A stretch of 61,338 nucleotides of DNA, filler included, from Rhizaria sp. SCN 62-66 (Eukaryota), in NCBI GenBank assembly GCA_001724265.1. It is 3 parts of 3 records of this genome, joined end to end, with 100 filler letters (N's around TTAATTAATTAA, not from the genome) between each part and the next. Parts side by side here need not be neighbours in the genome. Positions count along the whole stretch, not along the records: positions 20,664 to 41,085 come from MEDY01000457.1; 2 more parts are not named here. One strand, 5' to 3'. Under the pieces are notes generated by a model, which saw nothing but the letters and a program-made list of their open reading frames with translations, was not told the DNA's origin and made no database searches. Every line of letters starts with the position of its first letter. Within the stretch, counting starts at the first letter, position 1. The position numbers and the translations under genes were made by a program. This document shows positions 1 to 61,338 of this stretch, one piece after another.

Positions 1-494
1 CTCGATCTTGGCCTGACGGTTCTGCACGGTGAGCTTGACAGTGACACGGAGACCCTTGAAGGCCTTGGTGGCAGCAGCAACGTCATCGGCAATCTTCTTA
101 GCGGACTGTAGTAGCGTTAATAAAGAGCGCAAAACAAAGCAAAGGAGTGAGAAGCATGTTGTAATGCCGAAATCAAACGACGGTTTCAGGTATCATCGAA
201 AAGGGGTTGACAATAGGGTTGATTGAGTGAAAGACGTACCAGACCAAGGGGACCGACCTTGGGGGCAAGGGCGGTGGCACCAGCAGCCTCACCACCGAAG
301 CAGCGGAGGGAGACTAAAGAAGGAAAAGCGAGAAGAAAAGTGGTACAAAAGAGAGAAAAAGTTGTGAGTGCAAGCTTAGAGAAGAAAAAGAGGAGGCATA
401 GGAGGACAGGAGCTGGTGTAGAGTAGGACGGGAGAGCTGAAGGGTTTTGAAACGTACTGATGGTAACCTCGTTGGGGTCAAGCTTGGGCGGCAT
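1..494 (-). CDS. RPL12: 60S ribosomal protein L12 (uL11), 5' part; 3' end lies outside the window
   Basis: Exons 494-458, 313-240 and 105-<1, with GTACGT...YAG introns, splice to [72 protein letters not shown], the hallmark eukaryotic uL11 N-terminus. Confidence 0.97.
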
Positions 495-1055
495 CTGTAA
501 AAGAGAATGCAAAAAAAGATAATCAGGGTTGACGTGAGCACATCAGACTCAGAAGGGCCGAGCGCAGGACAGCAAAGAGAGGGAAGTGCGGGGGGCGCTT
601 GTCTGCGCTTGTCTTTAGGGTTTGGCGAGCCCCAGCAACAACGGGCTTGGTGTACGCGGCACATGCGTCAAATAGCTCTGCCAAGCAGCGAGACAGAACG
701 AAAGACACGTGGCAAAACAGATAACGCTCACTACATTGTTGCAGATGACACTTATGTTATGCTACGAGCATGTTTTGTTCGTGGCTTGAAGGCCAAGCTC
801 AAAATGGGCTATCGGGCAGCTTGGCAGTCGTAGAAATCGGTAAACATGGCACCAGCGCGCGTGCTAGAATATTAAATGAAATCGTCGCTGAACAGTTCTG
901 CGCATAAAACATGGCAGCAGTTGCAATAGGGATCCTTTGATTACAGAAATGACCGGGCAAATGGGTCGTCACAGACTCACCGCAGCTCCCCGTCCCAGTC
1001 TCGGCCCGCTCCGGTCCACTGAGGGTGGATTGCGCACTTTTAGTTAGGCCGGAAT

Positions 1056-1071
1056 GATTTTTCGCGAACCG
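1056..1071. promoter_or_regulatory. GATTTTTCGCGAACCG element in the RPL12/CCDC22 divergent intergenic region
   Basis: Exact 16-nt reverse complement at 23551-23566 and 14-nt reverse complement at 16052-16065, all in head-to-head promoters. Palindromic TTCGCGAA core. Confidence 0.6.
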
Positions 1072-1628
1072 ATGCAGATAAATCCTTCAAAATACAAAAG
1101 CTCTTCAGAATTACTACTCCTAAGCTTAAATATACATTTATCGCGTTTCAACATCTTAAATATATGTTATACTTGATGATTTTACACCACCGTCAATTGC
1201 TAGTCAGGTGTAAATGCTGTTTGAAAGTTTCCATGTAGTAGATCACATTGATAGTCTTGAGTTGAACAACCTTGCATTCCAATTTTAAAATAAAACGCTC
1301 TTGAAAATTCTTAAACATATCTTGGTTTTGTGTAGATGAACATGAATGTCTTGCTTAGTATGATGCTTAGATTGCAGTGAGGGGGACGAGACTGTGAGCG
1401 GGTGGGCGACGAGGCCAACAATGAATCAGCCTTCAGTTCTCCACCATTCTAACGTCATTTCTCTTGTAAGCTATACCAGAGATCATTCTTGGGTTAACAC
1501 CTTTAAATATCTTTTTAAACTTCTTCTGCTATTGATCTCACATCTGTGCAATCTCTTTCCTTCCCCTCTTGCTTCTCTCACACTGCTCTGCTTGGGCTTG
1601 GCTATCGCGCAGTCGACTCGTCCTCACA

Positions 1629-4600
1629 ATGGCCGATATCGACAGCATCATCTTCCCTATCCTTAAGGATATCGGATGGTACGTCTATACGTCTTTGTCT
1701 TTCTCCCTCAGTCCTTGATTGCCCCTTTGCATTCGCCACACTCGTCACAAAGCTATGTCCTTGCCCTCAAGGTTCTTCGTATTTTCCGTTGTTCTACACC
1801 AACGCGTCTCTTCTGTTTCGCTTTGCTTCTCTCCGTGCAGTGACTTGGGCGACACGACGAGCCTCAAGGCCCTGTCGGCGGACCAAGTTTACCACATCGC
1901 CGCCCGCTGCCTCAACTCCATCACCCCGGACCTGAAGCTTCCCCCCACCATGCCGGCCAACAATGCCTCCCGTTTCCGCGTCACTACCACGGCCGCCAAC
2001 GGCATCAAGGACATTGGCTTCACAGGCGACATTGGTTACCAGACCTTTTTGTACCCTTCGGAGGCTGATATCCGCCGTATTGTATCCTTTTTGGTCGACA
2101 AGGTGCCCCGTGTCGAGCGCGCCACCGAGGACCAGGTATTTTTCATTTCTATCTATTATTCGCAAATATTTCCCTCTATCTTGCTATCTACGGATCATCA
2201 CAGTTTTAACGCTCGTTCTATACCAATTCAATATATTTTCTGTAATTTTACTTTTTCAACGTGTTTTATTGTGCTCTATATCTCACATTCAATTCTCGCA
2301 CCATTTCTTCCTTCGATTTGCTTTGCTTTGCTTTGTTTGTTTCCCTTAGGGCGCGTCTTCGACGTCGAGCTCCCTCTCCGCTCGCGCCAACACTGCCCTC
2401 GCGGCCTTTACCCAGGCCAAATGGACTCTGCTCACGCCCTCTGTGCGCCGCCCCGCCCAGGCCTCGGCGCCCTTTGCCGCCACGCCCCTCACTCTACCCT
2501 TGCCGCCCAGTGTCCGCTCCGCCGACGCCGCCGCCGCCGCCGCCGCCGCGGACAACTCCAACTCGAGCGTTGAGAGCGGCAGCAGCGGCCGCGGCGCCAC
2601 CGCCAAGACCCTCTCGGCCGCGCGCGCTGCATACTGCCTCAACTACCAGCCTCTGGTCTCCACGCAGCAGCCCGCTAATAACGCTGTCACCGCGAGCTCG
2701 AGCGCCGCTGCGAACGGCGCGAACGGCGGCTTCGGCTCGGGCTCCGTCTCCGCCGCGGCCGCCGCCTGCGTCTCGGCCGCCGCCGCTCGCGCTAGCTCCC
2801 GCCTGCTCCCGCTCCCGCCGTCACTTTTTGATCTCGCGGCCCGCGACTCGACGCGCGCGGAGCGGGAAGCGCTCGCGCTGGAGCCAGGGGCTGCGGCCGC
2901 CCGCGCCGCCGCCCGCGCCGCGCTCGCCGGCATCGTCGCCGGCTCGCTGCGGTCAGCGCTGGCGGCGGCGGCGGCGAGCAAGGGGCGCAAGGGCGGCGCC
3001 ACGCTCGATGCCGCTGCGCTGGCCGCGCTGAAGGCTAAGTTCTCCTCGGCCTTTGCGCGCCGCGCTGATTTCACTCAGGTACGTCTATTAATTAATTAAT
3101 TAATTAATCATTTAACCAATCGCACTTACACAAAGAAATGCTGTTGCATTTACCAATAGTCATGTTCAATCGCGTTTCTAAGAGAAGACAAGAGCGAGGG
3201 ACTGGACTTCAAGTCGACTTGCTTTGCTGATACTTTTGCAAGGATATATTTCAGTCAGCCGTTGTCAGATAGGCTTGTTTACAAAGAATTCAACTTTATC
3301 ATAGCATCCACTGTCGAAATCTTTTATAATATGTCTCACAAACTCTTTCTTATCTCTCTTTTTTCCCCTCTAACCCTGCTTTGCTTCGCAATGCGTTGCT
3401 TCCGTTGCCCAAACAGGAGAAGGACTCTGCCGACTCCGGCCTGAGCAAGGAAGAGCTCGACGCGCGCGCCAAGGCCGAAAAGGAGGCCCTTGACGCGGCC
3501 CGCGCCGCCGAGCTCGACGCGCTGCAAACCGAGCTCGCGCGCCTCCTGGCCGAGGCCCGCCAGCGCGAAACCGACGCCGAGGCCGCGGCTAATGAACTGC
3601 GCCAGCGTGAAGCCGCGCTGGCCGAGGCCGCGCGCGCCGCGGGCGAGCTGGAAGCGACGCGCCGCGTGAAGCAGCGCGTGCTGGACCTGCTGCCCAACGC
3701 GGCCGAGAACGTCGGCAAGCTGCAGCAGCTGGCGGACGACAACGCCCGCAAGGCGCTGCTGCTGGGGGCCGAGTGGGAGAAGGTTCGCTCCCCTCTCGTC
3801 GACGAACTCCGCACGAGACGGTCGATTCTGCGCGCGCGTGCCGATGATATTGCGGCCAAGGTTGCCGAGATCAAGCGGATGCGCCAGCTCATGAAGGATA
3901 TGGTTGCGGAAGTCAAGGAGAAGGACGAGACCTATGCCGCCGCGCTGGCTGAGCTTAACGCGCTCCCCAAGAGCATCAACCGCCAGGTATGTCAGTATTT
4001 CATCATATCCGTTTTTAAATTAAACTATAATGACATGTTTGTATAATTCAACTTTGTTTCGATTTGGAACTCATTTTTAAGCTTGATTGGCGAATGTATA
4101 TGTGTTAAGCTATCTCATCAACAATTTGTCGAATTTCTCACGGCTCTCGCTTTTTACTGTTGTGCTCTTTGATGTTTTCAACTCGTTTTAATAGGTGTAC
4201 ATCAAGCGCATCACGGACATCATGAAGAACGTTGCAACGCAGCGCGATGACATCCGCAAGATCCTCGATGACGTGCGCGGCGTGCAGAAGGAAATCGCGG
4301 CCAAGGGCGAGGCGGTCAAGCGTTCGTTTGACCTGGCAGATGAGCTGGTGTACCGCACGGCCAAGGTCAAGAAGGACGCCACCGCCATCCAGGTACGGTT
4401 ATATGGGACATATGACCGCTTCTATTCACGCTTAAACTTATGTGACACATGTCTCAGCTGTGTTATGTCTTATTTTCATGTTAATTTACTCACATCTGCG
4501 ATATATCTCGGTTTTTGTTCTTTGTTTTTGTGCATCCTAGGTGTACCGTCACATTGTGTCGCTGCGCGCCGGCTTCGGCGACATCGTCGACAAGGTCGAG

Positions 4601-4768
4601 GAGGGCGGCCGCAAGGGCAACAAGGTGCGCGAGCTCGAGCAGGAGATTGAGACGCTGGAGGCGCGCAACACCAATCTTAACCTTGAGCGTGTGACGGAGG
4701 ATTTGACGCAGGTGCAGAAGGAGAATAAGGAGCTTAAGGAGAAGCTGCGTGCGATGCAGAACGCGTAA
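1629..4768 (+). CDS. CCDC22: Coiled-coil domain-containing protein 22 (CCC/Commander complex subunit), ~689 aa
   Basis: Exons 1629-1678, 1841-2135, 2350-3078, 3417-3986, 4195-4392, 4541-4768 (TAA). Motifs: 'KDIGFTGDIGYQTFLYPSEADIRRIVSFLVDKVPR', 'LDLLPNAAENVGKLQ', 'EWEKVRSPLVDELR', 'NRQVYIKRITDIMKNV', 'NLERVTEDL'. Confidence 0.93.
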
Positions 4769-5284
4769 GGTTGCTTACAGAATGCCTACTGCTGTACATG
4801 TACAATGTATCATCATATATTGAGCTTAAGAGAGCGAGTGTTATGGAGTGGTATTGATTGATAGTTTCTTGTTTGGTTATAAATATTGTTTTCGTGTCGT
4901 TTATTAGGCAATAAAGTATGCCATTATTTTATTTCGCTTCTGGGTAGTGCGATCTTGGTCTATATTCGTTTACTTTAGCCCTGCATGCGGAGATGTGATA
5001 AAGCAGGACCTCGATCGCGATCGCGAGCGCGCCTTCAGCCAGCTGACTTTTCAGAGATTGCTAGACTTCATTTGTCCGTCGTTACACATTTCGCTGACAT
5101 CAATATAATTAATAGTGAGATCAATGTATGTTCACTAAATTATATTTTCTTCAATTGCGTTTTTGTTGAACCATAGACTGAACGAGGCCATACCTCCGTC
5201 TTTGTCCGATCACACTCTTCACACTACGTGTCCAAGCCACAGTAACTCCACGTCTAGCCGCCCCTAGGCCCCACGTGGCGCACG

Positions 5285-8200
5285 ATGCCCTCGCACAAGG
5301 CCTCTTTGACGGACGTGCATAAGCGGCCGCTGACTCTGGACGATGTTGTCGCAGATATGAAGCGGGATGTCACTTGCAAGCTCTGGTATGTCATCTCTAC
5401 GAACACACTTAAAACGACTTATATACCTCTTAATATTCTTCCTTCAGAGCAAATGCGCAACAAAACACTCGTTACAACATCAACGTGACACCTGCTATAG
5501 CTTTGTTCTTCTAAGCTCACAATTCATTGTTCTCCACTCATTCTCTCTGCGCACGTCTCTCCCTCTTGTTCTTGCTTTGGCGATATGTGTTGTATATGTG
5601 TATGAACAGTGACCAAGTCATGGTCAACGCAACCACAACCCCGTGCCAACATCACTTCTGCTTTGATTGCATTAACGACGAGAAAGTCAAGAAATGCCCC
5701 GAATGCCACGGTCTCTTTTGGTCCTCTGACCTCCACACTGACCCTGCTGTCGCCTTTCTCGTCGATATCTACCACACCATCGCCGAGACCGTGGGCAGGA
5801 GGGGGCGGCTTAACTTCGACGGCGCGGCCGATGGCGACGCTCTCGACGCCAGCGACAACGATGATGACCTCCGTGACGATAGCGACGCCGAGTCAACCAC
5901 CGAGGGTGGCTCTGGCTCAGACTATGATGACTCTCTTGACCAACAACCACAACAACTTTTCGGTGGCAATGACGACGACAGCACACGCGGCACTGGTTCC
6001 GCGAGTTCCCGCCGTCGTTACAAGCGCGCTCTGGCGCAGGGCAGGGCTGCCGAGGCTGCGGCCGCTGCGGCGGCGGCTGCCACTGTCGCCAGCGGTCTGT
6101 CTGGTTACGACGAGATCGTCGCACTCATGAAGCCTGACGCTGCCAGCGCGGGAACGTCAGGTACCCGTGACGCCCGTGACTCCAGCTCGAGCTCTAGCGC
6201 CAGTGCGCGCGCGTCTGCGAGTGCGAGCGCTGCGGCGGCTGGGGATGCTGAGACGGAGACCGAGAGTGGCAGCGACAGCGATGTTGTTATCACGAGCAGC
6301 AGTACCCATGACGGAACACGTGGTCGTGCTCGCCATGGTGGTAGCAAAGCAACGACAACGGCAACATCAGTCAGCAGCAGCGTCGTCATCGTCGATGACT
6401 TGTCGTCAGACAGTGATGCCCCTCCTCAAGCAACTGCTGCTGCTGCTGTTGCTGCTCGCGGTCACTCTGCTGCTGTTTCTAGCGGTGGCCGTGGCGCTAG
6501 CAGCGTTATCACTGCGCGTCGCGGCGGTGTACGGCCTAAACCTCCTCGTGCACAAGCAAGTACGACCGTGTCTTCGTCTCAACAGCAGCAGGCTAAGGGG
6601 GTACTTACATCTGTCATCGGTCCCTGTGGTTTCCCTTTACAACCCGTCAGCGTCTGCTTTACCGCCGTACCCCCTGCGCAGCGTAGCGGCTTAACTTCCC
6701 TCTGCGCGCGGCTTAACATCACCGTTCACACCAACGCCGCGCTCGCCACGCACCTCGTTACGCCACTGTACGGTGCATCTGCACTGCTGCCTGCTGCGGC
6801 GAGGAAGCTGGACCAAATTGCGACGATGTTGCTCAAGCAGCAGAAAGAGAGCTTTCTCTCCGTCACGAACGCTAACACAAGCAGCACCGCGAATAGCACG
6901 AGTAATAACGCTAATATTAGCACGAATAATCCCGCGAATAGCGCGAATAGTAACGCTAACTCGGGCTCTAGTTCTGGTTCAAGCAACACTGTTAGTGGTA
7001 GTAACAAAAAGCTGTACAGCACAATCAGTCGTACCGCGACGATGTTCACAAGCGCAAGCTCTGCTAATGCAAGTGATACCAGCTCTAGCTCTAGCTCTAG
7101 CTCTAGCTCTAGCTCTAGCGCTAGCGCTACTGATGCTTTCGTTGCGAACAGCAGTGACGGCAAGAGCGATGTTTCGAACGAGAACAGTGTTGCGACCGCG
7201 TTGATCGACAGCAACAACGCAACCCTGCTGCGGATGCCGACTTCTATCCGCTCACACACCAGCACAAGCAACAACAACAGCAGCAGTAGCGTCAACGCAA
7301 ACGCAAGTGGCACGAATGCTGCGAGCGTGAGCGCGAACAACAGCCAGAGCCAGCCCACTGCGAACATCACTCTCACTCCGAGAAGTCACAGCGCAAACAC
7401 AACAGCCGCAGCTACGACTGCAACGACAGGGCCCTATGGTTTAGCTGACACTCAGTGCCCCTTTCTGCTCCGTTCTAGCAACACTCTCGCTTCTCTGCGT
7501 TTCGCTCGCCGTACAATCTCCTATTTACGCGCACTGCAGTGCGGAAAGCCGATCGTTGACCCTTCGTGGTTAGTCACGCTCGCAGCCTGGCGTGACGCTG
7601 ATAAGCAGCAGCAGCAGCAACAGTTAAGTCAAGCCGCGTTGTCAGATCAAAGTCAAGCCGCCACGGCGATGTCGGACCACGGTCACAGCTCCAGTACCGT
7701 GGGTGCCGGTGTTGGTGCCGGTGCTGGTGTCTCGGGGAGCGTTAAAGTTAAGCCGCGCTGGTATTCAGACGTGTACTTAGACGCGCCGCACGAGAACCCT
7801 TACATGGCGTGGGGAGAGGTAAGGGGTGGCGTCTCAGCAGCGCCGTTGCTGTATAAAGATCTGGCCCATACTGCACTCGCTCTCTCTTACAGCAACAACA
7901 CCACCAGTAGCAGCCCTAATAGTGCAAGTGTGAGTGGGATCTCAAGCTCTAGCTCCAGTGCGACTGCGACAGCGAGTGCGAGTGTGAGTGCTGTAAGGGC
8001 TCCATTATCGTCGTTTCCTCGCTCCCCCTTAGCTCGTTTGCCTCAGTCTAGCTTAATCACCCCACCGTCCAGTCTGTTACGCGGAGCTACCGTGTGGCTG
8101 GCGCCTCTGGGCGACAGCAGCGACCCGACGCCGGAGCAACTCGCGGAACTCGTGGCACGCGCGGGCGGCACGGCCACGGGCACCGGTGGTTCTAACAGCG

Positions 8201-9684
8201 CGAGGACGGGAACACGTGCCTCGCGTACCACCGCAAGTTCCCCTGCATCCGCGCCTGCGACTTCGCCTGTTGTGGGCGTGACGAATACTGCGGCGGCGAC
8301 GAGGGCCGCAAGGGCTGCGTTCGCGGCCAAGGTTGCGTTCGTGACTGCGGAGCGGGCTAAGCTGGCCGAAGCTGAGGCCGCGGCACAACAGCGGCAGCGG
8401 CGGGAGAAAGAAAAGCAGAAGTGTGAGAAGACGCAGCGCAAGCGCGATGCTGTTGAAGCGAAGTCAACTAACGCAGCAAACGCTGCCGTTAACACGGATG
8501 ATACTGATATTGAGATCAGCGACAGTGACAGCGGCAGCGACAGTCAGAACAACGACGATAACAACGGCTACAGCGATTATGACGACGACCACTATACCGG
8601 GGGATTCCGCAGTTTCAGCACCGCCTCGCGCGCCACACTCACGCGTCCCCCCACGAGTGCCGCCGTGAGCGCCAGTGTGTCCACTGCGTTAGGCGCCCGC
8701 ATCGCACCGCCGGGCCAGGGCGCCGCTGCATTGGGCGGTTTCGCGTTGGTTTCGCCCCGCGCCCCGCTTGCGCAGTCGAAGATCATCCATACTAGCAGCA
8801 ACGGCAGCAATGGCAGCTACAACACACGCGGCGGGAGTCGCAATGGAAGCTTGAACAGTGGTGGCTACAGCAACTACAGCAACAACAACAGCTTCGACGG
8901 CGATAATCAAGGTTACTACAATAACAACAGCTTTGCGAGTTTCAGTGAGGAGCAGTACCGCGCCGTGGGCTGCGAGCTGCGCGACTTCATCTCGCTTGAG
9001 AGCAAAGTCAAGCTGCCGCTGGTGTCTCTTGTATGGTTCCTCGACTCGATTTGCGAAGGCAGGGCGGTGGAAGTCGAGCCGCATCTTGGACCCGATGTGT
9101 TGGCTGCGGCGGCGATTGCGGCGCAGCAACAGCGCGAACGGTTACAGGCGCTTGCGCGCAGTAATCATAACAACAACAGCAGCAGTAATGCTCAGCAGTT
9201 GCAGCGGCGTAGTTCGAAGCGTAACAGCGGCGGCGGTGGCGCGAGCAATGACACTAGCTCTAGCTCTAGCTCTAGCTCGAGCTCTAGTGCGAGCGCATCT
9301 ACTGGGAGGCGTCGTAGCTCACGGTCACAGTCGCGCAGTGACCGTGAGCAGAGTGACCGTGAGCAGAGTGACCGTAAGCAACAACAGCAGCAGCGTCAAC
9401 AGCAACCAACTTACACTGGTGGAGGTACTTACAGCAGTGGCTGGGGAGGCGCCGGCATCGACGATTTTGACAACAACGGTAGTGATTACAACTACTACAG
9501 CAGCGGACACAGCTCCAGCGCAAGTAGCGCACATGATGGCGAGCAACAACAACAGCAGCAGCAACAGCAGTATCAGTATGGCTATGGCAGTGGTAATGAG
9601 GAGGACAATGATGCTGATGCCTTTTCGCTGTTTGAAGGCTTTGCGTCGCTGGGTATGTCACAGCAGATGCAGGACTACAACTAA
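5285..9684 (+). CDS. BRCA1-like protein: N-terminal C3HC4 RING plus tandem BRCT domains, with long low-complexity inserts, ~1391 aa
   Basis: Exons 5285-5385 and 5610-9684 (TAA) give RING CKLC-x11-CQHHFCFDC-x8-CPEC. BRCT1 is 'VCFTAV...THLVT' plus 'RTISYLRALQCGKPIVDPSWL'; BRCT2 is 'LLRGATVWL...EQLAELVARAGG' plus 'PLVSLVWFLDSI'. No ankyrin repeats seen, so BRCA1-like rather than BARD1-like. Confidence 0.8.
7081..7119 (+). repeat. (AGCTCT)6 coding microsatellite encoding poly-Ser
   Basis: Perfect hexamer array. Shorter arrays of the same unit occur near 9256 and 54799. Confidence 0.9.
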
Positions 9685-10107
9685 GCATGATGTCATGTTG
9701 TTTCTTTCGTATACGCAGAAGATGTGATGTAATTTTGACATGCTGTTGTACGCAATCAAGTTGCTTGATTTCTTTAGTTTGTGGCATTACTGCATCTATG
9801 TTTTACTCAAAGCACTTAATGTACTACGTGCAGTATAACGTGCTGTTATCTCTTTATTTACCTTTTTATATAGTCAATCTTTGATAGTTTATGTCATCTT
9901 TCGTGTGATACTTTGTGTCTGAATGATGTTACCGCCAAGTTTAAAGACGAGTGAATATCCGCAGTAACTGCACCAATCATTTAAAGAATACACTTATATA
10001 ATTAAACACAACGTACATTATCATAGTTTAAATTTTATTTGGAATAATATGACGATTTGACAGCATGAGAGAGGAAAATACGTTGTTTTGATTGTTGTTG
10101 TAACGAG

Positions 10108-10120
10108 TTTTTCGGAACCG
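10108..10120. promoter_or_regulatory. TTTTTCGGAACCG, a one-base-deletion variant of the TTTTTCGCGAACCG element, upstream of PFDN2
   Basis: Lies ~265 nt upstream of the PFDN2 ATG and matches the other copies except for one missing C. Confidence 0.45.
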
Positions 10121-10384
10121 GGCATAATTCATTTTTTGTTCACCAAGCTCGGTCCGTTTGAGTTTGCTCGAATTGATATTGTCCGTACCGCCACGATATC
10201 TCCGTCAATACGAACAGCACGACCACCAGAACAATCTACAGCATAATTCCTCTCTATATTTTTATTTGTTGATTCTCAGAGGACGATGTCCCTTGCTAAT
10301 TCCGAGTCGTTTCCCCCGCACACCCTCATCCCAGTCCTTTACTTGCTCGCATCTCCCTTCCCTCGTTTGCCTCTGCCACCACAG

Positions 10385-11007
10385 ATGTCCCAGCCGACCT
10401 CCGACAAGGACGAGAAGATCCGCCGCGAGTACGTCGCCATGCGCGAGCAGATTTCTTCCCTCGCGCAGAAGATTGCCGAGCTTGACCAGGACCGCAACGA
10501 GCACGAGTACGTTCCTTCCCTCCCGCTTTCCACTTTAGCGCTATCTACAGCACCACCATATTATTTATTTAAACTAAAACTAGTATATTCACATTAAAAA
10601 ACTACGTTTTCGTTCTTATTACAAAATTATTTTGCACCTCTCTTACATCCTTGCCACAATTTTATTCTTTCCATTATTTTTTCCTTGCTCACTACTTTTC
10701 CCAACTCTGCGCTTTGGCCGCCCTTAGCCTCGTCAAGAAGACCCTCCAGCCCATGGCGGCCGACCGCAAGTGCTTCCGCCTGATCGGCGGCGTGCTTGTC
10801 GAGCGCACTGTCGGTGAGGTCCGCCCCGTCATCGAGCAGAACCTCTCCCAGATTGAGTCGCTCTGCATGACCCTCATGGAGAAGCTTAAGGCTGCTGAGA
10901 AGGACGCTGAGACCTTCCGTGAGCAGAACAACATCATGATCACCAAGGAGGGCGATATCCCCGTCCAGCAGCAGCAGGCGCAGCGCGGTGCCGGCGTCCT
11001 TGTCTAA
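10385..11007 (+). CDS. PFDN2: Prefoldin subunit 2, ~133 aa
   Basis: Exons 10385-10506 and 10728-11007 (TAA); 'LAQKIAELDQDRNEHDLVKKTL...RKCFRLIGGVLVERTVGEV'. Confidence 0.95.
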
Positions 11008-11785
11008 GGGGCTTTCTGACCGCATCTAGGTAGTCAGAATCTATCCAAGTCTCTCGAAGTTTCGAGCGTGAAGATGAGTTTGAAGCTAACTATGATGGCA
11101 AGCTTGCAGAAGCGAATGCACAAATACCTAACAATGTAAAATAGCAAAGAAGATAATAATAAGCTTATTCTTTTCTACTAAATCGATACACAGTGTTTTT
11201 CTAATCCTTACGACAAAGACAGACAAGCGTTGTATTGCGGAGTTCATGATATTAATACGTTGCATCAAAGACGAAGGCTAGCTTTACAGCTATGTCTTGA
11301 TTCATGAAGCTGATTTTTTCTCATAAACTCTCTGAGACAAAACTTACGCAAAGCACAGCGTTTTGCAGGCGCACTCTCGACTCAGACTGTTAAGAGTATC
11401 AGCGTTGCGATTTGCAACAAGAGCGATGATGATCAAATCAAAGTCATCGTTTGTTTTCGAAGCTGAACTTGTGTTTTTATTATGTATTCATATTGACCAT
11501 CATTATCATTCTACATACGTACTATATCATATCAAACATGTGCTCCATCTATCACATGCTATTAACTTATCGACAGCCATACAAAACACAGCTTTTGTAA
11601 CAACAAAACAATATCTTCTTCACCTTCTTATCTCCGACAACACCAAGCCAGGGAGGTACTTACATCCCCAACGAGGTACTTAGACGGCAACGATGTTTCA
11701 GCGCACGAACACGATCAGAGTCCCTTGGTGGTCCGCACCAAGCACCAGGAACAGCACGGACCAATACACTTACTTGTACTCCAGC

Positions 11786-14700
11786 TCAGCGCACGAAGAT
11801 AACGAGCGTCTCGAGGTGGTCCGCACCAGGGAACAGCACGTGCCCCTCAGCATGCGCAATCTTCCAGCCGCCGCCTCCGGGCGCAAGCAGACGCGCACAG
11901 TCCCGCTGCAGGGCCTTGAAGCCGCACGACACATAGATAAGCCGCGTTAGCGCGTTGGCAGGCGCACCGCCCACTGTCGCCGCCGCCGCCCCCGCGCCAC
12001 AGGACTTGCTGTTCTTGGCGCTGTTTGTGGCGGCAGCACTGCTGTAGGAGGCTCCGGGGGCAAGCTTAGGCCCCGAGAGGGCGACGAGGACGTCCTCATC
12101 GAGGCCCTTGCGCGGGGGATCAACCAGGCAGACGTTGGGCGGAGGCAGAGGGTCCTTGCGGTCGGCGTTGGCCGGGATCGGCACGCCGGAGCACGCGGGG
12201 GCCATGATGGGACCCTTGCCCTTCTTGGCCTTCTTGGCGCCACTCTCGCCCGCCGCCATAGTAGCGGGGCGGGGGAAGACCTCACCGACCGTGGCCATGG
12301 AGTTGCTCAGCGCACCGGCCTTGACCATGTCGTTCGCGTTCTTGCTGATGTACTTGAGAGCGCGGCCGGCCTTGGTGGCGGCAGGGAGGGAGCCGACGGT
12401 AGCGCGGAAGCAGCGGGCGTTGTACGGATTCTCATCGGAGCACACCAAGTACTCAACCTAAAGCGTATCGCCGTTGGTATAAACAAAAGAAGAGACAGCC
12501 AAGTTAGCGAAATTGAGTAGAGTGGTGATATAACACACGAGATAAACACTTATAAAGATAGAATTAAGAATTCAGGTAGATATTGTACAAACAAAAATTA
12601 TAATATAATTTTTAAACAAGGGAGCCAAACAGTAGCGAGAACTGTGCGTTTAAAGTGCTACGTACCTGGTCGACGAGGTGGAGACCGATGGTACCAACAC
12701 CGCCATACAGCTCCACAACACGCGCGTGCGGGGGCAAAAACGGCTTGATACTGCCGATGATCGTCGCGAAACCGTCGACATTGGCCTGGCGGAAGACTGT
12801 AGGCGGGAAACGGAGGCACGGCATCGAGGTCACGGGAGCTTGGACGGAGATCGCCACGGACAAGGCCATCTCAGACGCAGTCATCGTGTTGTTGCTAACA
12901 GAGGAAGGCAGGAGCATGATCTTCTTGCTGCCACTGCTAGCATCATCCTTGTTAGCGCTATCAGTAGCAGCACCGAAGACAACCTTCTTAGCAGCCACAG
13001 GCACAGAACCAGCAGCAGCGGCAGTCACAGTAGGCGTGTTTTTGTTGTTATCGTTTCCAGCAAAGGTGATCTTCTTGCTAAACTCGGCATCCGTCATGTT
13101 CGCCGCGGTGCCATTAGTCTTGATCTTGCCAGCCTTCTCAAGATTGCTCACAACAGCCTCGTAACGGCTTAACTTAAGCTCCGGCTCCTTCCCCTTAAAC
13201 CCAGCCCCCGCCGCTCCAGCGTCAGTGGCGCCACTCGCAGCGTGTGCAGGCTTCCCCGGCTTGCTACTCTGGCCGTGGTGGCCGGGGGCGACGTTGTTGG
13301 GGTTTTCGACCTGCGACAGCGTTTGCTCCGCCTTGGCCTGCGCCCTGAGAACCGAGGGGGCCTCCGCGTTCAGCCCACGCACGCCCACGGTCGCGGCTTC
13401 ACGGACTGCGATGGTCGGCACAGGCATGGTCTCGATAATCTCCTTCGGCCCCCAGACACGCTGCCACGCCTTGTCGTCGCGGGAGAAGATGGCGTTCGTG
13501 TGGGACCACGCGTTGTTGTAGTGGACCCAGATCGAGTGCCAAAGCCAGTGGGTGCCATCATCTTCCTCGTCCTCCGCCTTCGCAGCCTTCGCAGCATCAG
13601 CCTCGGTCTTGACAGCAGCCTTGGACTCAGTCTTGGCGTTCGCAGCGCCAGTCTTCGTAGCAGCAGCAGACTTGTTGTTGTCGCCGTCCTTGGCTTCGGT
13701 CTTCGCACCAGCCTCCTCCTTGGCTTTGGCCTCAGCCTCAGCCTTGGCCTTGGCCGCCTTGGCCTTGGCCTTCTTGCTGAGACCGCCGCCGTTGCCGCTG
13801 CCGCTGCCCCCAGCAACAGCGCCGCCGGGCCTGGACGCGAGCAAACGACGGATCAACGCAGCCAGCTTCGGCTCACGCGTCTCGATCTCCGCAAGGCCCT
13901 TAGAGCCCTCTGAGCACTGCTCCTGGATCGCAGGTGTGTCGAAACTCGCCGGCTTATCGCAGTCCGCGCCCATCGAGTTCCAGACTAACGTCAGCTGGAC
14001 TGTGCCGCGGCGCGCGCACAGGCCGCTCGACACAGGCGGCGGCTTAGCAACGCTCGCAGCAGCAGCCGTCGCAGCGGCAGCATCCTTAGCACTGTCCTTA
14101 GAGCTATCCTTGCTACCATCCTTGTTAGCGGAGGCGGCGGCGGTTTTGGCACTGTGCGCGGCCAAACGGTCCTGCTCGAGCTGGTACACGCGCGCGGCCT
14201 CCGACGGCATCAGCGGATGCTGCACGATCTGCATCGCCACATAACGCAGATTTCCGGCACCCGTGGTGTCGTTGAAGCCCTCCACCTCGGTCGCGTGCAC
14301 CGCGGCCTCTACTTCCGCGATCGCGGCGTTGACGCCCGTGGCATGCGCGGGGCACGTCTTGATGCCTGGAACGATCTTGTGTGTGCCGGGCTCGAATAGA
14401 CCAATCGCGGGAGCCTCCCAGAGCGTTTCGCCGCGCTCCAGCTTTGCGGCGAGCTTCGCCTCCTTGCGGCTAAGGTGCACGGCGCCCTTGGTGTTCACCT
14501 TGCCGCCCGTGGCGCTGGCGGCGGCGCGCGCGGCGGCGAGCTTCTTGGTGAAGGCGTCGGCTTCGGCCTTCTTGTTAGCGAGTGCGGCAGCAGTCTCGCC
14601 GTACACACGCACCTGCAGGAGGATAAAACAAAAAAAAATTAAGCAATATAACAGCGGAGTGAGAAAATGAATTGTAATTCAGACCCTATGTCGCGTCAAG

Positions 14701-15886
14701 TTACATCAATTAGATTGTTTTTGTTTTCATATCTCGATATATACATGATCAAAGTCATTTTTAATGGTATAACGCATCAGTTGCGATTCTTGTTGTCGTG
14801 ATATGATGTCGTTATTTTTTCGGAACGTACCGCGAGCTTAGCCTGCGAGCGCCAACCGGTGACCGGCCCCATAAAGATGGGAAACGGGGGCACGCCCTCC
14901 ACGGGCGGCGGCAACTGGCGCTGCGCCGCGAGGTTCTTAGCGACTGTAAGCACGGAGGTCACGGAGGGCGCTAGAGACGACGCCGCGTAGGCAGTCGCAG
15001 TGAGCTCGTCAGTGAAGAACGCCTTGGCCTCCGCGATGGTCGGGATCGACAGAGGGGCGCGGAAGTGCTTGAGACTGGGGTCGGCGTGGACACCCGCGGC
15101 AATGGCGGCTTCCTTATTACGCGCAGTCTTCGACTTGGCCTGCTCGTCAGCCTTGGCTTGGGCCTTGGCGGCCTTTTGCTGAGCAGCGAGCTCTGACAGA
15201 GAGGCTTTCTTGGCGCGGTGGTTGACGCCGAAGCCGTTGTCGTCGTCGTCGTTGTCGCCGAGTAACAGAGAGCCGGTCAAGTCCGCGCCGCCGTCATCAT
15301 CATCGTTACGGTAGTCGTCGGTGTCGAGCATCAGAGTCGTGTCGTCATCGTCGTCGTTGAAGCCCCACTTAAAGGCGCCGTCGTCGTTGCTCTTGCTTTC
15401 GCTCTTGCCGGGAGCAGCACGCTTGTTGCTAGAGCTAGCAGGGGCAGCAGTCTCAGTCTTGGGCTTGATAGCAGCAGCAGTCTTGGCAGCAGCCTTCTTG
15501 TTCGAAGAGGGTGCAATGAAAGCGGGCAAGTCGTCGTCATCGTCGCTGACATCGTTCTCAAGGAACGAACGGTGGGAGACTCTCTTAGCAGTGCTGCCGT
15601 CGTCGTCAACGTCGTCATCGTCTTCGAGATCGGAGAGGCCGTCTGCAGCAACGAACTTGTTGGCAGCAGCAGGCTTGCTCGCCTTCTTACTCACAGCCGC
15701 CAGGGGCTTGTTCTGGGCCGCCAGCGCGATATCAGCGGCGGAAACGGCGGAAAGCTTCTGGCGAAGCAGTGCGGCGCGCTGCTGCTGCTCGCGGGAGAGG
15801 TGGGCGGGCTTGGCAGGCGCCGCGAAGCCCGGCTTGGGGCCGGAGGAAGAAGCGACGGACGCCTTCACGGGCGCGGGCGCACTCAT
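11786..15886 (-). CDS. TrmA/RlmD-family RNA (uracil-5-)methyltransferase with low-complexity inserts, ~1224 aa
   Basis: Exons 15886-14831, 14612-12666, 12457-11786 (TGA). Motifs: WRSQAKLAVR, IGLFEPGTH, FRQAN, ELYGGVGTIGL (SAM binding), VDPPRKGLD, LIYVSCG (catalytic Cys), LFPGADHLET. Confidence 0.9.
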
Positions 15887-16051
15887 CCACTACAGTGTTT
15901 GTAAACAAAATTATTGCACGAAATAAACAGATATATAAATGAGACATCTTTTAATGCAGAGGCATTGCTAGTAACGGAAAGACAAGCGAGATACACTATG
16001 ATTGCCGTCCGCACAAGAACAACAACTTCTGTCTCAGCGAGCGCGGCGGAC

Positions 16052-16065
16052 CGGTTCGCGAAAAA
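16052..16065. promoter_or_regulatory. CGGTTCGCGAAAAA element in the methyltransferase/PPP2R3C divergent intergenic region
   Basis: Exact reverse complement of 1058-1071. Confidence 0.6.
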
Positions 16066-16404
16066 GCGACGACCGTTTGCTTTCTTTGCTGCGGGCGCTC
16101 TGTTTTGAAACTAGGGAGCTATCAAATCTCGGGCTCCTGACCTATATTGATCGTCGTTTTACCTGGTAGATAACAACCATTGATAATATTGTCGCACGTA
16201 TCAATTGACTTATTTATATTTGTATTTGGGCTTTTTGCGGCTCGCTACACCTTGCTGAAGTTGTGCCCTCCTCGTCTAACGGCTTTCTCACCCGCGCTTC
16301 TTCATGGTCCTCTGTCATACACTCTTTTTAGTCTTAGCCACGCTTTTACAAACCTAATTAGGTATTCGTGTTGAGTAACTACTGTTTTAGCGCGGTTTCT
16401 GGCG

Positions 16405-19400
16405 ATGGCAGAGCAGTTAGCGTCCGCTCTGGCGCGCTTCAACTCGGCCGCGCGCGCCAAACGCTCAGCCTCACAGCACAGTACCTACGCCAACAGCAGC
16501 AACAGCAACAGCACATCAGCTACCATTGCAGGTGTGCCCATGTCCAGTGAGCAAGGTACGCTTTTCATCTCCCCTCTCGGCTGTCTACTCCATTCCACTC
16601 ATATCATCGCTCTATCGGTCCCAACAACTCTACCTCACTCCCCACACTCTTTTTCTTTCCTCCATCTCTTGTTTCCTCACGACAGCTGCCGAGATCGACT
16701 CCCAGCTGCGCGCATCTTTTGCGCCCGCGCCGCTTTACGCGCCCCGCGCCCCATACCCGCCGAACCCTCGCTACACGGCGAGTTTGACCGACGACGAAGC
16801 CGTGTCCACCGCCCTCACGCTCGCCTCAAACGCGCTGGCGTATGCTGGGGAACTGGCGTCGCCGTACCCAGAGGACGGGCCGGAGGACCCGGAGACGGCG
16901 GACCCCGCGATGTGCTCTGCGTTTGTTGTTCCTTCTTCGCCCGAAGAGCTCGCAGCCGCAGTCGCGTCCGTCACTAGTAAAAACAACAGCAACACCAACA
17001 ACGACAGCTCGAAGGCTACGGCTGATTCGACTGCGACTGCTACTAATGGTGGGCTGCACATCCCTCGTATCTTTCCCCGGCCAACCGACCCCTCACAGTT
17101 GCGGCTTAAGCTCGAAAAGGAGTGCCGAACGAGGTACTTAGAGTCGCTCGCCCACTTACTCCTCTCGGACCAAGAGGTACTTACCCTCTGGCAACAGCTT
17201 CTCTCCCACGAGACAGCACCTAAGTGGGACAAAATCGCTGAAGACGCGGCCGCTGATACCGCGAAAAAGATTGCGTGGGCCGCCACAACCGGCGACGACA
17301 CGCACGGTCACTTGAACGGCGGCGGCGGCTTAGGCCTGTTCAATAGTGGAGGGGCGGGGGCCGGGGGCGCGACGCCGACTGTATTGAGAGCGAGAGATGT
17401 GGCGAGCTTTCACGAGCTCTGGGGACCCTCTCAAGACACCACCACGACAGTGAACGCCACCACCACCAACAACAACAGCGCAAACAACAACAACAGCAGC
17501 AGCAGCGGCAGCAGCAGTAGTAGTAACAACGCTAATGCGAACAAGCGGAAGAGTATTGGCAAGAACGAGCGTGATATCGAGAACGACGCGTACGACAACG
17601 ACGATTTCGACCCCTACGCCGTCGACTTAGGATACTTTAACAACAACAACAACAACAACAACAAGAACCGTGGTCAAAATGACAACGGTGACGGCGAGCT
17701 TGCTGATGTAAACCTTGACGACACGAACCCTCTCAACACGACCGTGAACAACAGCAGCAACAACAATAGCGGTAATGATAACGGCAGTGGTGTCACGAGT
17801 ACGCAGCGGTTACTGACCGTGAGCGAACGCGTCGCACTCGCAGGTTCCGGCGGTATCTACAGTACTCGTGACGCCCTCGGAGCCCGCATGCGTGCCGCCA
17901 CACGCGTCTCACAGTCACTCGCGGCCTCTGCTCTCGGCAAGGGCGGCTTAACTTCCTCTCTGCTGCCCACGGTTGCCGCCAGCGAGGACCTCGAAGCCGG
18001 CGAGCGGCTTGACTTTTTCTCCTACACGGCCGCCGCGCGCGCTTGCGCCGAGTCTGGTGCCCCCGGGGTGGCGGCTTTACTTTCGCCGACACTCTTTGCC
18101 CGTTTCCCGCGTGACTCGCTCGGCCGCATCAGTGCCCGTGCATTGCACCAGTATGTGACTGAGCGCGCGGCAGCGACGCGCGCGCGTATCTCGCTCTCCT
18201 GTTTCGACGAGGAAGGGCTGGGCACGCTGCGGGAGCAGGATCTGGAGACGTATGTACAGGAGCAAATCAGCTCGATGCCGCCGTTGGCCGATGTTGACGA
18301 GATGTTTGCAGTGTATTACACGTACACGGTCGTCCGTAAGTTCATGTTCTTTTTCGACCCCATGCGCAAGGGACGTGTTTCGATTGCCAAGATGGTAATT
18401 TCGCCTGTGTTCAAGCACTTCAACAAGCTTCGTCAGGGTAGCTACATGCCCACGCCGCGCATGGATCCTTCGGTACGTCGCTTCATAAGCAAAATTAATA
18501 TGCAAACTTAATATCAAAACAAATTTCGTTAGATATAGCACACTTAATGGGTGAATTTAAACTCCAAGCCGAGTTAAAGAATCAAAAACCCAATTATTTA
18601 TCGTTCCAATGAAAATTATTCATTTTCGTACTTGTTTGCTTGTTCGTTCCCTTGTTTTAGCTCCACATGAACTCGAGTTTGTCGTGGTACTCGGCCGCCA
18701 TGGCCCGCGCAGTCTATGACCAGTACATCACGCTGGACGCGAACCGCAACGGCATGCTGTCGCGGGATGAGATGTACCACTACAACGGCGGGAATGTGTC
18801 GCCGTTAGTGATCGATCGTCTGTTTGACGAAGTGAGGCTTTATGCCTCTGTCGAGGATGTACGTTACAGTTCTTGATGAAACCAAAGCACGAGATTTGAC
18901 TGCAGATCTCTTGCATGTCTTTTTCAAAATCATTAGAATGCCATTTATTTATATCTTAATTTTTTACGATATAGCAGCAGCGACTTTATTTCAACTTTCA
19001 ATCTCTCACAATTCTATCATCATCATTTATTTTTTATGAATTGCCAACTCTGTGATTGCTTGAACGCGCACTGTAGCCGGCTGAGCTTGAGATGGACTAC
19101 AAGACTTTCCTGGACTTTGTCATCGCTCTCGAGCACCGCGCCACTCCCCAGTCCATCCGTTTCTTCTTCTCCCTCTTAGACGTCCACAATCGTGGCTATC
19201 TCATTGAGGATGACGTGCGGCTCCTGGTCTCCGCTCTGCACCCCAAGCTTCCCCCGGACGTCGCCGACGCCGCCCTCGTTGACGCGGTCGTGCTTGAGCT
19301 GTTTGACCTGGCCGAGCCGCGCGATCCCGGAAGGATTACTCTTCAGGACATGCAGCGCTGTGGCGCCGGCGGGCACATTATCGGTGTGCTGAGTGATGCC

Positions 19401-19463
19401 ACGCTCTGGACGGCGTATGATCAACGCGAGTGGATGCCCAGTCCCAAGCGGCTCACGCATTAA
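16405..19463 (+). CDS. PPP2R3C: PP2A regulatory subunit B'' gamma-like (EF-hand), ~840 aa
   Basis: Exons 16405-16555, 16686-18472, 18661-18858, 19077-19463 (TAA). Motifs: 'LKLEKECRTRYL...LLLSDQEVLTLW', 'GTLREQDLETYV', 'VRKFMFFFDPMRKGRVSI', 'WYSAAMARAVYDQYITLDANRNGMLSRDEM', 'EMDYKTFLDFVIALE'. Confidence 0.9.
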
Positions 19464-20563
19464 ATCAAAAATATCACACTATATGACACATTAAGCGTTG
19501 TAGATGCTTGTGAATATACGTTACTTAGACATTTCAATACAATTTGTTTCTTTGAGATTCGCTTTCGATTGTCATATCTTGTGACGCACGACATTTTACA
19601 TACATATCTGCCTAAGACAATGTCGATGCGAGCTTATACATGTATTAAGCGTACGTCAAGAGACGAGTCAGTCGCATCACAAATCTAAAAATCTAATTAT
19701 CTCTCGGCCCGTCCCCAGTCTCAACAACAACCCATATTAATATGGGCATCAAAAACATGAAAATGTCCGGCTAGTCCATGTCTCGTCGTCAACGACGCAG
19801 ATCGAAAATGCAGTTTGAAGAAGTACGTAGGTCCGTAAATCAACAATATTTTCGAGTTGATTCTGATTCCGCAAATTAATCGCGTTTTTGTGATGAGTCT
19901 TGACGTTGGCTTGTGGAAAGTGTCCGATCAATGGAGACATTGAAAACTTCACAAAGGCGATATTGTATTCCGCGCTTAGTAGGTTTGGTAAAGGATTCTT
20001 ATTTAATATGCAATATTATATATCTTCTGAAATTTCTCTTTTCCCAGCACAACAACGAATATAACCGACAACCTTCGAGGTCCGCCTTCTGTCTGGGCGG
20101 GCTCACAGATACACGATTTGGTCCATTTTGTTGTGTGAGTCTAGATATACGTCATAATGTACAAATTAACGTATCGGTTTATCTTGATATATTTTAGGTT
20201 TGCCTAAAATGTGGCTATTGAGCTTGAAAATTGATTCAACCCGAACTCACATCCTGTATCCATTGTTTGTGTTGCTCTTGAGCCAGCTCAAGCCACATAT
20301 GTCAGCAAAATCGTCATGTTGCAAACTCTGCGGCAAATCCCATTCGGTATCGCGTGATGACTAGCATTTGGTAATTTGTGAAAGTTGCCTAATGGTACGA
20401 AAACTCCCATCTTCAACGATCATTCGCACCTCGTCCCAAACTTTGCATTTCCTGGACATGCAGATTTTCTTGGAAAGTACAAACTTAATTTTTATTTCCC
20501 TTCAATACAGTCTTCGATATACAGCATAATTGAGCATATTCCTTGGTATCCTTACATATAAAC

Positions 20564-20663
20564 NNNNNNNNNNNNNNNNNNNNNNNNNNNNNNNNNNNNN
20601 NNNNNNNTTAATTAATTAANNNNNNNNNNNNNNNNNNNNNNNNNNNNNNNNNNNNNNNNNNNN
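20564..20663. other. Artificial contig spacer (N44-TTAATTAATTAA-N44)
   Basis: 100-nt N-padded six-frame-stop linker, identical to 41086-41185. Confidence 0.98.
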
Positions 20664-22390
20664 CCGCCGCGACCGCCGCGGCGGCGGCGGCCGCCGCCGT
20701 CGCCGCAGCCGGCACCGCGACCGCCGATGTGGCCGCCGCCGCCGCGGCCTCCGCCGCCGCTGCCGCGGCCGTGATCGGCACGTACGTGGTGCCGCGCGAC
20801 GCCGTGCCGACGTTCCCGGTGCCCGGTCTGCGCGCGCCCTCCGCGCAGGCTGTGCCGCCCGAGCACCTCGCGCTCGCGGGGCCCGACTCGCGCTTCGTGC
20901 TATTCGAGGGCGTCCTGCTGCATTACACAGTCCACGTGCGCTCCGACGCCGCCGCCTTCATCGCCAGCACGCGCGCCGCCGCGGGCGCCTGCGCCTCGGG
21001 GCTCGAGCACGCGCTCGCGGGCAGCACCCATGCCTCCAACAACGAGCCCGCCGCCGCCTCGGCCGCTGCGTCCAAGATTAGCGCCGCCCCGGCGTCGCCG
21101 TCGTCGTCTCTGTCGGCGTCGCTTCACGCCTCCGCCGGCAGCGACGCCGCCGACGCCAACGCCGCGGCCCACAACGCGAGCGCGCCCGCGCCTGCGTCGG
21201 TGCCGCCGCCTCCGCCGGCGCTGGTGCTGCACCACGGCTTCGGGTCCTCGCTCTTCTCCTTCCTGCCCACGCTGGGCGCTCTGCTGACGCCCACGGTCAC
21301 TCCGCTCAACGCGGCCGACGCGTCCTTCTCTGACGCCGCCGCCGCGACGGCCGCCGTGGCCGCGGGCCGCGCTGTGTTGGCGCCGGGCGCCTCGGCCGTG
21401 CTGTGCTTCGACCGGCCGGGCTTCGGGCTCTCTGGCCGCCCGCAAGAGGCCGAGATCGCGGCCCGCGAGCGTGCGCGCGCCACGCGGCTGCGCGAGCAGG
21501 GCGCCGTCGAGCGCGAGCGGTCGCGTCTTTCCGCGCTCTACGGTCACTCGCTGCGCGCCAACGCGGCGACGCGCGCGTTGCTGTCGGCGGCCTTCGCACC
21601 CGAGTCGAGCCCCTATCACGTCGACTTCGCGACGCGCGCCACGTTCGCACTGATGCAGGCACACGGGCTCGACCTGCTGGGCGCGGTCGTCGGCGGCCAC
21701 CACTCGGGCGCCGCCGTCGTTGTCCGCACCGCGCTCGCAGACGCCGACGCCGTCGCAGAGCTCGAGTCCACCGCCGCGGCCCGCAACAGCAGCAGCGCCG
21801 GCGGCAGCGGTGGCGCGGGCTCGAGCACGGCTGTCGCGAGCGCGGGCGCGGCGGCGGGGCCGGGCCGCGTGCGGAGACTGGTGCGCGGCGTGCTGCTGCT
21901 GGCGCCGTCGCTGTACGAAGACGGGTTCCCGCAGCTGCTGCGCTCACTCTTCCGGACCGGGCTGGGCCGCTCGATGGTGCACCAGCTGCTGCGCTCCGAG
22001 GTCGGCGACGTGGCGCTGCGGCGCTCCTGGTTCCGCCCCTCGGCCATCCCGCCCGAGGTTGTCGCGCTCAACAAGGCCTTCGCGCGTCTGCCGCACTGGC
22101 ACGCCGCGTTCCTGGTCATGGCCGCGACGCCGTCGCCGAACGAGGCGCTGGTCGCGCGGCTGGGCGAGATCGCGTGCCCCGTTCTGCTGGTGCACGGCGA
22201 GCAGGACAAGATTGTGCCGCCTGTCGCCAGCGGTAAGACGGCGCGCGCGCTCACGGGCAGCGAGTCGGTCGAGCTGGCGCGCGTGCCCGCGTGCGGCCAC
22301 TGCCCGCAGGAGGAGCAGGCGGAGCTGTTCGTGGCCTATACTGCGGCTTTTATCCGCGCCGTCGCCATGCAAGGCTGGACGCTGCCATGA
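20664..22390 (+). CDS. Alpha/beta-fold hydrolase, 5' truncated by the gap
   Basis: LVLHHGFGSSLFSF (oxyanion motif), CFDRPGFGLSGRP, nucleophile elbow VVGGHHSGA, PVLLVHGEQDKIVP (acid), CGHCPQEE (His). The frame is open back to the gap; stop is TGA. Confidence 0.9.
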
Positions 22391-22774
22391 AGTGACTGTA
22401 CGTACCTAGTCCCGGCAGTCGATAGTCCGTCCATGACTCCGATATGACTACTGACTGATGGCTGACTCGAGTTGTTTCGTTAGTCTTGTCATGTGGTTAC
22501 GAAGTCTTAATATGATGGAATGGAAGGAGGTTTATGTTGCTGTTTCACGATTAAGCATTATTAATATTTGCGATTAAGCTTATCGCATCATACACATTGT
22601 TTTGTTTCATATCATAACAGTGACACTTGCGTGTGTGGAAGACCTTTGTTAAATTTTGTATTTGTTATTGGGACATGTTATGTTTTATAGAGAAAGAATC
22701 TGATGCGATGTTGTGTGAGTAGCTAATGTAGGAATCACGAGGTAGCACTGATAGGGCTGTAAAGAGATGGCTGC

Positions 22775-23287
22775 TTAGAGGTCGTCGTCGTCATCGTCGT
22801 CGTCGGAGTCGTAGGACTGCTTCTTGCGCTGGATGCGCACGTTGGACTGCTTGCCCATGCTCACCTGCGCGTACGGCAAAGCAATGGCAGCAACAAAAAA
22901 GCAAAAGCATAAGGAAACAGGGACATGGCAAGGTGAGACAGAGATTGATATAAGCGCATCAAGAGTATCACGGGTTAAAGTACGAGAATGCATTGAGAGG
23001 GGTGTAAGATGGTACTATGGGCGTACCTCATCGAGCATGCGCTTGAGCTGCTCCTCGGTGACGCGCTGGGCCATAAAGCCGTTCTCGGCGCGCTCGACGA
23101 TGAGGTCCGACACGGCCTCGGCCTTGTCCGGGTACACGAGCGCGAGGCGGTCCAGGCGCTCGCGGGCCTCGGGCGACAGCAGCGCCGCCAGACTGATCGA
23201 GCGGCGCTTCTTCGCCTCCGCGATCTGCTTCTCGCGGGACATCTTCTCGTCGGCCTGCTGCTTCAGCTGCGAAGGGTCGATAGACAT
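22775..23287 (-). CDS. PDCD5: Programmed cell death protein 5 (dsDNA-binding family), ~116 aa
   Basis: Exons 23287-23027 and 22864-22775 (TAA); 'LLSPEARERLDRLALVYPDKAEAVSDLIV...RVTEEQLKRMLDEV...RIQRK' followed by an acidic tail. Confidence 0.92.
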
Positions 23288-23550
23288 TGCGCTGCGGGGC
23301 AGGTAACGGAATGTGGGAGTGGAAGCATCATCGGTGACTTGGTGAGCAAGCAAAAGTGGGATGTTGACGGCAATAACATCTGCTGCGGCGCATATAATTG
23401 ATTGCACAGAAATAAAATAGAACGCATATTGCGGGTTGTTGATAGCATGATCTGAATGACGGTTAGGATACAGCGTTCGAAGGATCTTCGTTTGAACCCC
23501 CTAGTTCGAAAGAGTCTCACTGGCCGGCCAACTGCTGCCGGTCAAAAAAA

Positions 23551-23566
23551 CGGTTCGCGAAAAATC
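23551..23566. promoter_or_regulatory. CGGTTCGCGAAAAATC element in the PDCD5/NME7 divergent intergenic region
   Basis: Exact 16-nt reverse complement of 1056-1071. Confidence 0.6.
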
Positions 23567-23876
23567 TAGAGATGAGCAGCAGCGGTCGTTGTCACGAATA
23601 AGAAAATGCCAAGTTCTTGACACTACTATCGAGAACGCGCATATGCTTGTAGCAACATATATTAATGCAATGTAAAGTCCATCAACATTCAATAGTCTTT
23701 TGTATAGTTGGACTTATGCGACGCTTTGATGCTTTGAAAGAACGAGTCGTTACCACATTGTTTCTAACGGTTCCCCGTCCTACCTGAATTGCCTCCCACA
23801 CCTTTTACCAATCACTGATCAACTTCTTGCTCTTCCACATGCTGTATTACGCAAATCCCTCGCTTAAACCCTTCAG

Positions 23877-25166
23877 ATGGCTGACATCGACGCTGCAACG
23901 GCCGCTCACCCGCTGACGTTCCTGGCCGAGTGGTTCGACCGTGAGGCCGCGCTCGTGCGCACCTTCCGCCTCCGCTACTATCCGGCGGACCGTCAGTACG
24001 ACATGTTCGACCTCAAGACCAACCGCGTCTTCCTCTCTAAGACCTCGAGCCCGGTGTTTCTGCCCTCTGACTTCTACCCCGGCGCGCAGATCACTGTCTA
24101 CGCGCGCAAGCTCAAGATCGTCGACTACGGCGACGACTTCACGCGGTCCCAGCTCGCGCAGCGCCGCGAGACGTGCTTCCTCACGCTGGGCAGCCCGCAT
24201 GCGTCACACCTGGCCGAACTACTTACGGTTTTTGCTGAGGCCGGGCTCGTCGTCGCGGGCCTCAAGTCCTGCGTGCTGACCCAGGAGCAGTCGGTCATCG
24301 CCGGCCCCTACACCGCGATCCAGGTCATCGGCAACAACTCGTCCCAGATCCTTGCCGCCGTCGCCGCCAAGGCGCCGCAGTCCTCCGCGTGGGGCTCCGT
24401 GCGCGTTTTCTCTGACGCGGACGCCGCACAGCAAGTAGAGGCTCATTTCCCGCTTAAGACGGCGGCGCAGACGGCCCCGCAGACACAGTACCCGCGCGGG
24501 CTGCAGCGCGCCGTGCCGCCCAAGCCCGCCACCACGGCCGCCGGGCGTGACTGCACGCTCTGTCTCATCAAGCCGCACGCCGTCATCTCGGGCGCCGCGG
24601 GCCCTATCGTGCAGAAGCTCGCCGAGAGCGGGTTCGCCGTCACGGCCGCTGAGCTCTTCTCGCTGGACCGCCCCGCGGCCGCCGAGTTCCTCGAGGTGTA
24701 CAAGGGGGTCGTGCCCGAGTATGCCGGGCTTGTCGACCACCTCGCCGCCGGGCCTGTCATCGCACTCGAGCTTCAGGTACGCTTGCACAGCAGAGAACAC
24801 CTTGGCCTTCCTGCAACTAACTTTACCAGTCTCTCTGTCCATCCTACTCCATTTGGGGTGCAACGTACCTGTTAACTTTAATTTGTTTTTATTATTGCTA
24901 AAACTCACATATTTGTTCTATCTGCTTCTTTTCTGCCCCCCCTTTGTTCCCTATCGCTTTAGCTGCCGTCGGACCCCACGGCGGTGGTGCCGCGTCTGCG
25001 CGACATTTGCGGTCCCGCGGACCCCGAAGTCGCGCGCCGCCTGCGCCCCGCCTCGCTGCGCGCGCGTTTTGGCCAGGACAAGGTCATGAACGCGGTTCAC
25101 TGCACTGATCTCGCCGACGATGGCGTGCTTGAGAGCCAGTACTTCTTCTCGATCCTCCAGGAGTAA
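23877..25166 (+). CDS. NME7: Nucleoside diphosphate kinase 7 (DM10 plus two NDK domains; axonemal/centrosomal), ~367 aa
   Basis: Exons 23877-24776 and 24963-25166 (TAA). DM10 'FLAEWFD...FRLRYYPAD...MFDLKTNRVFLSK...YARKLKIVDYGDDFT'; NDK-B 'CTLCLIKPHAV...EFLEVYKGVVPEY...CGPADPEVARRLRPASLRARFGQDKVMNAVHCTDL'. Confidence 0.95.
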
Positions 25167-25720
25167 AGAAACACAACGCAACAACAAATCGGTAACCTAG
25201 CATAACTTTCGCGATTACAAACCTGACAAACAAAGAGGCTATATTTAATGTTCATGCGATGTTTTGGCGCTGTTGTTTTGAATGCAAAGATTGTCTGTCG
25301 TGGAGACTCACATCTTGTGCATTATTGATATCATCGTTTAAACAGTGGCATTGTTGCATTCGTTGTGTTTGCCATCGCTATTTGATATGGTCTTGTTTGT
25401 TTTGCTTTGTATTGTTTTGCTTTTATGTCATCACTCGTTATAGTATCTGGTTGTTTGTTTCTATCATCTCTAGTTTCATATCGTTTCTTTTCGTTTTCGT
25501 TTCACACATTTTACTGTTTGTTTCTGTTTTACATATCGCGTGGTTGTTCACACCCGTTCGCTTGCAATTGTTGTTTTACAAATTATACTTATAATCATTC
25601 ATGCAAGTAAATAGTCATACTAAACACCACCAAACCGCATACAAAGCCCCACTTCAATTCACATTTCCGCACTCGCATTTTTGTCACTCAGGTCACCCGA
25701 CTGCTCAGCTTGCAATCTGC

Positions 25721-28700
25721 TTACTGCTTGCTGCTACCACTGAGCACCGTGCGCGCCCGGCGGTCCGCCTCGCGCGCCCAGCGCTCGTGCTGCAGCCTGC
25801 GCGAAAGCAGCGCGGCGGGCGGCGCGACGGTGCCGTGCGTAGCGCGCCACCAGAGCACGGCGTCCTCGCCCGCGGGCACCAGCGTCGACGCCCAGAGCAG
25901 GCCTTCGTTCTCCTCAGAGCTCGCGGCGCCGGCGCCGGCAGTCGCAGAGGCAGTCGCGTCAGCCTCAGTTGTCTCGCTGCTGTCGTTGCTCTTGGTGCAG
26001 CCCACAGCAGCGGCGGCGGCAGCCTCGTGGCGAGGGTGCTCCACCTGCACCGACAACACGCGGCGCGTCGCCGGCGCCTCCGTCCCTACGGGCGGCAGCA
26101 CGTACGCGTCGAAGAAGGCGCACACCGCGCTCCGGGTCAGCGCACGCACGTGCGGGAGCAGGCGCTGCGGCGCGAAGTCGAAGTCTGCGCGCCCGGTGCT
26201 GATCTCATCCCATAGCGCGCCCGCCGCGGCGCCGGGCGTCTGGGCCGCGGCGACGGCGCCCGCGCCCTTGCCGCCCGCGACGGCGTCCTCGGCCATCGCG
26301 TTGGCGTGCTTGAGGAACGTCTCCTCGTCCATCGCGCCGAGCGTGTCGGCGCGGAACTCGCGGAGAAAGGCGTGGAGCCTGTGCTGCAGCACGGCCGCGC
26401 TGTGTGTCGAGGACTGAACGGCAACAGTGACGGCGGGCACGGCGGCGCCCAGCGCGGCGGGGGGCGCACCCGAGGATACACTGCCGACGGAGCCGCTGTG
26501 CGTGGTCGTGGGCGCGAGCGCGAGACCCGTGTGGACGATGTACGCCAGCGACTGCTTGGCGCGGAGCGAGTCGAAGCAGGGCTCGCGCATCACGCGGCCC
26601 ACAAACGCGGCCAGCGCGCTGACACGGAGCCACTTCTCCTCGAGCGGGGCACCGCTGACGTCGGCGAGCACGGAGGCGGGCGCGCCGGCAGGCAGGATCT
26701 GGAAGTAGACGCGCAGCGCGCTGTTAGCGTCGTTGGTGGGGTTGGTGGCGCGCAGCCGGAGCAGCGCGGCCTCGCCCGCGTCCATCACGGGACAGGGCGG
26801 GAAGGCCGGCAGCAGGCGCTCGAGGGCGTGCAGCGCGCGCGGGCGCGGCTCGGGCGCAGTGGAGGCGCGCGCACCGGTCGCCACAGAGGTACTCGCATCC
26901 CCAGGCTTCGAGCTCGCAGCGCTAGCGCCGCCCGCGCCAGGGAGAGGAGCAGGAGCGGACATGAGGTGAGGCAACACCACCTTGCCACTCTCCGCCTTAG
27001 CGCTGTCTGCACTAGCGCTCGCATTCGCACCCGCAGCAGCGGTGTCAGCAGTAGAGACGGAAGCAGAGCCGAGAGCGCGGGTGCCCAGCGCGCTGAAGGC
27101 GGGGATAACCAAGACGCCGGCCGCGGCCGCGGTGGCGGAGGCGGCGTCGGCGGCCGCGGCCGCGGCGGCGTCTGCGGCGGCGTGCGCGGCCGCAAAGTCG
27201 CATGCAACGGCGGCGGCGTACTCGCTGAACAGCGACGCACTACCCGCAGACGCAGCCTCAGCAGCAGCCGCGGCAGAGACGGCAGCAGCGCCAGCCTCGC
27301 CGTTACCGAGCTTGCTGACCGCGGCGACCCAGGGCGCCGCGAACGGGTCCCCAGCGCTGCCCCGGGGCGGCGGTGTGGGGCAGCACGGCAGCCTCGCAGC
27401 CACCGCGCGCGCAAGCTCGAGCGCGTCCGCGCGGGACACGTTGCCGCTCACGAGCATCTCCACGCGGCCGGGGCAGACGCCGCCCGCCACGCCGGTGGGA
27501 ACGGCGTCGGCACCGGCACCGACACTGGCGACGGCGTTGGCGCGCGCCGCGGGGGGCGCGAGCGCGGCGGCGAGCGCGGTGACGTCTGCGAGCGTGACGG
27601 CCTCTGCGGCGCGGAGCCTGGCCGCGCGCGAGAAGGTGTGGTTCTGCAGCAGCAGCGCGGCGCCCTGCGAGGCCTGGTCGAGCGGGGACGAGGCCGCAGC
27701 GAGGTTGCGGTACGAGCGCAGCACGCGCTCCTTCATCAGCGCGAACTTGTCCGCGCGCGGGCGGAAGGCCGCCACGGCGTCGAGCACCGTCAGCACGAGC
27801 TTGGCCAGCGTGTCCGAGTGCCCGGCACACGTCAGAGCGAGCGTGCTGGGGCCCGAGTCCGTGTCCAGGTCGTAGCTCAGCCCGGCGCACTGCGCGGGGT
27901 AGGTCGCCGCCGAGAGGTCCTCGGTGATGAGGGCGAGGAGCAGGTCCGCGCGGACCAGCGAGTCGACGTCACCCGCGGGGAGCAGCGTCGGCAGCGTCGC
28001 GCGCACGCGGACGAAGGTCTTGGGCACGGCGAAGACGCGGTCGGCGCGGTGCCAGAGCGTCACACCCGCCAGCGCCGAGTCAAGCAGCAGGCGCGGCGGC
28101 ACGGGGTCACTGCGCAGCGAGACCGGCAGCGCAGCAGGGGCGTCGCCGGCGGCGCTAGTATGGGTCGAGGCGGGGGCGTCGGGGGGCGGGAGCAGAGGCC
28201 CGGCCTCGGCGCCGCGCTTCTGCCGCCATGAGAGCACCTCCGCAAGCGAGCGCAGGGGCGGCAGCGCGGCAGTAAAGCCATTGAGCTTCGCGCCGTCCTG
28301 CTGCTCAGCTGCAACGCCGGCGCTGCTGCTGCTGCTGCAGTTGCTGTTCGGCTGAGGAGAGACGGGTGCGCCGCAGCTGCAGCCGCTGCGAGCCCACTCA
28401 GGGCCACTGGCGGCGCCCTTGGCACTGGCGGCGGCGCACACGCATTGCCACTGCGGCTCCAGCTCGGGGGTCACGATGGTGAAGTCACTGGGCAAGAACG
28501 GGTTCGGCGGCGGCAGTGCCAGGTGTCCGTAGTCGATCACCTTCTCGCCGCTCCCACCGCTGGCGTCACCGCTGCCGGCAGCGAGCGCGCGCGTGGCCTC
28601 GGCGATAAACCAGGCGGGGACGAGGTCGCGGCGGTACTGCGTGCCGTAGTGGCACTCGCGCAGGTTCATCCCCACTGCGCCGCCATCGTCGTCGGCGATC

Positions 28701-31062
28701 TTTGCAGGCTGCGCTGAGTCGTTCGAAGTGTCATCAGCAGTTTCGCCGCTGGCCTTCTTCGCGCCGCCGAGCACCTGCGCCGCGACGTCGACACGCACGC
28801 GCTGGGGCGTAAGGCATCGGAGCAGCAGGCGCGCGTGTGCGGGCTCGAACATGTCATAGACGTAGCCGCGCGCGGTCGCGTAGCGCATGTCGGCACACTT
28901 GACCGCCCTCGCCACCTCGGCGTCGCCCGCGGTCCCGGTCCCAACGCCCGCAATGCCCGTGGCGTCGTGCCTGCTGCGGATGGCGGCGGCCTCGGCGTCC
29001 GAGGGCGCGTCGTAACAGTACTGCAGCGCGGTGGCCAGACTCGAGGCGTAGTCCTCGGCGCCGGGCTTAGGCAGGAAGCGGAAGCGGACCGCGCGCGTGA
29101 GCGCGTACTCGGCCTGCAGGCGCAGCAGCTCGGCATCGCTGGCCGCCGCCAGCACGCCGCAGTAGCGGAACACGTGCGCCGCGACCTCCCACAGCCGCGC
29201 CAGGCCCTGCTCTGTGAGCGTAACGTCGACGCTGAGGGTGGAGAAGTCGCGCTGCAGCGCCTGGCCCGCGCCGCAGCTGAGCCCCGTGGCAAGCCCCTTG
29301 CGCTTGAGCTCATCCAGCACGGACCCGGGTCCCTCGTCGCCGATTAGGTGCGCCAGCAGCGACCCCGCGCCCGACCGCGGGCCAGGCCACGCGCCCTCGG
29401 GCGGGATGACCCACGTTAGCGTCAGCTCGCGCTTGTCGCGGACCGGCACCCACGTGTAGACGGCACCCTCGCAGCCGGGGAACGCGCGAATCAGGCGGGT
29501 CGGCACCACGCCCACGCGTTCCTCCTCCTCCACGGGAGGGGCCGCGCTAGAAACAGCACTTGCATTAGTATTAGCTTCAGAAGCAGCAGGCGGGGCGTCC
29601 TCGCCGGGCTTGCCGATGCCCCGGAGGACCCTGGCCGCTGCCGCGGGGTCACGCGTGGCGACCGAGGGCCGCCACTCGGAGCGCAGGTCGGTGGCGTTGC
29701 AGCCGGAGACGGGAGCCACCGCGCAGGCCGCCGCGGGGCGCGAGGCGCGCACGAGCGCGGCCGCGGCGTCAGCGCCGTTCACCACAGCCGCCGCGCCGCC
29801 CGCACTGGCGTCCACAGCAGAGCTGGAGCCGTCGTCATTGGGGCCCGAGCCAGCGGCAGCGTCGGCGTCAGCGTCAGCGTCAGCGTCGGCGTCGGCGTCG
29901 GGGTACAATGCGGCGACGTCCATGGTGGGCACGGCCTGCGCGAGCCTGGCCAGCGCGAGCTGTTGCGCCCGCGAGGCGCGCCGCCAGGGGTTGTTCAGCA
30001 GCGGGTGCGACCCGTACCGCTCCGGCACGGTAGACGCCACTGCTGAGTCAACAGGCGCAGAGAGCGACTGTGGAGACCGGAGGGACTGTGAGGACTGCGC
30101 GCGCACCTCGGCGAAGTCCTCCTCGACCCACTTGCGGAGCGTGGCCACGTCCTCGCAGCCAACGACGACGACGGCGAGGTTGGGCCCGGTGTAGTAGCGC
30201 TCGAACAGCGCCTGCACGGCGGCGCGCGCGCGCGGCAAGTCGTGCAGCGTGTGGCCGTTGCCGGAGCCGAACTGCGCGTAGGGGTGAAGCGGGTTCGACG
30301 TGGCCTTGGTCAGGTGGTAGATGCGCCGGCCGTCCGAGGGCAGGTTTTTCGTCCATTCGTTGTGCACCGCGTGCGCCTCGCGCGACATCGTCGACTGTGC
30401 GATCGGGAAACAGAAAAGCAATGCGAGTAATCAGTGAGGAATATTGAGAAGAATATGAAATCACGTGACAACATTGTTTACGCCATAATTACGCTTTAAG
30501 CAGTTGTAAGTTGAAATGATAGAAACTTGCCAGTTCACTCAAATATGGAGTATTCCGCGCGTACCTCGAGGAAGAGCGGCTTGATGAAAAAACGCGAGAG
30601 CCTCTGGAGCGCGGGCCGGAGCTGTCCGGGCGTGACGCGGCAGTGGTAGTTGGTGTGCTGGCCCGAGGTGAAGGCGTTGGAGCCGCCGCCGTTCTGCGCC
30701 AGAAACGTCGCGAAGTCGTTCTCGACAGGGAACTTGTCGGAACCCATGAAGGCGAGGTGCTCGGCAAAGTGCGCGACGCCCGAGACGTCGCCGTCGCTCT
30801 GGTGACCGACGAAGACGTCGACGGCGCAGGCCGCCTTGGCTGCCGTCGGGTCAGACACCACGCACGCGCGCAGCCCGTTGGCGAGCAGAAACACGGCGTG
30901 CGCGCGGTCGTCGTTCGGCGATAGCACGGGCGACACTGCCGCGCCCGACGCGCGGAGCGCGCGGGGCGTGCATTCGGACTCGGACAGGCCGTCAGCGGCA
31001 ACGGGCGCAGCCGCGGCGTGCGGGTCAGCGTTAACAGGGGCGCTGGCGGCTTGGGAGCTCAT
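25721..31062 (-). CDS. Insulysin-like M16A metallopeptidase (IDE/Ste23 family), ~1723 aa from the ATG at 31062; possible N-terminal extension from 31479
   Basis: Exons 31062-30565 and 30394-25721 (TAA). LANGLRACVVSDP, inverted zinc motif HFAEH followed by LAFMGSDKFP, GGGSNAFT, third ligand in REAHAVHNE, HLIGDEGPGS, LPPPNPFLPSDF, EPCFDSLRAKQSLAYIV. Confidence 0.93.
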
Positions 31063-31819
31063 GGTGCGAGTGTTGGGGGCGGCAGCGACGCGGGTGTTGG
31101 CGCTGTAGCTGCTGTTAAGGGATGCAGAGGCAGTATAGTGACGAGAAGCGATGGCAACGCGGTTGACGCTTTCGGTTGCTGTTTTCGGGGATCCAGCGCT
31201 ATAAATGTATACATATCAGCGTCGTAATCATGCGATGGGATTATGTTCGAGAAGGTGAGCGATATCGTGTGTCTTAGGGTGCCAGTGGATACGAGGTCAG
31301 CGAATCTGCTTCAACATGAAAGCGAGACTCAAAAGTGGAACAGATGCAGAGATATAACGGAGAGATATAGCGGACCTAGCAAGAGTGCTGAATACGCGAG
31401 GGGTAGTGAGAGGAGCGTAGTGTGCACGGACAGCGACGGAACGGACCGCTCGGAGAGCTCTTGCTGCGCGGTGTAACACTGCAGAGGGGGTCAGCGAGTG
31501 AATGATGAGGGTGAGCCCGGGATGAGGATGCGACAGTTGGCGCAGATAGCGAACGACTATGGAAGTATTATTACCATACCTTTAATTTTTCGTTCAAAGG
31601 ATTACAAGGACGAGCTCGTAATACCTTTGGACGGACTCTAGAGTGGTATCAAAAGACTTTGATTTGGACATCAACCGGTGATGACTAGCTGCCGCACGCA
31701 ATAATTTTCGTGGCTAAGGTTATTTACGTCAATATGTACGACAAAACCGATGAGATTTCTGATAACGCCACCTTGTCTACATTAAAGCACAATTCTATCT
31801 TGGAAAATGATGCTGACAT

Positions 31820-32260
31820 TTGTATACGGGCTGGGTAATCTACTCCGATATCGAGATTATCTCAAGCTCCGCTGGTCATCGACCACCAATTCTCCCGCAG
31901 TGCGCTCGCCACTTTGACGCGCGATGCCGATGCAGTTGGCTCCGCCACCATCGTATTCCCGAAGGCTGTGGCCGAGACCTGCAGGAAGATCATGCCGGTC
32001 CGCAGCAAGGCGGCCAAGGCGGCCGTCGCTGCCGACATCGCGAAGGCGGCTCATGCCACACCATCGCCGCGAAGCAGGCGGCCATGAGGGTGAAGAGTAA
32101 CATCAAAGCAAGCATCAACCCTACCTCAGCGACCACTCCCGCCGCCGCTACCTCGATCACGACCTCAACTACGGCCTCGGCCTCCTCCGCACACACTGCG
32201 GTCGCCACCGACTCGCCGCAGCCACTACGGCCGACAAGGCTGAGCCCAAAAGTGTACTAG
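31820..32260 (+). pseudogene. Isolated GC-rich, frameshifted coding-like fragment of unknown origin
   Basis: Coding-type codon usage switches frame around 32050 (…PKAVAETCRKIMPVRSKAAKAAVAADIAKAAH to HTIAAKQAAMRVKSNIK…). No convincing start codon or splice structure. Confidence 0.35.
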
Positions 32261-32894
32261 TATGTTTTTGCGCGTTTAGACTTAAAAACTTAATATTTTG
32301 CAGGTTTGTAGATATACCCAGTTTCAATAATAGCTGACCAACCAATTCTTTAATAGAAAAAAACTCTCTTGCTTAATCCCAGTGGAGTCAATTTTGGATC
32401 ACCCGTTCAAAATTGTCCAAAGAATGGTAGGCTTGGTGCTGTTGCGTACACAAGCAATCATGATGTGCGTCAAGAACACTGTTCTGATTGTTTCCAAGTT
32501 TTGCTTCTTCATGTATCAAACTCCTTCGACATCTTTCATATTCTTGTCGTTACCTGTGACGCACGACATTTTACATAAAAGCATGTGAGACGGTGACTAA
32601 GACGGCCAACGGTTTATTCCCCTCGCTGTGATCAAAGGTGGTGTTTCTGTGTTCGAAAGTCGTGTTTCTTGTGTAAATAATAAGCATTTTAAATACATAC
32701 AATTCGAATCATAAGCTTTAAACACAGAAATCACACACTTTAAAGACAGAATCCTTCCGTGTGTGTTCACATAAAACACCACCCTTGTATCCGGAGCTTG
32801 GTAGGTCGTTGGGTGCCGTTTCTATGTGGTTTTTGTTCCTGTGAGAGAGTCCCTTTCTGTAGAATTTCGCGCGTAACATTAGGTTGCTAAACAT

Positions 32895-33156
32895 TGATTT
32901 GTGGTCGAATAGACTTTGTAAAAACTTTGGAAAAATGATTTGTGGTCGGATCCATACCGTCCCATGCTCATCCATGCCTGACCATACCTGGCCATGCCTG
33001 CTGAATCGCGGGCAAACGCGCACAGATAAAGAATTGTTTCTACGTGTATAGCATTGTCGATTGAATAAACCTAGAATTGAAGGAATCAGGGAGAAACAAC
33101 GACGAGGAGTATCTCAAATCATCCATGCAAATTCATGCTCATCCATGCCTGACCAT
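32895..33156. repeat. Cluster of short direct repeats, possibly part of a non-autonomous transposon
   Basis: TGATTTGTGGTCG at 32895 and 32936; CATGCTCATCCATGCCTGACCAT at 32963-32985 and 33134-33156; several CCATGCCTG-like units. Confidence 0.6.
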
Positions 33157-33449
33157 GCCATGCCCCTGACCATGCCCATAATCCAGGAAAAGGCTTAACT
33201 TTCCGTCCTGCCCGAGAATGCCGCAGATCTGGGCCTCGCATTAACGGGGTTTTTTTAGGGTATCATTTGATTGCACTAGCATTCTTATTGTCAGTTTTTG
33301 TGCTCGATGAGTAACCACTTTGCTGCGAAACACTATCACAACACCACCGCCTCTGACGGACATGTCCGACGCTCTGTCCCTTGATACGTATCATGTAAAT
33401 GACCCTGATCATGAATTCTGGATTTTTGCTTGATTAACTTTGGCGTAGC

Positions 33450-36400
33450 ATGGCGACCAAGGTGTCATCCTGCTTGGGTTGCGGCGGCAATATATACTTC
33501 TCCCCTGGAGCTAAGCCTCGGCGTCTCTGTGCATCGTGCCTGAAGGTACGACACTCCTCCCCTCAATGATGCGATTATCTTAGTGCGATTATTTTCTTGG
33601 ATTTGTTTCTCCTCGCACCAGCTTCAGGCTGTGCTCATTGTCACTCATATCATTCCCAAACTGACGAACTGTCTTTGAAAGCTACGTTAAAAAACTCGCA
33701 TATTCGATTTCTGTTTGATGTTCAATCGTACTTGTATTCTCCACCCCCCAGGAAGAGATCGCCAAGGCGGACGCCGACGAGCTGTCGTCTCAGTCACCTG
33801 TTTCTAGCAACGATCCCAACGTACGCTTGCAGCACTGACAGTTATTTAAAGACTTCTCGAATCAATAATTCCACTTCAGCTGTCCAATATATCATACTGT
33901 AATCATCTAACAATCCAGTCATCTGTAGCTTGCATGCACACGTTACGCACCTGAAGCAACACCAATCTAAAAATGTACAAAATCTACATGTTGTACTTGT
34001 ATTTTCTTCCTTTCTTTTTGCACAATTGCTGTTCTTGCACAGTACTGCCACAAACACTAGTCGGCGGGTCCAATTGAGATAATCAACTGGTGCAACCCGT
34101 GTAACGCCCCTGCGTGCCATCAGTGTCTCGCGCTGGACGACGTTCACGCAGGACATGAACGCCGCGAGCTCAGCGCTGTGCGTACTTAGCTGTTGAATGC
34201 CTCAAAGGCTTTACCCCTGATGCTTACTAGTTTCGAAAACAAGGTCAAGGTTCGTCACAGTATTTACGTTGCAAAAGCATTCATCGTAATACGTGTATAC
34301 ATTTTTTGTACATGTATTAATATAGTACTGTAAAATAATATTTTGCGTTATGTTGTGTGCGACCAACATATTGGGCAGATATCTAACATTTTGATGTGTC
34401 CTTTTATGCATATATCTATATCTTCATCTAAATTTGTTCACACTCCACACAGAATCAAGAGAAGGTGATGGAGACATTCAGGGACAAGGTCGACTCTGAT
34501 CACACAGCGCTGATTGAGCATAGCTCAACTTACGCAGCCCAGGCTGCTGCACCCCTTGCTGCTGTGCTTTCACAGCTAAAGCTCTACGTCAAACAGTCAA
34601 AGAGTGCTGAAGACGCAAGTCTTGAAATCTCGCGCATTAATCTCGCCGAGTTCACTAAGGCTGCTGCTGCACCCCACATCTCAGCTCTGGCCGCTCTTGT
34701 CACCCAGAGCCCCGGCTGGCCGAGGCGAATTGATCCACCGCTTGTCGTCGGAAGCATCAAATACGCTGCCGCATGCAAAGCCTTTGAGGACGCGCTTGCC
34801 TACGCCGCTGTTGCATCCCATCCGCGCAAGGCAGTCTGCGAGGCTGACGTGCCACTCTCAAAGCTCGTGCGCAACGCTGATGCATTCGAGCTTGGCACAG
34901 CCGATCTGTGCGGTGTGCGTTTTTCTTTTCGGGCACGCCGCGGCTGTAACTGCGTCGCGAGTCCACTGATAACATCTTCCAGAAATGTTGAAGGCAACAA
35001 TACACGTGACCCATGCGGGTGTGGCATTGTGTGCGAGGCTACGGCATCTCCTGTCTGGGAGGCTTTAAGTGCACTTTACGACGCATTTGGTAAGCACGCG
35101 CGGGCAGTTGACAACTTGATTTCGACTGAGGACTTCATCGACGAAAAAGACGACGATGATAATAAACACTCTGATGGCGGTGTTAGTTGCGTCGACGGCA
35201 GCAACACTGATACATCAAAGGCGAGTACAGACAACAAGAGTGGGAACAAGAACATGAGTGGCAAAAAGAAGAACCGTAACAGTGCTGCAAACACGCCGAT
35301 TGTGAAAAGTGAGTTAGCGCCAATCGACTTGTCGAAGAGAAGCTCGCAGCGCAGCTTTGTGACTGTCGAAAGTACGTTTGGCCGTGTCGACGTCACATTC
35401 TCTGTGCGCACGGCGACGTCTGAGACCTCAGACAAAAGCAACGAGTCCAGCGAAACAGGCGCACTGTGGCTCACCGCAGACAAGAACAATAACGTAAACA
35501 AGGATAAAAGCGAGGACGCGAGTGATGCGTGCAAAAGCAAGCAATGGTATGATGTTCACAATCATGTAACGCGCGAAGACAAACAGACAGTAAAGGTGAC
35601 ACTAAGTTTGCCGCATGCAGTAGTCAGAAAGAAGACTAACAACAATGGCAACTACAGCAACGCCAACACCCATACTCCGAATGCAGTACACGTTCGGTGT
35701 ACAGTGTCGTTCCCGGACGTTGTGCAGCAGGCGCATGCGCTGCAACTGTGTGTCGATGCAATCGCCGCCGAGGAGGCCACCGTCAAAGAGCGGCTTGAGG
35801 CTGCCGAGGCCGCAAGTGCAGAGCGTGTACAGGCTGCTGAAGCAGCAGGCGAAGCCGCTGAGCGCGAACGCGAGCAGGCCCGCGCTGCAAAGATTGCGTC
35901 AGAGGACGCTGAGGCGGAGGAGGCAAAGCGCAAGCGGGAAGCCGCGTTGGCAGTACACGACGCTGAGATGGTACGCGAGTGGCGCAAGGACCTGCAACGC
36001 AAAAAAGGGGAAGAGGCCGATTTACGAAAGTTTACTCAAGGGATCGAGTGGGAAGCCGCTTTTAACGCGCATATTGCGTGCTGTCTGGAAGAAGAAGGGT
36101 ATCCACGCCTGGTTTCATATAACGCACAAACTGGTTATTATGACTCTGCGGTAGCCCCTGCGCGGATTAACGGTGCACCAACGGAGGCCGTATTATCGCT
36201 GCTGCAGTCCAAGGCGCGCGCGCGGATTCAGGATCATATCCTAACAGAGATCGGAGCCGAGCACGCTAACTCGGATGTTATGCTGACGTCGTCGTTGTAT
36301 AACTCCAATGACGGGGAACATAACACATACTATACAAGGATCCGGCTTAATGATGACAGCTATCCTAGCCACGCCGCGTACTTTCGCGCCGCTTGTCAGG

Positions 36401-36894
36401 CATCTACACTGGGAACTTTCGTCCACAGCTGTTTTGTGCCGCTACTGTATTCTGCATCATCCCTTCCGTTTGTCACTCTGTACCACCCAAACGATGAGGT
36501 GCCGTGCGCTACCAGTCTTGCGTTACCAGAGACCGACATTGTATATGGTGAGTACAATGAGTATAACAGTGCTATAACCTATCCTGTTGGCACGGTGTTA
36601 ATGTATCCTCGTGCAGTAGTTTCGGACGGGGTCAACGGTGAACCGACGTACAACACGCCGTGGTTTATTACCTTTGAGCCCTGCGCATCCAGCATGTTGC
36701 GCGGTGCGGTGCCTGTTGGTCGCGTTATGTCTTGTCAGGCAGAGTCCTCCACGTCGAATGTTGATAACATGAGTCAACCCTTTGACGAAACGGCCCTGAA
36801 CTGCTTCCAATCTTCCTGCAGTGCGGGCAGCTGCTATAAGAATTGCGACAACACATATTCAAGTTTTGTTTATAGCAGCTTTGAGAGTAAGTAA
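33450..36894 (+). CDS. Cys4 zinc knuckle, B-box, coiled coil and degenerate cyclophilin-like protein, ~913 aa, with an in-frame TAG at codon 61
   Basis: Exons 33450-33545, 33752-33820, 34043-34177, 34453-36894 (TAA), all phase 0. CLGC...CASC; B-box CHKH*...CNPCNAPACHQC...HAGH; coiled coil 'AEEATVKERLEAAEAA...'; cyclophilin-like segment at ~36330-36730. Confidence 0.65.
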
Positions 36895-37243
36895 GTTCGT
36901 AAACAACTCACCAACAGCCACGATGACTCATCTGCAGTCACGTCAACATAATAGACACATACTCGGACTAGCTCCAACAACAAGATCGCAACAATACTGT
37001 GTCACACCACGCAATAATAGACATTAGGCACTGACCTTACAACATATCGCAATAGAGACAAGAAAAAAAGCAAATCATTTATGATCCGTATCAACAGCGC
37101 AACTGCGACATCGATACCTAATTTAGAAATGTGTCAGAGTCGAACGCAACTATGCTGTATTCCATGGTCGCTTGAAGTGCTGTTAAGCAAGTTGAGCATC
37201 GGGCTTAACCACTCGCTGACTCTGGCTTACTCAGCACCCCCGG

Positions 37244-40200
37244 TCAGAACCTGCCTCCCAGCGCCCCCGCGGCGCTGCCTGTGAGCACTGCGCCCGCGAC
37301 TGCCTGCGCGGGCAGCACCAGCGCCGCCTTGTCGCCGTGGCGGGCCGCGTGCGCCCCACCGTGCGCGCCGCCGCCGCCGCGCAGCCGCGCGTAGCGGCCG
37401 GCGCCCGCGGCCGAGGGCAGCGCGGAGGCAGCCAGCGTCGCCGTCGTCGCCGCCAGCAGGTCGCCGTGGGCTGAGTCGCCGTGCCGCGCACTCGCACTGC
37501 CACTCCCAGTCGCACTCACGCTAGCAGTGGCGGCGAGGCCCTGCTGTGAGCGCGAGTGCGGGCGAGAGAAACCGGCGTTGCCGTCGCCGCTCGCTACGCT
37601 GTTATTAATGTTCGCAGGGGTGAGGTCGAAGAGATCAACGGCGCGGGACGGCGGCCGCGACCGCGCACTTACAGTCCCGCCTACATCCTCCCCCGCGCCC
37701 GCGTGCGCGTTGCTGATTATCACACCCGCGCTGCCGTGGGGCACCGCGAGGCTCTGCGTGTAGCCCTTGCTCAGAAGCGTCTGCGCGCGCGGCGCCGCGG
37801 CGGCTGCCGTCACGCCCGCGGGCCCCACGGTCGCGGGCGTCTGCGGGCCGCGTTGCATGGGCGCGAGCGGTGACGGCGACGACAACAGCACCGCGGCCAG
37901 CGCGCCCGGCGCCGAGGGGCGCGACGGCGGCCGCAGCGCGCTGCCGTCAGGCCCCGGACCCGGGCCGGACGCCGTGCTCGCGGTCGCATCGGCCGCGCTA
38001 GAGTTATTGATGACATCGGCCACGGTCGCCGCCGTTGCAGCGCCGCTCTGAGCATGCGACGGCGACTGATGGGCTTGTGTCTGCGAGTTGATACGGGGCA
38101 AAGCGGCCCCTGCAGCGCGCTGAGACAGCCCCCGCTGCAGCCGTCCGGTCGCCGCAACCGCGCCAAACCCGGTGCCGCCGTTGGCCGCATTAGCGCTGTT
38201 GCTGGCGTGAGAGTGGTTGTGCGCGGGAGCACCGAGCCGGTATTTGTACAGCTGCGCGCCACCGCTGCTAAACCCACCAGTCGTCATGCTCCCGCTGCCC
38301 CCCGCCGCTGTATGCGCGTGCGAGCCCAAGTGGGAGTTCGTTGTGGTGGTGGCAGCGAGTGAGGAGGAGACCTTGGCGAGCTTGGCGGCGAGCTCGGAGG
38401 CAACCTCGTCCGTGTGCGCTGCCTGCTCGCGCGCCGAAGCCAGCAGCAGCGACTCGGAGCGCTGCGCGCGCGCGGTGAGCTCGCGACCCAGGCGGTCCAC
38501 GCGCGTGCGCACCGTCGCCAGCTCTTGCGACAGCTGCCGAGGGGGCCAAACACAGCCAGAAAGAATAGATGTGTGCATGTGAGAAAATAATTAATACAAG
38601 AAGTAAAATATTAACGCAATATTTTTTTTTTTAAAACCACCACAAATATGGCGTTGAAATCAAGCGTAAAAACATGAGGCACAATTTCAAGCTAGCTAGC
38701 ACATTATCAACATGTTGGAGTAATACGTGAGTAGTTTTCATTGAGCGTACCTGCGTTGCTTTGAGTCCGGCCTGCGACTCCTGCTTGATGCCCCTGTCCG
38801 CAAGCGCGGCCTCCGCCCGGCCGAGGCGCTCCTCGACGGCCCTGAAGGCGGTGTAGCAGTCCTTGCCCAGCGCCGCGTTCGCCGCCTCGGCCGCGGCCAC
38901 GCGTGTCGTCAGCGTTGTCTGCAGCACGCCCAGCGCGGCCTCCACAGCCGACACACGCGCGCCCAGCGCGGCCGCCGCGTCGGCGGAGCGACCCGTGGAC
39001 TGGGAGAGTTGCTGGCCCAGGGTCGCGAGCGACACGGCCGTCGACGACGACGCTGAGGCGAGGGAAGAGCGCGTGGTTTCGAGCTGTTGGAGAGAAATAA
39101 TCAATAAGCAAAATAAACAGAAGGTATTTAGATCCAATCCCGTGTTAGAAATATGATTTTAGTGTGAAAAATAGAAATCGTAGTGATCTGTAGTTGGAAA
39201 CATAGTCGTTTGTGCGGTGGCTTACCTCCTCCTCGACCCTGTTTTTCAAGTCGCGCACGAGCGTCCTGACGGAGGCGAGCTGCGTGGTCATGGCCGCGTG
39301 GAAGGTGTCCGCCATGCCCTGCAGACTCTCCTGCAGCAGCCCTAGCCCCGCGCGCGTAGTGCCTGCGGCAGCCGCGGCGGCCGTGGACGCCGATGCCGCC
39401 TCCAGAGTCGACGCGGTGGCCCCCGAGATGCCGCCGCCACCGCCGCCGACAGCCGCGCCGGCCGCAGCGCCCGCAGTCAGAGAGCTGGAGGTGGCGTTAT
39501 GGGTGCCGTCAGCATGAGAAGAGCTAGTAGGGTCGAAATAACTTGTTTTGTGGGTGTTATTATTCGGATTTGTGAACGCGACGAGCGCAGTCGCAGCCGC
39601 CGTAGCAGCGCTGCCGCCAGCCCCGGCAGCAGCACCAACATTGCTGTGGTGGCTGTATGAGTTATTAGAGTTGTTCCCATAGTCATTGTTACTATTTCGG
39701 CCACTGCCGCTGCTGTTCGCGGCGGCGACGGTGGCAAAATGCCTGCTCATGAGCTCGAACTGCCCCTGCATAGTCGTCATGGCCGCCGTCTGCGCCTGCG
39801 CGTGCAGCGTCGCGAACTGCCGCGCCGTCGCCTGGAAGCGCGCCTCCAGCTCCTCTCCGCGCGTGCGCTGCGCCGCGCTTTCGCGCATCACCTTGTCGCA
39901 GAGCCGCGCTGTGAGCGCGCCGCGCTCAACGGCGTCGCGGCCCGCGGCGGCGACGTCGGCGGCGAGCTGACGCCCCCAGGCCTTGGCGGCGGCGTCGGCC
40001 GCGACCGTCTGCCGCGCAAGCAGGATGAGCTCGTCCTTGGCGCGCGCGCCCTCGCCGTCCAGGTGCAGCAAGTGCGCGCGCAGCTCGTCCGTCGCGCGGG
40101 TTGACTAGGCGCGCGCGTGCCGTAGCTCCTCGCGCAGCGTCGACTGCGCGGCCGACAGCGAGGAGAGTTCGGCCAGCACCAGCGCCAGCGTCACGGGCGG

Positions 40201-40618
40201 CTGCGAAGGGCCGACGGAGCCAACGCCAACACTATTGGAACCTGTGGCCGGAGATGATGTTGAGGTGGCGGCGGAACTGGGAGGCAGGAAGCCCTCCAGG
40301 GTGGTTTTGAGCTCGTTGAGCGAGGTCTGAGTCGTCCGTTGCTGTTGGAGGGTGTTGTTTCAGTTTTGATCGAGTGGACAATAGCAGGGAATACGTTGCA
40401 AGCAAAATAAGCATCATGAAAAGTAATTTAATAAATACAAAATTATCAAATAAGACGATTGTATCATTTGAGTCAACTCCAAGGCCTGTACATGTGAGTC
40501 TTTTGAGAGACGCAGCAACGGGAAACCGGCTTGGGTTACGGTCCTGAAAGGTATGTACCTCGATGGCGAGATGACGAACAATGCTCGTGAGAGCTGCAAG
40601 ATCAAGGATGTCCCCCAT
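37244..40618 (-). CDS. Uncharacterised coiled-coil protein, ~932 aa, with an in-frame TAG at codon 99
   Basis: Exons 40618-40559, 40341-39226, 39083-38751, 38533-37244 (TGA), all phase-0 GT-AG. The reading is continuous through TAG at 40107-40105 (…TLREELRHARA*STRATDELRAHLL…). Confidence 0.75.
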
Positions 40619-40860
40619 TTTAGGTCAGGTTAGAGCAGGAAACTCCAGTGACTGCGATTTAGCCGTCGGCCTCAGAGAGTGTGACGATAGTCTCACACAG
40701 ACTGCTTGTGGAGGCTGATTGAGGGTTGAGTTACGTAAGGTTCCTAAGCGATCACAGAAATATAATAAAAACATTCAAAAAAGAAACAACGGTTAAATAT
40801 CAAAATTAGTACCCATGTCTTATCTGACGGACTATATGCTAATGTTGAGAACGGTTTTTT

Positions 40861-40890
40861 AACGATGGCGAAGCAACGATGGCGAAGCAA
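40861..40890. repeat. 14-nt tandem duplication (AACGATGGCGAAGC)x2 upstream of the coiled-coil gene
   Basis: aacgatggcgaagc aacgatggcgaagc aa. Confidence 0.85.
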
Positions 40891-41085
40891 TCTTGCGCAG
40901 ACCCCCCTCGGTCGCCACTCAGCCGTGTCACCACCGTTGTCGCATGATCGTGGTATCGTTTCAAGATAGTACGTAAGCTTGCCGTATGTTACCGCCGACA
41001 TTTAGCATAAAATACCAAGTCTCACAGGCTCACACTGGGGCAAACACCACCCACGGTCGTTTCGGGGCGGGTATATAAAGGTGGC

Positions 41086-41185
41086 NNNNNNNNNNNNNNN
41101 NNNNNNNNNNNNNNNNNNNNNNNNNNNNNTTAATTAATTAANNNNNNNNNNNNNNNNNNNNNNNNNNNNNNNNNNNNNNNNNNNN
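41086..41185. other. Artificial contig spacer (N44-TTAATTAATTAA-N44)
   Basis: Same 100-nt linker as 20564-20663. Confidence 0.98.
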
Positions 41186-44100
41186 CCGCCGCGGCCGCTG
41201 CGGCCGCAGCGCTGGTGGTGGTCGACGCCGCGCTGGCGCCGGCCCCCGCGGCGCCGGCGCCGCCGCCGAGGCCCGCGCCCGCGCCGCCCGCGCCCGCGCC
41301 CGCGCCGTCGCCCGAGGCGGGACGCGCGGGGTGGCGCCAGTTCTCGCGCAGCGCCAGCGCGGTCACGGCGGCCGTGGCGGCGCGCAGGATAGCCCGGAGC
41401 GCCGACTGCGAGAGGTCGTCGCGCAGGTGCGTCAGCGTGTGCTTCAGCACGGGGTGCAGATACAGGCCCTGGCCCTTGGCGCTCACGGTCGCGCCGCCGC
41501 CGCCGGTCGCGGAGGAGCCGCCGGCGCCAGAGCCCGCGCCGCTGGCGAGCGTCTTGCCGCCGCCCGCGGGGCTCTTGGCTCCAGCGCCAGTGCCGCCAGT
41601 GCCGCTGCTGCTCGCGGCTGCGGTAGTTTTGGTGTTGGAGAGCGTGAGGATGAGCTGGTACATGGCGTTGACCGCCTCAGCCGTCTCGCCGACGCAGGGC
41701 AGCGGCGGCACGGCCGTTCCCGCGGTGGCGACAATGCAGTGCGCGACCGGGCCCGTGGCCAACAGCAACGAGTGCGAGCCTACGACGCTGTTGCTCACAG
41801 GTACACCGGCGCCATTGTTGTTGCCGTTGCCGCCGGGCGCGCTGGCGGTGCCGCAGGCGACGCTGCCGACGAGCGGGTTGTTGTACTGCAGCTGCTGCTG
41901 CTGCTCGATCTGCTGCTGTCGCATCACGAACGACAGCGGCCACTGCAGGTACCCGGCCTGTCCGTGCGCCGCGGCTGCCGCAGCGAAGTGGCCGTGGGCG
42001 GCGGGCCCCAGGTGCCCGTGCGCGCCCACCAGCTGCGCGTGCGCGCCGTTGTAGCTGCTATAGTATCCGGCGCCCAGGGCGGCGCCCGCGACGGCGCCCG
42101 CAGCGGTGCTGTAGCGCGCGGCGCCCGCGAGCGCGAGGGGGTGCACTTCCGCGCCGAGCGACCACACGGGCAGGCCCAGCGGCGCGGCGCGGTTCGCGGC
42201 GGTGATCACAGCGGTGTCCAGCCCCGACGGCGCCGCGGCGGTAGTGTGCGCCGTGCCGGTGAAGGCGAGGCCGCCGCCGACGCCGATGAGGCCGCCGGGG
42301 CCGCCGCCACCGCCGCCGCTGCTGCTGCTGCTGAGGGCGAAGTGACTGTGGGCAGAGGGGACCAGGATGCCTTGGCCGCCAGCTGCGCTGAAGCCGCCGC
42401 TGAAGGCACCGTTGCTGCCGCGGTAAGTACTGCTGTTATTGTTGTAGAAGTTGTTGTACGTGTTGACCCCCCACCAGGGCTTGATGCTCACGACGTTGTT
42501 GCCCAGAACGGCGCTCGAGCCCGCGTTGTGGCCGTTGCCCGCGCCACTGCCACTGCCACTGCCTGCGCTGCCGCTGTCCGCGCCACCGCCGCCGCCGCCG
42601 CCGGTGCCCCCGCTGTTGCTGAGGTAGTTGCTGCTGCTGATGGTAGTTTCTGCGGCGGCCACGGTGGCGGCGAGCGAAGCCCCAGGAACGAGGACCGTGG
42701 GCGCAACCGCGGGCGGCGTCGGCAACGGTACTGTAACCACCACGGGCGCGCCTGCGGCGACCGAAGCGAGGATGCTGGTCGCTAGCGGCGTCGCGGCCGC
42801 GTCGGTCAGGTGCCGCGTCAGTGCGTCGCCGATGCTCGCTGAGGTGCTCACGCCGACGGGGGCCGCACTGAGCCCGCCGCGCTTGCCCGAGGTCGACGTG
42901 CTGAGGCTGCTGCTGCTGCTGCTAGCGGTGCTGCCAGACTTACCGCCAGTCGTCGTCACAGTCGTCGTCGTCGTCGTCGTCGTCGTGACCGTGGTCGTGC
43001 CGCTGCCGCTGCTGCCGTCGGCGACCGCGGTCGTCTTGAGCAGTAGCGCCAGCGCGCGGTCGGACAGCAGCCGGGCGGGGCTCACCAGCGACAACAGCAG
43101 TGACGAGTCGTCCTCGGCGTAGCCGACCCCGCCAGCGCCGGCGCCGCTGGCCAGACTGCTCGAGTTGTTGGCCGCGTTGGGGGCAAGGCTGCCGCTGCGG
43201 CGTCGGGCGCTGCCGCTCGAACCGCCGGCGGTCTTGCTCCCGCTCCCGCTCGCGCTCCCGCCCGCACTCGCACTCGCGCTGCCGGCGCTGCTGCCGCTGC
43301 TGCTGGCGGTGTTGCTGCTGAGCTGTGTGAGCGAGAGGTCGTGCCTCGCGATGGCGCCCGTGAGCGCAACCGTGTAGTGCAGCCCGTCGGTGGTGTACGA
43401 GGTCACCTGCGACAGCGGCGTGAGCGGGAAGAGCTGCTCCAGCGCCAGCGCCGACACCAGGCGCGCGCTCGCGCTGCTGCTGGCCGTCCCGCCCGCGACC
43501 ACGGCGGCGCGCGCGCCAGCGCCGGCGAGCGCGCCGCCGCCGCCGCCGCCGCCGCCAGCGCTGGGGGGAAGCACGCCGAGGGAAGTTAGCACACTGCTGT
43601 AGCCGGTGTTGCCGCTGGCGGCGCCGGTGCTGTAGGCGTTGTTGACGTTGCTCGCGGGGTTGTTCAGCGTATTGTTGGTGTTGTTTGTAACGCCGCTGGT
43701 CGCAACGCCAAGCGCCCCGAGACCGGCACCGACGTTGCCGTTGGCGCCGCTGCTGCTGGCGCCGTTTGCGGCCGGGCTGAAGGGCAGCGGGAAGGGCATC
43801 ATGAGCAGGCGCAAGTAGAGCCCCAGGCGCGAGATGACGGATGTGACGACCTTGGCCGCCTTGACGCGGTCGCGCGGCGTCGGATCCCACGTGCGCCGGC
43901 CCGCGGCCGCCGCGGCCGCCGCGGCGCCGCCGTCGCCCCTGAGCGCCGCCGTCGTCGCCGTGACGGCGACGGAGGCGAGGACGCCCGAGACAACGCTGCT
44001 GGCGAGCCGCAGCAGAGGCGGCAGGTGCGCCGCGGCGAGCGCAGTGAGCGCGCGCGCGGCGGCGGCGTTGGCGGCCGACACGAGCGCGGGGGCCGTGCTC

Positions 44101-45961
44101 GCGGCGGGCGTCGTCAGCTGGTGCAGCAGCAGGAACGACATGACGCGCGGCGCCGCGGGGGCGCTCGCGTCGCCGCCGTCGGCCGAGGCGAAGCCATAAA
44201 ACGCGCTGCTACTGACGCTAACCGGATTAGCATTGTTATTAGTGTTGTTCAGGTTCTTGAAGTAGCGGCGCGCGGTCTGCGCGCGGACGCTGGCGGCGGC
44301 CGCGTGGCGCAGCGCGGCGGCGCGGTGCGCGGCGGCGATGTCGCGCAGCCGTGGGAGCGCGAGGGCGAGCTGGCGCTGGTCGAAGCACGCGTCGAGGGCG
44401 CGCGTGAGCGAGTCGGCGTGCGAGACGAAGAAGCCCCACGCGGGGTTGTCGGTCGCGCCGAGCTCGATCAGGTAGCCCAGCAGCCGCAGCGAGTCGCTCG
44501 CACCGCCGCCACCGCCGCCAGAGCCTGCGTTCGTACCGGGGCTGGTGCCGCTGTCATCGTTGATGCCGTCTCTGGTATAACTGCCAGAGCCTGTGCCCGC
44601 GGCCGCCGCCGAGGACGATGAGGAGGACAAGGGCGCCGCGGCGAGGCGCGCCGCGAGTGTGCGGCGGAGCCCGGCGACTGTGGCTTCAACCTCGGCCTTG
44701 GCGCGGAGCAGGATGGCGTTGGAGGCCGCGGGCAGAATGCGCAGGTGGCGCACCTTGGTGTACTCGTGCGTCACGTCGTCGATGTTGCCCAGGAAGATAG
44801 CGTTGCGCAGCTTGCGCGGCAGGTCGAGCAGAAAGCGGTATTTATGCACCGAGGCGAGTGTGCGCCGCAGACGCTCGCGCTCCTCGCGTAGAGACAGCAG
44901 CGGCGTGTAAAACGTGGACAACTTCGTCTGCACTGTCGCCAGCAGGAAGTCAAGTCGCGCCAGCCGGCCCTTGGCCTGCACCGCGCCCGCGCCGTCGCCG
45001 CCGCCGTTGTTGGCGAGAGCGATCGCGGTGTCGAGGTCGCCCTCTCTGTCTCTGTTGTAATTATTGCCACCGCCGCCATTCTTGCTGTCATCGGCGCTGT
45101 CGAAGCGCTTGGGCACTACGAACCCGCCCTTGGCGATGCCGCTGTTGGCGCCGCCGGTGTTAGCGCCGCCGGCGTCGCTGTTATCGATGAGCGCGTTGGT
45201 GGGGCGCGCCTTTTCGGGCTGCACGAGCATCTGGATCACGTCGATGGTGTTCTTGGCCTGGATGAACTGCGAGTAGTGAGACTCTACCAGGCTGCGCATC
45301 TTGCCGTCGTGGCTCGCGCAGATGCGCCGCACCAGCGACAGCCCTTCGGAGAGGTCCGTGGCCGTGGCGCTCGAATGGATCAGAGCCAGAAAGGCGTTTG
45401 GGTTGAACTGGTTGGAGGTCAGGTCGATCGTGCCGGCGGGCAGCCCGGCCTGCGCGAGCGCGGCCAGCGCGGCGGGGAACACGGATGCGCCGTCCGACAC
45501 CAGCGCGAGCGGGTCTCGGCGCGTCTTGGCCAGCGAGGCCGACGCGTCGGACGTGTTGAGTGCGAGCTCCAGCTGCGAGCGCACGACTTCTTCGTGGTCC
45601 ACGTCGTCCAGCGACACCGCGCTCCAGGACTGCGGCGCGCGGTCGCGGTCGCGCGCGGGATCGTAGGTCAGCTCAGCGGCGGAACGGCGCTTGGCTGCGG
45701 CGGCGGCCGCGGCAGCCGCGGCGGAGGTCGTGCGCGTCAGGGCCGAGGCGGCGGCGGGCTTAGATTTGGTGGCCTGGGACCAGATGCCCGGCGACTCCGG
45801 CATGGAGTCATCGCTGTCAGCCGACAAATCAGGCTGTAAGGGTTTAAAGCAAAGTGAAGTATTTGTAAGTTAAACTATACAACGAACGGACTTTGTTGCA
45901 GGGAGATATCGTGCGAAGGAGAAGTGGGTTGAGAACGTACGAGGTCGTCGAGCAGAGACAT
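41186..45961 (-). CDS. SEC5: Exocyst subunit Sec5/EXOC2, 3' truncated by the gap, with large low-complexity expansions
   Basis: Exons 45961-45941 (MSLLDDL) and 45833-<41186. 'FNPNAFLALIHSSATATDLSEGL...LVESHYSQFIQAKNTIDVI', 'KYRFLLDLPRKLRNAIFLGNIDDVTHEYTKV', 'DNPAWGFF', 'LRENW'. Confidence 0.85.
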
Positions 45962-46463
45962 TGGGAATGTGTCTACAGCGACCGCTAGTGGGTCTATGGA
46001 AAACTGTGAGAAAAAACTACAGAGGTGAAAAGAGCGCGCGTAGCGGAAAAGTGAGACTATATGTCAATACACGGAAGATGGAGAGTGATAAAGACTCTTT
46101 TTGGGGACATTGCTCTTGATCTGCTCTCGGTCAATCGTCAAGTTGTGGGTCGCGCGCCAGTCGGTCAATGGACCGAAAAAAGGGCGTTCGTTTTGAACTC
46201 GGCTGATCGAAATATATGCACAGAGAGATAAGATCGACATAATAACGCATATAATTAAACTGATTAACAGGACACACGATGAAGTATTTTGTTTTGTTTC
46301 GCTAATCTCATCTGACGATCAATACTTTGCCGTGTGGCAACTTTCTTACCTCCAGACAGCACAACCGTCACTTCGCTCGCGCCGCTACAAACACAGCCTG
46401 CCCGCGGTCCCGTCTTACTGTTTCCCGCTGCTACCGCGAGCCACGCACGCGCCCGCACGCACC

Positions 46464-49227
46464 ATGAGCACTGACTTCCTTGAAATCTCCGTCTCTGCCA
46501 GGTACGCCCTCATCTGCACCCCGCTATCTGTTCACCTCTTCACTTAAAACCAACCAACTATGTGATTTGCTCTCTTCCTGACTCTAACTCTCTCTATGAA
46601 CTCTATTCACTCTTGCATTTTGCTCACATAGGCACCTGCCGTGCTCCGACTGGTCCACGCTGCCAAACCCCGTGGTGTACCTCTACTACCAGCCCGCCGA
46701 CCGCTCGAAGCCCCGCATCTTCGTCGACCGCACAGAGTTCCTCTCGTACGTCTCATCACATTGCTCCATGGATATAACGTAAGATGTCACAAAACTATCA
46801 CTCAAACATGGAAGCCTGACTAATTAACTTTTGTGTTGCTACTTTCGCGAACTCTCGTCATATCTCTCAAATCCTACATGTTCAAAACTCTTTGTCCTTC
46901 CCACAGCGAGACCACCGACGGCGTATTCAACCACAAGCTCCTTTTCCCGCTTCCCCCGGCCTCGGCCGCGCTGCCCGCGACCGGCGGCGAGTGTCTCTTT
47001 GCCATCTACGATGCGGCCGCGCCCCTGTTACGCCCGCTCGCGGCTTCCGTCGCGGACCTGAGCCTGCTGGCGTCGTCGCTGCCCACCCCACTGGCCGCCC
47101 TCTCGGACGCGCGGTTCCAGTCGCAGCCGCTCTCACTGCCGCTCTCGCTTTCCAACACCAACGCCAACGCCAACGCCAACGCCAACGCCAGCTCTTACTC
47201 CAGCGGTAAGACCGGCAAAAACAAGAGCAAGGCAAGCAGCGCGAATGACAGCGCCAGCATGGTCGTCACGAGCCCCGAGCTGGTGCTGCGGGTGCGCACG
47301 GCCCACGGTCCCTCGCTCGCGCTCAGCGGCGGCCTGACTTTTGGCGCTGCGGCGCTGCGGCTGCCACAGTCGCTTTTCCCCCTCGCGCTTGTCAGCTCCA
47401 GCAACAGCAATAGCGGCAGCAACAGCAATGGTTTGAGTGCCAGTGCCAGTGTGAGCAGTGCTGTCACAGCCGTTACCGCTGCGCCCCCGTTGACGCTCAC
47501 AGTCACCGTGAAGGAGGCTACTGCCCCGCTCGTCTCTGCGTTGGCCGCCGTCGCCCCTGCCGCCACGGCCGTGCCAGTCGCCAACAACAGCAACAGCAAC
47601 AGCAGCAGCAGCAGCAGCAGCTCAAGCATTGGGAGTAATAGTAGCACTGTCAGCGGTGTTGCGTGGTTGCAGCCCCTCAGTCTGTCCGAGGGCGTCCTGA
47701 CCCCGGACGCCACCGTCACTTTTACTGTCACGACCACGCTCCCGTCACCCACAAACAGCAGCAACAACAACAGCAGTAACTCGAGCTCGCCGTCCAACAG
47801 CAGCAGCAAAGCGGCGGCGGCGGCAGTCGCGACGGCTGCGGCGGCCGTGACTGCCGCGGCGGGCGGCGTTGTCGTTGCGGAGGCGAGCATTAACGCGTCG
47901 GAGCTCCTTGCACTCACACATAACAACAGCAGCGCGCGCGTTGACAGCGCCAAGAGCGGTGGCAGCAGCAGCAACAACAATAACAACAACAGCAGTGCGA
48001 GTGATATGAGTCAGACTGGGACATTGTTGATTCCGTTCGCCAACATGCCAGGCTCTGGCGCACATTTGATGCTTTGTACGCGCGCTTGGGCCGGCATTCA
48101 CTGGGACAAAGCGCTGCAGCTACCGTACGTTTTACCACTTCTCTCACAACCTCAGCTTGAAGAGGACTTAAACTGTGTGTATCTCGATTGTATCTTCATA
48201 TCAAACAAGATACTCAGAATTTATGTAACTAGCAAATTCTAACACATTTATCTCTTGTCTTTATTATTAAACACGTTTCCTTTGCGCGTATATCTCCCAA
48301 AACAGGCACTCGTCCCCGCCGACGTTGTCCTCGATCCGCGCCCTCTCGTGGGCGCGCGCTACGGCCGCCTCGCTGGCTGCCGCGCGCGCGCTCCTACGCC
48401 GCGAGCTCGGCCTTGCCGCCTTCCTCTCTTCCGCCTCCTCACCGACCGGCGCGGCCCCCGTCTCGGCGCTGGCACAGGCCGGGGCTGTGGCGGCCGCCGT
48501 GGTGGCCGAGGCTGACCCCGCGACCGCGGGCTCGGCCGCGGAGGCACTCGCTCAGGCCTGGTTCCTGCCCTCCGCAGCCCCCGCGGCGGCGGCGGACGCG
48601 GTGACGGCGGGCGCAGCAGAGGCGGACGCGGCGCGTGGCCCCCTGTCCCCGTTTGCAGTCTCTCGGGGCTGGGCGGCCTCGCTGCCGCTCGCGCCTGACG
48701 CGCAGGCCGACTCGCCCCTCGCGCTCACCGCGCTCGCGCACACGGCGCTGCGCACGGAGATCGCGGCGGCGGCGGCCGCTGCCCGTAACATCAGCGGCAA
48801 CAGTGCTAGTAGCAGTAGTGAGATGAAGGCGATTGCGCAGTCGATCCTGGCGGCGGCCGACGAGAACAGCGGTGCCGGCGGCGAGGACGACGCGTACGAC
48901 ATCGAGAGCGACATGCTCACGATGACGCCCGTGCCACTGCTCACCTCCGCGCTCGCCGCGGGCACCGCGGTGCTCACGCACCTGCTGCCGCAAACTACTA
49001 GCAAACCCGCTGCTCCGCCGACCTCTGTTGCCGTTGCTGGCGCGCTCTCTGGCGTGCTCTCTGGCTCGCGCCCTGGCGGCGCGGCGTGCGGCGAGTACAG
49101 CGAAATCCACGCCACGGCCACGGCGCTGGCGCGGCTGCTGGACCAGGCGGGCCCGCGCGCCGACGCGCTCTCCGAGAGCTGCCCCCAGGCCCTCGCTATC
49201 CTCGACCGCGGTGAGCAACACCATCAC

Positions 49228-49262
<35 letters not shown>

Positions 49263-51123
49263 CAATGGCAGCGGCGACGACCCGGTTGCGGCGGCCGTTG
49301 CACGGTTGGTGGGTGCGTGCCGCGCCGCTGCAGGCTGCTTAGACCTCGCACACGGGTACTTAGATCGCGTCGCCTTTGTCGAGACTAAGGTACTGCGCGC
49401 GCTCGGCCAGCGGTCGCTGCCGGCGCTGGCGGCGTCGCTCGCGCTCGCTGCCGCCCCCTTTAGCACGAACAACACAACGAGCACGAGTGCCAGCGCTGGC
49501 GCGAGCGCGAGTGGTGCGAGTGGAGCTGTGAGCGGAGTGACTGTGAGCTGCGGTGTGCGCACCAGCATCATCGAGCGGGCTGAGCGCGTGTACTTACAGT
49601 TTGTAAGGGCTTCTACCAAGGCTCTCACGCCTATCAACAGCAGCAACAACGTTTGCGCTCACATTCAGAATAGCCCCACTGCTGCTGCTGCTGCTGTTAG
49701 TTCTAGCTCGAGTGTCAGCAGTGTCAAGAGTTTGAGCGCGGTTGTGGATGCGGCTAAACTCAAGGTCGCGCTGCTCAGCCAGGCTGCGCTGCTCAACAGC
49801 AACAGCAACAGCAGCAGCACTCGTAATGGCGCGAGTGCTGGCTCGAGCTTCTCTAAATACTCCAGCACCAGTGGCACAGTGAGTTTGGGCGGCGTTGGCG
49901 CGGCCACAAACAACACCCCTGCGGTCACCGCTGCTGCTGCTGCCGCTGCTGTTGTCGCCGCTGCGAACGCGAGCGCTAGCGCCAGTGGCAAGCGTGCTTT
50001 GAAGGGTGATGCTGTGTCCGCTGATGCGTCATCGGCGAAATGCTCAGCTAAGCAGGTTGTTGCGAACTTGTTCTTGCTCATCACATCGCTCGCGCTCGCG
50101 ATGTTCTCCCTGCAAGCCCTGGCGACGACAACGGGCAACGCCCCATCCATTTCCCTGAGCTGGTCCTCGCTTTTCACTTCGGTGACCAGCAGCAACAACG
50201 GCAGCAACGGCGGCGTCACTTCGTTTGTCGACAGCTTGACTTCGGTCCGCATTTCTGACTCCGCATTGTCGAGCCCCTTAGTCCTGCCCCTTACACTTCT
50301 GCTGGTGCTCGCGCCCGTCGCCATCCGCTCACTCTTCAGCCTCTTCACCTCGTGCTGCTGCGGTTTTAGGGCGCGCGCGGGCTGCCCCGGCGTCATCGTC
50401 TCCGCTGTCAGCGTGTTGATCGCTCTGGTCGACGCCCTGTTCACGCCTCTCGTGTTGCTCGTGCCCTTCACGCTGGCGCGCCGCTTCTCCCCCACCACCG
50501 CTGCCGCTGCGGCCGCTGCCGCCACATCTGTGCAGGGCAGTCACTTACACTACTACGGAAGCACCAGCGCCAGCTCCCTTTACGACTACACCAACTCGGC
50601 CGCGGCAGCCTCCGCCCCCGGCGCCAGCGCCGTCGTCGCCGCCGCGGTGTCCGCGCTGTCGGCCGCGGCCCCTGGCGCCGTGCCCACCCCCGTCTCAGCC
50701 TTCACTGTGACCACAAGCAACACGGCCGCGCTACTGCTCGCGCCCGCGGAGCTCGTGCTGCTGCCAGTTGCCGCGCTCGCGCTCGCCGCCGCGCTCGCCG
50801 TCCTCTGCGGCGGCGGCGGCAAGTCGGGCAAGGGTAGGCTGGCGGCCGTGAGCAGCAGCAGCGGCCGCGGCGGCGCGGTGGCGGTGAGCCTGGCGCTGGC
50901 GTCCGCGCTCACGGTCGCCGTGACTGGCGCGCAGTGGGCCAAGACCGGGCTCGCGGGCCCGCTGCTGGCCGCGGCGGCGAGTTCGCTGGCCTGGGTCGCC
51001 ACCGCGGGCGCCCGCGGCTCGGGCGTCAACTACAACGGCGTCGTGGTTGTGCTCGTCGCCGTCGCGGGGCTGCTCGCGCACGCGCGGCTGCAGGCCAACG
51101 AGCTCATTCCCGTATTCCACTAA
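46464..51123 (+). CDS. Copine-type C2-domain protein with C-terminal multi-pass hydrophobic segments, ~1395 aa
   Basis: Exons 46464-46501, 46632-46745, 46907-48124, 48306-51123 (TAA) splice in frame to 'FLEISVSARHLPCSDWSTLPNPVVYLYYQ...FVDRTEFLSETTDGVFNHKLLF...CLFAIYD', which resembles copine C2A. Several Leu/Val/Ala stretches lie after ~50050. Confidence 0.6.
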
Positions 51124-51513
51124 GCGAGAGACGCACGCATGGGATGTCTTTGTGACGTCTGAAGATTTTTGGTATTATAATATATTCGATTTGGTTTTGT
51201 TTTGGTTTGTTTATGGGTTAAAATCAACGGTCGTTATGTTGATCGCCGCGTCAATGATGATTTGTACTAGTATTTGGATACTTACACGTTATAAACACAA
51301 TTATTCGTTATAGATTCTTTCACACGGTCTCAATATCACATATCTTTTTCATTAATATTCTATCTGCGTGATATACGCCCGGATGTCGTAACGGCACTCA
51401 CGGTATGTCGGTTAGTTGGTGGCGGAAGTCTCTGGAGTGAGGAGAACGGAATTACATCGAGCTGGTGTCATCCTTCCGTCAACACCGGTTTTGGTACTAT
51501 TCACAGAAACAAA

Positions 51514-53060
51514 ATGTCGACTGTTTACGACGCACATTTAAAGAAGCTCCTTGATGGTACGTTTTCCTTCTCAATCCTTCATTGCCGCAGGTCTGTCAAC
51601 CCCCACCACTTCGGCTCACTCTTCACTCCCGCTTCCCTTCTCTCCTGCTTCACCAACCACAGCGCACACCGCGAAGCTCGGCAAGGCCGGCGAGATGCGT
51701 CTTGTTGACACCCTCTTTGGCTTTCTGCGCCGCCACACCTCCGTGATGTCCTCTGTGGAGAGCATCAACGAGATCAATCAGATCGCCCAGAAGCACGCCG
51801 ACCTCGCCCTCAACGAGGTCCGCCTCAACGTCGAAAGCGGCAAGGACGCCAGCACCGGCACCCCCGCCAACGCCGCTGCCCCCGCCGCGTCCGCCGCGTC
51901 GCCCAAGCCCGTCACTGCTTCCCCCGCCGCTGCTGCCAAGGCCGCCGCCTCCGCCGCGGCCGCCGCCTCCGCCGCCGCCGCCAAGACTGCGTTCGCTGCC
52001 ATGGACACCGTCCAGGCCGACGCCGCCGCCGCGGCCAAGGCGGCCTCCGCCAAGGAGCTTGCCGACGCCGCGGCCGCGCGCCCGTCGCACCTGGCGGCGC
52101 CCAGCAGCGGCAACGGCGGCTCCGGCCCCGGCTACACCTGGACCCAGTCCCTGCTCGAGGTACGCAAACATACAATATCGCGATTATATCCACCAGGTGA
52201 TCGATTATATCTGTTGAATTCTATTATGTCGTTTTATATCTTTTATTTTTATGCACCGCTTTATTCAGTTTGATATTTGATTCTTGTCCTCTCCAACGAA
52301 ACATGATTTCTAACCATATTTTTGACTCGCGTTGTTGTTCGTTCGCTACTGCGACTGCCTCCAGACCACGATCACGATTCCGATCGCTGCGAGCGTCCGC
52401 GCCAAGGACTGCGAGGTCATCTACACCCCCGGCACATCTGTTCCCAGCAACACCAAGTCCCCCGCCGCCGGCGGCGACGGCGCTGGCGGCACCGCCAGCG
52501 GGGGCGCTGAGGACGACGACGCCGACGCCGGCCACCTGCTGGTCAAGATCTGCGACGAGGTGTATATCGACGCCGCGCTCACGCACTGCATCATCAGCGA
52601 CGACTTCACCTGGACCATCGAGACCGACAGCTCCGCACCTACGGGCACCGCTGCGGGCGCTGTGAATTCGGGCAAGGTGCTGAGCATCTTCCTGCCGAAG
52701 CGCAAGCAGCTCTCGTGGTGGTCGGCCGCGCTCAAGACCCACCCGCGCGTCAACACGGCCGAGATCAGCCCCGAGAACGCGAAGCTGAACGACCTGGACA
52801 AACACACACGCGCCATGGTGGAGAAGATGATGTACGAGCAGCGCCTCAAGGCGATCCAGAGCAAGGCGCCGCCGCCCGCCGTGGTGGGGTCTGACCACTA
52901 CCAGCTCATGAAGGAGCAGCAGCAACAAAGCCAGGCTGCGTTGGCCGCGGGCAGTCAGGCCGGGGCGCCGAAGGGGATGACAGAGGAGCAGCAGAAGGCG
53001 TTTGCCGAGTTCCAGAAGTTGCATCCGGAGATGGACTTCAGCCAGGCCAAGTTCATGTGA
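51514..53060 (+). CDS. NUDC: NudC-family co-chaperone (p23/CS domain), ~411 aa
   Basis: Exons 51514-51556, 51663-52159, 52365-53060 (TGA). 'LFGFLRRHT', 'GNGGSGPGYTWTQSLLE', 'ISPENAKLNDLDKHTRAMVEKMMYEQRLK', 'FQKLHPEMDFSQAKF'. Confidence 0.93.
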
Positions 53061-54000
53061 GGAGGACGCCATTCACGCATAAGTATGACATGGTAGTTTG
53101 AGTCTTTGTTTTTTTGTGTTGGTTTACCGGGTCAGCTTGCTCGACCAATGAGTAAATATACAGTATCATTTTGAAGCACATTTTTGTGTGTTTTTATTCA
53201 GGATGTTTTTATTCATTTGTATACAGCAGTAAATGTCATTTGTTCAAAGCCTTTCACAGCTTGAGGAAGTTTGCAGCATAAAATAAACTTGTGTGACATG
53301 GAGAGAGGGATGCAATTTTGTTGCTCTAGAAAGGACAATTGACGCCACTTGTCATTTAATCTATGTGTACCAGTGTTGCTGTGGCTTGTATATTATTTGC
53401 AAGACTGCGGTATACTCGTACAATGTATATTTATATGGTTGCCTAGCTCATTTTGTTGATGGCGCAGGTTTCTGGAGTGATTGTACACATACGAGACATC
53501 ATGGCACACAGTCTTCCAATCTGGACACACTACACAAGAAATTCTGACACCATGCCATGTGCACAAAGTCTGCTAGCCAGAATCGTCGTTCATGGTTGGC
53601 TCTTGGACTTGAAGCCTCCATAGAGAGCAAACGCAGATGGCGAGATGTTGTCTTTGTAGCGAATATTTCATTCAGTTATTGCTTCAAACATAAAGCAACC
53701 AGAAGAATGGTAATGCTTAAAAGAAGCAATGACTGGCGTGGATTTGTTACACACACTCTCAATCGGCAGTTGGTCCTCCAGCCGCAAGTTCGACCAAGGG
53801 TCTCATGGTCGGAAGACGAACGAGAAATAGAGAATTGCAAAAAGTCCAACGGCTGGGAGAAGAAGAGCCAAATAGAGAGTGTTTGCAGTGACTCACATAA
53901 TCAGTCACCTCTATTTTTACAAGCTTAAATATTGAAATCACTTTATAGAGTATTTGTGTATCTTTTTTGACTTCGCTTTTCTTGTGTTATCCCTCCTCAG

Positions 54001-56054
54001 ATGGACGTGTCCGTTCGCCTAGCAGTCCCTCCCTCGTCAGGCCTGCTCACCCGGCCTTCACATCTCTTCCCAGCACCCCAGGCATCTCCTCCGGCGTCAT
54101 CATCACACCCTCATGCCCGCTACAAGCGTTCAAATGCGAAGCTTGGCGAAGGCGCGCACGGTGGTGTGTTCCTGGCGACGGTCCAGCTGCCTCCGCCGCC
54201 ACATCCCACGACGGTGGGCTTGCTGGCTGCGACTTCGCTCGCGATCCGCGGCGTGACCACGGCTCCGGCGGAGCTATTACCACCGCTGGCCGTGCTGCCC
54301 ACACGCGAGGAAGCTGAGGAGGCGGCGCGGGTGCTCTACAGCAACAAGCGCGCACGATACGCCAACACCAACAGTGCAAGCGCCAACTCGACCACAAGCT
54401 CTGGTTCTGACTCTTCACGTGCTGCCGTTGGAGCTGGTGTGAGCGAAGGCATGATGTCGCCGCACTTCATGAGCGACGCTGCAACACCCGTTGCTGCTGC
54501 CTCTCCTGTGGAGACGACTGCGAGTGATGTCGTTGTGAAGCTCGAGCAGACCGCCGTCAAACAAGAGCAACTCGTTGACGCCCTTGCTTCCAGTGGGGCC
54601 GAAGTCCGCGTCAAGTCAGAGCTCAGCGCCGCTGACCTGGGCCACAGTGCCGCCCTTGCGAGTGCGAGCGGCGACGGCGCTGGCGACGACGACGACGACT
54701 GGGCGGCCTCGCTGCTGCTCGACCCGACGCCCCTCGCCCTGCCCCCCGCCTACCGCACCACCGCCGCGCTCTACAGGCCCGTCATGAACACTCACAGTAG
54801 CTCTAGCTCTAGCTCCAGCACGAACGCGAGCTCTAGCTCCGACTCCAAGTCTGACGCGGGCGCTGGTCCCAGCGGCGCCCCCGTGGTGCCCGCCGTGCTG
54901 TCGCCGTTTCCCCCCGCGGGCACCGAGGTGGCGATCAAGCGGCTGCGGCTGCGCGACAGCAACTTCGGCTTCAACCTCGAGTCGATGCGCGAGCTCTCGC
55001 TCTTGGCGGAGATTTCGCACCCGAACATTGTGCGCGTGCTTGATATCTACGTCCAGTCGCAGGAGATCTGCATCGTGATGGAGCGCCTCAAGTACACGCT
55101 CACCGAGCTCATCACAAACTCGTCCATCACGCTCGACCTTCCCGCAGTCAAGACGCTCTCGCTGATGGCTATGCGCGGCGTTGCGGCGCTGCACGACAGG
55201 GATATTCTGCACCGCGACCTCAAGCCAGATAACTTTCTCATCGACAACGACAACACGCTCAAGCTGGCCGACTTCGGTGGCGCCAAGGTACGAAATTGCC
55301 ACTGTTATATCATAATGTGTATTTCACATTCAAAGCCGAACTCGTGTGAAAGTATGCTTTTATTTTCAAACACAATCCGTCCAAGTTTAAAAGCCTTACA
55401 CTCATCTTCTCGTTCTTCGCTCCGTCGCACACGTCCACAGCACGTATCTTCGCCAGGCCGCCACCTGAGCCCTGCCGCGTGCACGCTATGGTACCGCGCA
55501 CCCGAGCTGCTCTTTGGCAGCCACTCGTACGGCCCCGCCTCGGACGTCTGGTCCCTTGGCTGCATCATCGCCGAGATGCTGCTGCGCGGCGCGCTGTTCC
55601 CTGGCGTCACCACGGAGCTCTCGCAGCTCACCAAGATCATCACGGTCATGGGCGACGCCAACGAGGGGAACTGGCCCGGCGTGACCTCGCTGCCACACTA
55701 CGTGCCCTTTAAGCCCACGCAGCCCGTGTCGTGGTACGCGCTCTTCCCGCAGGTACGTCACACTCTAGAGCGCCGTGACTTGACGACAACGACACCGGCG
55801 TTTGCAGCTTAGTCCAAGGAGTATTTGACTTTGCTCTGGACATTAAGTGTTTCTCGGACATGTCTGACCAACATTCAACCTTTTGCTTGCTCATTTCTTT
55901 ATAGGCTGGTGAGGCGGCCCGTGACTTGCTGTCTAAGATGCTGGTGCTGTGTCCCGCGCGCCGCATCAGCCTCAAGGACGCAATGAATCACCGCTTTTTC
56001 ACCGAACATCCGCTGCCGATCTCCCAGGACCGTCTTCCCAAGGCTTTTGTGTGA
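54001..56054 (+). CDS. CDK7: Cyclin-dependent kinase, CDK7-like, ~582 aa, with a ~240-aa N-lobe insert
   Basis: Exons 54001-55287, 55441-55752, 55905-56054 (TGA). GEGAHGGV, VAIK, 'GFNLESMRELSLLAEISHPNIV', HRDLKPDN, 'DFGGAKHVSSPGR', 'TLWYRAPELLFGSHSYG'. Confidence 0.75.
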
Positions 56055-56396
56055 GGACTTTTGCCGTCTATTTGCTATTGGCTGACTGTCTTTGACTCGG
56101 ATCATGTTTAATGGTCTAACGAGTGGCCAGAACACACTTGCTGTTTTAGACAGGTATAAGCTGCACAATGAGAAGCAGCGTTACATGTTATTATATACGA
56201 ATCGCCTATGTAGTCTCCAATAAAACTTCTTATATTGATATTTTCACGTACATATGCACAATCAAATTGTATTACAGCACAGATTCTCATTCGATTGGCA
56301 AACAAAACACTGGATTATTGCGATTTTTAGAATACTCCACACACAGGTTCTTCATGTAAAATATATTGTTTCTCTCGTCGCTCACCGCTGTCGGTA

Positions 56397-59300
56397 TTAC
56401 GGCTTCGCCATGGCATTGGCGTGCGCGAGCTGCGCCACGAGCGCCTCGCACTTGCTCCGCAGCGCGTCCTTCTCGCGCCGCTCCGCACCCAGCCGGTCCC
56501 CGCGGCGCGCGAGCTCGCTGGCCAGCGCGGCCTCCTGGCGCTGCCACGCCGTGATGGCGTCGTCGCGGTCCCGTAGCGCCGCCGTGAGAGCGGCCACGCG
56601 CGCCTGCAGCGTCGCAACCAGCACTGTGCCGCCGTTCGGGGTCGTGGCAGGAACGGCGTTGGCGTTCGAGCATGGCACAGCGCGCGTGGTCAAGTCGGCA
56701 GGAGACGCACCAGACGCCGCCATTGAGCTGGCGTTCGCGACGTTGCTGCCGCTGCTCCGATTCACACTTGCATTTGCGCTGCCGTGATTACAGCTCGCAC
56801 GGCTGCTGTTATTGTGGTCGCGGTCGTGGTCGTGGTTGCTACTGGCGTCAGCGTTCATGTGGCCACAGCGGCCGCACTTCATCAGACAAGTGCCGCTCAC
56901 GACAGAGCTCTTAGCACTGCCAGTCACCGACTTAGCAATCGCGTTGCCGCCGTTGCCCGTGTTCGTGCTATTGCTGTAGTGTAGCAGCGCGTCGCGCTCC
57001 GCCTCCGTCACGGCCAGCACGCCCTGCAGCCGCCGCCGCTCGGCGGCCTCGGTCTCCGCCGCCGCCGCCACGGCCGCCGCGCTGGCCTCCGCGGCCGCCG
57101 CGACGCCGCTGGCCTTGGCGGCCTGTGCGGTCAGCAGCGCGACCTCGGCGGCCGCCGCGGACTCGACCTCGAGGGCACGCGCGCGCCAGGCGTGGGCGAG
57201 GGCGATGAGGCCGGCCGGCGACACCAGGCCGGTGACCTGATGTCAACAAATGAGCAAAAAGAACATGATTGAGGTGTTGGAGCGGTGAGTATGTCAATCA
57301 TAATATGATAGTGTGACACGAAACAACAAGAATAATTAGAGCATCGCATTTACAAGTGCAGCTTCATTTCAAATGCGTCACTCCGAAAGTAGATTTGTTT
57401 TCATCGCGTATGAACGTACCACATCGCCGCTCGTCACGCTGTGGCTCGCGCTGGTACTTGCAGCACTGCTGACACGCGAGCTAAAAGCGGCATTGCCCTT
57501 CGCGTTCTTATCACTTGCGACAAAGCTGATCACGCCGCTGACAGCAGGCGGGGCCGGCGGCGGAGCCGTCCCACCCGTGGCACCAGCGCTGCTGGCGCTC
57601 AGAGGGCTGGTGCCCGAGAAGGCGAGTTTCGCCAGCGCCGCGTCCAGCTCCCGCTGCAGCCGCTGCGCCTGCTCCTGCGAGGCCCTACCCACGCGCTCCG
57701 CAGCCGCGGCGCGCACGCCAGCGCCCGCCGCCATCGCCTCGGCCGCGGCCGCGCGCGCAGCCGCCCGCGCCGCGGCCTCAGCCTCCGCGGCGCGCTCCGT
57801 CTCTGCGACGGCCAGCGCGCGCGCGAGGGTCGCGATGTGCTCCTTGGCTGCCGCCACCGCCGCAGCGGCCGCCGCCCCGCGCTCGCGCTCCTGCTCCTGC
57901 GCAGCGTCGCGCGCCGCCAGCGCGGCCCGCAGCCGCTGACTCTCCTGCTCAGCGCGCGCCTTGACGTCCACGGCGGCGTTCGCGGCGCGCGCGGCGGCGC
58001 CGAGGCGGCGCAACAGCGTGCCGATGTCATGCTTGGCGCGCGCGGTGACCGCGGCCGTCTCCTGCTCCGCGCGGGCGAGACGCGTGAGCAGCTGCGACCA
58101 CTCGCGGCCCGCGGCGGCAAAGCGCGCAGTGAGGTCCTGCGCCAGAGCCTCGGCGCGGGCGCGCGCGCGCAGGGAGGACGAGGACAGGGACGTGGCTGAG
58201 GCGAGCGCGAGCCGCAGCGAGGAGGCTTCGCTGCGCAGGGAAGAGTCTTCGGCGCGCAGGGACGACGGCTTGGAATTAATTGCGTCGGGATCTTGCAAGG
58301 CGGGGGCAGATGAGGCTGGAGCGAGGTCCTCTGGGACGCTCGCGCTTTTCTTGGCGAGAGCGCTCGTGCTCGACGGAGACGGAGAGATTGAGCTGGTGTC
58401 AGTCGTCGATTTGCGAGTATCCTCGGTGATATTGGTATTATTCCGGTGGGCAAACTGAGAAGTGGACGGGCTCGCGCTGTTTACATCCAGACCGGCCGTC
58501 ATGTTGCTATCGGTGATAAGCTGCCCTTGCCCGGGCGCTCGCTGCTGCTCCCGGAGCGTTTGCTGCGTGAGCAGGGCGATCAGCTCCTCCGTCGTGGCGT
58601 CGGGGTGCGCCTCGATCAGCGCCGCCACGGCGAGGTCGCTGCTCGCGTTCGTCACCAGACTCGAGTTGGTGTTGTTGCCGGCGGGGGCGCTGCTGCCGCT
58701 AGTGTTCGGCTCTGTGATGAGACTGATGTTAGCGTTTGTGTTGTTGTTGCTGTGCGGCTGCCAGGCAAAGGCAGGAAAGGCAAACGATGTCGCCTTCATC
58801 CCATCACTGCCAACGCTCGTAGCAGAACTCGCAGCAGGAGCCACATCACGCGGCCCGTCTCGCTCTTGTTCTTGCTCTTGACCGTGGCTGTGACTGGTTT
58901 GCGGGTAGTTGCTGTCGTCGGCGGCCGTGAGGACCTGTCTCAGCAGCCGCGCCGCCGCATCCAGCTCCGCCAGCGGCGACGGGCCATGCGCCGCGAGCGC
59001 GCGCAGCGGAGACATCGCCTTGTCGGCGTACGAGAACGCGGCGTCGGCCGGGCTCGGGCTAGCATTCGCGCTCACAGTGGAGGAAGCAGCTGCGCTTGCG
59101 GCGCCATCAAGGCTCGCGTGACTGGAATCGACGTGCTGTTGCTGCTCTTGCTGACGCTTGGGAGGGCTAAGGGGGCTGTTGTGCGGCGGCGTGAGCGGCC
59201 CGAGGTGGGCGTTAGCGTACAAACCGGCGAACCTATTTGAGATGAGTGCAGAGACATCCATGTCGATGTCGTTCTCAGTCGTGTCGCCTGCGCGGCTCGC

Positions 59301-60263
59301 GAGAGCGTCGATCGCAGCCGCGTTGGCGTCGATATCACCGGGGTTACTAAGATAGCTGTTGTTCATGTTCGTGTTGTAGCCATTGTCGTCTACGGAGGTG
59401 TTGGACGGAAGCATGACAGCGAACGCACGGATTGCAGCCTCACTCAGCGCTGCTTCCTCTGCCTTGGCTGCTGCAGCCTCAGCATCAGCTTCTGCATCAA
59501 CCTCTGCGTCAACATCGCCCTCAGCCCCAGTCGTCACGGTCGCGTTCGCACTCCTCGCCGCGTGTTCAACACTTGCGTTCGCGCCAGCGGCGCTGACACT
59601 GCTCGAATGTGCGCTCATCGGGCGACCCATGACCGACTCGAACAAGGCGTCGATGTCGTTCTCAGCGCCAATCACAGCATCAGAAACAACACCAGAATGT
59701 GGGTCAGAGTCCCTATTCTGCTGCCATGGTTGTTGCTCTTGCTGCCGGATCGCTTGCGACGCGGAGCCAGTGCTGTGTGCGCCGAGCACGTCCCGCGGCG
59801 CCTGCAGCAGCGCGAGCCGCCGGTCGGCCTCAGCTCCGAGCCAGGACGACAGCGCCGCCGCGGAGAACAGACCCCAGGCGTCGGCACCGCTGCGGTCGCT
59901 GTCGTTGTCGCTGACAGGATCAGCGTCGCTGGCTGCGGTGGCTGATCTCGCGACGTCGTCGAACAGCTGCTGCTGGTGGTGTTGGCGGAACTGCTGGTGG
60001 TGTTGCGGGGGTGCAAACGGGGCAAAAGATTGCTTACCGCCAGTGCGGCCCAGGTTGTTGGTGCGCTGCCGGGTCTCGAGGCCAGCGTCGTCATCGTTGT
60101 CGGCCACAGGGGGAGCTGACAACGATGATGGCGAAGACGAAGATGACGAGGAAGTGGGATCCGTGAGCAGTGCTTCCAGATCAAGAGCGGATGCGTGCGA
60201 CACAGTGTAGGGGCGCTGAGGACCAACGGAAACGCCGGGTACATAATGCGGTTGTGAAGACAT
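56397..60263 (-). CDS. Uncharacterised protein with a disordered N-terminus and C-terminal coiled coils, ~1227 aa
   Basis: Exons 60263-57420 and 57236-56397 (TAA), phase-0 GTACGT...CAG intron; long heptad-rich Ala/Arg/Glu segments. Confidence 0.7.
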
Positions 60264-60905
60264 TAATGAACAGTCGCAAGCAGACACTGCTGCGGGCGGG
60301 GAGAGAGGTGATAGGGGACCTGGCGCGAAGACGCTCGACTACAAGGCGAAAGTTGGGATAGAGTTGCGAGATATGTTTGTGAGAGAACAGCCACAATAGA
60401 ACGTATATATTATTAATAGTGTTCGTTATTATATCTTAACAAATTTTGATTTGACGATGGGTTAAATGAGATATAGCACGTGAAAGATTGGCCGTCTTTT
60501 GAATTTTCGAGAGACCCCCCCCATCTCGCGCCACCAGCGATGATCACGCAGCTACAGGGTACTTAAGTATAGTTACAAACTTCAAGACACACCACGTTGA
60601 TTCACCAGATTTGAAGAGGAGAGCGCATACGTTGTGTTGGAAAATAGGATGATGTATCTATTTTTGATATTTCTTTCGTGATCGTATGATATTTCAAGTG
60701 AGTTGTCCCGTTGTGCCACGAAAAATTACGAGGAAAAAATGAACTTGTAAAAAGACAAGTTTCTAAAACAAAAAAAAGAAGAAGAAAAGATTGGATTGCA
60801 CAGATCAAAAGTAATCTGAACACATATTCAATAAGTTATAAACGGAAACAATGCATCATAACAAGGGATATTCACAAAGAATACGTTTGCAAGAGCACTC
60901 TGCTC

Positions 60906-61338
60906 TTATTCATCGTGGCGGTGGTACTCCGGCTTGATGTGGCTTGGCAGCGGCATCGGCACCCGCAGCGACGACTGCGCACTTGCGGTGTTGCTCGCAG
61001 CGCCCTCGTTGCCGTTGCTAACGGAAACCGACGCCTCGCGTTGTTGGTGAGCGAGCGCGGAGCGCGTGCCCATCACGGGCACGCCGCCGCTGGGCGCGGG
61101 CAGCGCCGGCACGGCCGGCGCGTAGCCCAAAGGCAGCGTCTTAGTCTCGCCCGCACTCCCGCTGCCGCTGCTCGCAGTCGCAGTCGTGTGCAGTGCGGAG
61201 AGCGGTGGCGGGGGCACAGCAAGGCGCGCCGCATGCGACTGCGACTGAGGCTGGGGCGGGGGAGGCGGCGGGGCCACGAAAGCAGGAGGCAGCGGCGGCG
61301 GTGCCGTGGGCGCGGCAACAGTGCCATACTGGGGGGCG
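60906..61338 (-). CDS. 3' end of an uncharacterised Pro-rich protein, partial
   Basis: GC-rich frame open to the window edge, ending …HIKPEYHRHDE-TAA and followed by AT-rich 3' sequence. Confidence 0.6.
   Translation of the reverse strand, partial: APQYGTVAAPTAPPPLPPAFVAPPPPPPQPQSQSHAARLAVPPPPLSALHTTATASSGSGSAGETKTLPLGYAPAVPALPAPSGGVPVMGTRSALAHQQREASVSVSNGNEGAASNTASAQSSLRVPMPLPSHIKPEYHRHDE

What the first reader, a model, noticed from the sequence alone, without database searches (positions are those of the whole stretch)
34058..40107. Possible UAG recoding: two in-frame TAGs in otherwise intact genes, and no gene ends in TAG
Seen: TAG at 40107-40105 (minus strand) lies mid-exon in a GC-rich coiled-coil frame (TLREELRHARA*STRATDELRAHL), with ~830 intact codons and canonical introns downstream and no pyrimidine tract that would make it a splice acceptor. 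TAG at 34058-34060 (plus strand) lies inside a B-box (YCHKH*SAGP...CNPC). Both share the context C-TAG-TC. The 16 gene ends I could define use TAA (11) or TGA (5), never TAG; if TAG were 20% of stops, 0/16 has probability ~0.03. Known: UAG-only reassignment with UAA kept as stop exists in Iotanema spirale (Gln) and an uncultured rhizarian (Leu), and UAG correction by A-to-I editing occurs in Sordariomycete fungi. Inference: this lineage may read UAG as sense, or recode it in a context-dependent way. Caveats: only 2 TAGs in ~14,000 codons, so CAG>TAG sequencing errors or pseudogenisation remain possible, and the 34058 TAG could itself act as an in-frame alternative acceptor.
Basis: partly seen in the sequence, partly recalled or inferred. 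Interest (0 to 1): 0.82.

Follow-up and report, generated by a model that had tools for sequence, protein, structure and literature searches.

The report
Two in-frame TAG codons, cause unresolved
Two neighbouring genes of an uncultured wastewater protist each carry a real in-frame TAG, one exactly where relatives have glutamine, which most likely reflects ordinary CAG-to-TAG nonsense mutations, though a young UAG-to-glutamine recoding is not excluded.

Summary
Both TAGs are in the assembled DNA and both lie in coding sequence, and none of the 16 gene ends I could model uses TAG (11 TAA, 5 TGA).

New evidence for the minus-strand gene. It has two metagenomic homologues (E 8.7e-17 and 2.5e-13). 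In an ungapped conserved block, the TAG at 40107-40105 aligns with glutamine in both. The spliced gene has 932 codons and this is its only stop.

The plus-strand TAG at 34058 follows the C-x2-H that the B-box needs. The upstream exon supplies no Cys or His.

This does not show recoding:
- CAG>TAG is the single most likely nonsense substitution with this codon usage (19% of all; 63% of nonsense changes give TAG).
- There are only 2 TAGs in about 14,000 codons, against about 60 expected for a neutral Gln codon.
- Gene A evolves almost neutrally between strains.
- No tRNA, eRF1, genome or usable RNA evidence was available.

My estimates: nonsense alleles, possibly leaky, about 0.55; UAG read as Gln about 0.15. 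A-to-I editing to Trp, a UAG=Leu code, a hidden intron at site B and a RIP-like process are disfavoured.

The parts
40105..40107 (-). In-frame TAG, codon 99 of gene B; aligns with Gln in two homologues
40559..40618 (-). Gene B exon 1 (ATG at 40618, 20 codons, MGDILDLAALTSIVRHLAIE)
   Evidence: the alignment to P0006 crosses the exon 1/2 joint
40342..40558 (-). Gene B intron 1, 217 nt, GTACAT...CAG, GC 0.40
39226..40341 (-). Gene B exon 2 (372 codons), holds the TAG and the conserved block
39084..39225 (-). Gene B intron 2, 142 nt, GTAAGC...CAG
38751..39083 (-). Gene B exon 3 (111 codons)
38534..38750 (-). Gene B intron 3, 217 nt, GTACGC...CAG
37244..38533 (-). Gene B exon 4 (429 codons) with terminal TGA at 37246-37244
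34058..34060 (+). In-frame TAG inside the B-box exon, directly after C-x2-H; its AG is also a possible in-frame alternative acceptor
33752..33820 (+). Gene A small exon (23 codons, EEIAKADADELSSQSPVSSNDPN), phase 0 at both ends, no Cys or His
33821..34042 (+). Gene A intron, 222 nt, GTACGC...CAG, with a pyrimidine tract before the CAG
34043..34177 (+). Gene A B-box exon (45 codons including the TAG)
34178..34452 (+). Gene A intron, 275 nt, GTGCGT...CAG
34453..36894 (+). Gene A last exon (813 codons) with terminal TAA at 36892-36894; no Pfam family
20564..20663 (.). Artificial joint between contigs: 44 N, TTAATTAATTAA, 44 N
41086..41185 (.). Artificial joint between contigs, same spacer; genes A and B lie on the middle contig

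Best explanation
Both TAGs are real single-base nonsense changes, most likely CAG (Gln) to TAG, carried by the strain that dominates these bioreactor samples. The two genes are lineage-specific and under modest or weak constraint. The organism is an uncultured, flagellated, GC3-rich protist known only from metagenomes.

Gene B is a conserved coiled-coil protein. Its allele stops at codon 99 of 932 unless a near-cognate tRNA-Gln occasionally reads the UAG, which would restore the ancestral residue.

Gene A is a fast-evolving protein with a B-box and a coiled coil. Its TAG lies 6 codons into the B-box exon. It can be skipped in frame if the AG of the TAG itself serves as acceptor, at the cost of the first zinc-ligand pair.

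The lack of TAG among 16 gene ends is then a small-sample or lineage preference for TAA.

Shown: the TAGs are in DNA, they are in coding frames, site B sits in a Gln column, and the downstream frames are intact. Inferred: the ancestral codon was CAG, the changes are recent, and any leakiness.
For: 1. With this window's codon usage (10,073 codons), 2.1% of random substitutions give a stop. Of those, 63% give TAG, and CAG>TAG alone is 19% of all nonsense changes, the largest class.

2. Both homologues have Gln at the site B column. That is what CAG>TAG predicts.

3. TAG is very rare. I found 2 in about 14,000 codons and none in the conserved genes of the window: M16 peptidase, Sec5, CDK-like kinase, CCDC22, NDK7, PDCD5-like, prefoldin. 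The T/C synonymous pair TTG:CTG is 65:371. A neutral UAG=Gln codon would therefore be expected about 60 times, and Poisson P(<=2) is 1.6e-23.

4. Gene A diverges 4-6% from the strain in run X4, as much as non-coding DNA does. The 12 visible differences fall 4/4/4 on the codon positions, with 4 synonymous and 8 not. At that rate about one nonsense hit in this lineage is expected under near-neutral evolution (my arithmetic).

5. In yeast, Gln is one of three residues inserted at UAG by natural suppressor tRNAs (PMC4150775, abstract). A CAG>TAG allele can therefore be partly functional.
Against: 1. Two nonsense codons in 16 genes, 6 kb apart, with no frameshift and no TAA or TGA, is more than I would expect for one strain. 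This is my estimate, not a measured rate.

2. Gene B is conserved on both sides of the TAG (E 5e-27 to P0006 over residues 3-215). It keeps 833 open codons and three in-phase canonical introns after the TAG.

3. Gene A's last exon shows 0 indels in about 1,700 nt compared with strain X4. About 1,700 nt of non-coding DNA shows 11 or more indel events (tables 4 and 8). So the frame behind the TAG has been kept.

4. 0 of 16 gene ends use TAG, although G-ending codons outnumber A-ending ones about 4:1 in two-fold purine boxes. Across 50 eukaryotes TAG use rises with GC3 (PMC9348620, figure legend passage).

5. Both sites share C-TAG-TC.
Confidence: 0.55

Rival explanations
1. UAG is read as glutamine in this lineage. 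This could be a young UAG-only reassignment (UAA and UGA kept as stops) or a chronically leaky UAG, for example through a tRNA-Gln(CUA) or weak UAG recognition by eRF1. TAG would then have been purged from gene ends and is only starting to appear at Gln positions.
For: The TAG of gene B aligns with Gln in 2 of 2 homologues, in an ungapped block. The second TAG lies in a true coding frame after the C-x2-H of a B-box. 0 of 16 gene ends use TAG. The downstream frames are intact and constrained. UAG-only codes with UAA and UGA as the stops are known (PMC5304391, passages: exLh 56 UAA / 15 UGA; Iotanema 104 UAA / 15 UGA).
Against: There are only 2 TAGs in about 14,000 codons and none in the 7 Pfam-named conserved genes. 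That is about 0.5% of Gln codons, against about 8% in Iotanema and about 60 expected at neutrality. Only one site could be aligned. All of these results fit CAG>TAG mutation equally well. No tRNA lies in the window and no genome is held.
Confidence: 0.15
2. Site A only: the AG of the TAG (34059-34060) is the acceptor actually used, or an alternative one. The 18 nt YCHKH* are then spliced out in frame and the TAG never reaches the ribosome.
For: The two AGs are 18 nt apart and in frame, behind one pyrimidine tract. A TAG acceptor is used in my model of the kinase gene. Pfam scores the exon without the six codons slightly higher, 27.1 against 23.6 bits.
Against: The six codons encode C-x2-H at the place where a B-box needs its first ligand pair. 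Pfam aligns Cys2 to profile position 6. The upstream exon has no Cys or His. The first AG after the tract is the CAG. No RNA joint was seen, because run X5 does not cover this part.
Confidence: 0.25
3. Sequencing or assembly error, or a collapsed heterozygous site, in a low-coverage metagenome assembly.
For: Depth is only about 4.5 to 7.3 at the two sites. All assemblies that hold the TAG may come from one sample series. X2 and X3 gave identical contigs, and the 308-residue ORF behind the TAG is identical on all 6 contigs.
Against: The same letters stand in the JGI, ENA and Logan assemblies. Two consensus errors that both create TAG in frame, with no indel errors anywhere in the ORFs, would be odd.
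Confidence: 0.05
4. RNA-level correction as in filamentous ascomycetes: A-to-I editing turns UAG into UGG (Trp).
For: Both TAGs have U at -1 of the A by definition and fall in predicted hairpin loops. Fungal editing prefers such sites (PMC11156358, start of abstract in the search listing).
Against: The homologues have Gln, not Trp, at site B. The folds are no better than shuffles, z -0.35 and -0.58. The window encodes NDK7 with a DM10-type domain and CCDC22. From recall, filamentous ascomycetes lack these, so the organism is unlikely to be one.
Confidence: 0.02

Closest known systems
UAG-only reassignment to glutamine in Iotanema spirale (Fornicata), Panek et al. 2017, PMC5304391
   Same: In-frame UAG at a Gln column. 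UAA and UGA are the only terminators seen, with UAA the commoner.
   Different: Iotanema has 204 in-frame UAGs in 126 genes and UAG is about 8% of its Gln codons (passages). Here there are 2 in 16 genes, about 0.5%. No tRNA, eRF1 or transcript evidence is available here.
UAG = Leu in the rhizarian exLh (same paper)
   Same: UAG is absent from gene ends; the stops are UAA and UGA.
   Different: The one alignable TAG here sits at Gln, not Leu. [quoted passage not shown]
Premature UAG alleles read through at low level by near-cognate tRNA-Gln (yeast; PMC4150775 and PMC13192750, abstracts)
   Same: UAG replaces a Gln codon, and readthrough would restore the original residue.
   Different: The QXQ context reported to favour this in yeast is absent: the contexts here are RA-X-ST and KH-X-SA. 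No measurement of readthrough exists here.
Premature-stop genes corrected by A-to-I editing in Fusarium and Neurospora (PMC5496914 and PMC11156358, search listing only)
   Same: An in-frame UAG in an otherwise intact gene.
   Different: Editing gives Trp, but the homologues have Gln. The organism has ciliary genes and a B-box protein and is unlikely to be an ascomycete.

Membership tests
Nuclear genetic code with UAG as a sense codon (UAG-only reassignment) | Recurrent in-frame UAG in many genes, including conserved ones | tested here: not met
None lies in the 7 Pfam-named conserved genes.
Nuclear genetic code with UAG as a sense codon (UAG-only reassignment) | In-frame UAGs fall at columns of one amino acid in alignments | tested here: inconclusive
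   1 of 2 sites could be aligned, and it is Gln in 2 of 2 homologues. The B-box exon has no homologue on record.
Nuclear genetic code with UAG as a sense codon (UAG-only reassignment) | UAG is never a terminator | tested here: inconclusive
   0 of 16 gene ends use TAG. p is 0.03 to 0.07 for a 20-15% share. The sample is small and the gene models have no RNA support.
Nuclear genetic code with UAG as a sense codon (UAG-only reassignment) | A tRNA with anticodon CUA, and/or altered eRF1 | not testable with these tools
   No tRNA lies in the window, no Rfam match was found, and no genome is held.
Nuclear genetic code with UAG as a sense codon (UAG-only reassignment) | The UAG is present in mature mRNA, and a peptide spans it | not testable with these tools
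   An RNA-library contig of X5 covers site B, but its 2 differences were not listed, and X5 contigs also hold intron sequence.
Pseudogene | Several disabling changes and loss of constraint | tested here: not met
   Gene B has one stop in 932 codons, no frameshift, and is conserved beyond the stop. Gene A has one stop, 0 indels in about 1,700 nt against strain X4, but near-neutral substitutions.
Programmed stop-codon readthrough | A known stimulatory 3' context or downstream structure | tested here: not met
   The contexts are UAG-UCG and UAG-UCA. The known motifs (UAG-CARYYA, UGA-CUAG) are recalled, not taken from a call. Local folds are no better than shuffles.
B-box zinc finger (PF00643), for the exon that holds site A | Match to the Pfam profile with the Cys/His ligand pattern | tested here: met
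   27.1 bits (cut-off 24.1), E 4.7e-6, without the first six codons. 23.6 bits, E 5.8e-5, aligned from profile position 6, with them.

The most novel reading that the evidence does not exclude
An uncultured, GC3-rich, flagellated wastewater protist is at an early stage of a UAG-only stop-to-glutamine change. UAG would already be gone from gene ends and is beginning to appear at Gln positions, read by a tRNA-Gln(CUA) or by efficient near-cognate decoding. This would be a rare view of a code change in progress, outside the ciliates, fornicates and Rhizaria where UAG-only changes are known.
Probability: 0.15. Interest if true: 0.75.

Novelty: already known. Interest (0 to 1): 0.42.

Why it matters
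If the TAGs are nonsense alleles, this is ordinary population variation in a metagenome-assembled protist. It also carries a caution: in GC3-rich genomes almost two thirds of nonsense changes give TAG, so in-frame stops that are all TAG are not by themselves a sign of recoding.

If UAG is read as Gln, this would be a further independent UAG-only reassignment, in a lineage with no cultured member. It would be unusual in being caught at about 0.5% of Gln codons, which bears on whether code changes pass through an ambiguous stage.

The question is cheaply testable. The organism recurs in public wastewater DNA and poly(A) RNA runs.

Tried and rejected
Tools that gave nothing:
- The whole genome is not held.
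- No tRNA and no Rfam family in the window.

Homologue and locus searches:
- The word-based search for gene B found only its own ORF. 8,000 low-complexity candidates saturated it.
- The B-box exon search found nothing.
- The JGI metagenome scan returned only L001, identical to the window.
- The scans of genome contigs (2) and viral contigs (1) found no relative.
- The M16 peptidase search for taxonomy gave one unnamed relative at 50% identity.
- The two Atlas searches gave no usable taxon; the second scored under 0.9.

Read laying:
- The differences of the X4 contig over site A (19 in 577 nt) and of the X5 RNA-library contig over site B (2 in 343 nt) were among the 224 rows not shown.
- X5 contigs contain parts of all three gene B introns and show no joints. 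They say nothing on splicing, NMD or editing.
- Parts without X5 cover are no evidence.

Cluster look-ups showed only the same sequences with other start calls.

Readings I rejected:
- A hidden GT..AG intron ending at the TAG of gene B (for example 40179-40105, 75 nt, in frame). The homologues align without a gap across these 25 residues, and the donor does not fit the GTAMGY-type donors of the 5 introns tabulated.
- RIP-like C-to-T mutation near the high-copy repeats. TpA/ApT is 0.65-1.0 and (CpA+TpG)/(ApC+GpT) is 0.91-1.39, which is no RIP signature.
- My first scan for in-frame stops by codon score was confounded by antisense frames of GC-rich genes. The segment method replaced it.
- ORF-end TAGs at 23017, 32258 and 55810 as gene ends. 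They lie behind GTACGC, GTGTAC and GTACGT donors.

Tables S1 and S2 of PMC5304391 (codon counts) and the species data of PMC9348620 (TAG share at high GC3) could sharpen the two expectations used here.


Full report
WHAT THE WINDOW IS

It is eukaryotic DNA with GC-rich exons (GC3 about 0.6-0.9) and AT-rich introns and spacers. It is not one molecule. Two artificial joints (44 N, TTAATTAATTAA, 44 N) at 20564-20663 and 41086-41185 tie three contigs together. Both genes of the finding lie on the middle contig.

Public runs that hold the stretch are bioreactor, wastewater and activated-sludge metagenomes. No whole genome is held.

Pfam names an M16 peptidase, Sec5, a CDK-like kinase, CCDC22, NDK7 with its N-terminal PH/DM10-type domain, prefoldin, an EF-hand protein and an alpha/beta hydrolase. 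From the sequence I read 22778-23338 (-) as a PDCD5-like gene (name recalled, not from a call). NDK7 and CCDC22 suggest a flagellated protist. I could not name it: searches gave only unnamed metagenomic relatives.

SITE B (40107-40105, MINUS STRAND)

The gene model is as follows:
- ATG at 40618.
- Exon 1 of 20 codons.
- Intron GTACAT..CAG, 217 nt.
- Exon 2, 40341-39226.
- Intron GTAAGC..CAG, 142 nt.
- Exon 3, 39083-38751.
- Intron GTACGC..CAG, 217 nt.
- Exon 4 down to TGA at 37246-37244.

All joints are phase 0. Spliced, the gene has 932 codons, and the only stop is the TAG at codon 99.

The word-based homologue search found only the gene's own ORF. A full HMMER search of 1.84 billion representatives with residues 21-232 (TAG as X) gave 4 hits at E <= 0.001:
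- Two are the window's own ORFs on either side of the TAG: P0002, and the 29-residue P0008, which ends exactly at the TAG.
- Two are true homologues from other metagenomic organisms: P0006 (1629 aa, E 8.7e-17, 34% identity) and P0007 (503 aa, E 2.5e-13, 37% identity).

In the MAFFT alignment the block around the TAG is ungapped. It reads EELRHARA-X-STRATDELRAHLLHLD against QEITFLKQ-Q-HMSHRSELQSHLKYLD and DELQFVKQ-Q-QAKHRAEVQAHLTHMD. The TAG column is Gln in both homologues.

BLASTP of the spliced protein against P0006 covers residues 3-215 (E 5e-27). It therefore crosses both the exon 1/2 joint and the TAG.

This settles four points for site B:
- The TAG is not a gene end.
- It is not an intron end.
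- It occupies one residue position of a conserved protein.
- That position was, or is, glutamine.

SITE A (34058-34060, PLUS STRAND)

I found a small GC-rich exon at 33752-33820. Its acceptor is ...ccccag and its donor is AAC|GTACGC. It is phase 0 at both ends and in the same frame as the B-box exon. It encodes no Cys or His.

The following 222-nt intron ends with a long pyrimidine tract and CAG at 34040-34042. The TAG lies 18 nt further on.

Pfam finds zf-B_box in the exon. With the six disputed codons, Cys2 aligns to profile position 6 (23.6 bits). Without them the match starts at position 14 (27.1 bits).

The upstream exon supplies no ligand, and YCHKH gives C-x2-H exactly where the first ligand pair belongs. 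So these codons are, or were, coding, and the TAG replaces a sense codon. I put the chance of such a motif arising in five random codons at about 1e-3; this is my estimate, not a computed value.

The TAG's own AG remains a possible in-frame acceptor. No RNA covered the place.

Further upstream the gene is unclear. There is a 1.8-kb stretch with a high-copy repeat and a GC-rich part at 31866-32250 whose best frame changes at about 32055.

ARE THE TAGS REAL?

Contigs of runs X2 and X3 cover both sites with 0 differences. These two runs gave identical contig sets and may be one data set. A JGI contig (L001) is identical over 38785-40677. The ORF behind the TAG is called with the same 308 residues on 6 Logan/ENA contigs. 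Depth is low, about 4.5-7.3. I regard error as unlikely but not excluded.

OTHER STOPS AND GENE ENDS

A segment scan found only one place in the window where two coding segments of one frame and strand are separated by a single stop. That place is site B.

Many long ORFs end shortly after GTACGT or GTACGC donors and are exons, not gene ends. After merging them I count 16 gene ends.
- TAA, 11 ends: 4766, 9682, 11005, 19461, 22777, 25164, 25723, 36892, 51121, 56399, 60908.
- TGA, 5 ends: 11788, 22388, 37246, 53058, 56052.
- TAG, none.

The best-anchored ends are the hydrolase and CCDC22 (Pfam profile ends), M16 (it ends within two residues of its relative P0005) and the kinase. The others rest on my models alone.

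The three ORFs that end in TAG end inside introns.

0 of 16 has p = 0.028 at a 20% TAG share, 0.074 at 15% and 0.19 at 10%. Across 50 eukaryote genomes TAG use rises and TAA use falls with GC3 (PMC9348620, figure-legend passage). The TAA-rich, TAG-free pattern here is therefore somewhat unexpected for GC3 of about 0.8.

WHY THIS IS NOT YET RECODING

1. Codon usage of 10,073 sure codons makes TAG the outcome of 63% of all nonsense substitutions, and CAG>TAG the largest single class at 19%. Two of two being TAG has p of about 0.4. Gln at the aligned column is what mutation predicts too.

2. The amount is wrong for an established sense codon. TTG:CTG, the analogous T/C first-position pair, is 65:371. 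A neutral UAG=Gln codon would then occur about 60 times per 14,000 codons. Two are seen, and P(<=2) is 1.6e-23. In Iotanema UAG is about 8% of Gln codons, with 204 in-frame UAGs in 126 genes. In exLh most of 71 genes have at least one (PMC5304391, passages). Only a very young or inefficient recoding fits.

3. Gene A evolves almost neutrally. It diverges 4-6% from the X4 strain, no less than introns do. Its 12 visible differences fall 4/4/4 over the codon positions, 4 of them synonymous. With 2.1% of substitutions giving stops, about one nonsense hit in this lineage is expected.

WHAT SPEAKS FOR RECODING

- Gene B is conserved on both sides of the stop and is otherwise intact.
- Gene A's last exon has 0 indels in about 1,700 nt against X4. 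About the same length of non-coding DNA has at least 11 indel events. The frame behind the TAG has therefore been under selection.
- Two nonsense codons in 16 genes, with no other defect, are many.
- No gene ends in TAG.
- Both sites share C-TAG-TC. I estimate the chance of this at about 2% from the third-position C share and the TCN codon share. The match was noticed after the fact, and the same GCC-TAG-TC occurs in a kinase intron.

WEIGHING

I put the prior for a UAG-only change in a random protist lineage well under 1%. I estimate the combined evidence as worth a likelihood ratio of roughly 10-50. Both figures are judgements.

That gives about 0.15 for UAG being read as Gln, by reassignment or strong leakiness. 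It gives about 0.55 for plain nonsense alleles, which may be partly rescued. Rescue could come from near-cognate tRNA-Gln (Gln, Tyr and Lys are inserted at UAG in yeast; PMC4150775, abstract) and, at site A, from the alternative acceptor. The rest goes to error and other causes.

ALTERNATIVES NOW DISFAVOURED

- UAG=Leu as in exLh, and A-to-I editing to Trp: the aligned column is Gln, and the hairpins are no better than shuffles.
- A hidden intron at site B: the alignment is ungapped.
- RIP-like mutation next to the repeats: the dinucleotide indices do not fit.

LIMITS

- X5 contigs include intron sequence, so they do not show mature mRNA.

Noticed in passing
20564-20663 and 41086-41185: The window is three contigs joined by an artificial spacer (44 N, TTAATTAATTAA, 44 N). 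ORFs that run into the spacers (Sec5 at 41186, the hydrolase at 20664) are cut by contig ends, not by biology.
   Followed up: yes
32463-33104 and 40809-41085: Summed contig depth is 60-520 in the DNA runs against 4-9 around them. These are high-copy or widely shared repeats, one inside the long intron of gene A and one at the contig end, about 700 nt from site B. The dinucleotide indices show no RIP-like signature.
   Followed up: partly
gene B, 37244-40618 (-); proteins P0006, P0007: Gene B belongs to an unnamed conserved coiled-coil family, with members of 1629 and 503 residues in other metagenomic eukaryotes. It has no Pfam family. The conserved blocks are ...ALT.LVR.LAI.. at the N-terminus, ..EL.AHL..LD...K.E....A.Q.. 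and ..MERG..TA.L...
   Followed up: partly
25724-31176 (-); proteins P0005, P0013, P0014: The M16 peptidase gene has an intron after ...FIKPLFLE. A relative at 50% identity has the same joint. P0013 reads into the intron, P0005 starts behind it, and P0014 (1789 aa, on a 6,186-nt contig) is the spliced form, so transcript-derived contigs of the relative exist in public data.
   Followed up: partly
31866-32250 (+): A GC-rich part upstream of gene A changes its best coding frame at about 32055, with a 5-nt gap between segments. An ATG at 32084 overlaps a TGA. This could be a frameshift in a 5' exon of gene A, two small overlapping ORFs, or chance.
   Followed up: partly
whole window: Donor sites are strikingly uniform (GTACGT, GTACGC, GTAAGC, GTACAT). 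At least 9 long ORFs end just behind such a donor. Introns are 140-280 nt with GC 0.35-0.40, against exon GC of 0.6-0.75.
   Followed up: partly
37571-40432 (run X5): Contigs from a poly(A) metatranscriptome cover gene B almost continuously, including parts of all three introns and with no splice joints. The long intron of gene A has none. This points to unspliced RNA or DNA carry-over.
   Followed up: no
34453-36891 (+): The last exon of gene A differs from strain X4 by 4-6%, with as many first- and second-position as third-position changes, but with no indels. This looks like a fast-evolving protein with a B-box and coiled coil, as seen in TRIM-like families (comparison recalled).
   Followed up: partly
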